A stretch of 64,000 nt of DNA from Candidatus Poribacteria bacterium. Its GTDB lineage: Bacteria; Poribacteria; WGA-4E; PCPOR2b. The stretch spans positions 1,952,001 to 2,016,000 of the forward strand of contig OZ244042.1 of the NCBI GenBank assembly GCA_965215015.1, in the 5' to 3' direction. A program made the position numbers and the translations under genes. The notes below the pieces were generated by a model. It searched no databases. It saw only the letters and a list, made by a program, of their open reading frames with translations, and had not been told where the DNA came from. Positions 1 to 64,000 of the stretch are shown here, piece by piece. Every line of letters begins with the position of its first letter. Position 1 is the stretch's first letter.

Positions 1-1
1 T

Positions 2-85
2 AAGGTGGACCGGTGCCTTGATAAAATCAATCGTGATGTAGTAGACGCTGAACGGCAGCTACGCGCCGGACAGGAAGCGTCATAA
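2..85 (+). CDS. 3' end of an upstream CDS (partial, unknown product)
   Basis: Open frame KVDRCLDKINRDVVDAERQLRAGQEAS* from the window edge to TAA at 83-85. Confidence 0.35.
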   Translation, partial: KVDRCLDKINRDVVDAERQLRAGQEAS

Positions 86-204
86 GCATCGTCAGCCGAC
101 TTTTCCCTTGTCTCTATATTCATGTTGTGTTACAATGGTTAATATATGTTTATGATTGTGTGAAATCAAGCAGCTTGTACACACTTAACGAATGGAGGAA
201 GAAC

Positions 205-777
205 ATGGCAGATCAAGAGTTTGAACTTACCACAAAATTACGAATTCGACCTGCTGCTCCAAGCGATGCGAAAGCTTTGGAACAGTACTGCTTTACCGGC
301 AAAACTACAGCAGAAATTGACCAAGAATTACAGGACGATCTCTCGCGGACCCAAAAGGGAGAAGTCTATCGAATGGTTGCTGAAGCAAGCGGCCATGCGA
401 TCGGAAACATCCGGCTTGAACGGCACCCCCTCAACCCTGAAATTGGGGACGTCAGCCAGTTGGCGGTATCTGCGCCCTTCCGGCAGTTCGCGGTCGCAGA
501 TAAATTAATCGACTCCACTGAGCAGATCGCACAAGAAAATGGCATTACGACGCTTCAGATTGAACTGTCCCGATCCGAAGAAGCAATCATAAACGCTTAC
601 AAAGGATGGGGATTTGATGAACGCCCCGTTATTACACTACAAAAAACTGTCGGTTCTCCGGATACAGTCAGTGATCCTGACCAAGAACCGGCCATAGATG
701 AAACCCCTCCCTCAGAAGAAGAATCTGAAAATTCAGCAGATCCGGATAACAACGAACAACAGCAAGAACTGTTATAA
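205..777 (+). CDS. GNAT family N-acetyltransferase with acidic C-terminal tail
   Basis: IRPA..SD start, LAVSAPFRQFAVADKL (motif A-like), AINAYKGWGF; GGAGG at 194-198 supports ATG 205. Confidence 0.85.
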   Translation: MADQEFELTTKLRIRPAAPSDAKALEQYCFTGKTTAEIDQELQDDLSRTQKGEVYRMVAEASGHAIGNIRLERHPLNPEIGDVSQLAVSAPFRQFAVADKLIDSTEQIAQENGITTLQIELSRSEEAIINAYKGWGFDERPVITLQKTVGSPDTVSDPDQEPAIDETPPSEEESENSADPDNNEQQQELL

Positions 778-836
778 ATACGTGCAAAATCTTGCCTTAC
801 ACCTTACATGTCGTGTTTCACCGATTGGAGTAAATA

Positions 837-1730
837 ATGAAGAAATATTTCAAGCTACCTATCGTTGCAATTGGCATCGCCGCTTTTCTTATTAGTTGCG
901 GAAGCCAAAATCCGTACCTTTCCAAGGGGAAAGAACTGATCAAGTCTGACAAACGACGAAAAGAAGAACGCGCTGTGCAACAGTTTAAGTTGGCAATTCA
1001 ACTTGAACAGAATAATGCGGAAGCGCATTATCTGATCGGGTACTACGATTCTGATACGTTTTACGCAGACGGAACCCCAGAAAAGGCAAAGGCATCGACC
1101 GAAGAACGGGGTAAGCACATGTTCCAAGCTTACCAAAACGACAAACGAAAATACCTTGAAATTCTCGTCTTTGAGACGCTAAGAAGCCGTGAGGTTGACG
1201 TTCAGAACGCAGCGTTAAATGCACTCAAGCGCATCTACCAACAAGCTGACCGTAAAAAATTGCTCAATGCCTTAAAAAAAGCAATCAAGTCCAAGGATAA
1301 TCGTGATCGACACGACGCACAGTGGGTGTTGGCATCACTTGGCAGCGATTACCCCGATGCAATCGTACCAATTCTTGTAGATCTGTTGGAGCACAAACGC
1401 AGAGAAACCCGATTGAACGTCATCAAGGCACTTGGTGCAATCGGCGATGAAAGTGCAATTCCCGTATTAGTAGAGGTCGTCAACTCCGGTTCAGCCAAAC
1501 GAAAAAAAGATAGGGAAGATCCAGAAATACGTGGACTTGCCGTTGAAGCGTTGGGTAAAATCGGAGGTACTGCCGTCGAAAAATTGGTCGAAATCGTCCA
1601 GAACAAGGGCTCCTCAATGCGTGTTGATGCCATTCAGGCTTTAGAACAACTTGGTGACGAAAGGGCAGTTAAGCCATTGTTAGAGGTATTAACCGAGCAG
1701 GGCAACCGAGAGGTCGTTGTCCAGTTCTAA
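837..1730 (+). CDS. Lipoprotein with TPR-like and HEAT/PBS-lyase repeats
   Basis: Lipobox LISC; NAEAHYLIG; repeated ALG.IG...A...L motifs; RBS GGAG. Confidence 0.85.
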   Translation: MKKYFKLPIVAIGIAAFLISCGSQNPYLSKGKELIKSDKRRKEERAVQQFKLAIQLEQNNAEAHYLIGYYDSDTFYADGTPEKAKASTEERGKHMFQAYQNDKRKYLEILVFETLRSREVDVQNAALNALKRIYQQADRKKLLNALKKAIKSKDNRDRHDAQWVLASLGSDYPDAIVPILVDLLEHKRRETRLNVIKALGAIGDESAIPVLVEVVNSGSAKRKKDREDPEIRGLAVEALGKIGGTAVEKLVEIVQNKGSSMRVDAIQALEQLGDERAVKPLLEVLTEQGNREVVVQF

Positions 1731-1899
1731 TTCTGTATGTATAGGGCTATTTAGTTTTCCGTTTTTAAACGATTTTGGCGGGTAGACCGAAGATTGCCCC
1801 TACATCGTAGGTAGGGCATCTTGACCCGCTCAAAGAATCAAATGACCCTATCTTACATATTGAGAATCTTTACTCGAAAATTAAGTTGAAAGGAATCTC

Positions 1900-3558
1900 A
1901 TGACTTGGAAAATGCAGCTCAGTTTTCTCTTAATATTTGCAATTTTATGTGCTGTTGGGTGTAGCGACAACCGCTATTACGACGATCGACTCCAAATGGA
2001 GATTCAGCAATTAGATAGCGATCTCGATAACCGTTGGTCAACGACCGGCGTGGTCATAATTGATGTGAATGCAAACGGCCCCGCAAGCCGAGCAAATCTT
2101 GAAACAGGCGAACTAATCTCTTATGTGATTGGTGAACGAACAATCCAAGCTAAAAACGACTATAAACAAGCTGTCAGGAGTGCAATGAAAGAGGACAATA
2201 ATTTTATCCTCAAGCTGGCAGATGGTCGAGAAATCCGGTTGGCTGTCCGAAAAAGCGGCGATAAAGTTGGCTTGGAGGTTGATGGGGCACGCGTTAGCAA
2301 GGTTATTTCGGGAAGCCCCGCTGACACCGGGAACATCAACGTAGGGGACACAATCCAAAGCGTGATTGATGAGTGGAACATCCGAACCATTAAAGACTAT
2401 AAGAAAGCACTCAGCGAATTTGCGAAGCATGATTCTAAAGTTACATTCCGCACAATCGAATTAATTGGTATTAAAATTGGCACCGTCAACGCACTCGGTA
2501 ACCTGGGAGATGTACGCGCTGTACAGCCGTTGGCTGCGATTGTAGAGAGTGAAGGCAGTACCTTGCGTCAACCGGCTGCACAAGCCTTAGAACGCCTCGT
2601 TGCCTTGAGCCAATTGAATACACTCTTTCAGCAATTTCAGCAGGCCAACGTTGACGAACTACCCGCGGATCACTTGAACGCCCCGCAGCGTGAATCTGCC
2701 GAAATTTTGGGGCTGCTCACCAGCGATCTTGAAAACAACCGCGTTACGCTCAACGACCCATTTGGCACACAATTCCGGCATCGATCCGAAGCCTTATACA
2801 AGCAGATAACCGATGGGCAGATGATCGAATTGGGACGAAAATATATCAAGCGGGATATTGAGCCAAATCAGGAGATTCGGCGGGCCTGCATCTCCATTTT
2901 AGGACATCTCAAACCAACGACCGCCATCGAAGATCTAATTGCTGTGATGGAAGATGGTATGGAAATACCCGGTATCCGCTTCAAGGCTGGACTGGCATTG
3001 AGCCAGATTGGCGAAAACTCCGTTGATGCGCTCATTGCTGCCTTCAACCGTGGCGATGCAAGTGTCAAAGATATCGCTGCCTCCGCACTCGGAAACATCG
3101 GCGGAAATAAAGCACGGAACACCTTAATTAATGCCCTCGAAACCATAGACAATCCAACAATCAAATTAACAGTCGCCGATGCAGTTGCTAAAATTGGTCG
3201 TTCCGCTTCAATCGAGGCACTTCGTCATCAGAGGGAGGAACTTCCAGAGGGAAGTGGTTTAAGGACATTCCTCGACGAGCTGCAGGTATTGCTGTTCAAT
3301 ATTGAATTAAAATACCAAACCCATCTAAACAGTGAAAATATCTCAGCCGAGTTGCGACAGGAGTTTAAAAAGAATAAAATCCCGCTCTCTCAAAATGTCA
3401 GTCTTTCAATTCAAAAGAAAGATAGCGAGTGGTGGATAGATGATAAGAACAACAACCGAACGTACATTGTCCGTAAAGAAGCCCGTAAAGAAGAAGGCAA
3501 ACTCAACATCTATGAACCACTGAACGCACAATCAATATCGTATTCGGTCACAAACTGA
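1900..3558 (+). CDS. Lipoprotein with two PDZ-like domains, HEAT repeats and a small C-terminal module
   Basis: Lipobox AVGC; GPASRANLETGE and GSPADTGNINVGD PDZ motifs; ALGNLGD/ALGNIGG HEAT repeats. Confidence 0.85.
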   Translation: MTWKMQLSFLLIFAILCAVGCSDNRYYDDRLQMEIQQLDSDLDNRWSTTGVVIIDVNANGPASRANLETGELISYVIGERTIQAKNDYKQAVRSAMKEDNNFILKLADGREIRLAVRKSGDKVGLEVDGARVSKVISGSPADTGNINVGDTIQSVIDEWNIRTIKDYKKALSEFAKHDSKVTFRTIELIGIKIGTVNALGNLGDVRAVQPLAAIVESEGSTLRQPAAQALERLVALSQLNTLFQQFQQANVDELPADHLNAPQRESAEILGLLTSDLENNRVTLNDPFGTQFRHRSEALYKQITDGQMIELGRKYIKRDIEPNQEIRRACISILGHLKPTTAIEDLIAVMEDGMEIPGIRFKAGLALSQIGENSVDALIAAFNRGDASVKDIAASALGNIGGNKARNTLINALETIDNPTIKLTVADAVAKIGRSASIEALRHQREELPEGSGLRTFLDELQVLLFNIELKYQTHLNSENISAELRQEFKKNKIPLSQNVSLSIQKKDSEWWIDDKNNNRTYIVRKEARKEEGKLNIYEPLNAQSISYSVTN

Positions 3559-3705
3559 TAAACTGAAGTTAGGACAACACCAGCTTCGAGGAAATAGAGG
3601 GTTGAACCGAGCGGTGGATTTAAGTGTGTTTCGAGGCAGGGGAGACGGACACCGAGCTTCCCTTGCGAGAAGATAAATACTAGCCAGCAAGCTGACTCCA
3701 ACCAG

Positions 3706-4542
3706 ATGAAAATTGGCGTTACCTCCGATCTGCATACCGATGTTACCCCCCTAAATAAACAAATCCTGCCGTATATCGTCGAAGCGGCTGAGCAAGCTGA
3801 CTTGGATGTCTTCATCCTTGCTGGAGATCTCTCGCCCAACCTGCTCGAACTCACCGAAAGCCTCATCGCGTTCACAGAATCTAATCTGAACTGCCCAAAA
3901 TTATTCGTCCCCGGAAATCACGACATCTGGGTTAGCGAACATCCTGATATTACAAGTGAACAGAAATACGAGGCCATCACAGTCGTCTGTCGCGAATGTG
4001 GTTTCCATCCACTAGATGCCAGCCCTTTCGTTAAGGACGGGGTGGGATTCTGCGGTACAATCGGGTGGTATGACTACTCATTTCGATGCAACGAGTATAA
4101 TTTTTCTGACGAGGCATACGCCTCGAAACAGCTATTGGGATCCGTCTGGAATGATTCAAATTATGCAAAATGGGAGGGAACAGATCCAGAAATTGCTCGC
4201 CGCTTTGAGAATAAATTGCAGAACCAGATCTGTTCAATCAAAGATTCCGTTTCCCAAATCATTGTAACAACCCACCATGTTCCTTTCCAAGAATGCCTCC
4301 ACTCTCGCGGAACATTGCCAGGGGATTTCTTCAGCGCGTACATGGGAAGTCAGGAGCTCGGCAAGACCTGCCTTGATGAACAGCTTGTCACCCACTCTCT
4401 CTTCGGGCATATACACGCTCCAATTTGGCAGCAAGTTGGCAATGTTACTGCAATCTGTTCCCCGATTGGCTATCTGCATCAGTCCCCTGCATGTGATCTA
4501 TCCGTCTACGCACAGGAAAGACTTACCTGTTTTGAACTCTGA
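3706..4542 (+). CDS. Calcineurin-like metallophosphoesterase
   Basis: SDLH, AGDL, PGNHD, THH and FGHIH motifs. Confidence 0.9.
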   Translation: MKIGVTSDLHTDVTPLNKQILPYIVEAAEQADLDVFILAGDLSPNLLELTESLIAFTESNLNCPKLFVPGNHDIWVSEHPDITSEQKYEAITVVCRECGFHPLDASPFVKDGVGFCGTIGWYDYSFRCNEYNFSDEAYASKQLLGSVWNDSNYAKWEGTDPEIARRFENKLQNQICSIKDSVSQIIVTTHHVPFQECLHSRGTLPGDFFSAYMGSQELGKTCLDEQLVTHSLFGHIHAPIWQQVGNVTAICSPIGYLHQSPACDLSVYAQERLTCFEL

Positions 4543-4770
4543 GTTTCAAATATGGACAAACGGTGTGTGAGCTAAGTGAGGGGTGTGAATAATTCGAGAC
4601 ACATTATAACTGAATTGAAGCGAGGGGGCCCGGGTCAATCGTAGGGTCTTGGTTGCCAAGCCCGACAGGTTGGCAGCCCCAACCCCTACACATGGACAGG
4701 TGTTGAGAAGTATCTGAACTGCCCTATGATGCAAAGATATTTCAACCACCCCCTTTTCTATTTTTACGAC

Positions 4771-5337
4771 ATTAGTATTACTCCTTGAGTGGGGGGCTGC
4801 TACTTAACCATCCCGGTAATGCCCGGTGCCTCCTTTAGCAAGTATTGAGGAACTGCGAAATCTCGCTATTATAATCACAAAGCAAAGCGATTGAACGTAC
4901 ATACTTTAGTTTGTAGTAGCGCAATTCATTGCGCGTTCCGACGAGCGATAAATCACTCTGCTACAAACCTAAAGGCTTACCGTGGTTAGGCGTAATTAGT
5001 ATTACTCCTTGAGCGGCGGGATGCTACTTAACTACCCCGGTAATGCCCGGTGCCTCCTTTGGCAAGTATTGAGGAACTGCGAAATCTCGCTGTTATAATC
5101 ACAAAGCAAAGCGATTGAACGTACACACTTTAGTTTGTAGTAGCGCAATTCATTGCGCGTCCCGGCGAGTGCTAAATCCCTCTAGCAAGTATTGACTGCG
5201 AAATGTGGCTGTTATAATGACAAAGCAAAGAGATTGAACGTACATACTTTAGTTTGTAGTAGCGCAATTCATTGCGCGTTCCGACGAGCGATAAATCACT
5301 CTGCTACAAACCTAAAGGCTTACCGTAGTTAGGCGTA
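4771..5337 (+). repeat. Imperfect tandem triplication (224-bp unit, a 3'-truncated unit and a 5'-truncated unit), each with TATAAT and a GTAG-REP hairpin
   Basis: Units at 4771-4994, 4995-~5182 and ~5183-5337 share GCAAGTATTG..CTGCGAAAT..TTATAAT.ACAAAGCAAAG.GATTGAACGTACA.ACTTTAGTTTGTAGTAGCGCAATTCATTGCGCGT. Confidence 0.9.
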
Positions 5338-5647
5338 GGGAGTTACCCTGCGCGACGGTGAATCGCCGAACTATAGGTTAAAAACCCTCGGAACGGGGGC
5401 TTTGAGAGCTCAACTGTGTAAGTCCTATTATTTCAAGGAAATCGATCTATCAAGGCGACCAAAAGAAGTTAGATTGCTGTAGAATAATTCGATTATGAGC
5501 CCCCCTCAACTAAGTTACGGAATCCCGGAATGAAGATTTGTACCAGCCAAATAACGTGAAGAATCGAATCTTAACAGGCTACTAAAATGTGATGACCAGG
5601 ACGCTATTCACCAATATCCACAACCGTAACGCGGAGGTAACGCCCGT

Positions 5648-8600
5648 ATGAACCGACAAATCAGTAATTCCACAGAAGCGGGTATCGATTGCACCGATAA
5701 TTCTGCGATGCCGGGTCTATGGGCTTCTTACCTTTTACCTTTTGTTTACACATTATGTTGTTTCTACCTGCTTGACACTTGGACTCTAGACGCTCACGCA
5801 ACTGCAAGTGCCAAAACCGACCAGAACGGAATTACTGTCGAGTTTAATCTCCCAAAACTTGAAATCTCAACGGTTAAACGAAATGGCGTGCGGTATCAAG
5901 CAGTCAGCTTCGAGGGAAGCGGGTTTACCAGTAAAGCAGGAAATCCACGACTCCCTGTGTCGCGCATTATGCTTGGCGTGCCGCCAAACGTCAAATTTCA
6001 CGTCGAAATCCTCCGTGCAACTACAGAAATACGCTCCGGCTATCGTATCCCACCTGTACCACACAAGGTTCCCAAACTCCGCAGTGACAGTCCTGCTTCC
6101 CCCTTTCACTCCGAAAACTTCCAAACAATCGAAGAGGAATGGCGTGAGGATGGGCCCGCTTACCAATCTGCCAGCGACTATCCAAAAACCGTGGCACAAG
6201 TTGTTTACGACGGTTACATCCGGTCCCAACGAGTGCTTTATCTAGAGCTCCATCCAATCCGGTATCAGCCAAAATCAAGAATATTGCGGATTCATTCTCA
6301 TATGACTGTCCGCGTCCACTTTGTGCACCAAGGGGCGGATAACAGATTTCAGAGCACCACTACCTCACCTTCTCAATTTGCAACCACAGAACCGGCTTCA
6401 TTTGAGCGGATGTATCAAAATGTCCTGTTAAACTATGATGCTGCTAAACATTGGCGCGTTCCAACGACAAACGCAAATGCTCCACCGGTTTTGAATCCCG
6501 ATCACAGCATCGGGGCGGGCCCCGCAGGACAGGAGCAAGCGAATCGAAAACGGTACAAGATTCTCGTCGATAAAACCGGTATCTACCGCCTAACGAGCGA
6601 AGATTTACGCCGAACATGGGGAATTGATTTGAGTGGGATTGATCCGCGCCTGCTGCATCTTAGAACGAGCAACAGAGAGGTTCCAATATACATCCACGGT
6701 GAAGAGGATGGACGGTTTGACCGTGGCGACTTCATCGAATTTCTCGGCGTAGATGCAAACAATCGGTATACAAGGTGGAATGTCTATTGGCTTGGTGCTG
6801 AAGGCACACGGGGGACACGCGTTTCCGAAATTCACGCCAGCCCTGATGATTCAACCGCAAAACTCGTTCCCGGCTTCCGATCGAAAATTTACTTTGAGGA
6901 AGACCATTTACACAATAACTTACGACATGTCCACCCCAGCGATGTTTCGCCAGATGACAAGCACCGTTGGTTTGAGGCTCTTGATTTCTGGTATTGGACC
7001 GGTGTCAAAAACTTAGCTGATGCAAACGAAGTGGATCTTGAATTTCCGCTTTATGACCTCACACAAAGTTTCGACCAACCGAGTATTCGCGTAACTCTCC
7101 AAGGTGGAACACCAACCGATCATGAGGTACTGGTTTCGATTAACAATATTCGGATTGATGAGGTGAAGTGGCCAAGCCAAAAGGTTGCCACAATAGGCAA
7201 AACACTACGGGTCTGGAACAATTTGCGGGATGCAACCAAGGGCGAGAAGAATGTGATCACCCTCGCTCGAATTGATACCACGGAAGAAGAAAATACGACA
7301 GCCTTTCCTCATCACGTTTATATTAATTCTTTCGAGGTTGAGTATACGCGTCTGCTAAAAGCAGTCAACGACTCGCTTGAATTTACCACCCCTGCTAGCA
7401 TTGACCCATACAATGCCCGAAGACAACGGCGATTGGAATATACTGTCCAGACCTTCCTTTCGCCAGAGGTCGCAATTTTTGAACATGACGGTGAAGTGTT
7501 GATCTCCAAGCTTCAAAACCTCAAGATTGAACGTGTGGATTTGGACCGAGTTGAACGCAACCGCCTCCGCGAAATATACCGCCTCAATGCCGAAACCGAC
7601 ACTGCGAATCAACCATCGCTACAGGATATTCCACGGGTCGCCTACAACGCAACGTTCCAGGTGCGCGATGCACACGATGCTAAATATATTGCCGTTTCCT
7701 CCGCCGGGGTGCGTCAGCCAGTTCGGGTCCAGGCAGCAATGCCGAGCGATCTGCTCTCCCCCACCAATAGTGCGGATTACCTGATCATCACTCATCCGAT
7801 ATTCCTTGAGCCATCGAAAAGGTTGGCCCAATGGCGATCAACCCAAAAGGGCGGCGGATACCGAACAAAAGTGGTTGATGTTACACAGATTTATGATATC
7901 TTCAGTAACGGCATGGTTAATCCGCAAGCCATTAAGGACTTCCTCACGTACGCCTATAAAAATTGGCAACCGCCTGCGCTCTCTTACCTCACAATTATGG
8001 GAGATGGGACCTACGATTACCGCGGAATCGATAAGGAAATCTATCCAGAGCCCCCGGAGGTCGCGGGATACATCCCAACTCATTATATCTGGACCATCTC
8101 GTTTGGGAAGACCTCTGTCGATCACTGGTATACAACAATAAACGGGGTTGACGAGCTACCAGACTTCTACATTGGAAGGCTGAGTGTGGAAACGCTTGAA
8201 GAAGCCGAAAACGTTGTCGATAAACTCATTAACTATGACGATAAACGTCCCAACGGAAACTGGCGTCGCCGGATCATCTCCGTAGCAGATGACGAAATCA
8301 ATAACTCCGGTGACGAAATCTTCAAGAGGAGTTTGACCGCAACTTCAAAAAACCAGGCACTGCTCGGTTACGAAACTGTACCCATCTATCTTGAAGATGT
8401 CATTGACATGGTTGAAGCGAATAAAGCGGCTTACCCTAATCTGCCGCAACGGGTGGCAAAGGATATGATTATTGATGCAATGGGGGACGGCGCGGTTATC
8501 GCCCAATATGCAGGACATGGAGGACGCATCGTCTGGGCGCATGAGGCTATCTTTGACAACCGGGCAGTTGATCAGGTAGATCAGACCGACCATCTCCCAT

Positions 8601-11600
8601 TCATGTTGGTGTTGAGTTGTTACAACGGCTATTTTGATGCACCCGGCGAACCGAGCATGGCAGAAAAGATGCTCCGACAGGATAAGAGTGGAATCATCGC
8701 TATGTTAAGTGCCACCCGCCTCACCTATGGCAGCGGTAACGACGCTCTCAACTCTATCATTTTTGATATGATTTTTGAGCGAAATATACGACAACTCGGA
8801 CCAATCAGCTTCGACTCCAAGATTGAACAGTTAATCCAGGACGGGCGTGGACAACTCAATGTCATGCTAGAATATACCCTCTTTGGTGATCCGGCGATGA
8901 ACCTCGCCATGGCGGATTATGAAGTGCAGGCGGATATTGAAACGAAAACCGTTACATCTGGACAACTGCTCAAAATCGCTCCGGGGCAGATTGGCGAAGT
9001 TACCTACAATCCCACAATGAGAGAGAAACAGTTTACACCGACTTCAAATTTCAATGGAAAGATTTATGCAAAAGCCGTTTTTCCCGGCACTTATTCAAAC
9101 GTTGAGGGAGAAGAGGGGACACTAAAGGTATACTCAGGCGATGTCGCTGTTGCCCAAGAGGCAACCGTAGTGAACGGTAAATTCCCCGGACTTTCCCTCC
9201 CTGTGCCCAAAGGAATCAGTGCGGGGCAAGGTCATATCAAATTTTATGCTGAAAGCGCAACCCACATTGCTGCCAGCGGAAGCTCATTTGCCGTGCTCGT
9301 ACCGAAGATTCTTGACATACAACCGGAGCTCGTTCCCAGCAGCCCGGGAAGCGAGCCCTCTCAATTTCGTATATTCGCGCAAATCTCCGATGAGTTGAAT
9401 GAACAGGGCATCAAGTCAGTCATCCTAGAGTGGCGGGACCCGGTGAAGAGAGAATCGTTCACAGAAACGATGCTCCGGGATACATCACGCGGGACTGGTT
9501 GGTATACAACTCCCAAGCCATTACCTCTACCGGCCAACCGAGCAAGCATTCGATATGAAATTGTGGTCATTGACATTGACAACCGATATGTCACTTCTGG
9601 ACGACGGACATACCGACCGCTTACATTTCCTGACCTGCGAGTTATCCTCGGACGAAGCTTTGCGAATGATTCGTTGATCTACTACGGCTACTCCCGCGAA
9701 GATGGGGCGTGGACGATTAACGCGGATATTGAGCAGATAGAAGATATCGAATTAAAAGAAAATATAGAAGTGGCTTTCTTTGAAGGAAATCCCGACCTCG
9801 ATGGAGATGGTGTCGTGGATTTCGGCGCAAAGCTACTTGGAAAAACGCAGATTCCACCCAGTGCCTGGCAGCGCAGAAACCCGGTAGAGCCCCATAAAAA
9901 TGTACTCCGGAACAGTGCTGAAACCGATAGTTTGCGCCGTCCCCGGGCTTTGAGGGATAGACCTCTCAACACTAACTGGATTGCAACAGCAACTCTTAAA
10001 CACGAATTGCCAATTGGGAACCACGAAATTTTTGTATACGTTGATCCAGCCTTTAATTCTAACGAATTGCCTTACGCCAAACTACGCGAAGGTGATGAAA
10101 AAGACAATATCGAATCGCGTCTCATCCAAGTTCAGAGTGTCCTCATCGGTAAAAAGGATCAGCGCGTTTTCAGCCAAGACGCTGCGATCGATTTCCGCGT
10201 GCCCGCACGCGCTGTTCCACAACTCGCCGTTTTTACAATTACACCGCTCAATAGCCAACAGCAGCCTAAACCGGTGAATCCATCAAGTCTTATCCCGGTT
10301 GCACTGCCGAACGGAGAGGACACCGCAGCTTACAGCGCAGTGCTCGACATAGCGTCTTTGAATCAGATGCCGCTACAACAGCCAATAACAGCGCAACTGC
10401 GCTTTGACCGTTTGGCGTTGAAAGAAGCGATTAAGCAAGAATTAGGGTTAGAAGAAATCTCAGATCCGGCACCCGATCAGATTGTAACGATTGACGAAGG
10501 AGCAGAGGAAATCGCAAAGGAGATTGGCATGTACCTTTGGGTGGATGTGCTGAAAAACTGGGCCCGCCTCGATTCAGAGTTGGTTACAGAATCTGATGGA
10601 TCGATGCAAACTCAATCTACGCTTGCAAACATCAGCGCATCAAATCACGGGGACGGGGACATCCACGCGGTTCCAATTGATCCAGCCGCCGTACGAGCCG
10701 GTAAATGGGTGCTGCTCTTTACATCGTCCGGAACTTACCGACTGCTAATCAGCCAAGAAGAAAAATCGCTGGAACTCGTTGACTCAAATCGATTGGTGGA
10801 CCCATCTTCCCAAGCACCCAGCGTGTTCAGAGACGGGGTGGCTATCGGGATACGGTCCGGCGAAAATGATTTCCAGTTTGGAGATGTCCTCACCTTTCAA
10901 ATATTTGAAACTGCGTCCAGTGGTTCCGATACTACGTTCTATGCTTCAGGCTTCCGCGAGCAGAATATTGGGAGAGGCAGTATCCAATATATTCGTCTTG
11001 AAGAAAGTTCATTAATACTACCGGATCAGTGGGTCATTCTGTTCATCGATTCGCAGCATTTCCAGATTGAAGGAGAAAAGAACGGGGCCCTAGCACGAAA
11101 CGGTCAGCCCCTGCACGGTAAAGTTGGGACCGAGTTCCTTTATCCTGAATTTGGGCTACGTCTCAAGATATCAGCTGGGGAGCGAGAATTTGAAGCCGGA
11201 GATAGCTTCCGGTTTAAGACAAAGGAGACCGGGCGGATCCGTGCTGAAGTCCCAATGCTTGGCACATTGACATTGATGCAAAGTAACGATACCATTCCCC
11301 CCGATCTCCAACTCACAATTGGTAAACAGAATTTTATTGATGGCGATCCAGTCTCCTCAGAACCGTTCATCCAAGCGACACTTACAGACGACAACGGCAT
11401 CGATTACATTACTCGTCCAGTCCATCTCGAAATCAGTCGGGATAATCAGCAATTCACACCAATCTCAGAAGCAGAGTATCGACTTAGCAATGTTTCAGGG
11501 TCTAATCAGGTCAGTCTAAACTATCAGTCGCCCCACATTGAGCCGGGAACATATCGAATCCGCCTGAGTGCCAGCGATCTTGAGGGGAACTCATCTGATG

Positions 11601-11923
11601 AGGAAATTGAATTTCGCATCCATAAAATTCTTCAGTTGCTCAGAGCGATGAACTACCCTAACCCATTCAACAGAGAGACCGAAATCACCTGTGAACTGAC
11701 CGGTGCCGCCGATGAAATGATAGTCAAAATTTACAGTCTATCGGGGCGGTTAATCCGTGAATTCACTGAACCGGCGCGAGCTGGGTTCACGATGATACCT
11801 TGGGATGGACGGGACAGAGATGGCGATGAGGTTGCCAACGGCGTGTACTACTGCAAGATTCGTGTTAAGAGGACGGGGGAGAAAGACCTGACAGAATACA
11901 TCAAGATGATGAAGTTAAAATAA
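5648..11923 (+). CDS. C25 family (gingipain/PorU-like) cysteine peptidase with propeptide, Ig-like modules and a FlgD-Ig/T9SS-type C-terminal sorting domain
   Basis: AGNPRLPV propeptide; ADYLIITH, MGDG.YD, IGRL, catalytic YAGHGG and LSCYNG, LFGDP; C-terminal NYPNPF...IYSLSGRLIR...WDGRD..G..VANGVY; GGAGG at 5633-5637. Confidence 0.9.
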   Translation: MNRQISNSTEAGIDCTDNSAMPGLWASYLLPFVYTLCCFYLLDTWTLDAHATASAKTDQNGITVEFNLPKLEISTVKRNGVRYQAVSFEGSGFTSKAGNPRLPVSRIMLGVPPNVKFHVEILRATTEIRSGYRIPPVPHKVPKLRSDSPASPFHSENFQTIEEEWREDGPAYQSASDYPKTVAQVVYDGYIRSQRVLYLELHPIRYQPKSRILRIHSHMTVRVHFVHQGADNRFQSTTTSPSQFATTEPASFERMYQNVLLNYDAAKHWRVPTTNANAPPVLNPDHSIGAGPAGQEQANRKRYKILVDKTGIYRLTSEDLRRTWGIDLSGIDPRLLHLRTSNREVPIYIHGEEDGRFDRGDFIEFLGVDANNRYTRWNVYWLGAEGTRGTRVSEIHASPDDSTAKLVPGFRSKIYFEEDHLHNNLRHVHPSDVSPDDKHRWFEALDFWYWTGVKNLADANEVDLEFPLYDLTQSFDQPSIRVTLQGGTPTDHEVLVSINNIRIDEVKWPSQKVATIGKTLRVWNNLRDATKGEKNVITLARIDTTEEENTTAFPHHVYINSFEVEYTRLLKAVNDSLEFTTPASIDPYNARRQRRLEYTVQTFLSPEVAIFEHDGEVLISKLQNLKIERVDLDRVERNRLREIYRLNAETDTANQPSLQDIPRVAYNATFQVRDAHDAKYIAVSSAGVRQPVRVQAAMPSDLLSPTNSADYLIITHPIFLEPSKRLAQWRSTQKGGGYRTKVVDVTQIYDIFSNGMVNPQAIKDFLTYAYKNWQPPALSYLTIMGDGTYDYRGIDKEIYPEPPEVAGYIPTHYIWTISFGKTSVDHWYTTINGVDELPDFYIGRLSVETLEEAENVVDKLINYDDKRPNGNWRRRIISVADDEINNSGDEIFKRSLTATSKNQALLGYETVPIYLEDVIDMVEANKAAYPNLPQRVAKDMIIDAMGDGAVIAQYAGHGGRIVWAHEAIFDNRAVDQVDQTDHLPFMLVLSCYNGYFDAPGEPSMAEKMLRQDKSGIIAMLSATRLTYGSGNDALNSIIFDMIFERNIRQLGPISFDSKIEQLIQDGRGQLNVMLEYTLFGDPAMNLAMADYEVQADIETKTVTSGQLLKIAPGQIGEVTYNPTMREKQFTPTSNFNGKIYAKAVFPGTYSNVEGEEGTLKVYSGDVAVAQEATVVNGKFPGLSLPVPKGISAGQGHIKFYAESATHIAASGSSFAVLVPKILDIQPELVPSSPGSEPSQFRIFAQISDELNEQGIKSVILEWRDPVKRESFTETMLRDTSRGTGWYTTPKPLPLPANRASIRYEIVVIDIDNRYVTSGRRTYRPLTFPDLRVILGRSFANDSLIYYGYSREDGAWTINADIEQIEDIELKENIEVAFFEGNPDLDGDGVVDFGAKLLGKTQIPPSAWQRRNPVEPHKNVLRNSAETDSLRRPRALRDRPLNTNWIATATLKHELPIGNHEIFVYVDPAFNSNELPYAKLREGDEKDNIESRLIQVQSVLIGKKDQRVFSQDAAIDFRVPARAVPQLAVFTITPLNSQQQPKPVNPSSLIPVALPNGEDTAAYSAVLDIASLNQMPLQQPITAQLRFDRLALKEAIKQELGLEEISDPAPDQIVTIDEGAEEIAKEIGMYLWVDVLKNWARLDSELVTESDGSMQTQSTLANISASNHGDGDIHAVPIDPAAVRAGKWVLLFTSSGTYRLLISQEEKSLELVDSNRLVDPSSQAPSVFRDGVAIGIRSGENDFQFGDVLTFQIFETASSGSDTTFYASGFREQNIGRGSIQYIRLEESSLILPDQWVILFIDSQHFQIEGEKNGALARNGQPLHGKVGTEFLYPEFGLRLKISAGEREFEAGDSFRFKTKETGRIRAEVPMLGTLTLMQSNDTIPPDLQLTIGKQNFIDGDPVSSEPFIQATLTDDNGIDYITRPVHLEISRDNQQFTPISEAEYRLSNVSGSNQVSLNYQSPHIEPGTYRIRLSASDLEGNSSDEEIEFRIHKILQLLRAMNYPNPFNRETEITCELTGAADEMIVKIYSLSGRLIREFTEPARAGFTMIPWDGRDRDGDEVANGVYYCKIRVKRTGEKDLTEYIKMMKLK

Positions 11924-12046
11924 CCCAGGTTGCTAGTAGTAGATATACTCCGTATGCCCGAACCTGTAGGTCGGGCATCTTGCCCGACCATAGCCCCAGC
12001 GGGCTAACATGTGTGTAGTATTATAAAAAACTAGCGACTTGAGTTA
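11921..12046. mobile_element. MITE-like element (TIR TAACYCARGTTGCTA) carrying GTAG-REP hairpins
   Basis: TAACCCAGGTTGCTAG at 11921 and CTAGCGACTTGAGTTA ending ~12046; internal GTAGGTCGGGCATCTTGCCCGAC. Confidence 0.6.
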
Positions 12047-12066
12047 AAGTAGAGTAAGACTATACG

Positions 12067-13080
12067 ATGATCAGATTCAGTTCAATTTTTATTCTCATCC
12101 TTCTCTGCTACCCCACCGTTGCCTTTGCCGCGGAAAAGTATGCAGGCGACTTTTTGACACTCGGCGTCGGTGCACGACCGTTGGGACTGGGCGGAAGTTT
12201 TGCAGCCATCGCGGACGATTCCACCGCGGCTTATTGGAATCCCGCTGGACTTGGGCGGTTGCGCCATTCCGAAGCAGCTTTCATGCACTCAAGTCTTGGG
12301 GACTTGGATAGTTACGATTTCGTCAACTATGTTCACCCAATCGGTGGAACTGCATCAATCGGATTGAGTTGGCTACGAGTGGGAATTGATGACATCCCGA
12401 TCACAGCACTCCCACGCCCCGCGAATCCGGTCAGCCCAGCCAATCGGCCTGAACAGATTGGAACTTTTAGCAGCACCGACAACGCCTTCTTCCTCTCCTA
12501 CGGCAGGCAGGTTGGATTCAACCTAGGGGCAAAACGGATGAACCTGTTCCTTGGTGGAAATGCCAAATTAATCTACATCACTGCACTGGGCAACACCAAT
12601 GCGCTTGGTGTCGGTGGAGACCTGGGACTCCTTTATGCGACATCTCCCGAAAAATCTCGCCGATTATCAATTGGTATCGTCGCACAGGACTTTTTCAGGA
12701 CAAAGTTGTACTGGAATACACCACCAGAAAATCCAGGCGAAGCCTCCAATACAGACACAATCGAACCTAACCTGAAAATCGGCCTTTCTTACCGCCAAGC
12801 ACTTAAGCCGTTAAACAGCCATTTGTTATTCACAGCGGATACTGATAGCCTGTACTCCTTTGAAATGCACTACGGTGCAGAATACGTTTTTGCAGAGCTC
12901 CTCTCATTAAGGATTGGTATTCAAGAGCGAAAAGGCATTAATACCAGCCGTCTAATGACGGCCGGCGCAGGGCTACGGCTTTCTTTTCTTAGCGGTGCCG
13001 CTTTCTCCGTTGATTACGCCTTCTTGGGGAACAGCGAACTGGGTAATAGCAATCGGATTTCTCTGATGACGCGGTTCTGA
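12067..13080 (+). CDS. PorV/PorQ-like outer membrane beta-barrel protein
   Basis: Signal peptide; FLTLGVGARPLGLGGSF.AIADD..A.YWNPAGL signature; VDYAF...ELG.SNRISL..RF C-terminus. Confidence 0.88.
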   Translation: MIRFSSIFILILLCYPTVAFAAEKYAGDFLTLGVGARPLGLGGSFAAIADDSTAAYWNPAGLGRLRHSEAAFMHSSLGDLDSYDFVNYVHPIGGTASIGLSWLRVGIDDIPITALPRPANPVSPANRPEQIGTFSSTDNAFFLSYGRQVGFNLGAKRMNLFLGGNAKLIYITALGNTNALGVGGDLGLLYATSPEKSRRLSIGIVAQDFFRTKLYWNTPPENPGEASNTDTIEPNLKIGLSYRQALKPLNSHLLFTADTDSLYSFEMHYGAEYVFAELLSLRIGIQERKGINTSRLMTAGAGLRLSFLSGAAFSVDYAFLGNSELGNSNRISLMTRF

Positions 13081-13096
13081 TTGATTCATTCGTGCT

Positions 13097-13320
13097 TAGG
13101 AGTTACGCACTTGAGTGTGTCGTAACGCCCTTCAACCCGTGTCACGATAGCCAATAAGGTGCTAACTGGCGCCGCCCAATCCATTGGGCGGGCGTTGAGA
13201 GGCGTGCCTCATCGAATCTGTAATGGGGGTGCAGAGCCTGCCCTCGCTGAAATTGACTTTCGGTGTCGAGATATCAATATAGACCTACAAAGCGTCGAGG
13301 GTTCAACTGCGTAAGACCTA
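13097..13320. mobile_element. MITE-like element with TIR TAGGA(G/C)TTACGCA
   Basis: TAGGAGTTACGCA (13097-13109) and TGCGTAAGACCTA (13308-13320); related ends at ~5338/5428 and ~55591. Confidence 0.65.
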
Positions 13321-13394
13321 AGTACATTGAATTCATTAATGTACTAATGAACTTTAGGACCGAGGGTGTATTTTTTTCCATTTTTTGGCAAACG

Positions 13395-13403
13395 TGATAT
13401 AAT
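13395..13403 (+). promoter_or_regulatory. Extended -10 promoter (TGnTATAAT) for the putative ncRNA
   Basis: TGATATAAT immediately upstream of the structured RNA candidate. Confidence 0.55.
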
Positions 13404-13407
13404 TCTA

Positions 13408-13550
13408 CTTGCTGGTGCAGCGAGGAGCAGCCTTAATACGAACCGGATTAGCCAGTGCTTGTATCCCGATTTATCGAGGGCACCGTCAACTGGCAATCGC
13501 ACAATTCCAAAGGGCCATGCTTCAGCTTTGGAAATATGCCACCTGGAAAT
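13408..13550 (+). ncRNA. Putative 6S RNA-like structured RNA
   Basis: Rod fold by eye: GGAGCA-GCC pairs with GGC-TGCTTC, A-rich central bubble (TTAATACGAACC / CACAATTCCAAA), GATT-GCCAGT pairs with ACTGGC-AATC; no covariance search run. Confidence 0.45.
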
Positions 13551-13607
13551 AGAGGAAGCGAGGAAACACACCCGATCCCACGCTTCAATTAACCAATGAA
13601 CCTCTGA

Positions 13608-14375
13608 ATGAATGAACCAATGAACCAACAACGGTCCCCCAGCTTTTTCACCCTCCTCACTCTTATCCTCAGTATGGGGCTGATCTGCTCAAGCCACTCC
13701 AATCTGGGGAGTGATGATGATAGTGACCTTTTCACCTTTGTGAGGCTAAAATACACAGGGGACAGTTGGTTCGGTAACGGTTGGGATGTTGATTTACCTG
13801 CCTCTGATCGAAATTTTATCCGAAAGCTCGCGCAGGCGACCAACATTCCCGTTGCCCGCCGCGAAAAAATTATCTCTGTCGGTTCCCCCGCCCTTTTCAA
13901 CTATCCCTTTGCTTACATCTTGGAAGTTGGCACACTCAACCTGAGCAACGCGGAGGCCGCCAATCTCCGTGAATATCTATTACGCGGCGGCTTTATCATG
14001 GTTGACGACTTTCACGGTGGACAGGAATGGCGCCATTTTTATCGCCAATTCAAGAAAATTTTCCCTCAGCGCGAACCTGAAGACATCCCCATGACCCACC
14101 CTTTATTCCACTGTTTTTTTGATATTGACACGCTTGTTCAGATTCCCGGTCTGAGATCCCTATTCAATGGACGAACCTACGAGCGACGGGACGGCTACCC
14201 CGCCTATTGTCGCGGCGTTTACGATGCACACGGGCGCTTAATGATGATGATTAATTTCAACACCGATATAGGGGATGCGTGGGAACATGCAGCGGAAGAC
14301 TTCTATCCACGCGAACTCTCTGATATGGCTTACCGCATGGGAATCAACGCCGTGGTCTATGCGTTGACGCATTAG
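13608..14375 (+). CDS. DUF4159 domain-containing exported protein
   Basis: FTFVRLKY..W.VDLP.SD, LREYLLRGGFIMVDDF, HPLFHCFFDI, NTDIGDAWE, MGINAVVYALTH; start may be 13620. Confidence 0.85.
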   Translation: MNEPMNQQRSPSFFTLLTLILSMGLICSSHSNLGSDDDSDLFTFVRLKYTGDSWFGNGWDVDLPASDRNFIRKLAQATNIPVARREKIISVGSPALFNYPFAYILEVGTLNLSNAEAANLREYLLRGGFIMVDDFHGGQEWRHFYRQFKKIFPQREPEDIPMTHPLFHCFFDIDTLVQIPGLRSLFNGRTYERRDGYPAYCRGVYDAHGRLMMMINFNTDIGDAWEHAAEDFYPRELSDMAYRMGINAVVYALTH

Positions 14376-14376
14376 C

Positions 14377-14808
14377 GTGAACGTAGAGCGGCCGAAAATG
14401 GGAAGGGGTAACATATGGTTTACGTCCCTTGAGCCACTATCATCTATTATAGGGACGAAAGAACATATAACCTCTCAAGATGCAAAGCAATCCGTTATAG
14501 AAAAAGAGTCTCCGTTTCCAGATCGAGATCCGTGGTCGGTCTATCACAACAAGATAGTTGACTTGACAATTGACACCTTTAGAAAGGCAGGTGCTCCAAT
14601 GACCCCGGAAAGTCGAGCAGACGTTCGGGCACAGCTTGCCGCCCAGCACGAAGCCCTCCGAGCATCAGGGGAGCCGATGCCGGCGGTGCCAAAATCTTTG
14701 GAAGTCATAAAAAAAGTGTTAAGTTCAAGAGGTAAACTGCATGAAGGACCGCAGACAGTTCGGAATTCAGAGCGTTCTGAGGAGGATGATGTGCCGCCGA
14801 CACAGTAG
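14377..14808 (+). pseudogene. Internally deleted relic of the secreted family at 33541-36704
   Basis: Keeps DPWxxY, GPQTV and the terminal P.TQ* of those paralogs; lacks the signal anchor and ~300 aa of core. Confidence 0.55.
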
Positions 14809-14859
14809 GGCATCTTTTATTAACTACCGCTTTTTACTTACTTTCCCATTTGCCGAATA

Positions 14860-16818
14860 TTAGAATTTTCCAAAAACGCGCACGAAGGTTTCCATGAAGT
14901 TATCATCGTTCGCGTCCGTGTTGGCGCGTTGATCGATGTATTGCGCGCCGATGTGTAGAAACAGCTCTTTTTCGTAGGCGACAAAGCTTTTTTCCATCTC
15001 AGCCAGAAGAGCTTGACGAATAAAATCGTTTCCATCCTCAAGCATATCATTGAAGAATAGAACCTGCCCGCCTCCAGTGATTTTGATGGTCTTGGTGAAC
15101 TGGTAAACAACTTTGAGAATAAATGCAGACGCCGCGTCGCGCACATGCGCCGCTTCAATGACACGAAGTCGGATATTGCGTGAGGTCACTGCACCGTCAA
15201 TCTCCCCCACCAATGAGAGATGTTCCAAACGGTCCTCTGCCATCTGAAAACCGTTGCGAATCGTGTATTTGAACATCGGTGTAATTTCGAGCGATTTGGA
15301 TGGACGGATGCGGTAGTTTGTTTTTAGGATGCCGACTTCGTAATGTTTGTTATCCCGATCAAAATCGAGATTGTATCGTAGTTTGAGGCGTCCTGTTGTG
15401 ACCATCTGCTTAATCCCTGAATATTCCCAAGTAACCTTGGCGGTGTTGATTACGTCATCCTGCATCAACAATGGATCTTTGCGCCGTTTCTCGACCTCAA
15501 CACCACCATCTATATCAAAAAATGTCACATCCCCTCTCGCTTCCATTTGCTGCACGTCGGGTTGAGCCCGGTAGAGTTGTCCCTCCTCCCTACTCAGGAA
15601 ACCGGCGAAGTACCAAGTTTCATCGGGAATACGGTCCTTTACCCACTTCAATTCGTTCTCGACAATCAGAGCAGCATCCTTAGAAAGATCCCTCTTGTGA
15701 ACCAGGTTGGTGAACGCCTTTGTTGCTGTCGAGGAATAGCGAAACGCCGTATCCCTGAGGTCCTTTTCAAATTGCAAACCAATATCAAGATCTGTGGAAC
15801 TTCCACTACTACTGGTCTTCTGTTTCATCAACAGCCGCAGGCCTCGCAGGCCAACATCAAATTCGTAATTGGGGTCCTTATCGTTCTCTTCCTCGTCCCG
15901 GAGACCGTTGTTATTCTGATCTCTTTCGTCAAGGAAATCCTCATCGACATCAAAGAGCAGAATGTCATCCTCATAATCGAAGGTGCCATTGTTGTTCTTA
16001 TCAAGGTCCCCGGGAATAATTAGAGAAGGCGGATCTAGCCACGTATTATCGGTGTACCGGTCCTGATCATCGTTATCCCCGACAGACCGAGAGGCATCAA
16101 AACGGGAACCGACGCGGAACGCTTCCCCCTGAAAGATGGTATCCCCAACTGTTCGGAACGCCTTAAACACAGTTGTCGTTGCGTCAAAACGCGAACTGAG
16201 GTCCTTTCTCAATGCGCCTTTTGGCGTTGCCGCAAACTCTGCCTTTAGACCGTAGTTTGCAAAGTTAGTCTCCATATCCAGAGCCCATACCGGCGTGTCG
16301 CGGAAATACCAAGAAGCTCCTAGCTTGGACTTTCCGAATTTCGTCACTTCGCGTATGCCAATTCCAGACCCCTTGACAGCTTCTTGACCGATTACCGGAT
16401 TGAGCAGACCGGGGACCATTAAGATCATCCAATCAGTCCGTTCGGAACGCACATCCCAACGCACCCCTGAGAGGTCAATCTGATCGAAGGTAAACTTTGT
16501 AAAGGTCGTCGGCACCTCTCCCAAACTCAAGATGTTTTTGACATTGCCAGCGGTCTCCTCAATAATCATGACACTATGGAATCCACGCCGAAACACGCGG
16601 TCAAAATCGAACTCGTTCTGTCGGACCGCATCCTCCTCCGTATCTGCGAGAAAATCTCGTCTATTAGTAAAATCATATTCCACACGCCCTGACAGAAAGA
16701 GCTTACCGAATAGACTGTAGACATCCTCGCCCTCTACCGGAAAGGTCAGAGGACCGAACAGGAAGAAAACCACAAAGCCGAAGATTGAAAACTTCGCCTT
16801 TACCTGCCACTTATTCAT
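14860..16818 (-). CDS. Predicted outer membrane beta-barrel protein with an acidic DxDxN/DxNNNG Ca-binding-like insert
   Basis: Signal peptide, amphipathic strands, C-terminal FVRVFGKF; DLDKNNNGTFDYEDD and DQNNNGLRDEEEND. Confidence 0.75.
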   Translation of the reverse strand: MNKWQVKAKFSIFGFVVFFLFGPLTFPVEGEDVYSLFGKLFLSGRVEYDFTNRRDFLADTEEDAVRQNEFDFDRVFRRGFHSVMIIEETAGNVKNILSLGEVPTTFTKFTFDQIDLSGVRWDVRSERTDWMILMVPGLLNPVIGQEAVKGSGIGIREVTKFGKSKLGASWYFRDTPVWALDMETNFANYGLKAEFAATPKGALRKDLSSRFDATTTVFKAFRTVGDTIFQGEAFRVGSRFDASRSVGDNDDQDRYTDNTWLDPPSLIIPGDLDKNNNGTFDYEDDILLFDVDEDFLDERDQNNNGLRDEEENDKDPNYEFDVGLRGLRLLMKQKTSSSGSSTDLDIGLQFEKDLRDTAFRYSSTATKAFTNLVHKRDLSKDAALIVENELKWVKDRIPDETWYFAGFLSREEGQLYRAQPDVQQMEARGDVTFFDIDGGVEVEKRRKDPLLMQDDVINTAKVTWEYSGIKQMVTTGRLKLRYNLDFDRDNKHYEVGILKTNYRIRPSKSLEITPMFKYTIRNGFQMAEDRLEHLSLVGEIDGAVTSRNIRLRVIEAAHVRDAASAFILKVVYQFTKTIKITGGGQVLFFNDMLEDGNDFIRQALLAEMEKSFVAYEKELFLHIGAQYIDQRANTDANDDNFMETFVRVFGKF

Positions 16819-16861
16819 TAGCTAAATTTCCTTTTACGTCCTGCATTTCGCATTTCACCCC

Positions 16862-19800
16862 TTATATCCCATCGTGGTCAAACCGCTCAGTATAAACCGT
16901 CCATGCCCCTGTCAGGGAATCATATCGGGTCAAGCCGCCGTGCGTGCCAAACCAGAGATAGTCGCCATCGATTGCAATTGATAAGATGCCATTATGAGGA
17001 AGCCCATCGACTTTAGTGAAGGTCGTAAATTGTCCAGAGGTTTTGTCCAACATGGTAACCCCCTTGTCGAATGTACCGAACCAAACCCGATCCCCGCGAA
17101 TTGCCATTGATGTAATCAGATTCGAGCCCAAGCCATCCGCTTCCGTAAGTATCTTCCACGTTTCATTCACTGTATCGTAAACCGTTACACCGCGCCCACT
17201 TCCGAACCAGACCTGCTCCTTGTCAATGGTTATGCAACTGACCTCATCGCTCGCTAGTCCATCCTTTTGGGTAAAAGTAGTCCACATCCCCTGTCTGAGT
17301 GCATAAAGTGAGACGCCCCTTTTCGTTCCTACCCAAACACGATTGTCATCAACCGCTAGGCACCGAACATCATCATTTTTCAGACTCTTGCCGTACTTTC
17401 CTTCCACTGTTGGCAGGATCTCAATAGCAGCGTTATATGTTTCCCAAGCGTTCCGATCGTCGGAGAGAATGCTGTGCTTGCTAATACCGTTTTTCGTGCC
17501 GATCCACACATCGCTTCGATTCTCGACAACCGCTCGGATATCAACGCTCGGTAGTTGATTATCTTCCGTATAGGATTCAAACCGATCCGCGATTTTATCG
17601 TACCGACCGACGCCGCCCTCAGTTGCAATCCAAATATACCGTTTCCCAACAGATAGGTCAATGACATTATTATCGACCAGTTCATTTTTTTCCTCTTTTT
17701 GCTCATCTTCTTCTTCGGCCTCCTCTTCCTCATCCCCGTTGTCTTCCCCATCCCCTTCTGATTCTTCCTCCGATTTCTGAAAGTGCCTCCATCTGTCGTA
17801 CTGTTTATCGTATCGACTCAAGCCACGGTGTGTACCGACCCAGACGTATCGGGGATCGGTCGCAACAGCCACCGATCGTCGATCTGCCAAAGTCGTCGGT
17901 TTGGTGAAGGAGGTCCATGTTCCTTTCTCCTTATCATAGCGGCTCAAGCCCCTTGATGTGCCCACCCACACGTGTTTTGAATCAACCTTGAGCTGGTATC
18001 TCCAGACGCTATCATGAACAAGCCCATCCTCGACCGTGAAAGTTGTCCATGCACCGGACGCTCGCGAGTATTTTAGGACGCCTTTACTACCTGTGCCAAC
18101 CCAGAAACCATCGCTATCCTCCCCGACAGCCTCAACCCCCGAATCGGGGAGTCCATCATTGTGTGTGAAGGAGGTCCACGACTTGCCAATTTTATCGTAT
18201 CTGCTGATACCACTCCAACCGAAGCACCAGACGTAATCCTCGCTGACCTGTCCATACCTGTTCCAATCAACCCGCAGCCCTTTGCGTCTATCATAAATGG
18301 TCCAGGTATCGTTGGTGGGCTGATAGTAACTTACACCACTCGTTCCCCGATCACTGACCCACGAATAAGAACTGCCGCCACTGGTCCACACCCCCTCTCC
18401 GTCTGCGGCAATCCACTGACCGGACCGCGAAGCCATACCTTGCGCCTCTGTGTATGACCGCCAAGTTTTCGTCGCCCGCTCATATCTCTTGACCCCCACG
18501 CCGTTTGTGGAAAACCAGACATAATCTTTCGTACAGGCAATGTCTTCGATGTACGTCCCGGGACCCGCTTCTGTCACCTTCACTGATTCCCATTCTTTAG
18601 TTCGCTTATCATAGTGCGCCGCCACGCCCCCTAGGAAGGCAACCCAAACGCCAGTTGGTGCGTCAATCTCAATCAGCGTGGCGTGGTGTCCCGGTAGCCC
18701 GGATGACTTTGTGAAGTGAGTCCATGTATCAGATGCTTTGTTGTATTGCAGTACACCGCCATCCCCTGTGGCACACCAGACATTTTCTGCCCCCACTGCC
18801 AGCCGGGAAATTGAGGTGATAAACGGGACCTCGGAGGAGAGGGGTAGGGCGTTCTTCGTGTATTCTACCCACGTATCGGTGCGCCGATCAAATTTCAGAA
18901 TTGCACCATTTGGGGAAGCCGCCCAGTTGAGTACCCACAGGTAGTGTCCGTCTAACTCAATCCAACGTGCCGGATCTTCTCTCAGAATCTCTGTATCGCG
19001 ATAGGGCGTATGTTTCTCCCATCGATCTTCCCCCATCTCATAGACAGCAAGTCCGGCAACCGTACCGAAAAAAACCTGTTCACCCACGACAGCAATGCTC
19101 TGAACATTATCGTGCAGCAACCCTTCCGGATGCATGGTAACAACCTGTTGCACTCGGATTCCATCGGAGCGTGCAACACCCCCTGGTGTACCGATCCAGA
19201 TGGTTTCTCTGTCTACCGCAACTGTCCTAACATTCAGGTTCGGTAACCCCTCGGTGATGTGTGTTGACATTCCATCGCGAATAACCCACAATCCATTCCG
19301 TGTGCCGACTAGCAATCGGCCGTCCGGACTGAACGCAAGTGTGTTGACATAATCTGTCACCATCGGAAAAGGTTCAAATTTATCTGTCGCAGCATCTCTC
19401 CGATATAATCCTTCAGTTGTTCCCGCCCAAATTTCCTCATCAATTGCCTGCACCGCTGTTACCCACTTGCTCGTGAGGTAGGAAGGTGAGGCGCGAAAGG
19501 TGGGGCGTGACGAGGAAGGGGCCAAAGGCACCCCCATCGACGAGTTTTGTTGATTCGTTGATCTGCTGATCGTTTCAATCCCCGATTGCGGGGAAGTTGG
19601 TGAGTCTCCTATTAAGACACTCAATCCGCATTTCGTCCCGACCCAAACCTGATTGGAGAGACTGATGCAGGTAACGAAATTGTTTGCCAGCCCATTTCGC
19701 TCGGTATAGAAACGCCACCGCTCCCCTTCTAGTCTTCCCAGCCCCAAGGAGGTCCCAACCCATAGCGTTCCGTCGTTGGCATCACCCACTAAAGAGGTAA

Positions 19801-21055
19801 TATAGTTTGTCGTTAGACCGTCTGCTTTGGTGTAGGTTCTCCACGTTTTTTCGCGAAGTGAGTAGCGGCTCAAACCTTTATTTGTACCAGCCCAGAGGGC
19901 ATTCCCAGTCGAAACCACTACCTTAACCTGATTCGACACCAGCGTATCCCGTCTGGAATACCACGTCCACCCATCTGTCACTTTATCGTATCGCCCCAAA
20001 CCGTGCTCGTATGTGCCAATCCAAATATTCCTACCATCAACAGCTAACGCGGTAATGTGATCGCTAACCAATCCCTGCGCTGTCGTGTACTTGAACCAAG
20101 TGTCTACCGTTGTGATGTACCGCCGAATTCCACGATCCGCCGAACCAAACCAGACATTGTCGCCATCAACTGCTATCGCTCGGATGAAATCGCTCTCTAT
20201 ACGATCCGTTCGGGTATGGCTTTCAGTAAAGGTCTGGTTGATTGTACTGTACTTGCTTACACCCGATTTCTCCGTACCCACCCAAACAGCGTCAGGACTC
20301 AAAGCGATATAGCGGATATGGTTTTCTACCAACCCTTCCTCTTTCGTGTAAGCGTTCCACGCGTCCTTGGGTTTATCGTAGCGTCGGAGCCCGTCTTCTG
20401 TGCCGAACCAAACATACTTGGATTCCACTGCAACTGCGGTGATTGCGTTAAATTGATCTTTATCCTTCTCCTGTTGTAACGCCCACGCCCTAGTAGTCTT
20501 ATCATAACGCGAAATGCCCGCATCGGTACCAACCCAGATATAATTTCCGTCCACAGCGATTGCGGTCACTTTGTTGCTGGCCAAGCCGTCACGCCGCTGG
20601 AACTTTTTCCAATGGTTAGTTTCCAAGTCATAAAGACTAACGCCGAGAGGCGTACCTATCCAGACCGATTTCCCATCGGCGGCGATTGCGATAACATCAT
20701 CAGAGAGGAGCCCGTCCTCCCTGTCTAATTTTGTCCAACGATTGTCTGCTTTATGATAGACGCTGACCCCCCGATCTGTCCCTACCCAGACGTGGTCAAC
20801 TGAAGTTGAAACACAGCGGACATTATCGCTCACTAACGCTTGTTCCGCTGCTGCTTGGGTAATCGCAGCTTCCTCCAAAACAGTTGACTTGTCTGCCCGT
20901 TGATCAATTTGGCTGAGACCACACCCAAGGTGAAATAGCAGCATCAAAACTTGAAAGCAGAATAACGAGACAACGGGATAACGGGACAACAGTGGCCCTT
21001 TCGTTTTCACGTTCTCTCGGCTGCCCGTTTTTAGATCCCCATTAATCTTCCGCAT
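16862..21055 (-). CDS. Giant beta-propeller repeat lipoprotein (paralog 3; two-component-regulator-propeller-type repeats)
   Basis: Lipobox HLGC; many GL..N.V.AIA.DG..VW.GT..G.SRYD repeats; start MRKIN at 21055 overlaps the upstream stop. Confidence 0.85.
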   Translation of the reverse strand: MRKINGDLKTGSRENVKTKGPLLSRYPVVSLFCFQVLMLLFHLGCGLSQIDQRADKSTVLEEAAITQAAAEQALVSDNVRCVSTSVDHVWVGTDRGVSVYHKADNRWTKLDREDGLLSDDVIAIAADGKSVWIGTPLGVSLYDLETNHWKKFQRRDGLASNKVTAIAVDGNYIWVGTDAGISRYDKTTRAWALQQEKDKDQFNAITAVAVESKYVWFGTEDGLRRYDKPKDAWNAYTKEEGLVENHIRYIALSPDAVWVGTEKSGVSKYSTINQTFTESHTRTDRIESDFIRAIAVDGDNVWFGSADRGIRRYITTVDTWFKYTTAQGLVSDHITALAVDGRNIWIGTYEHGLGRYDKVTDGWTWYSRRDTLVSNQVKVVVSTGNALWAGTNKGLSRYSLREKTWRTYTKADGLTTNYITSLVGDANDGTLWVGTSLGLGRLEGERWRFYTERNGLANNFVTCISLSNQVWVGTKCGLSVLIGDSPTSPQSGIETISRSTNQQNSSMGVPLAPSSSRPTFRASPSYLTSKWVTAVQAIDEEIWAGTTEGLYRRDAATDKFEPFPMVTDYVNTLAFSPDGRLLVGTRNGLWVIRDGMSTHITEGLPNLNVRTVAVDRETIWIGTPGGVARSDGIRVQQVVTMHPEGLLHDNVQSIAVVGEQVFFGTVAGLAVYEMGEDRWEKHTPYRDTEILREDPARWIELDGHYLWVLNWAASPNGAILKFDRRTDTWVEYTKNALPLSSEVPFITSISRLAVGAENVWCATGDGGVLQYNKASDTWTHFTKSSGLPGHHATLIEIDAPTGVWVAFLGGVAAHYDKRTKEWESVKVTEAGPGTYIEDIACTKDYVWFSTNGVGVKRYERATKTWRSYTEAQGMASRSGQWIAADGEGVWTSGGSSYSWVSDRGTSGVSYYQPTNDTWTIYDRRKGLRVDWNRYGQVSEDYVWCFGWSGISRYDKIGKSWTSFTHNDGLPDSGVEAVGEDSDGFWVGTGSKGVLKYSRASGAWTTFTVEDGLVHDSVWRYQLKVDSKHVWVGTSRGLSRYDKEKGTWTSFTKPTTLADRRSVAVATDPRYVWVGTHRGLSRYDKQYDRWRHFQKSEEESEGDGEDNGDEEEEAEEEDEQKEEKNELVDNNVIDLSVGKRYIWIATEGGVGRYDKIADRFESYTEDNQLPSVDIRAVVENRSDVWIGTKNGISKHSILSDDRNAWETYNAAIEILPTVEGKYGKSLKNDDVRCLAVDDNRVWVGTKRGVSLYALRQGMWTTFTQKDGLASDEVSCITIDKEQVWFGSGRGVTVYDTVNETWKILTEADGLGSNLITSMAIRGDRVWFGTFDKGVTMLDKTSGQFTTFTKVDGLPHNGILSIAIDGDYLWFGTHGGLTRYDSLTGAWTVYTERFDHDGI

Positions 21056-24000
21056 AACTTGTCCATGTCCCTGTTTTCTGATTGTAGCGACACAAACCCC
21101 GCTCCGTGCCAAACCAGAGTTGGTCACCATCAAACGCGATTGCCTCGACTCGATTATGGGGCAAGCCATCGTCCATATTAAAGATACGCCAGCTACCCGT
21201 GTTTCTATCCAGTCGTGTAACTCCCGCATCTGCCGAACCAAACCAGATTTCCTCCCCGTTCAAAGCGATGCAGGTAACAACATCGCCCCCCAAACCGTCC
21301 GATCGGGTGTAAGTAACAAAATCCCCAGATTCGATGTTGTACTTTGTCGCACCCTTACCCGTACCGAACCAGAGGGCTTCTCCATCAATGACGATGACGC
21401 TAGTGTCTGTCAGGTTGCTCTGAAGCCCGAGCTTATCAAGGACAGAGCTACCTGTGATCAGGGCTTCCCATGTCTTTTTTGCTGTATCATACCGGCAAGC
21501 CCCTTTGTCCGTGCCAAACCAGACCATCTCCTCACCGACCGCAACGCAACGAACATCATCACTCAGAAGAGTCTCTGCGTATTTCTTATCATCACCCATG
21601 CCTTTGATTTCCAGGGCGTGTGTGTATGACTCCCAAGCATTTGGATCATCAGACAGACGGTTGAAGGTTGCAACGCCCCGGTCTGTCGAGATCCATAAGT
21701 CGTAGCCTCTTACGTCCAAATCTCGGATAGTATTGGAAGGCAAACCGTTTTCAACGGTGTAGGTTTCCCAGCGATCACCGGCTTTATCGTAGCGCAGGAC
21801 GCCTCTGTTGGTGCCGAGCCAGGCGTATTTTTCGTCAATCGCTAGGCAGGTGACACCGGGTGTATCGTCCTCCCCATCCTCCACCCCCTTTAGACGGGGA
21901 GCAAACCAACGATCTGTTTGCTTGTCGTATCGATGTAAGCCATTGGTCGTTGCCAACCACACATAACGTGCTTCGGCGGCAATTGCGTACACCTTCGACT
22001 CGCGAAGCGTCCGTGTCAGAGGCGACTGGGTGAAAGTCGTCCATGCCTCTGTCTTGAGGTCATATCGGCTCAATCCCCCGGCTGTTCCCACCCAAGCATA
22101 GTTGTCATCTACCACTAGGGAATACTCAATGAGGTCGTTACTTGCGAGACCATTTTCCTCACTGAAAAATGTCCAATCCTTTGCGGCTTTGTTATACCGA
22201 GCCAATCCCTGTTCGTCCGCCGCGAACCAGACCGCGCCGGTAGTTTCCACAACTTGCATCGTGCGGTCAAAATTAACACCCTCCATCTGTGGGAGTTTCA
22301 ATGTCGTCCACGAGTCTGTTTTATTGTGATACTTCGACGCAATGGCACCACTCCCGCTCCACCCTGAGTACCTAAGCCAAACGCCATCCAGTCCCCTGTC
22401 GATCCCGTAGTTCACGCCTGAGAGCACCCGCCAGCTTGAAAATATCTCCCATTCTCCCGTCCGTCGATTATAACGGCTAGCATCTCCCCATCCCGTAACC
22501 CAGACATAATCGCCTGCGATGAGCAAATCATTGGTTTCATTGTTTCCCAAACCGTGCGCTTCCGTGATAGAGATCCATCGATCCGCCAATTTATCGTACT
22601 GCTTAATTCCTTCCCAAACCGTCGTCACCCAGACATATCGCGGATCGACCGCAATGGTCCCAATATTACTCCATTCTACACTTGGCACGATTTCATAAGT
22701 TTCCCATGTATCCGTCTCAAGTGAATAACGGCTCACCACACCGCCAATATGCGCTGTCCAGAGATATGGGGCATCAAGAACAATCGTCCAAACTTCATTG
22801 TTTGGCAGACCATCCTCCACCGTATAATGACGCCACCTATCCGTCGCTTTATCGTAGCGTAACAACCCGCCGTTGGTGCCGACCCAAACCGCATTTCCAC
22901 CCACAGTCAGCGCGTGGATGCGCGTGATTGGCCTCTCAATAGATTTCAATGGGAGGTCTGCTTTGCTGAAAAAGCGAAACGTATCTGTTCGTCCGTTATA
23001 CCTTACGATGGCCCCGTCTGTAGAATCCTTCCAATTACCAAACCAGAGCCCATCCCCGTCTTCCGCCAGCTTGCTGACCCAATTCGAGTGCAGCATTTCT
23101 GTCGTTGTCGCTGCAACGTGTTTCGACCAGTCGCCTGTCCCTTCATCCAAACAGCTGACTCCGGCGGTCGTACCTACCCAAACCTTCCCACCATTCTTTG
23201 AAATGGTTTTGACGTTATCGGAGGCGAGTCCCTCGTTAGTGTTCTCGCGGGTATAATGCGTCCATGCGGCTTCTGTGATGTTGTACTTTGCCAGTCCCAA
23301 CGGTGTTCCTATCCAGATGGTATCGTCATCAACGACAATCGCTCTGACATTGGCATGAGGAGCGTTTAATAAAGGCGCGAAAGACCGTTCGTTGTCTCGT
23401 TTTTTTCTTGCTGCGTTTTCTTTTTCTATGATGGTTGACCGGTCTAACCGCACCAAGCCGGACAGCGTGCCTATCCAGATAGAATTACCCTCTATTCCAA
23501 CGGTGTTAATCACCGCCGAAGGCAGCCCATCCGTCTCAGTCAGTTTGCCCGCAATACGGGCAGACCGATTATAGTAGATAAGACCATCTGTGGTAGCAAT
23601 CCAGACGAAATTGTCATCTAGTTTGATGTCATTAATCCAACCGGAGACTTGCAACCCAGACGGATGTGTATTCCATTTTCGGTTTTGAGGTTCGTAGGTT
23701 GAGAGTCCAGCTCTTGTTCCAATCCATAGGCGTGAGAACGTGCTCTGAGCACCTCTATGCTCCGACTCCCATGCAATACAGGTCACGAAATCATGTGCCA
23801 ATCCATCTTTCGTCGCAAAAAACGTCCACCTGTCTTCGTTTTTATGTTGAGAGGCAAATTTCGCCACCTTGTTCTCTTTTGATTCTACCGGAATTTGCCT
23901 CTTGCCTAAACCGCGCGGTGTGCCGACCCAGAGATCTTTCCCTACTTCCACAACAGCGGTAATGTAGTTATCCGCCAAACCATCTGCCTTACTCAACGTC

Positions 24001-25145
24001 CGCCAATTAAGTGCCGCCGAAAATTCTGGACCTTCGAGATAAGTTGCTTGGTTCAATCCGGATCGTGTTGCTACCCAAACTGACTCATCCGTCGCTAAAA
24101 TGTGCTTTACGTCATTATCACTCAATGCCTTAATTGCGCCATAAACCCTCCACGTTTCATGGCGCAAGTCATATCGTACCAGTCCATGCTCATACGTACC
24201 GAACCACACTACATTGCCATCTGCGGCAATTGCCGTGATATGATTGGAAGGCAACCCGCCTTCTGTCGTGTATTCCCGCCATGTATTAACAGATAAAATG
24301 TAGCGTTGGGCACCACTGTCAGCAGTCCCTAACCATAGTGACGTTCCGTCTACTGCCAGTGCGTTTATCTGATCGCTCGTCAGCCGATCCCTTTTGGTGT
24401 ACGCCCTAACAAACTCCGAATTTCGTTGATCATAGCGACTGAGGCCCTTATTCTCCGTGCCGAACCAAACAGAATCCTCATCGGCGGCAATCGCAGTCAC
24501 ACTGTTATCGATAAGGCCGCTGTCCTTATCATAGTTGTTCCATGAATCGGTGAGTTTGTCATATCTGGAAACCCCGTTCTCCGTACCGACCCAGATGTAG
24601 TCATCATCAATTGTAATCTGTGTAACAGTGTCACCCGCGAGCCCATCCGCCTCGCGCTTCCGTGCCCAACTGTTTGTCTGTTTGTCATAGCGGGAAAGTC
24701 CGTTGGGGGTGCCAAGCCAGATAAATCTCGAATCAGCAGCAATGCAGGAGACCTCTCGCCCTGCCAAGCCATCGCGCGGCATGTAGCGTGTCCACACATT
24801 CGTCTCCATTTCATAACGACTCACGCCATCGCGTGTGCCGATCCAGATCTGAGTGTCGTCCAAAGCAATCGATAAAACGTAGTTGTGAGCCAAACCGTCT
24901 CTCACAGTGAAGTTACTCCACCGACCTTGCATCTTATCGTATCGACTTAACCCCCGGTCAGTACCTACCCACAAATAACGTGAATCAACAGCTAGGGATA
25001 GAACGCGGTCACTCAGGAGCTGGCTGGCTACACCTCCCTCCTCATCAACGAAAAAATCAGGGTGCATCTGCCGTGGATCATGTATAGAACAACTCGCCAA
25101 AGACAGGAGTATTATGAACCCCAAGATTATAGGGACTTGACGCAT
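21042..25145 (-). CDS. Giant beta-propeller repeat lipoprotein (paralog 2)
   Basis: Lipobox LASC after start MRQVP at 25145; same repeat throughout; no kinase or TM tail. Confidence 0.87.
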   Translation of the reverse strand: MRQVPIILGFIILLSLASCSIHDPRQMHPDFFVDEEGGVASQLLSDRVLSLAVDSRYLWVGTDRGLSRYDKMQGRWSNFTVRDGLAHNYVLSIALDDTQIWIGTRDGVSRYEMETNVWTRYMPRDGLAGREVSCIAADSRFIWLGTPNGLSRYDKQTNSWARKREADGLAGDTVTQITIDDDYIWVGTENGVSRYDKLTDSWNNYDKDSGLIDNSVTAIAADEDSVWFGTENKGLSRYDQRNSEFVRAYTKRDRLTSDQINALAVDGTSLWLGTADSGAQRYILSVNTWREYTTEGGLPSNHITAIAADGNVVWFGTYEHGLVRYDLRHETWRVYGAIKALSDNDVKHILATDESVWVATRSGLNQATYLEGPEFSAALNWRTLSKADGLADNYITAVVEVGKDLWVGTPRGLGKRQIPVESKENKVAKFASQHKNEDRWTFFATKDGLAHDFVTCIAWESEHRGAQSTFSRLWIGTRAGLSTYEPQNRKWNTHPSGLQVSGWINDIKLDDNFVWIATTDGLIYYNRSARIAGKLTETDGLPSAVINTVGIEGNSIWIGTLSGLVRLDRSTIIEKENAARKKRDNERSFAPLLNAPHANVRAIVVDDDTIWIGTPLGLAKYNITEAAWTHYTRENTNEGLASDNVKTISKNGGKVWVGTTAGVSCLDEGTGDWSKHVAATTTEMLHSNWVSKLAEDGDGLWFGNWKDSTDGAIVRYNGRTDTFRFFSKADLPLKSIERPITRIHALTVGGNAVWVGTNGGLLRYDKATDRWRHYTVEDGLPNNEVWTIVLDAPYLWTAHIGGVVSRYSLETDTWETYEIVPSVEWSNIGTIAVDPRYVWVTTVWEGIKQYDKLADRWISITEAHGLGNNETNDLLIAGDYVWVTGWGDASRYNRRTGEWEIFSSWRVLSGVNYGIDRGLDGVWLRYSGWSGSGAIASKYHNKTDSWTTLKLPQMEGVNFDRTMQVVETTGAVWFAADEQGLARYNKAAKDWTFFSEENGLASNDLIEYSLVVDDNYAWVGTAGGLSRYDLKTEAWTTFTQSPLTRTLRESKVYAIAAEARYVWLATTNGLHRYDKQTDRWFAPRLKGVEDGEDDTPGVTCLAIDEKYAWLGTNRGVLRYDKAGDRWETYTVENGLPSNTIRDLDVRGYDLWISTDRGVATFNRLSDDPNAWESYTHALEIKGMGDDKKYAETLLSDDVRCVAVGEEMVWFGTDKGACRYDTAKKTWEALITGSSVLDKLGLQSNLTDTSVIVIDGEALWFGTGKGATKYNIESGDFVTYTRSDGLGGDVVTCIALNGEEIWFGSADAGVTRLDRNTGSWRIFNMDDGLPHNRVEAIAFDGDQLWFGTERGLCRYNQKTGTWTSYAED

Positions 25146-25321
25146 ATTTGTGTGCCTCTTCTGTAGAAAACAACAATCTTTGTGCCCCAATCAAGACATT
25201 TTTCCAAAACCGTGAAATAGTCTGTCTCTTCTGCAATGTTTTGGCTCAATCTTGACGCGAGAAGAATCCCTTTAAGGGCCAACCTTCTATGGAATTGACT
25301 TCTACATATTCTATTTTCAAA

Positions 25322-28300
25322 TCACCTTCGGTCTTCTTCTTCATCAAAATGTGGGGTAAAAATTGTCCACGTATCTGTCACTATATCATGCCGACTGAGT
25401 CCACGCTCAGTCCCTACCCAAACGGAATCCCCATCTATCGCAAGCGCAAACACACGATTATGACTGAGTCCATCTTTTTGTGTAAAGTGTTTCCATTCTG
25501 TTGTTGCCTTATGGTAGCGGGACACGCCAGCATCAAAACTGCCGAACCAGACGAAATCACCATTTGCAACGATACTGGTAATCTGATCGCTGGCTAAACC
25601 GTCAGACGGTGTGAAGAGGCGCCATTCTTCTGTCTTCGTGTTTAATCTGCTGACACCCCCTTCTGTGCCAAACCACACCCAATCCCCGTCAATGCAAATA
25701 CTACTCACTTTGTTCCGATACAATCCAGCCCGCTTCGTATAAGTTACCCAGACCTCCTTTTTCATGTCATAGCGACTGATGCCTCTCTCTGTCCCCACCC
25801 AGACGTAGCGATCTCCCACTGCTATACTAGTAACGCGGTTATCTACAAGACTGTTAGCGTATTCTTGAGATAATAGCATTGTGTCCACATCGTCTGCACG
25901 TGTGAAGGTCTCCCAAGCATTAGGGTCGTCCGAAAGTGTATTGTATCTGCTCACCCCTTTCTCTGTGCCGACCCATAAGGTGCGTCCTTTCACATCGGCA
26001 ACCTTGACAAATGTGTCGGCTAGACCGTTTTCTGCTTCGTGCTGATCCGCCCAATGCGCCGATTTGTCGAACCGGGTTACACCCTTGGCAGTTGCTATCC
26101 ACAAATATTTGTCGTCGGTGACAAGATCGTTCACAGGTTCCTCCACAATGCGCTTCTCCAACCATAAGTCATTTTGTTTATCGTAGCGCCTGGCTCCCCA
26201 ATCTGTTCCGCAATACAGGTAGCGAGAATCGACAGCAATTGCATGCACCACTTCAGCGGGCACAGCGCGTCTCCCCGTATATACCGTCCAGCTATCTTTA
26301 CGCATGTCATAACGACTGATACCGTTGGGACCACCCAGCCAAAGGAAGTTGTCCTCAGCTTTCAAAGTTGGATAGTTTATCCGATTATTCAGCAGACCAT
26401 CCTCTTCCGTAAAAACCGTCCAAGATGAGGCTGCCTTATCGTATCGACTGATACCGTGCTCTCGGCTTCCGAACCACACGAATTCAGTCGTTTCTTGAAC
26501 ATCTCTGAAATTGTTTCCTACATTCTCTGGATGTCCTCGGAAGACCTGCCAAGTCTGATTGGCCCTATGAAATCCGCTGGCGGGGACCGTATCGTCATTT
26601 TCCCACCAGCTCTGGTTATACAACACCCACATATAGTCTATCCCAGAGATAACTTCCCGAATCCGGTCAGCAACCAACCCTTTGCTGGAATCAATGATGA
26701 CCCAGCTATCTGTATGCTCATCATACTTGCTCAAGCCCTCACCCCAACCATAAGCCCAGACATCGTCATTGTCCACGACAACAAAGCCGATGGTTGCATC
26801 CAATAGACCATTCGCTGCAGTGTAACGTTTCCATGTTTCGTTCTGTTTGTCGTAACGTGCCACTCCCTCCATCTGTGCTGGAACCCAGACATAACGCCTA
26901 TCCGCCGCAAGGCGCGTGCGATATGATTCCATATCAGGGGAGACTTCCTTAAAAACCACCTGATGGGTTTCCCATTTATCCCTATCCCGCCGATACCGAC
27001 AGATTCGATTATCTCTCAAAACGACCCATACGTCATTTCCATCAACCATCAATGTTGTCGTTTTGCTCGCTGCCAGCCCATCTTTGACGGTGTAGTGCCT
27101 CCACGTATCCGAATTTTTATAATAAGCGAGCACTCCCCCATCCGTGGCAAACCATACACTGTCATCAGTCACCTCCATCCAATCAATTTGGGTGATGAGA
27201 GGCAAATTCTGCCAATCATTCCTTTTTTTATCGTAGCGGAACTTGCCTCTTGGTATCTGACTATTCGGGGGGGGCGGATGTAGGGGGGCTTTACCAACTT
27301 GCCTGGAATCTCGCTCTGATTGGTGGGACCCGCTCTGGTAGATTTCCGTCACATCCTCCTTCATGTAATGCGTCCAAGTTCCGGTGCGCTTGTCATACCG
27401 AATGATTTCTCCGTTGGCGGTGCCCCCCCATGCCAAAAACCACACCCAATCACCATCTAGTGCTGTGTGTTGTATACTGCTGTGGCGCAGAATAACCGTC
27501 CGTTCCTTTGCGCGAATCGCTCGCCAAGAGTTGTCTTCAGGAGAGTATACACCCAATCCGCCGATTGTCCCCAGCCAAATTTGATCGTCTACCACGCAAA
27601 TATCCCGCACGTTTTCGTGTCCCATCGCTACCCCTGGCTGAGTTAAATTGAATTGTCTCCAATCCAATCCTGGCACGGCGGAAACCCAACTGTTGCGAGG
27701 AAGTACACCTAACCCGCCCGGTGTACCGACCCAAAGGGCGTCTTGGGTGATAGCGAGTGTTCTTACGTTGTTATTCGGCAGTCCATCTGCCCTTGTAAAG
27801 TTGTGCCATCTTTTCTCCCGTTTATCGAATATGGAAAGTCCTTGTTGTGTCCCGACCCAAAGTCTGTTCTTCTCACTTGCAATCGCGTTGACGTGATGCG
27901 TGAAACGTGATGCGTGAAACGTGACACGTTGATTGGTTAAATCGCTGTTCTGCGAGTCCGTGAGTCGAGCTAGCCCTCGATTGGTTCCAAGCCAAAGGGA
28001 GTTGTTGTCAACGGCGATCGCGTTTATCCACGTTCCTTGCAGCTCCTTAAAAGTATGCCATTTGCCGTTCTGCTGATTATATTGACAAAGCCCATTGCGT
28101 GTGCCGATCCAGACCACCTGATCAACCACAGCTACATCAAGGACAAAATCGCTAGGAAGTCCATGCCGCCGCCGCCAGAATTTCCACCGATTGTTCTGAT
28201 ACCGCCCCACCCCCTTTGACGTTCCAACCCAGATTTTATCATCGTCAGCGACAACGCGGGTAATATAATTGGTTGTCAATCCCTGTGCTTTGGTATAGGT

Positions 28301-29452
28301 TTTCCACCCCCCAGATTGCAGGTCAAATCGACTGAGCCCCATCGCCGTACCGATCCAAAGGACACCATCCTGTTCTGCAATCGATTTGATGTTATCGCTC
28401 ACTAAGCCTTCCGCCCTCTTGACGGTACTCCACAACCCCCGAATCTTATCAAATCGTGCTAGCCCATCCTCGTAAGTGCCGAACCAAACATACTTGCCAT
28501 CGACTGCTATCGTTGTGATATTTGACGATGGAAGTCCATCCTCCATTTTATAGTGAACCCATGTGTCAACAGGTTTAATGTATCTTTGAACACCCTCGTT
28601 TGCTGTGCCAATCCAGACATACAGACCATCAACCAAGATGTAATTAATCTTATCTGTTTCGAGTAGATCTGTGCGCGTATAGGTTTTTACAAATGTCTGC
28701 TCTGTGTTGCTGTATAAACTGACCCCGGCATTTTGTGTGCCGAACCAGATGAAATCCTCATCAACAGCGATAGTTGTAACATTGTCGTCCGCCAAACCCG
28801 CGCTTGTCGTCAACTGCGTCCACGAATCGATCTTCTTATCATATCTAGATACACCTTTATCGGTTGCAAACCAGACATATTCTTCCTCCACAGCGATAGC
28901 GGAAATCTGATTACTGGTCAAGCCACCATCGTCGGTGGTGCGAAGTGCCCAAACATCAATCGCTTTATTATATCGGCTCAATCCTTTATCTGTACCAAAC
29001 CAGATGTAGTGCCCATCTACACCGATGGCCATCACGCGATTGCTCGGCAGCCCGTCGTTACGGGTATAAGTTGTCCATCTATCGATTTCGGGTTGATATT
29101 TTGAAACGCCGGATTCTGTTCCAAACCACACGGTATCCGCATCTATCGCTACACTAGACACCTTGTTATTCGCCAATCCATCTTCCACAGTGTAGCTTAT
29201 CCACAAATTTTCGTGTTTGTTGAAACGATTAATCCCTTTGTCGGTTGCGACCCAGATGTGTTTGGTATCTGCTGCAATAGCGTTGACCTGATCGCTTAAA
29301 AGCGCGGTTGTTACCCAGGGCGTAGATTGATTCATCGCTTCTGATGTCTCATCAGGCGCAGTAAAGGTACATCCAATAAGAGATAGTAAAATAACACAAG
29401 CTGCCACTTTAATCAGCCAAGCCTCAGAGATAGGAAACGACCTGAACTGCAT
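25322..29452 (-). CDS. Giant beta-propeller repeat lipoprotein (paralog 1)
   Basis: Lipobox LIGC; start uncertain (29452, 29500 or 29542); same repeat architecture. Confidence 0.85.
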   Translation of the reverse strand: MQFRSFPISEAWLIKVAACVILLSLIGCTFTAPDETSEAMNQSTPWVTTALLSDQVNAIAADTKHIWVATDKGINRFNKHENLWISYTVEDGLANNKVSSVAIDADTVWFGTESGVSKYQPEIDRWTTYTRNDGLPSNRVMAIGVDGHYIWFGTDKGLSRYNKAIDVWALRTTDDGGLTSNQISAIAVEEEYVWFATDKGVSRYDKKIDSWTQLTTSAGLADDNVTTIAVDEDFIWFGTQNAGVSLYSNTEQTFVKTYTRTDLLETDKINYILVDGLYVWIGTANEGVQRYIKPVDTWVHYKMEDGLPSSNITTIAVDGKYVWFGTYEDGLARFDKIRGLWSTVKRAEGLVSDNIKSIAEQDGVLWIGTAMGLSRFDLQSGGWKTYTKAQGLTTNYITRVVADDDKIWVGTSKGVGRYQNNRWKFWRRRHGLPSDFVLDVAVVDQVVWIGTRNGLCQYNQQNGKWHTFKELQGTWINAIAVDNNSLWLGTNRGLARLTDSQNSDLTNQRVTFHASRFTHHVNAIASEKNRLWVGTQQGLSIFDKREKRWHNFTRADGLPNNNVRTLAITQDALWVGTPGGLGVLPRNSWVSAVPGLDWRQFNLTQPGVAMGHENVRDICVVDDQIWLGTIGGLGVYSPEDNSWRAIRAKERTVILRHSSIQHTALDGDWVWFLAWGGTANGEIIRYDKRTGTWTHYMKEDVTEIYQSGSHQSERDSRQVGKAPLHPPPPNSQIPRGKFRYDKKRNDWQNLPLITQIDWMEVTDDSVWFATDGGVLAYYKNSDTWRHYTVKDGLAASKTTTLMVDGNDVWVVLRDNRICRYRRDRDKWETHQVVFKEVSPDMESYRTRLAADRRYVWVPAQMEGVARYDKQNETWKRYTAANGLLDATIGFVVVDNDDVWAYGWGEGLSKYDEHTDSWVIIDSSKGLVADRIREVISGIDYMWVLYNQSWWENDDTVPASGFHRANQTWQVFRGHPENVGNNFRDVQETTEFVWFGSREHGISRYDKAASSWTVFTEEDGLLNNRINYPTLKAEDNFLWLGGPNGISRYDMRKDSWTVYTGRRAVPAEVVHAIAVDSRYLYCGTDWGARRYDKQNDLWLEKRIVEEPVNDLVTDDKYLWIATAKGVTRFDKSAHWADQHEAENGLADTFVKVADVKGRTLWVGTEKGVSRYNTLSDDPNAWETFTRADDVDTMLLSQEYANSLVDNRVTSIAVGDRYVWVGTERGISRYDMKKEVWVTYTKRAGLYRNKVSSICIDGDWVWFGTEGGVSRLNTKTEEWRLFTPSDGLASDQITSIVANGDFVWFGSFDAGVSRYHKATTEWKHFTQKDGLSHNRVFALAIDGDSVWVGTERGLSRHDIVTDTWTIFTPHFDEEEDRR

Positions 29453-29700
29453 AGTATGGCCAAGTAGCCTTCCCCTATAAATTGCACCGAAACGGGTCAT
29501 AGCGTGGATTCCCCACTTTTTTATCTTTATCCAATTCTTCACAAAACCACAAAACTATGAAAATTCCGAGAATGTCTTAACGGTGTTCTTCAACTAGGGC
29601 GTGTTGACATTTGACAGCCCGTAGGTTGAAGACTCTCCGAACGGAGTTGGGTTGAACGGGAACCTGAAATCCAACTTTCAATCCAAAAGAAGCGGGAAAC

Positions 29701-30050
29701 AGTAGTAGGCACACTCTGTATGCCATACCCCCTTCCCCTGCTTGCGGATTGCGTCCTCCCTCCGCTAAACATCCTGTGGGTTGTCCATCAATTCCTGGCT
29801 CATTGAGCCTACCCCCCTCAATCCCCCCGCAAGCAGGGGGAAGAGATACCGTATGGGTATTTGGGACTTCTTTTCCCCTCCCTGCTAAATATCCGGTAGG
29901 TTGTTCGTCAGGTCCTGGCTCATTGAGCCTACCCCCCTCAATCCCCCCGCAAGCAGGGGGAAGAGATACCGTAGGGGTATTTGAGGGGTTAGGGGTGGGG
30001 TTCTTGGGTTCTTAGAGGGGGGTGCGGCACGACGGACTGTGCCTACTACT
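29701..30050. repeat. REPIN-like element: inverted GTAG-REPs enclosing a 120-bp tandem duplication with CCCCCCGCAAGCAGGGGG hairpins
   Basis: AGTAGTAGGCACA at 29701 and TGTGCCTACTACT ending 30050; units ~29755-29874 and 29875-29983. Confidence 0.8.
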
Positions 30051-30780
30051 GGCAACTGACGTTATCATCATCCAATTTTTGGTCCTCAAGCCCTTGAAAC
30101 TCCCAAGCAGATCTTTTTAACAATGCTTTACGTGAATTTATGCTAAAATAATTAAATGCCTACTGATTTTGGAATTATATCACAGGCACACAAAGCCTTC
30201 AAGTGGAGTAAAGTAACCTTTCAGGGCAATCGCATATAAATGGTGCGTAGGACTTTGGCATACAACAATGTCAATCGACTCGCGAACACAGGTTTCCCAA
30301 CCTGCGATCGACCGCGGGTTAGAAAACCCCGATTTCATCGAGGGCAGGCACCGCGCCACGATAGGGGGGACCCCAGGAGCTAATCGATCAATTGTCTAAT
30401 TTCTATAACAGGTGCAATTCCCCTAAGTAACCTTTGCAAATTTCTATTAACGATTTTCTGGATGAAACTCCGAAGGAATCCAATTTCTTCAACATATTTT
30501 GATAAATCACAGACAATTCAGAGGTGTTCATAATTCAACCAAGAACCTGTGCAGACACCCATAGAGGCGTACCGTAGTAGCGCAATTCATTGCGCGTGGA
30601 ATGTCCCCGTGCAGACTCAGACACCTGTAGAGGCGTCCCCTCCGAATCGCGGCTGTTTCTGAAAATCTAGGGGAATCGTGGCGGGTTGCTTTGAATCCCA
30701 ATCTTATCGGGGGTGGTCACTCAATCGGCAAAACCGTAAACACCCAACCAAAAACGTTCAAACCATCAGGAAAGTTCACA

Positions 30781-32061
30781 ATGATTCAAGTAGGATTCGG
30801 TCAACGTGTCGTTACACCAGAAATTGGTGCAGAAATGCCCGGAGGTATTAACAAACACTTTTCTCAAAACGTGCATGATGACCTCCTGGTAAATGCAATG
30901 GTAATCGACGATGGTGATATACAGCTGGTCCTAGCAGGGCTTGATGCACTATCAATTAAACGCTCCATAACACTAAATGCACGACAAAAAATTGCAGATG
31001 CTACCGGCATTCCCACCGACAATGTGTTGATCGCAGCAAGCCACACACACAACGGCGGCCCCATCGCAGATGTCTTCATGAGCGAGGCGGATGCGGCTTA
31101 CTGCGACTTTGTTGCTGTGCAGATTGCACAGGCAGCAATCGAGGGATACGAAAAACGCGAGCCCGCGACCTTAGTCATCGGTGCAGGACATGAGGGAAGT
31201 GTTGCTTTCAACCGACGTTTTCGCATGAAAGATGGCTCAGAGCGGACTCACCCAGGAGCGGGCAACCCCGATATCGTTCAAGTCGCAGGACCCATTGACC
31301 CAATGGTCGGGGTTATCGGTGCTATCAATCAATCGTGCAAATTTCTTGGATGCTGGGTCAACTACTGTTGCCATGCCACCCTGGGTGTCGGCGGAGATGG
31401 ATTTTCCGCCGACTACATCTACTATTTGAGAAAAACCGTTCAGCAGGTGATGAAAGCTGACCGTGCCATCATCGTCTTTGGAAATGGCGCATCAGGCGAT
31501 GTTACGCAAGTCGATAATCTCAGAGATCGAGGAAAGCAGTCTGGTGAACACTGGGGTTGGCATGTCGGGACAACGGTTGGTGCGGAGGTCGCCAAGGTGT
31601 TGGCACGAATGGATTATACAGATGAGGTTACGTTGGCGTGCACAACCGAAACGCTTGAACTTCCCTTACGCGACCTCGGTGATACGTCGCTCAACCAAGC
31701 ACAGTCTTGGGGAGATCAAGCCGTTTGGGCAAGGGAACTCGAATTGCTCAAAGAGATCAAGAAAACTGAACCGAAGGTTACGGCAGAGGTTCAAATGATG
31801 CGGATTGGGGCATCGGGACTAATCGCTGTGCCTGCGGAATACTTCTGTCAGTATGGGCTAGATATTCAGCGGGATTCCCCCTTCGATCCGACGTTTGTCG
31901 TTTCCCTCGCTAACGGTTGTGTGGGATATGTCCCAACACCACAGGCATTTGTCGGCGGGGGTTATGAACCTCGCACAGCACGCTCCAGTAAGCTGTGTCC
32001 AGATGCCGGGGACCGCATTGCAGCAACGGCGATTCGACTACTTCACGATGCACATGGATAA
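30781..32061 (+). CDS. Neutral/alkaline ceramidase N-terminal-like hydrolase
   Basis: VHDDL, ASHTHNGGP, FNRR, GPIDP, NYCCHAT, SADY, GASGD, LANG..GYVPT. Confidence 0.8.
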   Translation: MIQVGFGQRVVTPEIGAEMPGGINKHFSQNVHDDLLVNAMVIDDGDIQLVLAGLDALSIKRSITLNARQKIADATGIPTDNVLIAASHTHNGGPIADVFMSEADAAYCDFVAVQIAQAAIEGYEKREPATLVIGAGHEGSVAFNRRFRMKDGSERTHPGAGNPDIVQVAGPIDPMVGVIGAINQSCKFLGCWVNYCCHATLGVGGDGFSADYIYYLRKTVQQVMKADRAIIVFGNGASGDVTQVDNLRDRGKQSGEHWGWHVGTTVGAEVAKVLARMDYTDEVTLACTTETLELPLRDLGDTSLNQAQSWGDQAVWARELELLKEIKKTEPKVTAEVQMMRIGASGLIAVPAEYFCQYGLDIQRDSPFDPTFVVSLANGCVGYVPTPQAFVGGGYEPRTARSSKLCPDAGDRIAATAIRLLHDAHG

Positions 32062-32063
32062 AT

Positions 32064-32265
32064 GGGGGGCTCATAATTATGGTCTGAATCAGAATTTTCA
32101 GAATTTAAGGATTCACAGGATTATATGACTCACGTTCACATCTAAACGGCGAGATAGGTCTGAGGAAGGGGCCTCCTTATTGTCTGAATTACGGATTAAA
32201 CGGAAAACACGGATTGGGGACCCTCCGGTGGCACGATTTCACGAATTGGATTTATGAGCCCCCTC
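32064..32265. mobile_element. MITE (TIR GAGGGGKGCTCATAA family), copy 1
   Basis: GGGGGGCTCATAA ... TTATGAGCCCCCTC; shares ATAATTAT.GTCTGAATC with the other copies. Confidence 0.7.
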
Positions 32266-32317
32266 ACGTATTTACCGGATCTTTCACATAATGTATGCTA
32301 ATTAGGCCCCATTCACC

Positions 32318-32683
32318 TTAGGACTGCTGATTTAATAACTTACTTCCTAACTGTTTAGCCACCTGAATCAGGACGCGAAGATCGTCAGGCGTACATATGG
32401 GCAGCTCTGCGAATAGGGCTTCATAGAGATGTACACGCTCTTTATCCTCGGTTTCGGCAGAAACTTCAACAAAGTCAAATAACGCCTTGGGTGCTACATT
32501 TAATCCGTATGCAATGCGTTCCACCATTTTGAGGGATGGCACCTGTTGGCCGCGTTCGACATTTCCCATAAAGTTAAGGCTCACCTCCGCGATTTCCGCC
32601 AGCTGCGTTTGTGTCAAGCCGGCGGCTTTTCGCAACCGCCGCATTTTGATGCCCAGTTTGGTTGCCAGACTTTGTGTTTGCAT
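32318..32683 (-). CDS. XRE family HTH transcriptional regulator
   Basis: RRLRKAAGLTQTQLAE.AEVS..FMGNVERG...PSL. Confidence 0.9.
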   Translation of the reverse strand: MQTQSLATKLGIKMRRLRKAAGLTQTQLAEIAEVSLNFMGNVERGQQVPSLKMVERIAYGLNVAPKALFDFVEVSAETEDKERVHLYEALFAELPICTPDDLRVLIQVAKQLGSKLLNQQS

Positions 32684-32799
32684 CCTTGCGTTTCTCCTTA
32701 AGATAGAGTGGGCATACTATAACATATAGAATGGAAACCTTATAGGCATTATTAATCTATAAAAAAATATATATAAAGTGTAATAATGTGTTTTTTTTC

Positions 32800-32910
32800 T
32801 TGACAAGGCTATTTCGCTTGATGTATCTTCATACTATAATACATCCAAGTTGTAAAATCGTTATAGCTTGGATACTAACGAACGCAAACTTTTTCTTATG
32901 AAAGTTTGCG
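32800..32910 (+). promoter_or_regulatory. Divergent promoter/operator region
   Basis: TTGACA at 32800 with TATCTT at 18-bp spacing and TATAAT further on; inverted repeats ATCCAAG..CTTGGAT (32843-32873) and CGCAAACTTT..AAAGTTTGCG (32883-32910). Confidence 0.55.
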
Positions 32911-32950
32911 CCAATCACCTGGCTCTATGAGCCAATGCAATGGAGATACA

Positions 32951-33472
32951 ATGTATCGGAAAGTTTTGTTTGCAACTTTGGCGGTAGTGTTTATTGTAAC
33001 TTTGTGCCTTTTTGTGTATAACCAGAGCTATGCTGGAATAACGACCTGTTCTGCGAGCGCGTCTGCGGGAACGTGGAGATCAACTGCCTCTGTGTCCCCT
33101 GGGCTTATTAACGACGCTAGAACTTATAGTGTAGGAACATTCCGCAGTGGCCCAGCAACCGTGAAAGCCCATGTCAATGGGGACACCGATAAAAAAACGA
33201 AAAGTATTACTGTGGAAGTGGTCGAAGAAATACGAGAAACGTTTTTTGGGTTTGGTGTGAGTATTAGCCCACCGGGTAGTGTTGTTTCCATCACCATTGT
33301 TTCAGGCGGTTATAAGGTGAGTTATAAGACAAAGTCCGTGAAAACAGAGAGTGCTAGCGAAAGCAATTGGGGTATGCCAACATCTCACAAATGGGGATCT
33401 GCAAAGGGGACCATTGATGGTGCCAGTGACTCCGCTTGGGCTGAATATCATTACAGCGGCTATTACAATTAG
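32951..33472 (+). CDS. Small secreted Ser/Thr/Gly-rich beta protein, unknown function
   Basis: Signal peptide ending QSYA; RBS GGAG at 32942. Confidence 0.75.
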   Translation: MYRKVLFATLAVVFIVTLCLFVYNQSYAGITTCSASASAGTWRSTASVSPGLINDARTYSVGTFRSGPATVKAHVNGDTDKKTKSITVEVVEEIRETFFGFGVSISPPGSVVSITIVSGGYKVSYKTKSVKTESASESNWGMPTSHKWGSAKGTIDGASDSAWAEYHYSGYYN

Positions 33473-33540
33473 TCGTTTCCCATCAGAAACCGGTGGCACC
33501 TGAAGTGCCCCCGGTTTTTATCCAATACAGGAGGCTGAAG

Positions 33541-34998
33541 ATGAAATATAAAAAGGCCTTGCTAGGACTTTTCCTTTTAATTATTTTCGTTTTTATTACC
33601 TTTTTCGGCTTACGAGGCAATAGGCAAGCACTGCATCAAAACGAAGGTGCAGATTGGTCCAACTCAGGTCTTGTTTCAAGCCGGACGCCTACGGGATCCC
33701 CGAAGTTCACCTCCCGCCGCGTAGCTAATGGGAATCAACAATCGGCAGATCCGTGGACAGCTTATGTGGAGGAAAAGACAGAACGGCTTTACCAGGATGG
33801 ATTGAAAAACTCTGAGGTAGAGCCGCCGGCTGATTTTCGTGATACGATTCGAGAGGCGATTGAAGCCGAAGCCGCTGCGTTAAAAAAACAATACACGCTG
33901 CCGCCTTTAAGAATAGGAGTCGAGATACCTGAAAAGTATACCGGACCCCAGACAGTTGAAGCCCTGATGGAGACGTTTGAAGCGTATGACCGTCAGGGAG
34001 CTCAGGGAGATGATCTTGAGTCGGATGAGAAGTACCCCCGCGCGGAGTGGCTTGCGATGTTCCTTGAGAAGGAGGTGGTGATAAGAAATTACACCGATTA
34101 TTCGCATTGTCTAGGGATTCGAGGGAATCTGATCAGCTTTGAGCGAGAGGGACATTGGGTAGAAGGGACTCAAGGGGTGCCACCGACGGACGATTGGGAG
34201 ACATTCAAGGCAGCTTATATTGATAGGCAGGCTTGGGAACACCAGCAAATGAGTATGGCCCGGCAAAATGACCCGAACGTGTTCGGTGGACTGTTTACCG
34301 GTCCTGATAACCGCACCTATCTCCCGGGACGTGCAAATCGCGTCTACGTCGAAAGAAGAGAGCGCGGAGCATTTTTTCATGGTGCACCCCTTACCGAAAA
34401 ACAGCAGTGGGACATTATGTTGCAAGGGAAGCACCCGGAAGGCTATGAAATCATCTATATCGATGAAAATGGGACGATTCTCTCCGAACCCCCGCCGCCC
34501 ATCCCACCTCCAACAGGGGAAGAAAGACGCCAATTGGAAACGTGGCTGAGAAGAGGGAAAAGCCAACCGCCAGAGACCTCCGCCGATGCGTCAAGTCAAA
34601 CTTCCGAGGATTGGGATATACGCGGGCAGGACAGTCCTTTGGAGGCCGAAACGGTGAGGGCAGCAGCCCAAGCCACTCAGAAACGGTTTGAGCAGGCACA
34701 AACTGAGGCTTTGGAACGCGCCACCAAAAGTGATGTCGAAATAGACGCCGAGCTCGAAAAACTATTGACACCCGAACCGACCACGCCGTTTGACCCAGAA
34801 GCGTGGGAGGGGTTGTCCCCCGAGCAACGAAAGAGAGCCAAACTGTTCTTTGACCAGTATGGCGCAGAGGAGGGGCTTCGTCGGCTGCGGGTGTCTCACC
34901 CTGAAGCCGCCGAGCAATTTGAGCGGGAGCGAAACAATCCACCCGGTCGTGATGCGCCGCCGGTCAAAGACGAGAAGGCTACGCCCTCAACACAGTAG
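33541..34998 (+). CDS. Membrane-anchored/secreted hypothetical protein (paralog A)
   Basis: N-terminal TM helix; AGGAGG RBS; motifs DPW, YTGPQTVEALM, KYPRAEWL, NRVYV, GKHPEGYEIIYID. Confidence 0.8.
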   Translation: MKYKKALLGLFLLIIFVFITFFGLRGNRQALHQNEGADWSNSGLVSSRTPTGSPKFTSRRVANGNQQSADPWTAYVEEKTERLYQDGLKNSEVEPPADFRDTIREAIEAEAAALKKQYTLPPLRIGVEIPEKYTGPQTVEALMETFEAYDRQGAQGDDLESDEKYPRAEWLAMFLEKEVVIRNYTDYSHCLGIRGNLISFEREGHWVEGTQGVPPTDDWETFKAAYIDRQAWEHQQMSMARQNDPNVFGGLFTGPDNRTYLPGRANRVYVERRERGAFFHGAPLTEKQQWDIMLQGKHPEGYEIIYIDENGTILSEPPPPIPPPTGEERRQLETWLRRGKSQPPETSADASSQTSEDWDIRGQDSPLEAETVRAAAQATQKRFEQAQTEALERATKSDVEIDAELEKLLTPEPTTPFDPEAWEGLSPEQRKRAKLFFDQYGAEEGLRRLRVSHPEAAEQFERERNNPPGRDAPPVKDEKATPSTQ

Positions 34999-35014
34999 GC
35001 AAGCACGAGTTGGT

Positions 35015-35058
35015 GGAAGCGGTATCCATCCATTTTCCGGGGGATACCGCTTTTTTTC
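35015..35058 (+). terminator. Rho-independent terminator-like hairpin (duplicated at ~36722-36763)
   Basis: GAAGCGGTATCC...GGATACCGCTTTTTTT after the paralog A stop. Confidence 0.55.
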
Positions 35059-35222
35059 TAAGTCGCATTATTGCTCCCTCCCATTCCGAGTCATTCAATG
35101 AGGGAGCGTACAAGCATGGAGGCGAAGTGGTAAGGGGTTTAACCTCAGATAATCGTTCCTAAATTGGAAATCGGGGCACCTTTAAGGTGCCCCGATTCTA
35201 ACTCTCATATAGGGGATAAAAG

Positions 35223-36704
35223 ATGAAATATAAAAAAACAGTGCTCGCACTTTCCGTTTTGACAACTATCGGTATCATCGCCTTTTTTGTCTTCCGAGTG
35301 AACCGACCCACCTTCCGCTTGCCCGCGTCAGTGGTTGGAGGCTTTATGGCTGGAGATAGACTCGGCACCGGTCATCAAAAAGAATCTGATGATCCGTGGC
35401 AAGCCTGGGTGGAAAAGCAAACGACCGAAGTCATTAAAAATATGGTAGCAGTGGACAAGAAACAGGCTCGTTCTACATTGGACGCAAGCCAAATCGCTGA
35501 ATGGCGCACCGATATTCATGCCTACATGACCAAGCACGCGGATATGATGAAAGAGAAATATCCTTCTCCTGCTGCGATGGAGGCAAATGGTGATGGGTTA
35601 CCCACTGAGGTTGAGCTTACGGTTAGGAAAGTGCCCCTTGAAAGATATACCGGTCCTCAGACGGTTGAAGCCCTGATGGCAGCATTTGATGAGAACGACG
35701 ACCGTCGCAAGGTGGATGATCGCAAGGTGGATGAGAAGTATCCTCGCGCCGAATGGCTTGCGATGCTCCTTGATAAAGGCGTCGTGTTCAGGGATTACAG
35801 CGATTACTCTCTTTTTATGAACGAGCGATGGAATTTGGTAGGTTTTGAGGAGAATGGGCGTTGGGTATCGGGAGCACTAGGGATGCCACCGACGGACGAT
35901 TGGGAGACATTCAAGGAAGGTTATATTAATAAGAGGATTTGGCAAGAGCAGCAAATCGCTGCCGAGCGGCAAAGTGATCCGAGCGTGTTCGGTGGACTGT
36001 TTACCGGTCCTGACAATCAAACCTACCTCCCGGGACGCGCGAATCGTGTCTACGTCGAAAGAAAAGGGCGCGGGGCATTTTTTCATGGTGCACCCCTTAC
36101 CGAAAAACAGCAGTGGGACATTATGTTGCAAGGGAAGCACCCGGAAGGCTATGAAATCATCTATATCGATGAAAACGGGACGATTCTCTCCGAACCCCCA
36201 CCGCCCATTCCACCCCCGACAGGAGAAGAACGTCGTCAAATGGAGGCATGGTTAAAAAGAGGGAAAAGCCAACCGCCAGAGACCTCCGCCGATGCAGCCA
36301 GCCAAACTTCCGAGGATTGGGATATACGCGGGCAGGACAGTCCTTTGGAGGACGAAACGGTGAGTGCAGCAGCCCAAGCCACTCAGAAACGGTTTGAGCA
36401 GGCGCAAACGGAGGCTTTGGAACGCGCCACCAAAAGCGATGCCGAAATAGACGCAGAGCTCGAGAAACTATTGACACCCGAACCGACCACACCGTTTGAC
36501 CCAGAAGCGTGGGAGGGGTTGTCACCGGACCGACGAAAGAGAGCCAAACAGTTCTTTGACCAGTATGGCACAGAGGAGGGGCTTCGCCGGCTGCGGGCAT
36601 CTGACCCTGAAGCCGCCGAGCAATTTGAGCGGGAGCGAAACAATCCACCCGGTCGTGATGCGCCTCCGGTCAAAGACGAGAAGGCTACGCCCTCAACACA
36701 GTAG
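35223..36704 (+). CDS. Membrane-anchored/secreted hypothetical protein (paralog B)
   Basis: Tandem paralog of 33541-34998 with a near-identical 3' half. Confidence 0.8.
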   Translation: MKYKKTVLALSVLTTIGIIAFFVFRVNRPTFRLPASVVGGFMAGDRLGTGHQKESDDPWQAWVEKQTTEVIKNMVAVDKKQARSTLDASQIAEWRTDIHAYMTKHADMMKEKYPSPAAMEANGDGLPTEVELTVRKVPLERYTGPQTVEALMAAFDENDDRRKVDDRKVDEKYPRAEWLAMLLDKGVVFRDYSDYSLFMNERWNLVGFEENGRWVSGALGMPPTDDWETFKEGYINKRIWQEQQIAAERQSDPSVFGGLFTGPDNQTYLPGRANRVYVERKGRGAFFHGAPLTEKQQWDIMLQGKHPEGYEIIYIDENGTILSEPPPPIPPPTGEERRQMEAWLKRGKSQPPETSADAASQTSEDWDIRGQDSPLEDETVSAAAQATQKRFEQAQTEALERATKSDAEIDAELEKLLTPEPTTPFDPEAWEGLSPDRRKRAKQFFDQYGTEEGLRRLRASDPEAAEQFERERNNPPGRDAPPVKDEKATPSTQ

Positions 36705-36878
36705 GCAAACACGAGTTGGTGGAAGCGGTATCCGTCCATCTTCCGGGGGATACCGCCTTTTTTCTAAGTCGCATTATCGCTCCCTCCCATTCCGAGTCAT
36801 TCAATGAGGGGGCGTACAAGCATGGAGGCAAAATAGTAAGGGGTTTAGATGCTACCAAGCAATCTAAGAGATTCATGT

Positions 36879-37118
36879 TCATACCTCCACCGCGGTCTTA
36901 TCCATCCACGGGTTGCTACTTTGATCGTCATCGTCGAGGGTGAACGGCGGGGCGTTTCTTTCCATCTCAAAATACTCTTGTGCTTTCGCTTCGTCCTTCT
37001 CGACACCGAATCCCTCAGTATACATGAATCCCAAAATCCCCATGGCATCGGGATTGCCTAACTCCGCTTCTTTGATCAGAGCGGGCAGCCAGTTGCTGAG
37101 TGTGTCCTTCATGTTCAT
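36879..37118 (-). CDS. Small single Sel1-like repeat protein (possible remnant)
   Basis: AELGNPDAMGILGFMYTEGFGVEKDEAKAQEYF; RBS GAGGAGG. Confidence 0.65.
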   Translation of the reverse strand: MNMKDTLSNWLPALIKEAELGNPDAMGILGFMYTEGFGVEKDEAKAQEYFEMERNAPPFTLDDDDQSSNPWMDKTAVEV

Positions 37119-37798
37119 CGTGCTTTCCTCCTCAGAATTTCATCAAGTTGTTGTTTGATGTGTTCCTTCTCGCTTTCATGCCTTGCTTGCATCGCTGATG
37201 CAATTTCATCGCGCTACTACCAACCGCCTCTGCGATTTGATTTGAAGCCAACATCAACAATCGCTGGCTCTTTATAATCGCTCATGATGTGCTAAGTGGT
37301 CGATGTGGTTCTGGTTAAGTTGTCGGATTGCTCGCTTCTATGTCCGATAGACGCTGATTCATCTCAGTAAAACGCTGAGGGGCTATTTCGGATCTACCTT
37401 ATCCTCGCTTTTTTGCTTACGTATGGCGGTTGATCAACTTGGGTAAATCAAACTCAATACACTCTCTGACAACTTCCGAAAAACTCAACCCGAAACGCGC
37501 CCTGTCATAGGTTTCGGGATCAAACGCAATGCTCAATAGATGTGTATATCAGATGTGTATATCTTTTTATTTTTATCCTCCTTTTATATCATTCATGGTT
37601 GATTTATCAACCGGGTCTTATTTTTTATAGAGTTGTAAACCATTTTGCACAGTCTACATTACCTATACTCTTGCGCTTCTTCGATATAGGAATCGTGCAG
37701 GTTGGCAAATCTGCCTTCTTCAGCAATAGAACCGCCTCTCCGATCCACTTGTGTGTACTCATAAAACTGCGTTTGACTCCCTGACAGCATAACGATGT

Positions 37799-38023
37799 GA
37801 GGAGTGCTCATAATTATTGTCTGAATCGTGGATTCAGCAGAGGATACAGATAAGGGTCTCAGACGGGAGATGAGGCAAGATACTCCACCGACGGGGTTGG
37901 GGATATTTTGTTGTTCCCCATTATGGCTGGGAGTTTAATCGCAGTTGCGTGTTAGCCAAGCACCACAACGGTTGTGGGGTTTACGGCCCGCGGAGAGCAC
38001 CTACTAGTTGATAAGCCCCCCTC
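37799..38023. mobile_element. MITE (TIR GAGGGGKGCTCATAA family), copy 2
   Basis: GAGGAGTGCTCATAA ... TGATAAGCCCCCCTC; interior alignable to 57145-57394. Confidence 0.75.
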
Positions 38024-38149
38024 ATTTAAATGGGGGAGAGAAGCTCTTCAAGAAAAATCCTTATGCCGCAGGATACTTTTGCCTTTGTCCAAAATCTCAG
38101 GCGTTTACAATCTGGAACGCCCAAGGCTGAGCCCCGAATCTGCGTTGTG

Positions 38150-39187
38150 CTAATTGCCTTGGCTGGCGAGACTCTCCTCATAGGGAGGGTGAGCAATACC
38201 CTTTTCTGTGATAATTGCTGTGATGAGGGGGGCGGGAGTGACATCAAAAGCGGGACTGTAGACTTTGACCCCTTCGGGAGCCGTTCTGTTGCCGAAGCCT
38301 TCCGTCACTTCTTCGGCGGCGCGCTGCTCAATCGGAATCAAATCGCCCGTTTTAAGGGAGAAGTCAAGCGTTGAAGTCGGTGCGGCAACATAGAAAGGGA
38401 TGTCGTGTGCCTTTGCCAATATCGCAACGTTATAGGTTCCAATCTTGTTGGCGGTGTCGCCGTTTGCGGCAATCCGATCTGCCCCAACAATAACACACTG
38501 GATCTTCCCTTCTTTCATGACCTGTGCTGCCATATTGTCACAAATCAAGGTCACATCAATCCCTGCTTGCATGAGCTCCCACGCTGTCAACCGGGCACCT
38601 TGCAACAACGGGCGCGTCTCATCGGCATAAACGCTGATGTGCTTTCCTGACTCATGTGCAGAGAACATAACCGCTAGTGCCGTACCGTAATCAGAAGTGG
38701 CGAGCCCTCCTGCATTGCAATGTGTCAAAATGGTATCACCATTGCGGATGAGGTCTAATCCATGTTGACCGATAGCGCGACACCTCGCCCGGTCCTCTTC
38801 AATAATACGCTGTGCTTCATTAAGAAGAACACCCTTGAGTTGTGAAATCTCAAGCTCTTTGTGCTTTTCCGCTGTTTGCTCGATCCGCGCCAAAGCCCAA
38901 AAGAGATTCACCGCCGTTGGACGGGAAGTCGCAAGATAATCTGTTACTTTTTTGAGTTCAACCGCGAAATCAGGGTAATTTGTCGCCCTTGATTGCCAAA
39001 TCCCAAGCACCGCTCCCAACGCACCCGCAATCCCGATTGCAGGTGCCCCGCGAACCCGAAGTGATTTAATCGCCTCCCAAACGCTTTCTACATCATCACA
39101 ATAAATCTGCTTAAATTCATTTGGCAGCAAGGTTTGATCGATTAAATGGATTCTACCATCAACCCATTCAATTGTCGGGATCGGCAT
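38150..39187 (-). CDS. mtnA: S-methyl-5-thioribose-1-phosphate isomerase
   Basis: DQTLLP, VRGAPAIG, SRPTAVNL, LTHCNAGGLAT, ETRPLLQGARLT, GDTANKIGTY. Confidence 0.95.
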   Translation of the reverse strand: MPIPTIEWVDGRIHLIDQTLLPNEFKQIYCDDVESVWEAIKSLRVRGAPAIGIAGALGAVLGIWQSRATNYPDFAVELKKVTDYLATSRPTAVNLFWALARIEQTAEKHKELEISQLKGVLLNEAQRIIEEDRARCRAIGQHGLDLIRNGDTILTHCNAGGLATSDYGTALAVMFSAHESGKHISVYADETRPLLQGARLTAWELMQAGIDVTLICDNMAAQVMKEGKIQCVIVGADRIAANGDTANKIGTYNVAILAKAHDIPFYVAAPTSTLDFSLKTGDLIPIEQRAAEEVTEGFGNRTAPEGVKVYSPAFDVTPAPLITAIITEKGIAHPPYEESLASQGN

Positions 39188-39252
39188 CTTCCTCCTCCCC
39201 TTGGTAATCATGGGCAGCCTGTTCAGTGCCCTCCGCTACTACGCTAGTTTCT

Positions 39253-39816
39253 TCACGGGGTGTCATTGAAACCTGCAGCAGGCCCGTTATCTTTGAGATT
39301 GGCGTCTGTTCGAGTTTCGGTGGCACGGGGTTTAGGGGTCGTAATATATGCTTCGTGTGCATCTTTAATCATCTCGATCGTCTCGGCGTAATTTAGCCAA
39401 CCGGATAATTCAAAGTAGGGTTCAAAAAACTGCACGATTCTTTTAAGCAACTTAACGTCCAAATCAGAAATATCCTTAACCGAAGTGTAACGCTCATCAC
39501 CCAACATCACACAGATGACATGATGATCTCGGTCCTTACGTTTTAACAGGCCGATCGGGCGCGCCTCACAGATGTAGCCGGGGTGACTCGCGTTACGAGC
39601 AATCACCATTGCGTTCAGGAAATGTCCATCTTCAGCGACTGTTTCCGGGATCCAACCGTATTCCGTTGGCACTGGCATACTAAATTCATACGCCAACCGA
39701 AATTTGCGGCTCTTCGCATGGTAGCGATATTTTTTCCGACTCCCTTTTGGTGCCTCGATAACAACATTGATGATTGAGGGTGCATGGCGTCCAAGTGAAA
39801 TATCTCGCAAGTTCAT
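39253..39816 (-). CDS. Family I inorganic pyrophosphatase homolog with substituted catalytic residues
   Basis: VIEAPKG..KY, YGWIP.T, RPIG, FFE.Y fold motifs, but DGDPLD is replaced by DGHFLN. Confidence 0.8.
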   Translation of the reverse strand: MNLRDISLGRHAPSIINVVIEAPKGSRKKYRYHAKSRKFRLAYEFSMPVPTEYGWIPETVAEDGHFLNAMVIARNASHPGYICEARPIGLLKRKDRDHHVICVMLGDERYTSVKDISDLDVKLLKRIVQFFEPYFELSGWLNYAETIEMIKDAHEAYITTPKPRATETRTDANLKDNGPAAGFNDTP

Positions 39817-40075
39817 TGTTCTTCCCTGCCTTTGAGCGTGTCCCATGAAAGTGGGGAAAGGTTACGGTAGCCGGCAACCTTAACAGACCGAAAATTCAAA
39901 GGAGGCAGTGCAGCACCTCCATAACCCATGAGGAAGGGAATGAATCATTCCATACCTCAACTCTTATCGAACAGGATAAAACCCAATGCAATTCATAAAT
40001 TCAATCCTAAGAATCCAATAAAATTCGCTCAAAAAGATTCAAGCGGTTACGTTTTGACTGACTAATAGTTTGCAC

Positions 40076-40104
40076 ATTATAGCACACCTCACTTAACCTT
40101 GCAA
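40076..40104 (-). promoter_or_regulatory. Sigma70-type promoter for the PPase-like/mtnA operon
   Basis: Minus strand TTGCAA-17bp-TATAAT with a TG extension. Confidence 0.65.
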
Positions 40105-40265
40105 TCGAAAAACAGGGCAGGTACAATTTCTCAGCGACCAATAGCCAAAGATCCAAATCCAAAGGTTTGTTTTCAGACCTATATTGGGGTATAATATCCT
40201 ATCAGTTTGACAGTTACCTGTGCCTTTATAACCCTTGATGCTAATTGTGAAAGGATTCAAATCAG

Positions 40266-41405
40266 ATGCCTGTACTCTGCATATCTCTATTGATTTTTAT
40301 CCTTAGCTCACAAATTGCTTTAAATCCCAATGTAACCGGTAAAGCAGTAGATATCCCCGATGTAAATCTGGAAGGTGCACTTCGGGCGCAGTTAGGTATC
40401 CCATCCGATCCGCTTACCGATACCGATTTGGCAGTGCTTACACATCTTTCGGTGATACACATCGAAATTGCCAATTTAACAGGATTGGAGTATTGTCGGG
40501 GTTTAGTGCATCTTAGCCTGATTGGCGTAAAAATCAAAGATATTCGTCCAATCGCAAAATTAAAAAACCTACGGTGGCTTGATCTGGGTAATAATCAGGT
40601 CAGCGATATTCAGCCAATCGCGGCCTTAAATAATCTACAATGGCTCGACCTAAACAACAATCAGATTCACGATATTCAGCCAATTACTGGACTAATACAT
40701 CTAGAACGGCTTGACTTGAATAATAATCAAATTGACGATGTTCAATCCCTCGCTAGATTGATAAATCTGGAGCGACTTTACCTGAATAATAACCGGATCC
40801 ACGATATCCGCTCCCTGGCAGGATTGATAAACTTGGAGAGTCTTGACCTGCCTAGGAATCAGATTCGTGATATTCAGTCACTCGGAGAGTTGAGAAATCT
40901 GAAATGGCTTTATCTGGACGAAAATCAAATTCGCGATATTCGCCCCATTGCAAAATTAGAAAACTTAGAAAGACTCTACCTAGAGACTAATCAAATTCGC
41001 GATGTAGGTCCGCTCGCCGGACTGAAAAATCTGTTTCGACTTAATCTGAACAGAAATCAGATTGACGACATTCGTTCGCTTGCAAAATCAGGAAACCTTG
41101 AGAGGCTTGAACTAATGGACAATCAAATCTCTGATGTGACCCCCCTCACAGAATTAATAAACCTGAAATGGCTTTATCTGGCGAAGAATCAAATCCGCGA
41201 TGTGACTCCTCTCGCAAAATTGGTAAACCTATATGAACTCAATCTGAAGGAGAATCAGATTCGTGATATTCACCCCTTGGTCAACAACCCAGGACTCGGA
41301 AGAGGTGACGTCATTTCCGTGGAATCCAATCCCTTGAATGAAGCCTCTATGGAGAATTATATTCACCGATTGAAAGCACGAGGCGTGCGTTTTTCTGATA
41401 ATTAA
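40266..41405 (+). CDS. Secreted internalin-like leucine-rich repeat protein
   Basis: IPD.NLE.ALR cap; 22-aa L..L.L..NQI.DI.PL repeats. Confidence 0.92.
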   Translation: MPVLCISLLIFILSSQIALNPNVTGKAVDIPDVNLEGALRAQLGIPSDPLTDTDLAVLTHLSVIHIEIANLTGLEYCRGLVHLSLIGVKIKDIRPIAKLKNLRWLDLGNNQVSDIQPIAALNNLQWLDLNNNQIHDIQPITGLIHLERLDLNNNQIDDVQSLARLINLERLYLNNNRIHDIRSLAGLINLESLDLPRNQIRDIQSLGELRNLKWLYLDENQIRDIRPIAKLENLERLYLETNQIRDVGPLAGLKNLFRLNLNRNQIDDIRSLAKSGNLERLELMDNQISDVTPLTELINLKWLYLAKNQIRDVTPLAKLVNLYELNLKENQIRDIHPLVNNPGLGRGDVISVESNPLNEASMENYIHRLKARGVRFSDN

Positions 41406-41449
41406 TTTAACATTTATAAAACTGTGGAGAACAGCTTGGAGGTTACAAC

Positions 41450-42595
41450 ATGGCTTACGATTTGCTAATCAAAGGTGGGACACTAATTGATCCCGCACAA
41501 AATATTCACGCAAACAAAGATGTGGCATTTTCAAACGGCCTTGTCGCAGAAGTCGGTGATGATTTGCCAAAGACAGACGCACATGAGGTATTGGATGCTA
41601 ATCGCTGCCTAGTTACGCCCGGCATGATTGATTTGCATGTTCATGTGTTCTACGGCGTCAGTCATTATGGTATCGAGCCCGACCCGACCTGTTTGGCAAA
41701 AGGGGCAACGACAGTGGTTGACGCCGGTTCGGCGGGGGCCGACATTTTTCCCGGCTTTCGCAAATACGTAATCGATGTCAGTGAAACCCGCATCTTCGCG
41801 CAAATCAATATCTCATCGCAGGGGATGCTGACACAAGAAATTGGCGAGTTCGAGATTCCTGAGTACGCCGATGTGGACAAAGCCTGTGCGATGATTGAAA
41901 AGCACCGTGATGTCATTTTGGGAGTGAAGGTGCGGTTGACAAAGCACAGTATTGTCAGTGAACGATCCGGCATGATTCCGCTGCACCACGCGCGTGAAGC
42001 AGCGGACGCAGCAGGGCTACCCATCATGGTGCACCCACAAGCTGCTTGGTGCGATTCCATAGATGATATCTTGGCGGTTATGGGCGAGCGGGACATCGTG
42101 ACACACTGCTTCCACGGAAGCGAATGTGGTATCTTGGACAACAACGGGAAGGTTCGTAAGTCGGTACATGAGGCGATGGCGCGCGGGGTTGTCTTTGATG
42201 TGGGGCACGGGGCAGGGTCTTTCTCCTGGGATATCGTTGAACAGACGATGAGCCAAGGGGTCGCCCCGCAAACCATCTCATCAGACCTGCACACTTACAA
42301 TGTCAACGGGCCCGTCTACGACCTCGCAAATGTTGTGACTAAGTTCCTCCATCTCGGCATGTCGCTTGACGACGCCATAGCGAAAGTTACCTCAATTCCG
42401 GCAGAGGTCATTCTGATGACGGACAAAATCGGCACACTCGCGCCCGGTGCATGGGGAGACGCGATTATCTCTGAACTGCGCGAAGGCGAATTCCAATTGG
42501 TTGATTCGCGTGGCGAGACCCGTATCAGCAGACAGAACTTTGTGCCGGTTACCGTCGTCAAGGGCGGGCGGGTGTATCGGCAAAGGGCGAATTAA
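41450..42595 (+). CDS. Amidohydrolase/deacetylase family metallohydrolase (dihydroorotase-like)
   Basis: PGMIDLHVH, VDAGSAG, GVKVR, MVH, THCF, FDVGHGAGSF, ISSDLH. Confidence 0.88.
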   Translation: MAYDLLIKGGTLIDPAQNIHANKDVAFSNGLVAEVGDDLPKTDAHEVLDANRCLVTPGMIDLHVHVFYGVSHYGIEPDPTCLAKGATTVVDAGSAGADIFPGFRKYVIDVSETRIFAQINISSQGMLTQEIGEFEIPEYADVDKACAMIEKHRDVILGVKVRLTKHSIVSERSGMIPLHHAREAADAAGLPIMVHPQAAWCDSIDDILAVMGERDIVTHCFHGSECGILDNNGKVRKSVHEAMARGVVFDVGHGAGSFSWDIVEQTMSQGVAPQTISSDLHTYNVNGPVYDLANVVTKFLHLGMSLDDAIAKVTSIPAEVILMTDKIGTLAPGAWGDAIISELREGEFQLVDSRGETRISRQNFVPVTVVKGGRVYRQRAN

Positions 42596-42706
42596 CATAA
42601 CCCAAGTTGCTATCTGACAATTGGAATCTCCTCATGGCCACAGAGCCTGCCCTCAATTCATTGGGGTTGGTCCCTGCACCATGACGGGGTTAACGGCGAT
42701 AGGAAT

Positions 42707-43030
42707 GTGCCTTTAAAAGCACTTGCCAAAATCCTATGGAATGGCGGGGCAACATGGAAAACCGTCTACGACACCGCCAGTGCGAAGGCAAAATCACTTG
42801 ACCTCAAAGCAGCCGCCTTGCGAACGATCCAACGCTGGGTGAATACACACGAGCCAGGCCCCACCGAACCCGAGGTTCAACCCCCGCAACCCGAAGCCAT
42901 CGAATATATTGGGGAGGGCAGCGTCGCCTTCATCGAATCTCTCTTGACCCTTGGGACACCGACACATCGCAAATATCGCACGACCCTTGGACCGCCAGCC
43001 TCGAAAAAAGGGCAGGAAATGACGCAATAG
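42707..43030 (+). CDS. Hypothetical protein or fragment with an HTH-like LRTIQRWV motif
   Basis: ORF starts inside the terminal repeat, so the start is doubtful. Confidence 0.35.
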   Translation: MPLKALAKILWNGGATWKTVYDTASAKAKSLDLKAAALRTIQRWVNTHEPGPTEPEVQPPQPEAIEYIGEGSVAFIESLLTLGTPTHRKYRTTLGPPASKKGQEMTQ

Positions 43031-43313
43031 GCGGTTCCGTGAGTGGCAGTTTTATGTCTTGTCGAAAAGACTTTCAACAAGATCTTATAACGTTCTGCGT
43101 CTGTTAGGGCGTTTGGCTTTGAAGGTCGAAAGTCTTAAGGGGAATAAAAGAAGGGAGGTCCAGTGGATGTCCGTTTAATCCGGGGTGTGTAAAGGGCAAT
43201 GCGAAAAGCCCTGAGGTTGATGGCTACGGTTGATCGAAAGATTTTGAGAACTATCCTGAAGGGACATTACCCGTCAGATTTTTATGCCTTTTATCGGAAC
43301 CCGTTACCACGCA

Positions 43314-43715
43314 TCAACCACCAGACGACTTAGAGGCATGTACAAAGTAAGCAGTACCGTACCGATTGTGCCCCGAAGCCCACGCACTCGATCGCGCATT
43401 TGACGCGCTTGAGGTGTAATCTCTCGCTCGCCTTACCCGAGTACTCAATCCGTTTCGGTAATGTCCGGCACCGCCGGCATATTTACTTCCTGATACCGCG
43501 GATATTTCCCATACTCCATGCTTTGCCGACCGTGATGCCCAAGCCTTTCCCTTCGCTACTGTCTGTGATCGCTTTTTGTATACATCAGCCTCAGCTGTCA
43601 GCAGGCGATTAGTGTCTATGTCTGCAGCACCCATCGCCAATCTGAAAACAAAGCCCATCGTAGAAAAAGTAACCAAAAAACAAGTAATCAAACTAACCCA
43701 AAAACGTTTACGCAT
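43314..43715 (-). CDS. Small secreted basic Ser/Ala/Gly-rich protein
   Basis: Signal peptide; RBS AAGGAG; translationally close to the upstream gene. Confidence 0.75.
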   Translation of the reverse strand: MRKRFWVSLITCFLVTFSTMGFVFRLAMGAADIDTNRLLTAEADVYKKRSQTVAKGKAWASRSAKHGVWEISAVSGSKYAGGAGHYRNGLSTRVRRARDYTSSASNARSSAWASGHNRYGTAYFVHASKSSGG

Positions 43716-43726
43716 TTTATTTCTCC

Positions 43727-44503
43727 TTATTGGTTGAGATTCAAAAAAGTGTAAGGATCAATTGCATCTGAATCATAATCAAGCACGGTGATGCCGGCCG
43801 GAATAATTCCTTCCCCTAAATCATCATAGTCCCTATCCGACACCCCCTCACCCCCCGATATGGATTCCGCATATCGGCTAGTCCTCCCATCTTCTTCCTC
43901 AAAGTATTCCCATCGGACATAAACCGTATTGGAAAATGATGGATAGACGAGCCCATTCTCCATTGACGCAGAGGTGGCACGATGTCCCTGATTCCAGAGT
44001 TTAATTAAAATCCGATCCATCAATTCTGCCGCTTTCATCGCCTCACTCCCAAACTGAGATATATTTTCGTCCATATCCTCTTCCCAAATGACATCTTCAG
44101 GATAATCTGAAGGCACTTCGGGATAGGGACCGAAGCCAAAGGAGGACACCGGCTGCGTCTCCTCTACGACTTCAGTCGTCAACAGGGCTATCTCCTCATC
44201 CGATAGCTCTGCCAAGAAATCATCGGCCGACTCGACCGCCGTAGGCGGAACTGTAGCCTTTGATTCAATCGCACCGGTCTTTTCGGAATCTGAAGCAACG
44301 GGTGCCCCTTCACCGTGATGCGCGGCGTCGTAGGAAGAATGGTCATGTTGCCCCTCAATTGAACGATTAAAGGCCTGAGCATCTGACAAATCCGTCTTAA
44401 GCTTAACATAGCCTTGGTATTCCCTATAGGTGACATAAAAGGTAAAAATAAACGCAACAATACACCCCCCAACAATATAGGGGATAAAACCACGTTTTAA
44501 CAT
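43727..44503 (-). CDS. Membrane-anchored acidic hypothetical protein, distant relative of the 33541-36704 family
   Basis: N-terminal TM; FGFGPYPEVP.DYP, VYPSFSNTVYV, GIIPAGITVLDYD; RBS GGGAGG. Confidence 0.8.
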   Translation of the reverse strand: MLKRGFIPYIVGGCIVAFIFTFYVTYREYQGYVKLKTDLSDAQAFNRSIEGQHDHSSYDAAHHGEGAPVASDSEKTGAIESKATVPPTAVESADDFLAELSDEEIALLTTEVVEETQPVSSFGFGPYPEVPSDYPEDVIWEEDMDENISQFGSEAMKAAELMDRILIKLWNQGHRATSASMENGLVYPSFSNTVYVRWEYFEEEDGRTSRYAESISGGEGVSDRDYDDLGEGIIPAGITVLDYDSDAIDPYTFLNLNQ

Positions 44504-44672
44504 TAGAGTTACCTCCCTTAAAAACCCTTACCCACCACAATGTGGTGGGTAAGGAAATGACCAGAGATAAAGCCTTCGATACCAGCGACAGAGGCCCACT
44601 GTTTGATAGCGTTGCGCGAAGATCTTATAACATTCTGCAACAAAGTCTGTTAGCGATCCGCTAACAGACGGT

Positions 44673-44960
44673 TTAAAACATGAATGCTATAGATCCTCCC
44701 CCGTTGACCGTCAATAGTGATTCTTGGATATGGTCACCCCTGACAATCCTTCGGAACAGCATACCCTTTTGGATGTTTGCCTTATCACGGTAAAGCCTTA
44801 TGATTTCCTGTGTGCGGTTCCCAATGAACAGCACCACGCCTTCATCTGTCTAGTCTGTCTTACTCGACTGGACGATTAGGGCGTTATCAGTCATAGCCTC
44901 GACGTTGACCGCCACCGCTTCAGAGATTCGCAACAGGCAATCGCTCATGAGCTGTATCAA
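44673..44960 (-). pseudogene. Tyrosine recombinase (Cre-like) fragment with an internal stop
   Basis: LIQLMSDCLLRISEAVAVNV...SKTD*TDEG..LFIG...GMLFRRIVRG; TAG at 44850-44852 replaces Q of SKTDQ. Confidence 0.75.
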
Positions 44961-45331
44961 CCCCCCGCAAGCGGAGGGAGGGTTCTTAGCGGGGGGATTC
45001 CCCTCCGCTGGTGGGGATTTAGGGTTCTCTGAAGCGAAAGCCAAGAGGAGGTGTGAGACTTTTTTAATCTGTTGATGCATTTCCAATCATATGTTAAAAT
45101 ATAGGAACGAAAAAGCCGACGCCGGCCACAGAAATCCCTAGATAATTCAACCCTTAGATTCCTAGAAAAGTGGTTAATTTTCTAGAAGTTAGTTAATTTT
45201 AACAGGAATGCCCGTTTAAGTTAACCCTCAGCTCCATTAGTTTCCTATTTCCCGCACCAATACGCCACTCAGAAAAATTCTAATTTTATGCTTTCGCATG
45301 TTTATCAATAGCACAGGAAACCGATTATCTG

Positions 45332-45784
45332 TTGTCCGCTCAGGATGGATTGTTCTCGGATAAAAAACTTGAGGAGTTCACACAGGAGATTATTAAGTCA
45401 CAACGGCAGGTCACAGGGATTCTCGATGAAATTCAACCACACGAACTCTATCCCAAAAACCGACTGGAACAATCGGAGTTACAACGCATCCTAACGGATT
45501 GGCAATCCACACCCGCTGCGACGTTTGCCTCCGATGTGATCGACGCACTGGAGAAATCCTTAAAACCAAACTATCAACGCATTCGGGAGATTGTCAAAGG
45601 ACTGAGCGAAAGTGAACAACGAATGATTGTTGATGCGTTTATGAAAATACGGTTAACGGGAAAAGTCTCCTTTGAGGAAAGCGATAAAATCATAGATGAT
45701 GAAGACGTCATCCAAGCTCAGGGAGTCTTTCGGTCAAAAAGCGGTCATGAGATTTACATCGCCACAACAGAGGAGAATCAGTAG
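45332..45784 (+). CDS. Hypothetical protein (possibly a fragment)
   Basis: 150-aa helical ORF with a TTG start; no recognisable motif. Confidence 0.5.
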   Translation: MSAQDGLFSDKKLEEFTQEIIKSQRQVTGILDEIQPHELYPKNRLEQSELQRILTDWQSTPAATFASDVIDALEKSLKPNYQRIREIVKGLSESEQRMIVDAFMKIRLTGKVSFEESDKIIDDEDVIQAQGVFRSKSGHEIYIATTEENQ

Positions 45785-46226
45785 AAGTTGACAGACATGA
45801 GACTGCTCAACGTCTTCCGAAAAGAGATTGATGCCAGTGTGCTTTTAATGTTGTGAATCTTTAAGCGATCGGCAACATGATTCAAGAAGGAATTTCACGA
45901 CAAAAGATTGGTAGATTAATAAGCAGCGCAGGGGCCGACATTTTGGCACGCACTACTAATACTACTAATAAGGGGCCTTTTAGGCAGGCGGGCCAAAATG
46001 TCATCTAAAAAAAGGCGATAGGAATACGCCTTTAAAGGCACTTGCCAATTGGTCCCTGCACCATGACGGAGGATAACCCCATTTTCTGATTGTCCATTCC
46101 CCTAATTTCTATAACAGGTGCAATTTCCCTAGCAACTTAAGTTAAGAAAGAGCACGCCTGTCGTGACAACTTTAACCGCTTTTTCTAGCCTCCGGAGATT
46201 TATCCGAATAACGAAAGAAAATAATA

Positions 46227-47636
46227 ATGAATCTAATACGCTCCAAACCGGGCGACCTAATCCTGACACCTTTTCTTCTTGAAACAAAAGAAGGCAAGCC
46301 GATTACGGCGGAATGGGGACGCCTCATCGCCCCAGAAAATCGATCGCAACCCAAAGGCAACCTTATCGAGCTCCCATTCGTTCGCTTCAAAGCCACTACC
46401 ACAGAAAAAAGAACACCAATCTTCTCTTTGGCTGGAGGTCCCGGAGATGAGACCCTCGGCAACTTGACATACATGTTGCCGTATGTGCCAACATTTCAAG
46501 CCCTTGGTGATCTGATTATTCCAGAGCCGCGTGGAGTCGGTTTTTCTCGACCCTGTCTCGCTTGCCCTGGAGCTTACCATCTCCCGCTCGATAAACCGTT
46601 AGACTATGATATGCTGGTCAAGACAGAACGAGAATATATGGTCAACTGTGCCAAGTTTTGGAAGGAACAAGGCATAGATTTGTCCGGCTATAATGTTCGG
46701 GAGATGGCAGCCGACGTGGATGCCATACGACAGGCCTTGGGATACCACAAAATCAACTTATTTGGCGGGAGTTTTGGATCCCATCATGGATTGGCGGTGC
46801 TTAGGTACCATGGAGAACATATCGAACGAGCAGTTCTATCCAGTGTCGAAGGGCCAAACCACACGATCAAACTGCCAAGTAATATTCAACACCATCTCGA
46901 AAAATTGGCTTCCATGGTAAAGGCGGACCCGCAGTTGAGCCGGGATATTCCCGATCTTCTAAAACTGATCGGGACGGTGCTTGAACGGTTGGAACAAGCA
47001 CCCGTGACGGTCCAAGTCGAAGATCCTGAAACTGGCAGGACAGTTGCAGTAACGGTTGGGGCACTCGACTTGCAAGCGGCAACTGCCGGCGGGATGCGTA
47101 GTGTTCCATTTTTTCAAGCACTCCCCGCCTGTTACCATGCGATGGCTCAAGGGGACTTCTCTTGGTTGGCTGAACGTGCTTTAGAACATCGGAGAAATTG
47201 TCGAGCCAGGTTAATGCCGGCACTAGTTGATTGTGCATCTGGGGCGATGACGGAACGACGCACCAAAATTGAGAAAGAGGCAGATCAAACCTTATTGGGA
47301 GGCATTATCAACGGCGCACTATTCGATTACTGCGATAAGTTGGGAGGAATAGACCTGAATGACGAATTTCGGGAAGATCTTTATTCCGAAGTTCCAACGC
47401 TACTGGTCAGTGGTACCCTGGATGTAAGAACTCCGGTGAGCAACGCTGAAGAGGTGCTGAAGGGTCTGGTAAATGGACAACATTTAATCCTCGAAAATAT
47501 ATCCCATAGCCATGGGGACCTTGGTGACGAACAAATGCAGCAATTTCTCCATGCTGTTACCCAATTCCTGAAGGGCGAGCCGCTATCTACGACACGAATT
47601 GTCAACCCATTTCAGTTTAATCCAATAGCACCATAG
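46227..47636 (+). CDS. Alpha/beta hydrolase (tripeptidyl aminopeptidase/TAP-like)
   Basis: LAGGPG, PRGVGFS.P.L.C, nucleophile GGSFG, GTLDVRTP, ISH. Confidence 0.88.
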   Translation: MNLIRSKPGDLILTPFLLETKEGKPITAEWGRLIAPENRSQPKGNLIELPFVRFKATTTEKRTPIFSLAGGPGDETLGNLTYMLPYVPTFQALGDLIIPEPRGVGFSRPCLACPGAYHLPLDKPLDYDMLVKTEREYMVNCAKFWKEQGIDLSGYNVREMAADVDAIRQALGYHKINLFGGSFGSHHGLAVLRYHGEHIERAVLSSVEGPNHTIKLPSNIQHHLEKLASMVKADPQLSRDIPDLLKLIGTVLERLEQAPVTVQVEDPETGRTVAVTVGALDLQAATAGGMRSVPFFQALPACYHAMAQGDFSWLAERALEHRRNCRARLMPALVDCASGAMTERRTKIEKEADQTLLGGIINGALFDYCDKLGGIDLNDEFREDLYSEVPTLLVSGTLDVRTPVSNAEEVLKGLVNGQHLILENISHSHGDLGDEQMQQFLHAVTQFLKGEPLSTTRIVNPFQFNPIAP

Positions 47637-47768
47637 CGCAAGGAGCTCATTGGATTTTGGATGTGGACTGTTCGTATTGCTCCCAATGGCGTCCCACTTT
47701 TTTCAAAACAGCATTCACAAAACTGTCTAAGCACCTCTGATATTGGACATAACGAAAGCAGAAATAAT

Positions 47769-49217
47769 ATGGCATATTCCAGTCTGAGAGATTTTGTAAA
47801 AGAGTTAGAACAAGCCGGCGAATTAAAGCGGATTACAGCCGAAGTCTCCCCAAATCTTGAGATTACACAGATTACAGATCGGGTGAGTAAAGCGGAAGGA
47901 CCAGCACTGTTGTTTGAAAACGTTGAGGGAAGCGACATGCCGCTGCTAATCAACGCCTTTGGCTCCTATAAGCGGATGGCGATGGCACTTGGCGTTGGAG
48001 ATATGAATGAAATCGCCGATGAAATTGAAGGCATGATCCAGCTCGGCCCCCCCGAATCGCTGCTTGACAAAGTAAAACTCCTCGGCATTCTGAGCAAACT
48101 GACGAAATTCCCACCGAAAACGGTCAGGCGCGGGGCATGTCAGGAAGTGGTTTTGACCGACAAGCAAATTTCATTAGACCGCATCCCGCTCATCAAATGC
48201 TGGCCCCTTGATGCAGACAAATATATTACCTTGCCGCAGGTCTTTACGCACAGCCTGAAAACGGGCCAACGCAATGTAGGCACCTACCGGCTACAGAAAC
48301 TCAATGAACAAACGCTGGCAATGCACTGGCAGATCCACCATGATGGTGCCGGGCATCACCGCGAGTACCGCGAGGAAGGACAACGAATGCCCGTTGCTGT
48401 CGCTATCGGCGGCGACCCGATTATGTCCTATATCGGTACTGCACCCCTGCCAAGTGGCATTGATGAACTCCTGTTTGCAGGGTTTCTCCGCAAAGCCAAT
48501 GTCCGGATGGTCGCGTGCAAAACCATCGATATGTTGGTCCCCGCAGATGCGGACATCGTGATTGAAGGGTATATCGAACCGGACGAGGTCTGCATCGAGG
48601 GACCCTTTGGCGATCATACCGGCTACTACTCCCTGGCGGACGAATATCCCATCTTTCACATCACCGCTATCACACACCGTAAGCGGCCCATCTACCAAAC
48701 AATTATCGTCGGTAAACCGCCGATGGAAGATTGTTACATGGGCAAGGCAACGGAGCGCATCTTCATGCCTTTGATCCAGACACAACTGCCAGAGTTGGTC
48801 GATATGAACCTGCCACTGTTCGGTGTATTCCACAACTTTGCTTTAATTTCCATCGACAAACGTTACCCTTTCCATGCAAAGAAGATTATGCACAGCCTGT
48901 GGGGGCTTGGTCAACTGATGTTCAGCAAAATTATTATCGTTGTAGACAAAGATGTTGATGTCCAGAATGTCGACGAAGTGCTTTTCCGCGTCGGAAGCAA
49001 CGTCGATCCCAAGCGAGATGTGACCATCGTTGAGGGGCCAGTTGATGTGCTTGATCACGCAGCACCACTGATGGGAGCAGGATCAAAGATGGGGATTGAT
49101 GCAACAACCAAATGGCGGGCGGAAGGTTATCAGCGCGAATGGCCCGATGAAATCAAGATGTCTCAGGAAATCATCAATCTGGTGGACAAGCGATGGAAGG
49201 AATATGGAATCGGATAA
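47769..49217 (+). CDS. UbiD family decarboxylase (menaquinone futalosine-pathway type)
   Basis: GPALLFENV, RNVGTYRLQ, EGPFGDHTGYY, VGKPPMED, LDHA, GSKMGIDAT. Confidence 0.9.
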   Translation: MAYSSLRDFVKELEQAGELKRITAEVSPNLEITQITDRVSKAEGPALLFENVEGSDMPLLINAFGSYKRMAMALGVGDMNEIADEIEGMIQLGPPESLLDKVKLLGILSKLTKFPPKTVRRGACQEVVLTDKQISLDRIPLIKCWPLDADKYITLPQVFTHSLKTGQRNVGTYRLQKLNEQTLAMHWQIHHDGAGHHREYREEGQRMPVAVAIGGDPIMSYIGTAPLPSGIDELLFAGFLRKANVRMVACKTIDMLVPADADIVIEGYIEPDEVCIEGPFGDHTGYYSLADEYPIFHITAITHRKRPIYQTIIVGKPPMEDCYMGKATERIFMPLIQTQLPELVDMNLPLFGVFHNFALISIDKRYPFHAKKIMHSLWGLGQLMFSKIIIVVDKDVDVQNVDEVLFRVGSNVDPKRDVTIVEGPVDVLDHAAPLMGAGSKMGIDATTKWRAEGYQREWPDEIKMSQEIINLVDKRWKEYGIG

Positions 49218-49316
49218 ATCGCCAAACGCTCCGGCTTCCATAATCGATCGCAAGGCAAAATCTTGAGAAGGTTCGTTGTGAGGAAATAAATTTTACATTA
49301 CAATGGAGGCAAAACG

Positions 49317-50396
49317 ATGAAAACTTACCGCGCCGCTGTCATCGGTTGTAGCCGGATGGGGGCATTTATTGATAATGAAGTACCCGATTATCGAGCAATT
49401 CAGCTGCCGTATTCACATGCAGCTGGCTTTTATGCCGAAGAACGAACAGATCTTGTCGGTTGTTCAGATCTGCGTCCAGAAGTCATGGAGGCCTTCGGAG
49501 AACGGTATAATGTACCCAAGGGACGACAATACACCGACTATCGAGAACTCATTGACAAAGAGAACTTGGACATCGTGAGTGTCGCGACGCAGCCGGAACA
49601 CCGCGCCGAAGTTGTTATCTACGCTGTGGAGCATGGGGTCAAGGCAATCTACGCGGAAAAGGCGATGGCGGCTTCTATGGACGAAGCGGCTGCGATGGTA
49701 GAAGCGGTGGAACGCAACGGAGCCTTCTTCAATTTAGGCACAAATCGCCGTTGGCACACCGGTTTCGACAAGATGAAGGAGGTTATTGACAGCGGTGAGT
49801 TGGGAGCACTCAAGACGCTAATCATCTACGGAAACCACTCGCTCTTTAATGGCTCCAGTCATCAGTTCGATCTAATCTTGCGCCTGAACAGCGACCACCG
49901 CGCTTTGTGGGCATCCGCACATATCACCGATGATGATAGCATCTTCGACGGTGACATTGTTCGGGAAGATCCGAATGGCCACGGGATGATTCAATTTGAA
50001 AACGGCGTCACGGCACATGCCCTCCTCTCTCCGCGCGGCAGCGAATGGGAGGCAATCTGCGACAGAGGGACCGTAACATGCTGGAATAATGGTTGGCAGT
50101 GGCATATCCGACGTCAAGCCGACGTTCCGGGGTGGCGAAATTGTTTTGTGCCGGAGACTTTTCCTGAGTTTGAACGCACCAGCAGCACAGCGAATCTCAT
50201 CAAAGATTTGGTTCATTCACTCGACACCGGCGAACCATCACGCTGCGGCGTCCGCGTGGCACACGCAAGTACGGAATTAATCTTTGCGTTCATGGAATCG
50301 CACTTGCAGAACGGGGCAAGAGTCCAACTGCCATTGCAGGGGTCGAAGCTGCGGTTGGAGAGAGTGCGTGCTCCGAGGCAACCTAGGTTTGGATAG
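49317..50396 (+). CDS. Gfo/Idh/MocA family oxidoreductase
   Basis: AVIGCSRMG, LDIVSVAT...H, IYAEKAMA. Confidence 0.9.
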   Translation: MKTYRAAVIGCSRMGAFIDNEVPDYRAIQLPYSHAAGFYAEERTDLVGCSDLRPEVMEAFGERYNVPKGRQYTDYRELIDKENLDIVSVATQPEHRAEVVIYAVEHGVKAIYAEKAMAASMDEAAAMVEAVERNGAFFNLGTNRRWHTGFDKMKEVIDSGELGALKTLIIYGNHSLFNGSSHQFDLILRLNSDHRALWASAHITDDDSIFDGDIVREDPNGHGMIQFENGVTAHALLSPRGSEWEAICDRGTVTCWNNGWQWHIRRQADVPGWRNCFVPETFPEFERTSSTANLIKDLVHSLDTGEPSRCGVRVAHASTELIFAFMESHLQNGARVQLPLQGSKLRLERVRAPRQPRFG

Positions 50397-50526
50397 AGCA
50401 TATTGACATTTGACAGTAGTACCCGTCGGTCGGGCAAGATGCCCGACCCCTCCACCCAGTTGAATAGCGGCAGGTAACTTGTAGGTCAAGATTCATATCT
50501 CGACACAAAAATGTCAATAGAACTAG
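50393..50526. mobile_element. MITE (TIR (C)TAG.T.TATTGACATTT family) with GTAG-REPs
   Basis: TAGAGCATATTGACATTTG ... AAATGTCAATAGAACTAG; related ends at ~29594, ~53020-53041 and ~54309. Confidence 0.65.
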
Positions 50527-50839
50527 AAAAACAAGCAGGACAATCGCATGTAAATATTATGTAGGACTGACTTTGATTGCAAAAATCATGTCCCATTCCC
50601 TACTGCGCATGAGTAGAACTTTGGGACATGACAAGGGCAATCTACTCATGGCACAGGGTTTCCTAACCTATGATCGGATCGGGATTAGGCAACCGCGATC
50701 TCATTGAGGACAGCCTCTACCCCACGGCAGGGGTTAAACCAACGTTTTGATTGCTCAGCTGCCTAATTCCTATAACAGATGCAATTCCCCTAAACAAACA
50801 AAGAAAGTCTCAAGAGCCTTGGTCAGCTGGATAATATGC

Positions 50840-50868
50840 TTGAGTTTGCCATTATGCAATGCTATAAT
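50840..50868 (+). promoter_or_regulatory. Sigma70-type promoter for the R-M operon
   Basis: TTGAGT-17bp-TATAAT with a TG extension. Confidence 0.6.
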
Positions 50869-50977
50869 GGTAATGCGTCCTAGCAATGTTAAACTAACGA
50901 AATGATTCGTAAGGTCTTGCTAATTCCTATGTTTATAGTGCAAGGTAACCGTATCTACAAGGTAAGTTAAGTAAAAG

Positions 50978-51949
50978 ATGAGATCACTAGTAAGTAAGTT
51001 CAAAACGGTCATAGAGAAAAATACCTTCTATTTCTCCGATATGGTGTTTGAGGAGGGATATGAAAGCTATTTGAACTCAGTAAGGGAAACGCTGCTTGTT
51101 CTCAAAAATAGTGTGGAAACAAGTGGTTTAAGGAAAGAACTTATTGAGGGGTTACTTCAAAAAGAAAACGGCTTGACCGCGCTATTAGCTCTGACCGGAT
51201 TTTCCAATGAATACCTCAAGCGACTGATTACAATCATTCGTGTTGTCGATGATTCAGAGTTGTCAAAGTTGGTATTAAAGGACGAGTGGCATTCCAATGA
51301 ATCATCAGCGTATCTCAAAGAGTGGTCAGATGCTCAGATAGCGAAGATGATCTGCCAAAACAAGTATTTCAGAAAAGGGATAGTGAACATCTTTTTTGAG
51401 GGCGCAACAATCCCCTTTTTGGCAAACACGATTCCTCTGTTTGAACTTAAAAAGCTGAGCATTTCCAAGTTGAAATTTGAAGTGCCAGCAATGATTGATA
51501 CCATGGTGCGGTATAAAGAGAAAGGTTCGTATTCTGGTAAGAAGAGTAACAATGCTGAGATTGTTATAGCGGAGTTGCTTGACAGGTTGGAACTTTCTTC
51601 TGAGACAGGTGATTTAGATAGACTTGCCAAGAGTGAATCAAACTTGAAAAGAACAGTGGACTTCATTATTCCTGATAAACAGAAACCACAAGTTATTATT
51701 GAATCTTCTTTTTTATCAACCACTTCCTCTGGACAAGGCGATAAATCAAAGACAGAAATAAACGTTTCTACGCTTATAAAGAAATATTATCCAGAGGCAA
51801 AATTCATCGGTTTTGTCGATGGCATTGGCTGGTACGTTCGCAACAACGATTTGAAGCGAATGGTAGCAGCTTACGAAGACGTTTTCACTTTTCATAAGGA
51901 AGAAATCTCGCGATTTGAGGAATTTTTGAGAAAGGAATTTCAAAGCTAG
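50978..51949 (+). CDS. Type II restriction endonuclease (DpnII-family-like PD-(D/E)xK fold)
   Basis: KRTVDFIIP..IIESSF..TTSSGQGDK, FIGFVDGIGW; coupled to a methyltransferase; AT-rich. Confidence 0.78.
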   Translation: MRSLVSKFKTVIEKNTFYFSDMVFEEGYESYLNSVRETLLVLKNSVETSGLRKELIEGLLQKENGLTALLALTGFSNEYLKRLITIIRVVDDSELSKLVLKDEWHSNESSAYLKEWSDAQIAKMICQNKYFRKGIVNIFFEGATIPFLANTIPLFELKKLSISKLKFEVPAMIDTMVRYKEKGSYSGKKSNNAEIVIAELLDRLELSSETGDLDRLAKSESNLKRTVDFIIPDKQKPQVIIESSFLSTTSSGQGDKSKTEINVSTLIKKYYPEAKFIGFVDGIGWYVRNNDLKRMVAAYEDVFTFHKEEISRFEEFLRKEFQS

Positions 51950-52935
51950 TGGAAACATATACAGATCGAATTCTTCAAGGCGATTGTCTCGAATTGTTTC
52001 GCCAAATTCCCAATAACAGCGTCGACATAACCTTTGCCGACCCGCCCTTCAATCTAAAAAAGAAATATCACAGCACGAGAGATAGCCTTGAGTTGGAGGA
52101 ATATTTACACTGGTGCGAAAAATGGATTTTGGAGATGGTTCGTGTTACTAAAGAAACGGGATCAATCTTTGTACATAACATTCCTAAGTGGCTGACGTAC
52201 TATGCAGGCTTTTTGAACAAGTTAGCTGATTTTAAGCATTGGATTTCCTGGGAGGCCCCCACCGCACCGATGGGGAAGACACTTCAGCCTGCACATTACG
52301 GCATCCTATTTTATGCCAAAGATGCAAAGCAAAATAAATTTTACGAAATTCGTTATTCACACAAACGTTGTCGTAAATGTAACTATTTGCATAAGGACTA
52401 TGGTGGGAAAAAGGGGGGATTGCATCCTTTTGGACCGCTTGTTCCAGATACATGGACAGATATCCATCGGATAAAGCATAACAAATATCGCGATCCGCAT
52501 CCATGTCAATTGCCGATCCACCTGTTAGAACGCGTTATCTTAATGTCCACTGATGAAGGCGATACAGTGCTAGATCCGTTTTTGGGGACAGGAACAACAG
52601 CAATCGCTGCAAAGCGACTTGGACGACACTACGTCGGTTTTGAACTCGATGACGTTTACGCAACAATCGCCCATGATAAAGTAGAGCAGCTGACATCGAA
52701 CTCCCGGGTTGGAAATGTATGGGTCAGTGTTTACTTAGACGAAATTATCACACTCCGTGATCAAGATTGGGATGTATTGCAGCCAGAATTTCATATCCCT
52801 GAGTCTGCCAAAGCAATCGATTATACCAAAATATTGCTAAAAAGTAAAATACCGCTCATACCAACGGTTAGTCAACAGGAAACACACCAAGAAACACAAT
52901 TGCGATTGATAGAGAATCGCAAAAGATATAAGTAA
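51949..52935 (+). CDS. Beta-class N4/N6 DNA methyltransferase
   Basis: FADPPFN (motif IV) precedes HPCQLP and VLDPFLGTGTT (motif I). Confidence 0.92.
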   Translation: METYTDRILQGDCLELFRQIPNNSVDITFADPPFNLKKKYHSTRDSLELEEYLHWCEKWILEMVRVTKETGSIFVHNIPKWLTYYAGFLNKLADFKHWISWEAPTAPMGKTLQPAHYGILFYAKDAKQNKFYEIRYSHKRCRKCNYLHKDYGGKKGGLHPFGPLVPDTWTDIHRIKHNKYRDPHPCQLPIHLLERVILMSTDEGDTVLDPFLGTGTTAIAAKRLGRHYVGFELDDVYATIAHDKVEQLTSNSRVGNVWVSVYLDEIITLRDQDWDVLQPEFHIPESAKAIDYTKILLKSKIPLIPTVSQQETHQETQLRLIENRKRYK

Positions 52936-53053
52936 CGCAAATTGCTAGTAGTAGGCATACTCCGTATGCCGTAACCTCACCCCGTTTTCGCGTGGAAAAT
53001 GGGGGGCGTTTTTCCGCGTGTCAAATGTCAATAGAACCTAGCAACTTACGTCA
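52933..53053. mobile_element. Nested MITE/REP element
   Basis: TAACGCAAATTGCTA ... TAGCAACTTACGTCA enclosing GTAGTAGGCATACTCCGTATGCC and TCAAATGTCAATAGAACCTAG. Confidence 0.65.
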
Positions 53054-53071
53054 AAAGTAAGGAGGGCTTTT

Positions 53072-54118
53072 ATGCCTACAATCGATCATGATGTTTTGAG
53101 GAAATTTGTTTATGATATGTACATCGGGGCCGGGGGTGTTGAGGAAGATGCACGCATCGTCAGCGATCATGTCGTAGATTCTAACCTGATGGGACACGAT
53201 TCGCACGGCGTAATCAACGCGCCCAACTACGCAGGTGGTATGAGCGGCCGCCCCTCAACAGATAAGATGGAAATTGTCCGTGAGACCCCTGCAACGGCGG
53301 TGATCAACGCGAACGGTGGGCTCGGCATGGTCATCGCTCAGAAAGCGATGGAGTTGGCAATTGAAAAGGCGAAAACGCACACATTCGGCGGAGTTGGACT
53401 CCACCGTTGTGGACATGCCGGACGGATGGGAACCTATCCCCCACTTGCCGCAAAGGAAGGAATGATTGGGCTCGTCTTCCTAAATGGCGGTGGACGATTT
53501 ATGCACCCCTTTGGCGGTACATCCCGGAAACTCCCACCCAACCCGATCGCCATCGCGGTCCCACGCAAAAATGGTGAACCGTTGATGCTCGATATGACGC
53601 TGAGTGTGGTTGCTGGCGGAAAGATACTGGTCAAACGCGCGCGCGACGAGGAGATGCCAGAAGGTTGGATGATCGATTCGGAAGGAAACACGGTCACCGA
53701 TCCGAACGCTTTTCTGGATCGTCATGATGATACGGCGGTGATGCCAGTCGGAGGTTTCCAATTCGGGCACAAGGGGTTTGGCTTAGGCTTTATGATCGAC
53801 GCCATCGCCGGTGGGCTTTCCTGGGCGGGTTGCAGCCGTCAAGAACCCACGCGTGGGGCAAGCGGGATTGTGATGCTCGCTATCAAGATTCAGGATTTCA
53901 TCGATCTGGATGTCTACCGGCAGGAGATCGAGTACCTCACGGAATGGATAAAGTCCTCTGAAAAGCTGCCCGGTGTTGATGAAGTTTTCGCTCCCGGTGA
54001 ATTTGAGGAACGGAATCGTGAACAGCGTCTGAAAGCGGGCATCCCAATCGAAGAAAAAACGTGGGATCGCCTCATTGAAGCGGCTGCCTCCTATGGTGTT
54101 TCAGTCCCCGAAGTCTAA
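53072..54118 (+). CDS. Ldh_2 (malate/L-lactate/L-sulfolactate dehydrogenase-like) oxidoreductase
   Basis: GHDSHGV, H.GRMG.Y, PFGG...L..NPIA, GHKGFGL, PGE.E. Confidence 0.9.
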   Translation: MPTIDHDVLRKFVYDMYIGAGGVEEDARIVSDHVVDSNLMGHDSHGVINAPNYAGGMSGRPSTDKMEIVRETPATAVINANGGLGMVIAQKAMELAIEKAKTHTFGGVGLHRCGHAGRMGTYPPLAAKEGMIGLVFLNGGGRFMHPFGGTSRKLPPNPIAIAVPRKNGEPLMLDMTLSVVAGGKILVKRARDEEMPEGWMIDSEGNTVTDPNAFLDRHDDTAVMPVGGFQFGHKGFGLGFMIDAIAGGLSWAGCSRQEPTRGASGIVMLAIKIQDFIDLDVYRQEIEYLTEWIKSSEKLPGVDEVFAPGEFEERNREQRLKAGIPIEEKTWDRLIEAAASYGVSVPEV

Positions 54119-54426
54119 AAGCAAACAAACTTCACAGGCATAACACAAGTTGCCCCCTCGCATTTCCAATCCAATCGTAGCGTAGATTTCCCAACCTGTG
54201 AGTGCCTTGCAGGTTAGGGAACCTACGCCACCATCTATAGTGAAAGAGAGGGGCCTTGACAGACGGTGAGCCCCTGACTCTACAAGCCAATTGATGGTTT
54301 TTCAATAACTAGGTTCTGTTGACATTTGACTATCAAGCTTCCTAGCCCGAGCACCCTGAACCCTAACCCCCAATCTTGGGTATAGGGGTTGGATGACCCA
54401 CCTCCTATAAATCTAAAGATAAGAAG

Positions 54427-55587
54427 ATGATCACGAAGTTTGGTTCACTATTCGCAGGACATGTCGACCTAAAAGATATAGGATTCGATGGCCCCCCTGT
54501 TAACGAGCGTTGGCTCTCCGATGAACAGCTGGCAACCGTATTCGACAAGACTCAAGCCATTGCTCAGCTCATGGACCGCACCGGCTACGAGACCCTCTGG
54601 TTGGCTGAACACCACTTTCAGCGCGAGGGGTATGAATGCATCCCTAACATCCTGATGCTCGGCGTCCATCTCGCACACTTGACCCAGAGACTCAAAATTG
54701 GGTGTGCTTTCAACGTTACACCGATGTGGCATCCACTACGACTGGCAGAAGATTACGCGACTGCGGACATTCTCACGGGGGGGCGTATCGTCTTTGGCGT
54801 CGGGCGAGGCTACCATACACGCGAAGTGGAGGTCTTTGGGGCACCTCTGCTTGATGGAGACGCCAACCGCGAAATGTTTGAGGAGCAAGTTGACATCATC
54901 TTCAAGGCGTTCAATGAGCAATCCTTCTCCCACCACGGCATGTACTACAACATCCCGCCCCCAGTTCCGTATCGTGGGTATGAATTAGAGGAGGTTACAC
55001 TGGTGCCCCGACCGCTCAATCGACCTGTCGAGTGCTGGCAGCCCATCGTCAGTGCCAGCGAACGTGGACTCAATCTTATGGCAAAATACCGCATCAAGGG
55101 GATGATCGGCGGCGGGGCTGCTGCGGGTGGTGCTGCGGAAAAGGTTATACAGGCTTGGCAACTGGTGCAAGCGAATCACGGCAGAGAAATGGAACTCGGC
55201 GGAGACCTTATTATCGGATTCTCCTACCATATTGCCGATACAGAGGAAAAGGCGATCGAGGAGGCCAGTAGATACTTTGAAGAACACATGAAGATGTTCG
55301 CACCTCTAGGATTCGTGCGTGGATTGACGGAGGACCAGATTGCGGCGACGGCAGATCCGCAACAGGCGCGCACCGCCGGGTTGCCGACGCTGCAAGACGC
55401 GGTGAAAGCAGGCTCGTGGCTATGCGGACCGCCGGAGCTGATTATTGAAAAACTGATGGACGTTCAGAAACGCTATCCTGGACTGGATCAGGTGAGCGTC
55501 AACAATGCCGTGGGCACACCCGAAAGTGTGATTTTGGAGCAGCTCGACCAGTTTGCCAAGGAGGTCATGCCCGCATTCAAAAACTAG
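54427..55587 (+). CDS. LLM class flavin-dependent oxidoreductase
   Basis: WLAEHHF, WHPLRLAED.AT.D.LTGGR..FGVGRGY. Confidence 0.92.
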   Translation: MITKFGSLFAGHVDLKDIGFDGPPVNERWLSDEQLATVFDKTQAIAQLMDRTGYETLWLAEHHFQREGYECIPNILMLGVHLAHLTQRLKIGCAFNVTPMWHPLRLAEDYATADILTGGRIVFGVGRGYHTREVEVFGAPLLDGDANREMFEEQVDIIFKAFNEQSFSHHGMYYNIPPPVPYRGYELEEVTLVPRPLNRPVECWQPIVSASERGLNLMAKYRIKGMIGGGAAAGGAAEKVIQAWQLVQANHGREMELGGDLIIGFSYHIADTEEKAIEEASRYFEEHMKMFAPLGFVRGLTEDQIAATADPQQARTAGLPTLQDAVKAGSWLCGPPELIIEKLMDVQKRYPGLDQVSVNNAVGTPESVILEQLDQFAKEVMPAFKN

Positions 55588-55869
55588 GGCTAGCAGTTAC
55601 GCAGTTAAAGTGTGAAGCCATTGAGCCAGATAAGTTCTGAAGTGACATAAATATAATTGTTTGTAATTTTTTTCTAACACAATCGGCAGTCTACAACAAA
55701 ATGCTTCATTCTGAGATAGGAACAATTTCCCCATTTTCGCGTGGAAAACATAACTTTTTTAATCTCGCTCATGTTAAGAAATAGTCTTGTGCTTTCCTTT
55801 GCCGTAAGCCTTCTACTTTTATCTCTGAAATCAGCGAAATCTGCGTCTGTGCTAGTGCATTAGCTTGCC

Positions 55870-57111
55870 CTACTTCTCTAGAACCATACCTTCCCGCCCG
55901 ATGCGTTCAAGCATTGCCCGGTAAGCTGGAGTGCCATCATCATCCCAGTATTCAGTCTCAATAGGGGCGTCATAACTCATGGGGACCAACCCGCCACGCC
56001 AATCTGGCCTTACCATGAAGTGACGAGTGTTAGCGGGATCATAGCGATTATACATCATTGAACCGTTGGCAAAACGGGACCTGATAATCCACGGTGCCTG
56101 CGCCGGTAACTCCAGATGCTTCAGTCGCTCCAGCGCATCATGATCCAGTGTGAGACCCAGCCCGGGTGCTTCCGGCACGCGAACAAATCCGTTGACTGGA
56201 TCTAGTCTCTCCTTCACAACATCGCTTTTATAGATTTCCGTGGTAGTGACAAAGTGGAAGGTCGCTGTAGGAAAAACCGCCATCATGTGTGTGGTCATCG
56301 CTCGGGTGATAGTACCCCCCACGTTTTGTAACATGAAGGGGATATTGCCCGCAGCGAAGAGACCGGCACAACGTATGGCTGCACCAATCTTCTGGTGACC
56401 CCGCATATACACATCCCCAGCCCCCATCAGTACCTCGTAGGTGGCATCCAATGGTGCTTGGTGGCGCACGATGGGCAGCGGTACTCGATGGCGCAGCTCA
56501 ATTGAAGCGAGCGTATCCCCGGCATCAATGCAATCCTCAAAGCAGCCGGCAATAGGAGACTGCGCTAATTTGCCTAGTAATTCTGGCATGTAGTCATTCG
56601 TCCCGCCCCCGGTGAAGTCGTAGTGAATCCTGAAACCCTTGGGTGCCACTGCCTCCATAGCCTTGGTCTGGTCAAAGACATTTTCAAAAGGCGAAAGGTG
56701 ATATTTCATCCAAGTATAGCCCTGCGCTGCGTACTGCTCCACAGCCTCCGCCATACGCCGGGGATGGGTTGACACCGTCCAACTGCTCACCGGGACCCAT
56801 GAGCGAGTTTTCTGCCCAAAGAGCTGATAGATTGGCACACCGGCGGCTTGCCCCATTAAATCGTACATGGCTGTCCCCAAAGCCAGCGAGGTTTCGTCTC
56901 CGACCCATTTGAAGGGGTTAGTGCCGATATACTGGTCAATGACCTCCTGAGGTTCGGAGCCGCCGCCCTCCCCAAGCCCCACTCGTCCGTCGTCTGTATG
57001 CACCACATACACTGTGCGACCAGCGGGCCCTGAGTAGTGGTTCATCTGGTAGGCGATCCAGTCTTGGTATTCGGGGGTAATCTTATGGACTTCGATTTCA
57101 GTAACTTTCAT
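55870..57111 (-). CDS. Mandelate racemase/muconate lactonizing (enolase superfamily) enzyme
   Basis: VHTDDGRVGLGE, A.YDLMGQAAGVPIYQLFG, WMKYH, VPEAPGLG. Confidence 0.85.
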   Translation of the reverse strand: MKVTEIEVHKITPEYQDWIAYQMNHYSGPAGRTVYVVHTDDGRVGLGEGGGSEPQEVIDQYIGTNPFKWVGDETSLALGTAMYDLMGQAAGVPIYQLFGQKTRSWVPVSSWTVSTHPRRMAEAVEQYAAQGYTWMKYHLSPFENVFDQTKAMEAVAPKGFRIHYDFTGGGTNDYMPELLGKLAQSPIAGCFEDCIDAGDTLASIELRHRVPLPIVRHQAPLDATYEVLMGAGDVYMRGHQKIGAAIRCAGLFAAGNIPFMLQNVGGTITRAMTTHMMAVFPTATFHFVTTTEIYKSDVVKERLDPVNGFVRVPEAPGLGLTLDHDALERLKHLELPAQAPWIIRSRFANGSMMYNRYDPANTRHFMVRPDWRGGLVPMSYDAPIETEYWDDDGTPAYRAMLERIGREGMVLEK

Positions 57112-57144
57112 ATGGTTCTCCTGTTAGGGCACCACTAATTAATC

Positions 57145-57394
57145 GAGGGGTGCTCATAATAATTGTCTGAATCGCAGATGCAGCAGCTGACGCAGCAAAC
57201 ACCGATATACAATAGATAGGGGGCTCAGGCGGTAGATGGGGCACGATGCCCCACCGACGGGGTTAGAGATATTTTGTTTTTCCCAATTCGGGGTACGAGC
57301 TTAATGAAAGTTGGGTGTTGGCCAAGTAATACGCCATAACAGTTGTGGGATTTACGGCAAGCGGACCGTGCCTACTACTTTATGAGTACCCCTC
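57145..57394. mobile_element. MITE (TIR GAGGGGKGCTCATAA family), copy 3
   Basis: GAGGGGTGCTCATAA ... TTATGAGTACCCCTC (14/15 inverted match). Confidence 0.8.
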
Positions 57395-57668
57395 AAGTAA
57401 GCTCCGGTGATAGATTTTAAATCATTGCATAAAGTTGCGGCAACCGAGGCCGGCCTTCACGTTCGCTACAGCATAGCACTTTATATCCGCTGTGTCATTA
57501 GAAAGTTGACAGTAGACCATTCTTCTCTTGACGTTCAAATGAATTTCTGCGAAAATAATATGGTAAATGTCAAAAAGATGGTTGCGTAGTGGCAACTTCA
57601 GTTACTCTTGTTACGATCCCTAACATAATGCTCGAAAATCCGTATCAAAAAGATCGAGGTGATTCACT

Positions 57669-58580
57669 ATGAACTACGATACGACGAATCGAACTTTTGA
57701 CTGCGAACCTACCCTCACCGACACACAGGTTCTGCAATTTTGTCGAGATGGTTTCTTAACCTTGGAGGGGGTTGTCCCCGATCACATCAACCAGCGCGCC
57801 TGCGATTACTTGAGAGGAAAAATACCGGCTAACCCCAGTTACATTCCTAAAGGGCTTACCAAAGCGGATTTAGAACGAATCCGTAACTCCCATGAACCGA
57901 GCACAATCCTTCTTGAGGATTGGTTCATTGAGCATGTCCTTCTCAATCAACAAGTCGCTGGTGCCCTGCGGTCACTGCTCGGTAAGAATGTGGGGTTACC
58001 TGTACTAGTGAGCGATCACAGTATTGAATGTCCCGCACCCGCCCAAGGGTGGCATCAGGATGCCGACCACATCTTCGGACCGGAAGTTAATTTCATTGAG
58101 GTTTTTTATTTTCCACAAGATACACCCCTGATGATGGGACCCACTGAGATTGTACCCGGAACGCACCTCGGGCCCACCCAACGTGACCCATCGGATTCAG
58201 GGGTGCCAACCAGTGGACCCCCTGGAACATTTGCCCTTCACTCTCAAAGTATTCTACATCGCAGAGGTGAATCAACTGGAAAAGGGCTGCGCCACATGCT
58301 GAAATACAATTACTGGCGGACAGTACCCCCAGAAAGAGATTGGATTATTGAACCGGGCTTTGATTTTCAGCGAGCCTATTACGGAGGCCATCGCGTTGCC
58401 AGATACATTGCTCACATGTTTTATTGGTTATGTGGCAAGGGCAATGAATTTCGGGTTATCGGCGGACAGGGGTGGCCCTGGTCAACTGAGAACCAAATTG
58501 GACCATCTTATGGATTTGGAGCGGTCGGAGGATACCTACCGGATTGGCGTCAGAATAATCGTGATGGCTACGCAAATTAG
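57669..58580 (+). CDS. Phytanoyl-CoA dioxygenase (PhyH) family protein
   Basis: QGWHQD, GPTEIVPGTH, ILHR facial-triad motifs. Confidence 0.9.
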   Translation: MNYDTTNRTFDCEPTLTDTQVLQFCRDGFLTLEGVVPDHINQRACDYLRGKIPANPSYIPKGLTKADLERIRNSHEPSTILLEDWFIEHVLLNQQVAGALRSLLGKNVGLPVLVSDHSIECPAPAQGWHQDADHIFGPEVNFIEVFYFPQDTPLMMGPTEIVPGTHLGPTQRDPSDSGVPTSGPPGTFALHSQSILHRRGESTGKGLRHMLKYNYWRTVPPERDWIIEPGFDFQRAYYGGHRVARYIAHMFYWLCGKGNEFRVIGGQGWPWSTENQIGPSYGFGAVGGYLPDWRQNNRDGYAN

Positions 58581-58610
58581 AGTGGTTTACTTAATCAAGG
58601 AGGAGAAAAC

Positions 58611-58928
58611 ATGTACGTCATAGTCGCACCAATTCAGATTAAGGAAGGACACAGGGAAGCGTTCATCGAAGCCATGCTCGACGATGCCAAAGGCTCAGTG
58701 AACCATGAGCCCGGCTGTCTGAGGTTTGATGTCATTCAGGACGGTGCAGATCCCAACCGGATTTGGCTCTACGAGATTTACGTGGACGAGGCGGCTTTCC
58801 AAGCCCATCTGCAAGCACCTCACTTCATAAAGTGGCGGGATACGGTCAAAGACTGGTTTGCTGACGGGCCCAAAGGGGCAGGAGGAGGAAGTTACAATAT
58901 CTGGCCCCCCGATGATGAGTGGAAGTAG
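58611..58928 (+). CDS. ABM family monooxygenase (LsrG/putative quinol monooxygenase-like)
   Basis: EPGCLRFDV, LYEIY.DEAAF.AH...PHF..W. Confidence 0.88.
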   Translation: MYVIVAPIQIKEGHREAFIEAMLDDAKGSVNHEPGCLRFDVIQDGADPNRIWLYEIYVDEAAFQAHLQAPHFIKWRDTVKDWFADGPKGAGGGSYNIWPPDDEWK

Positions 58929-59034
58929 TATCGTCCCTACACGCTTGGCGTACTCTCAAGCGTTGCACCTGGAAGTACGTCAAGTTTTCAATCACAGAGA
59001 AAATCACAGCAGCATTATTACCTAAAATATCTTC

Positions 59035-61023
59035 TCAAAATTCCCGTTTCAGCTCCTCAATCCCATCCCGCAAAGTCGCCGCTTTTTCAAACTCCAGATT
59101 CGCCGCCGCTTCCTGCATCTGTTTCGTGAAATCCGCAATCAAGGCATGGATTTCTGCCTCAGAGGTCGCCTCCGAAATGTTGATGCCCAGAGAATCCGAC
59201 GGTTCGTCATCATCGTCAATAAGTTCACTGATAAGATCTCGAATTTCCTTATCAATTGTCGCTGGCGTGATGCCATGTGCTTGATTGTAAACCATCTGAA
59301 TTTCGCGACGCCGTTCCGTTTCATTGATAGCATTGCGGATAGCCTCGGTGATTTCATCGGCATACAAGATGACCTCGCCATCAAGATTTCGAGCCGCACG
59401 ACCCGCAGTTTGAATCAGAGACGTTTCCGATCGAAGAAAGCCCGCCCGGTCCGCATCAAGAATAGCAACCAGTGATACCTCTGGCAAATCCAAACCCTCG
59501 CGGAGCAGGTTAATCCCGACAAGGACATCAAAGCTACCCTGTCGAAGTGATTTTAAGATTCGCGCCCGGTCTAAGGTATCAATGTCTGAATGGAGATATT
59601 CGGCCTTGATACCAGCTTCGGTGAGGTAATCGGTCAAATCTTCAGCCATGCGCTTCGTGAGGGTTGTAACAAGTACTCGCTGCCTTTGAGCAACCCGTCC
59701 ATTGATAACCCCAATAAGGTGGTCAATCTGTCCTTCCACCGGATAGACCGAAATTTTTGGGTCAATTAAGCCTGTAGGACGAATAATTTGTTCGACCACT
59801 TGTGTGCCGTGCTGAAGCTCATAAGGTCCCGGTGTCGCGGAAACAAACACCGCTCGAAGGAGATACGATTCAAACTCCTCAAACCGTAAGGGGCGATTAT
59901 CCAGTGCCGATGGCAGACGGAAGCCGTAGTCCACCAATGTCTGTTTGCGGGCACGGTCTCCCCGATACATTCCACGAATTTGCGGTAGGGTCACATGGGA
60001 TTCATCAATAATCATCAGATAGTCATCGGGAAAGTAGTTGAGTAGGCAGTAAGGGGGCTCCCCGGGGACTAGCCCTGAGAAATGGCGCGAATAGTTCTCG
60101 ATGCCTTGACAGTAACCAACTTCCCGCATCATTTCAAGATCAAACCGGGTTCGTTGTTCAATCCGTTGGGCTTCCAACAGTTTGTTGTTAGCAATGAAGG
60201 CATCAATCCGATCCTGCAATTCAGTTTCAATGTCCGACAGGGCTTGTTCAAACCGTTCAGCATCCGTCATGAAGTGCCTAGCAGGGAAAAGCATGATTGT
60301 CTCATGTTCCTCTAAGATTTCGCCCGTCAGTGTATTAATCTCGGTAAGCCGCTCAACCTCGTCGCCGAAAAGTTCGATCCGGTAGGCGGTGTCCTCATAC
60401 GCAGGGAAAACCTCGATCACGTCACCGCGGGCGCGGAAACTCCCACGCGAAAAATCGATGTCGTTCCGATCGTATCGAATATCCACAAATGCACGTAGAA
60501 GTTTATTCCTTTTGATAATATCTCCACGGCTTACCTCAACCCGCTGAGTATCGTACTCCTTGGGAGAGCCAATGCCGTAGATGCAAGAGACACTAGCAAC
60601 GATGATAACGTCACGTCGTGTGAGCAGCGAGGCCGTCGAAGCAAGACGGAGCCGATCGATCTCCTCGTTAATCTGTATATCTTTTTCAATATAGGTATCT
60701 GTGGTCGGCAGGTATGCCTCAGGTTGGTAGTAATCGTAGTAGCTCACGAAGTAGTGGACAGCGTTGTTCGGGAAAAATTCCCGGAACTCGCTATACAACT
60801 GTGCGGCAAGGGTTTTGTTGTGGGAGACAACTAACGTGGGACGCTGCAAATTTGCAATGACGTGCGCCATCGTGAAGGTTTTTCCCGAACCTGTAACGCC
60901 CAACAATGTTTGAACGTTGTTCTCCTTTTGCAGAAAACCTTCTGTAAGCGTCTGAATCGCCTGCGGCTGATCTCCTTGCGGCGTATAGTCTGAAACTAAC
61001 TCAAACTTTTCCATGTTTTTCAT
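59035..61023 (-). CDS. uvrB: Excinuclease ABC subunit B
   Basis: [54 protein letters not shown] tail. Confidence 0.98.
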
Positions 61024-61133
61024 TTTCCTAGTAGTATTATACGGAATAACGATCGTAAGCCCCAGGCATCAGTTGAATCTTCGCCGTAAAAAATTCGATT
61101 TCTCCCTCTTCCTTCACGTTTTTCGCTCACGCC

Positions 61134-63581
61134 TTACCGATGGGCATTACATAGCATCTTTGGTTCATAGCCAGCGATGAAGGCTTCCTTAATAATAGCT
61201 TCCTCCGGACATTTTCCTTGGTATTTCAGCATTCCTGTATTTTTATCGATGTCTCGCAAAACGACGTTGGACGGTTTATCAAAATCCCTAACGGGGCCGC
61301 GTGCCCCTTCAATCATAAATCGAGCCCAAATCGGTAAGGCACCTTGGGCACCGGGGAAGGTCGTCTTCCGCTTCGGGTCGTTAAACCCCACCCAAACCCC
61401 GGCGGCGAGATTCCGAATATAACCGACAAACCACGCATCTGTATAATCGTCCGTCGTGCCGGTTTTGCCGGCCGCGGGACGTTCTAACCCCATCAGACGT
61501 GCCCGCCGACCGGTGCCATTATTAATCACGCCCTTCAGGAGATGCGTCATGAGATAGGCAACCCCTTCATCAAGAACCTGTTCCAGCGGCAGTTGATTTT
61601 CAATTAAGATTTCTCCGTACTGATCCTCTACATAGTGAACGCCTATCGGTTTCTTATACCTCCCACTATTAGCAAAGACAGCATACGCACCAGTGAGTTC
61701 GAGTAGCGGCAATCCGCCTGCCCCTAACGCAACTGACGGATATGCGGGTAAATCAGTTTGGATACCCAGACGTTTCGCAATCGCAAGCGTTCGATTCAGC
61801 CCGGCAGGTTTGTCATTTTCCTCTATCGGTGTCTCCCACATCATTCGTGCTGTCGCAATGTTGATTGATTTCTCCAATACCCTTCGCGCGGTAATATCTC
61901 CGTAGTAGCGCTTTCCGTAATTCCGAGGCCTCCAACGCCGCCCTGTGCCAACGTCGATAGACCATGCTTCATCGCGGACTATCGTTGCAGGTGTTATTAA
62001 AGGAGGGAAATCAAGCAGGCCGGCAAAGATAATTGGTTTGAAGGCTGAACCGGGCTGGCGATTGGCGTCAACTGATCGATTAAAAAAGTTAATTTTTTGC
62101 GGGGTAATATAGAAATCGCGGCCCCCAACCATTGCCTTGATGTGCCCCGTTTGCGGTTCAAGGGCGATTAGCCCTGCTTGCAAGTAATTGGTAATCGGAT
62201 CGATGCCATGTGGATTATTTTTATTCTCGTCGTAATCGGGCAGATTTCTATACCTACTAGAGCCTCTCAGCTTTTGATCCAATTCGCGCAAATGGTCACC
62301 AACAGCCCTTTCTGCAATCTCTTGCATGGAAACGTCAATTGTCGTGTACACCCTTAACCCTTGGTTGTACAAATGTCCTTCTAGTTCAGGTATCTGTCTC
62401 AGCTGTTCATGAACATATTCCAAAAAATGCGAGCCACCTGTGCCCTGTGCACTTTTGGGGACTTCAACAACAACAGGTTTCTGCACATTCGCATTGTATT
62501 CCTCCGTATTAATGAAACCTGCCTTTAGCATCAATCCCAGCACCAGATCACGCCGTTCTTTTGAACGGTCTGGATAACGCACCGGCGAATAACGGGTTGG
62601 TGATTTCGGAATACCTGCCAGTGTGGCGCACTCGTGGAGCTCTAACTCCCATACATTTTTCCCAAAATAGTTTTGGGCTGCTTCTTGGACGCCAAGTACC
62701 TCCTGCGAGCCGTAGCGTCCCAAATTAATTAGGTTTAGATACCTTTCGAGAATTTCATCCTTGGAAAATTGATGCTCAATACGCACTGCGAGCAGTGCTT
62801 CCTTTACCTTTCGCAAAATCCGCTTCTCACGGGTCAGATAGATATTCCGTGTGAGTTGCTGAGTAATTGTACTCGCTCCTTGCAGCGTTCCCTGCGTTTG
62901 TCCTAAAAATAACTGAGTATTGTGAATGGCCGCACGGAGAATCCCCAGAAAATCCACACCCCAGTGCTCGTGGAATCGCCGATCTTCAACCGCGAGGAAT
63001 GCCTGTAGCAGGATATCAGGCATCTGCACTAGTTGCACAATCTCTCGTGCCTCAGCTTCACCCTTTCTATCATAAAGCGCGTTAAGCAACTCCGGTCTCA
63101 AATCGAAACTATCGATTTTTTCACCATCGTTGTTTTGGATTGTCTCTATTTTGCCATCAATCACAGAAAGCTCAACCTGATATGCCTTCCGATCCTCATC
63201 TGGAAAATGGAAACCTTGGAGATAAATCCATAACCTCTCAGGTTGTCCCTGTTCATCACGCCCGACTGAATAGTGTCCAACAACACTCGGTTTGATGAAC
63301 TCTCCACTTTCTTCATATTCCAATCGTTTCAATTTGTCCAGTAGGAAATCAATTGAATCTCCTGATTCAACTGTACAAACGGAGGAATAGACCTCAAGGT
63401 GCTGTTTCCACGTATTGACCTCGCTATATTCCAGTTGGTCCAAATCAATATCTTTGATGGTGCCCCATGAATCGAGGACAACACCCCCTACAAATCCGAT
63501 ACTGACGAAGATCAGCATCATCACACAGATAGTAGCAATGAGAAACAGTGTAAGCATACCTCGAAGAATTTTTTTTATCAT
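61134..63581 (-). CDS. mrcB: Class A penicillin-binding protein with UB2H-like domain (PBP1B-type)
   Basis: EDRRF..H.G, GASTITQQL, RKVKE; SAFK, SIN, KTG; UB2H-like segment after the TM helix. Confidence 0.8.
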   Translation of the reverse strand: MIKKILRGMLTLFLIATICVMMLIFVSIGFVGGVVLDSWGTIKDIDLDQLEYSEVNTWKQHLEVYSSVCTVESGDSIDFLLDKLKRLEYEESGEFIKPSVVGHYSVGRDEQGQPERLWIYLQGFHFPDEDRKAYQVELSVIDGKIETIQNNDGEKIDSFDLRPELLNALYDRKGEAEAREIVQLVQMPDILLQAFLAVEDRRFHEHWGVDFLGILRAAIHNTQLFLGQTQGTLQGASTITQQLTRNIYLTREKRILRKVKEALLAVRIEHQFSKDEILERYLNLINLGRYGSQEVLGVQEAAQNYFGKNVWELELHECATLAGIPKSPTRYSPVRYPDRSKERRDLVLGLMLKAGFINTEEYNANVQKPVVVEVPKSAQGTGGSHFLEYVHEQLRQIPELEGHLYNQGLRVYTTIDVSMQEIAERAVGDHLRELDQKLRGSSRYRNLPDYDENKNNPHGIDPITNYLQAGLIALEPQTGHIKAMVGGRDFYITPQKINFFNRSVDANRQPGSAFKPIIFAGLLDFPPLITPATIVRDEAWSIDVGTGRRWRPRNYGKRYYGDITARRVLEKSINIATARMMWETPIEENDKPAGLNRTLAIAKRLGIQTDLPAYPSVALGAGGLPLLELTGAYAVFANSGRYKKPIGVHYVEDQYGEILIENQLPLEQVLDEGVAYLMTHLLKGVINNGTGRRARLMGLERPAAGKTGTTDDYTDAWFVGYIRNLAAGVWVGFNDPKRKTTFPGAQGALPIWARFMIEGARGPVRDFDKPSNVVLRDIDKNTGMLKYQGKCPEEAIIKEAFIAGYEPKMLCNAHR

Positions 63582-63675
63582 CTAATTTTCCCCATCCCAA
63601 ACCCTAATTTTATCGATTTTCCTTAAAAATCCGAAAACCTTAAAATCCGAAAACCTAAAGAATTCTAATCTGAAT

Positions 63676-64000
63676 TTACGGGGTGCGGCCTCGATCCCGC
63701 GCTTTCCTAACGCGCTTGATCGTGCAGCCAAACGCCTTCGTCTTTTTGATGGCCTCCGGAATTTCTTTCCCAGCAACTACGAGATCAAGTGCCTCGCGTA
63801 GGTAGTGCGTTTCGGGGGCGTGCTGACTGTTATCAATGGCACCATGATACCGAAGTATCCGCTTTTCGTCCAATAAGTAGATTTCAGGAGTACGCTTTGC
63901 CCCAAAATTATCCGCAATCTCATTCTTCAAATCTTTCAAGACTAAGAAATGGAACTCGTTTGCTTTGTTATGCTCGGCAATTTCTTTGACGGATTCATTC
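63676..64000 (-). CDS. Thioredoxin-like AhpC/TSA family protein (5' truncated by the window edge)
   Basis: FGAKRTPEIYLLD...LRYHGAIDN...FGCTIKR. Confidence 0.85.
   Translation of the reverse strand, partial: NESVKEIAEHNKANEFHFLVLKDLKNEIADNFGAKRTPEIYLLDEKRILRYHGAIDNSQHAPETHYLREALDLVVAGKEIPEAIKKTKAFGCTIKRVRKARDRGRTP

Follow-up and report, generated by a model that had tools for sequence, protein, structure and literature searches.

Next to one another in a genome of Candidatus Poribacteria bacterium lie genes for three giant repeat-built proteins and for an outer-membrane barrel, an arrangement that raises the question of whether their products form a single device of the cell envelope and, if so, what such a device might do. 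Poribacteria, which are distinct from the Bacteroidota, are uncultivated, and many of their genome records come from sponge symbionts. The locus consists of four co-oriented open reading frames (ORFs) on the minus strand, at positions 14860-29452 of the window, by which we mean the whole 64,000-nucleotide stretch of DNA analysed. A preliminary description had proposed a heterotrimeric, ligand-capturing lattice docked on a dedicated barrel, serving either uptake and adhesion or, in the manner of PorZ and PorQ, type IX secretion (T9SS).

Organization of the locus

The three paralogous proteins recognized in that description are each about 1370-1400 aa long and encoded on the minus strand with the barrel gene next to them. 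ORF A (25322..29542, minus strand) continues without a stop codon as far as a GTG at 29542; within it, propA (25322..29452) begins at an ATG at 29452 and encodes an all-Reg_prop lipoprotein of ~1376 aa with the lipobox LIGC. ORF B was called at 21042..25190 on the same strand, and propB (21042..25145) encodes an all-Reg_prop lipoprotein with the lipobox LASC, whose 1367-aa form is the public gene call P0069 (100% identity, 100% coverage). For the minus-strand ORF C (16862..21241), we propose from the ORF translation that the start is the ATG at 21058, which would yield propC (16862..21058), an all-Reg_prop lipoprotein of ~1398 aa with the lipobox HLGC; with this start, the first 17 nt of propC would coincide with the last of propB. 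An acidic low-complexity insert is present in propC. After a gap of 43 nt follows the barrel gene (14860..16818, minus strand), encoding 652 aa with a signal peptide and a C-terminal ...FGKF.

Convergent with the barrel gene is a plus-strand block (5648..14808) that comprises a PorU-type C25 sortase (5648-11923; 442.9 bits, cut-off 420), a PorV/PorQ-family barrel (12067-13080; 113.4 bits, cut-off 90), a DUF4159 gene (13608-14375) and a 143-aa ORF (14377-14808). Scans of 14000-31000 returned no excess of promoters (26 versus 18.6 +/- 4.9 in shuffles) or of terminators (12 versus 15.0 +/- 3.5), and neither Rfam nor tRNA searches gave a match anywhere in the window.

Propeller lipoproteins

Reg_prop (PF07494) is matched by all three propeller proteins (E = 9.6e-44 for A, 6.8e-37 for B and 7.2e-43 for C), and their other Pfam matches are to generic propeller families only. 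As the preliminary description had held, the propellers come without a Y_Y_Y or kinase domain: neither these nor a receiver domain gave a Pfam match at E<=0.01 in A, B or C. Sorting tails (Por_Secre_tail, FlgD_ig, CHU_C) likewise have no Pfam match in the three proteins, whose chains end inside a propeller. The lipoboxes are those originally named, with the lipidation cysteine at Cys58 of ORF A (LIGC), Cys34 of B (LASC) and Cys107 of C (HLGC); the first two are canonical, while HLGC is atypical, with His at -3. The genome encodes the lipid-processing enzymes Lgt (173.4 bits) and LspA (144.2 bits). Signal peptide, lipobox and processing genes are all found, which identifies A, B and C as lipoproteins at the level of sequence, their lipidation being predicted. 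Among full-length propeller homologs, 69 of 90 carry [GAS]-Cys behind a hydrophobic stretch; the other 21 failed this test, some reading LANC and others having no Cys at all, the lipobox Cys being replaced in some lineages.

Residues 184-1382 of B, as modelled by AlphaFold2 (pLDDT 83.2, pTM 0.73), form about 26 four-stranded blades, and three further N-terminal blades, with motifs at 74, 116 and 158, lie outside the modelled segment. The resulting count of about 29 blades in B accords with the earlier estimate of roughly four propellers, into which the blades are probably grouped. Among the paralogs, conservation is highest in the first and last propellers. Three non-repeat signatures that had been read as shared are indeed each found a single time in every one of A, B and C, at corresponding positions (4, 0 and 0 occurrences in 900 shuffles).

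The closest structures of known role to the propeller model of B, by Foldseek, are from the Bacteroides hybrid two-component sensors BT4663 (4a2l_D, E = 1.0e-26), BT4673 (3ott_B) and BT3049 (3v9f_A), which belong to the same Reg_prop family. The sensor domains of these proteins bind oligosaccharides, as the title of the 4a2l entry also states. The Bacteroides sensors combine two propellers with Y_Y_Y, a membrane helix, a kinase, a receiver and a DNA-binding output, whereas A-C have about 29 blades, a lipid anchor and a partner barrel, without an output domain. Hybrid two-component sensors were rejected as an identity for A-C, given that no output domain is matched in Pfam and the chains end in a propeller.

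A large plug-less barrel with a conserved acidic loop

The 652-aa protein has no match to any Pfam or NCBIfam family. AlphaFold2 models it as an all-beta barrel (pLDDT 77.8, pTM 0.70) with ~29-31 strand segments, as read from the DSSP string, and the signal peptide, the all-beta barrel of the model and the C-terminal F mark it as a predicted outer-membrane beta-barrel. Foldseek returned 239 matches at E<=0.001, and all 49 of those listed are outer-membrane barrels; because the matches listed are only generic barrels, at TM 0.30 or less, no specific family was assigned. The best VIA match, SprA (6h3i_A; Z 16.6, rmsd 11.7, 415 residues aligned), is nearly tied with ordinary porins (Z about 15). 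In the Atlas, the clusters nearest to the barrel have no Pfam family, and DUF6029, at 0.90, is a possible relative that we treat solely as a lead.

A TonB-dependent transporter of the SusC kind was rejected: neither Plug nor TonB_dep_Rec is matched in Pfam, there is no room for a plug because the strands begin at about residue 31, and the Foldseek matches to transporters reach at most TM 0.26. The PorV/PorQ family (NF033709) is not matched by the barrel in NCBIfam, and its cut-off is passed by 8 other genes of the genome. DUF560 and Slam have no Pfam match in the barrel either.

Residues 237-323 (15850..16110, minus strand) are rich in Asp and Asn, many of them nearly invariant even in distant relatives. 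In alignment A1, near-invariance extends to D248, D250, D251, D253, D257, N275, N277, D281, D300, N302, N304, G305, D308, E311 and D313. The loop singled out by the preliminary description thus does contain conserved acidic motifs of the DxNxNG type. This region has low pLDDT in the barrel model, and TSP_3 and EF-hand gave no Pfam match. We regard the loop as a putative Ca2+ site.

Propeller and barrel are linked and inherited together

A propeller gene encoding ~1400 aa lies directly upstream of the barrel gene, on the same strand, at 72 of 77 barrel loci. Conservation across the loci is limited to this pair of genes, which recur at 63-64 and 68 of them, with any flanking ORF at 19 or fewer, and no genes for glycan degradation, transport or signalling are conserved beside the pair across loci. 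In 44 of the 72 linked loci the propeller gene is single and is the ortholog of paralog D, a fourth paralog that in the window genome lies 2.3 Mb away from the locus. The gene that follows paralog D was considered as a second barrel and rejected, being an amino-acid permease. In the paralog tree, clade A forms one branch with a support of 100, and the clades of paralogs A, B and C are old.

Each gene was found in 125 of 151 sampled Poribacteria genomes, with identical tallies in every genus (for example 27/38 in g7, 53/57 in g13 and 7/9 in g10). Both are absent from the remaining 26 genomes, and the 20 genomes identified by name as without the barrel gene are also those identified as without the propeller gene. 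Of 41 relatives, 30 possess the two genes together and 11 have neither intact. Two genomes, G057 and G124, keep both although they are unlinked, and two others from the window's own genus, G003 and G006, have lost A-C by deletion and kept D with the barrel. Because related genomes are not independent, there were fewer events than these co-occurrence counts suggest.

Propeller and barrel are thus kept or lost together and therefore very likely constitute one envelope device. Synteny and identical presence and absence support the view of a barrel dedicated to the propeller proteins, and orthologs that were generally unlinked or varied independently, the outcome that would have spoken against it, were not what we observed. 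The proposed conservation of a set of three propeller genes plus one barrel gene holds for the propeller-barrel pair but not for the triplication, which is not general. A heterotrimer as the conserved form is contradicted by the many loci with one propeller gene and by the two same-genus genomes without A-C.

We also predicted the complex of barrel residues 30-652 with the first 334 mature residues of C, corresponding to the first of about four propellers. The score was 0.33 (runs of 0.42, 0.27 and 0.33), against 0.00 for the best of 3 controls, with a contact agreement of at least 37% and a partner pLDDT of at least 78. In the benchmark, 58 of 80 solved complexes passed the mark, as did 2 of 110 mismatched pairs, and passes at 0.60 or under comprised 7 of the 80 solved complexes together with both passing mismatches; in this score band, a pass is false more often than true unless there is a strong prior. 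Structure prediction, which the preliminary description had suggested as a check, thus lends weak support to a modelled contact between the barrel and the first propeller of C.

Relationship to type IX secretion

In the T9SS of P. gingivalis, the PorZ-PorQ arm consists of a Reg_prop-type propeller that a dedicated barrel retains at the outer membrane (PMC8545088, PMC5562754). The Poribacteria pair resembles this arm in joining a propeller to a dedicated outer-membrane barrel and, in the window's genus, in lying near PorU and PorV genes; it differs in that its barrel is much larger and outside the PorV/PorQ family and that the PorU/PorV linkage is not conserved. The pair might accordingly be the arm of a type-IX-like sorting apparatus, an assignment we consider unlikely, as we do its mechanistic corollary that the barrel anchors the propeller while the propeller hands a surface glycolipid to a PorV-held PorU sortase. 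PorZ is made of propellers of the kind found in A-C (5m11; E = 1.3e-21 by Foldseek with the B model), the three propeller proteins show partial NCBIfam matches to PorZ (NF052228), the barrel's top-ranked VIA match, SprA, is the translocon of the T9SS, and in the window's genus the barrel gene is convergent with PorU, a PorV/PorQ-family gene and DUF4159. The PorZ scores (123.3, 120.4 and 101.6 bits), however, are far under the curated cut-off of 260, a sorting tail is missing from the propeller proteins, which have about 29 blades rather than two propellers, and the barrel has no PorV/PorQ match. Adjacency to PorU/PorV is confined to 18 of 77 loci, all in that one genus, and each of the 5 pair-less genomes tested has PorU-like genes; the suggested co-occurrence with PorU/PorV is therefore not borne out.

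The same genome, moreover, holds a closer PorZ/PorQ look-alike at another locus (L103), where the gene for a 1237-aa Reg_prop + Ig + FlgD_ig protein precedes a PorV_fam-like one of 722 aa (79.8 bits, cut-off 90). A sorting tail is present in the L103 protein and in the PorU-like protein that neighbours the barrel. The 722-aa gene was rejected as a relative of the barrel, having no BLASTP similarity to it. Elsewhere in the genome, SprA has weak partial matches in a 2161-aa ORF (71.5 bits, cut-off 200); a genome search for GldM gave zero matches, and its control query was also without a match.

Distant homologs of the barrel are outer-membrane proteins of 700-1100 aa in Gemmatimonadota, Latescibacterota and Spirochaetota (phmmer E from 1e-14 to 1e-4), which share the Asp-rich loop and C-terminal strands but are longer. 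None of 80 metagenome loci of these relatives has a propeller neighbour. Their neighbours are sorting-tail proteins and PorV-like, TPR, ExbB and DUF4159 genes; counted as raw tblastn rows among the 80 loci, there are 30 DUF4159, 16 FlgD_ig/CHU_C/Por_Secre_tail and 9 PorV-like matches within 8 kb. This gene content points toward a secretion or sorting role. The idea of a PorZ/PorQ analogue is weakened but keeps some probability, given the T9SS-type clusters in which distant relatives of the barrel occur. A broader and still less probable extension is that the barrel belongs to an undescribed superfamily of very large plug-less calcium-loop channels for type-IX-style sorting in several phyla, in which one Poribacteria branch would have become a dedicated docking, export or display route for 29-blade lipoproteins. 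If true, this would amount to an outer-membrane machine of a new kind, a single channel taking A, B, C or D as exchangeable propeller subunits.

Proposed role and alternatives

On balance, we lean toward a dedicated barrel-lipoprotein complex of the outer membrane, probably ligand-binding, with the window holding a local, triplicated form of a phylum-wide two-gene module. That barrel and propeller proteins form a physical complex is likely; that the propellers face outward and bind ligand is a more tentative proposition, which we hold at somewhat less than even. In such a complex, lipoproteins of ~29 Reg_prop blades each would be exported by Sec and then lipidated by Lgt and LspA, and would dock on, or be presented by, the barrel, probably via the conserved first propeller. 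The more variable middle propellers would be the ligand-binding parts, with glycans the most plausible ligands by analogy with this repeat type in the Bacteroides sensors, and A, B, C and the unlinked D would be old paralogs that share a single barrel and differ in what they bind.

In the BtuG-BtuB and XusB-XusA systems of gut Bacteroides, a propeller surface lipoprotein caps a barrel (PMC6143338, 10.1101/2022.11.17.516869), a pairing like the present one, and XusA (9gbc_A) ranks second among the barrel's Foldseek matches (E = 2.4e-7, TM 0.26). BtuB and XusA, in contrast, are TonB-dependent transporters with a plug and a single-propeller lipoprotein, whereas the barrel here has no plug domain and goes with a lipoprotein of four times the size. 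LptD-LptE and MtrB-MtrA/MtrC are, like the barrel here, large plug-less barrels holding a partner protein; LptD is among the barrel's Foldseek matches and MtrB (6r2q_B) aligns with it by VIA over 414 residues (Z 11.9, rmsd 7.1), but neither is related to it in sequence and their partner proteins are unrelated.

Other readings of the pair were weighed against this ligand-binding complex. A paralog expansion that merely sits beside an unrelated porin, with no functional tie, is scarcely credible in view of the exact co-occurrence, the repeated joint absence in several genera and the conserved synteny. The same strict co-inheritance of a lipoprotein gene adjoining an outer-membrane barrel gene, and the use of one barrel by several paralogs including the unlinked D, would also suit a Slam-like transient translocon that flips its lipoprotein substrates to the cell surface; we think this improbable, as the barrel has no DUF560, Slam or any other Pfam match and is, by its DSSP string, far larger than the 14-strand Slam barrel, and the passage of folded 1350-aa propeller chains is implausible. 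An equally poor prospect is a periplasmic orientation of the lipoproteins, which would then serve as an envelope scaffold or output-less sensor, with the barrel simply an anchor. The Reg_prop domains of the Bacteroides sensors are periplasmic (4a2l title), and we know of no surface-export signal for Poribacteria, but the short barrel turns in the model's DSSP string would leave little periplasmic binding surface, and no signalling partner is conserved nearby.

The portions of the literature on Poribacteria propellers, Poribacteria T9SS and Reg_prop lipoproteins on which we drew, supplementary files lying outside their scope, contain no description of the pair. The pairing gives a family of large outer-membrane proteins that is unnamed in Pfam and NCBIfam its first partner and a genomic setting, and presents a sensor-type propeller used without signalling output, at four times its usual size. 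Co-inherited in about five of six sampled Poribacteria genomes, the pair is a candidate interface with the host matrix and with dissolved organic matter.

Layout of the locus

The minus strand of the window between 14860 and 29542 carries four co-oriented ORFs of 1406, 1382, 1459 and 652 codons, which encode three giant lipoproteins (A, B and C, the products of propA, propB and propC) followed by a predicted outer-membrane protein, the barrel (14860..16818). Translation of propA likely begins at the ATG at 29452 and that of propB at the ATG at 25145, giving a 1367-aa form that matches the public gene call P0069 with 100% identity and coverage, while propC presumably starts at the ATG at 21058, overlapping the end of propB by 17 nt. 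Only 43 nt separate the propC stop from the start of the barrel gene. As a sequence scan of the region found promoter-like and terminator-like sites to be no commoner than in shuffles, we claim no operon boundaries from sequence.

Elsewhere in the window, the plus strand at 30691-36704 holds four ORFs (456, 188, 501 and 493 aa) without a Pfam or NCBIfam family. The 501- and 493-aa proteins look like paralogs, since both match the same stretch of a related locus (L033) at 38-40% identity. The regions 837-3558 and 40266-41405 encode a pair of HEAT-repeat proteins, one of them carrying a PDZ domain, and a 379-aa leucine-rich-repeat protein; these repeat types are typical of symbiont genomes.

A, B and C are built of propeller repeats

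Pfam assigns Reg_prop (E 1e-37 to 1e-44) and otherwise only generic propeller families to A, B and C, and detects no Y_Y_Y, kinase, receiver, DNA-binding or sorting-tail domain in them; their NCBIfam match to PorZ is partial (101.6-123.3 bits, cut-off 260). Each begins with a hydrophobic signal segment, ending in LIGC, LASC and the atypical HLGC, respectively. A simple lipobox test was passed by 69 of 90 full-length homologs from related loci, the failures comprising some proteins with LANC and a few lineages without any Cys; the genome encodes both Lgt and LspA. Three non-repeat signatures occur once each in A, B and C at matching positions and are essentially absent from shuffles. Their exact forms are retained in 36, 15 and 9 of 48 family members, and they are therefore drifting family features. 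Within propC alone, an acidic low-complexity insert rich in Glu, Asp and Gly (residues ~1180-1215, window 17500-17700) interrupts the last propeller region.

AlphaFold2 models residues 184-1382 of B (66 aligned sequences, three N-terminal blades left out) as about 26 consecutive four-stranded blades (pLDDT 83.2, pTM 0.73). With the three N-terminal blades recognized by sequence motifs, B would total about 29 blades, probably grouped as roughly four propellers. Foldseek searches with the model return multi-propeller proteins; the ones whose role in bacteria is known are PorZ and three Bacteroides sensor domains, BT4663, BT4673 and BT3049. The preliminary description's account of these proteins, namely their lipobox motifs, shared signatures, lack of Y_Y_Y and kinase domains and roughly four propellers each, is thus borne out, with HLGC atypical and the grouping into propellers a likely one.

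The barrel belongs to an unnamed family

No Pfam or NCBIfam family matches the 652-aa protein. A phmmer search against 1.84 billion representatives returned 68 matches. Those of full length are Poribacteria proteins and one 567-aa protein (34% identity); the others, named only 'hypothetical protein' in their source records, are fragments or 700-1100-aa proteins that align at an acidic loop and in portions of the C-terminal half. The nearest language-model atlas clusters, from Poribacteria, Gemmatimonadota and Latescibacterota, likewise carry no Pfam family. AlphaFold2 (36 rows) models the protein as all-beta between residue 31 and the C-terminal Phe and places about 29-31 strand segments there (pLDDT 77.8, pTM 0.70). 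By VIA-align, and among the Foldseek matches listed, the model resembles outer-membrane barrels only, none closely: SlpA (E 1.8e-8, TM 0.26), SprA (Z 16.6, rmsd 11.7, 415 aligned), porins (Z about 15) and MtrB (Z 11.9, 414 aligned). These results describe a large barrel that lacks a plug and whose family has no name. Residues 237-323 form an Asp/Asn-rich stretch that AlphaFold2 predicts poorly, in which many acidic positions hardly vary, even among distant relatives; this loop plausibly binds Ca2+.

The conserved unit is a barrel-propeller pair

The 77 related loci taken from genome records are all titled Candidatus Poribacteria or uncultured bacterium, so the Bacteroidota frame in which the system had been placed does not apply. 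A propeller gene of ~1400 aa lies directly upstream of the barrel gene on the same strand in 72 of the 77. Among the five exceptions, L024 and L033, from the window's genus, have A-C deleted (a 65-residue B remnant persists at L033:9725-9919), L046 (genome G057) has the two genes 29 kb apart, L047 is a 3.3-kb contig and L091 a barrel fragment. At L024 and L033 the barrel abuts a homolog of the window ORF at 30691-32061. Apart from the barrel and propeller genes, none of the genes around the barrel is conserved across the loci.

The propeller gene is of A/B/C type in 28 loci, whereas in 44 it is a single gene whose identity to A, B or C is just 30-36%; longer fetches confirmed the A-B-C-barrel order in six genomes of two families and the single gene in two others. 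Hence, of the proposed conserved set of three lipoproteins and a barrel, the pair stands but the triplet does not, and a heterotrimer is not the conserved form. One barrel ortholog (L031, G023:C1:529371-531305) contains a single in-frame TAG beside A-B-C genes that look intact, which could be a sequencing error or recent inactivation.

The window's genome also encodes a full-length fourth paralog, D, outside the window (G000:C1:4311489-4315634; L102:7490-11638), 33-35% identical to A-C and flanked by a TonB-dependent receptor and an amino-acid permease, with no barrel. In a FastTree tree of 48 propeller proteins, in which long branches meet according to the tool's warning, A, B and C each occupy their own branch with support 100, and all 26 single genes group with D, which is 79% identical to one of them. 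The single barrel-linked gene found in most other Poribacteria is orthologous to D.

Barrel and propeller are also inherited together. Of 41 relatives, 30 encode an intact barrel, and it is these 30 that also have one or more propeller paralogs; both partners are missing from the remaining 11, one of which still carries barrel fragments with stops. The two window-genus members without A-C still possess D and the barrel. Across an evenly drawn phylum sample (E<=1e-40 for the barrel, E<=1e-120 for the propeller family), each partner occurs in 125 of 151 genomes; the 20 genomes named as lacking one partner are those named as lacking the other, six more non-matching genomes being unnamed for both. 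Per-genus tallies are identical (e.g. 27/38 in genus g7, 53/57 in g13 and 7/9 in g10), and absences are scattered inside several genera, indicating repeated joint loss even though relatives are not independent. The expectation that the orthologs remain linked and vary together thus holds for the pair, and there is strong support for a barrel dedicated to these lipoproteins.

Probable contact and possible roles of the pair

One complex prediction, made with separate alignments for the two chains, paired barrel residues 30-652 with the N-terminal 334 residues of mature C. It covered the first propeller only, chosen because it adjoins the lipid anchor and is, with the last propeller, the most conserved part among A-D. 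The verdict was 'weak support': the score was 0.33 (runs 0.42, 0.27 and 0.33) and the highest of three controls scored 0.00, with contact agreement of at least 37% and partner pLDDT of at least 78. In the calibration set, 58 of the 80 solved complexes passed, as did 2 of the 110 mismatched pairs; the passes scoring 0.60 or under included only 7 of those complexes but both mismatches, so this result counts only because synteny and co-inheritance make the prior high. Taken together, the barrel and lipoprotein probably form a physical complex.

A role in T9SS-type sorting was suggested by the plus-strand genes convergent with the barrel: a 2091-aa PorU-type C25 sortase (5648-11923; 442.9 bits, cut-off 420) with its own FlgD_ig/Por_Secre_tail C-terminus, a PorV/PorQ-family gene (113.4 bits, cut-off 90), a DUF4159 gene and a 143-aa ORF. 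This arrangement recurs at only 18 of the 77 loci, whose barrels are all at least 91% identical to the window's, and PorU-like genes are present in all five pair-less genomes tested, so that a conserved PorU/PorV link is not supported. Eight PorV-family genes in the genome exceed the cut-off, and a more PorZ/PorQ-like pair lies at 231-237 kb, where a 1237-aa protein with Reg_prop, Ig-like and FlgD_ig-tail regions (L103:4027-7740) precedes a 722-aa PorV_fam-like gene (L103:7952-10120; 79.8 bits, cut-off 90). A 794-aa WD40 protein is encoded upstream of that pair.

Favoring a sorting role, many of 80 metagenome loci with distant barrel relatives contain DUF4159 (30 matches), proteins that resemble PorU in the sorting tail alone (16) or PorV-like genes (9); none of the 80 has a propeller neighbor. 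By Pfam, two of these loci (L125 and L182) surround the barrel relative with tail-bearing proteins, a large TPR protein (1052 aa), ExbB and DUF4159, and in the window's genome a 1118-aa relative (L104:6961-11541) is followed by an ExbB-like gene, a CarboxypepD_reg-ExbB fusion. The relatives in these three clusters measure about 950-1120 aa, and a PorV-like gene is also present. These neighborhoods tie the wider barrel superfamily to T9SS-style sorting, a tie that may or may not persist in the Poribacteria branch; we regard a sorting role for the pair itself as unlikely. Outward-facing binding of a ligand, putatively a glycan, is our tentative proposal, and export-only or periplasmic roles take up the remaining probability. 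The barrel-propeller pair represents a lipoprotein-barrel outer-membrane module, a kind already known, in an uncultivated phylum.
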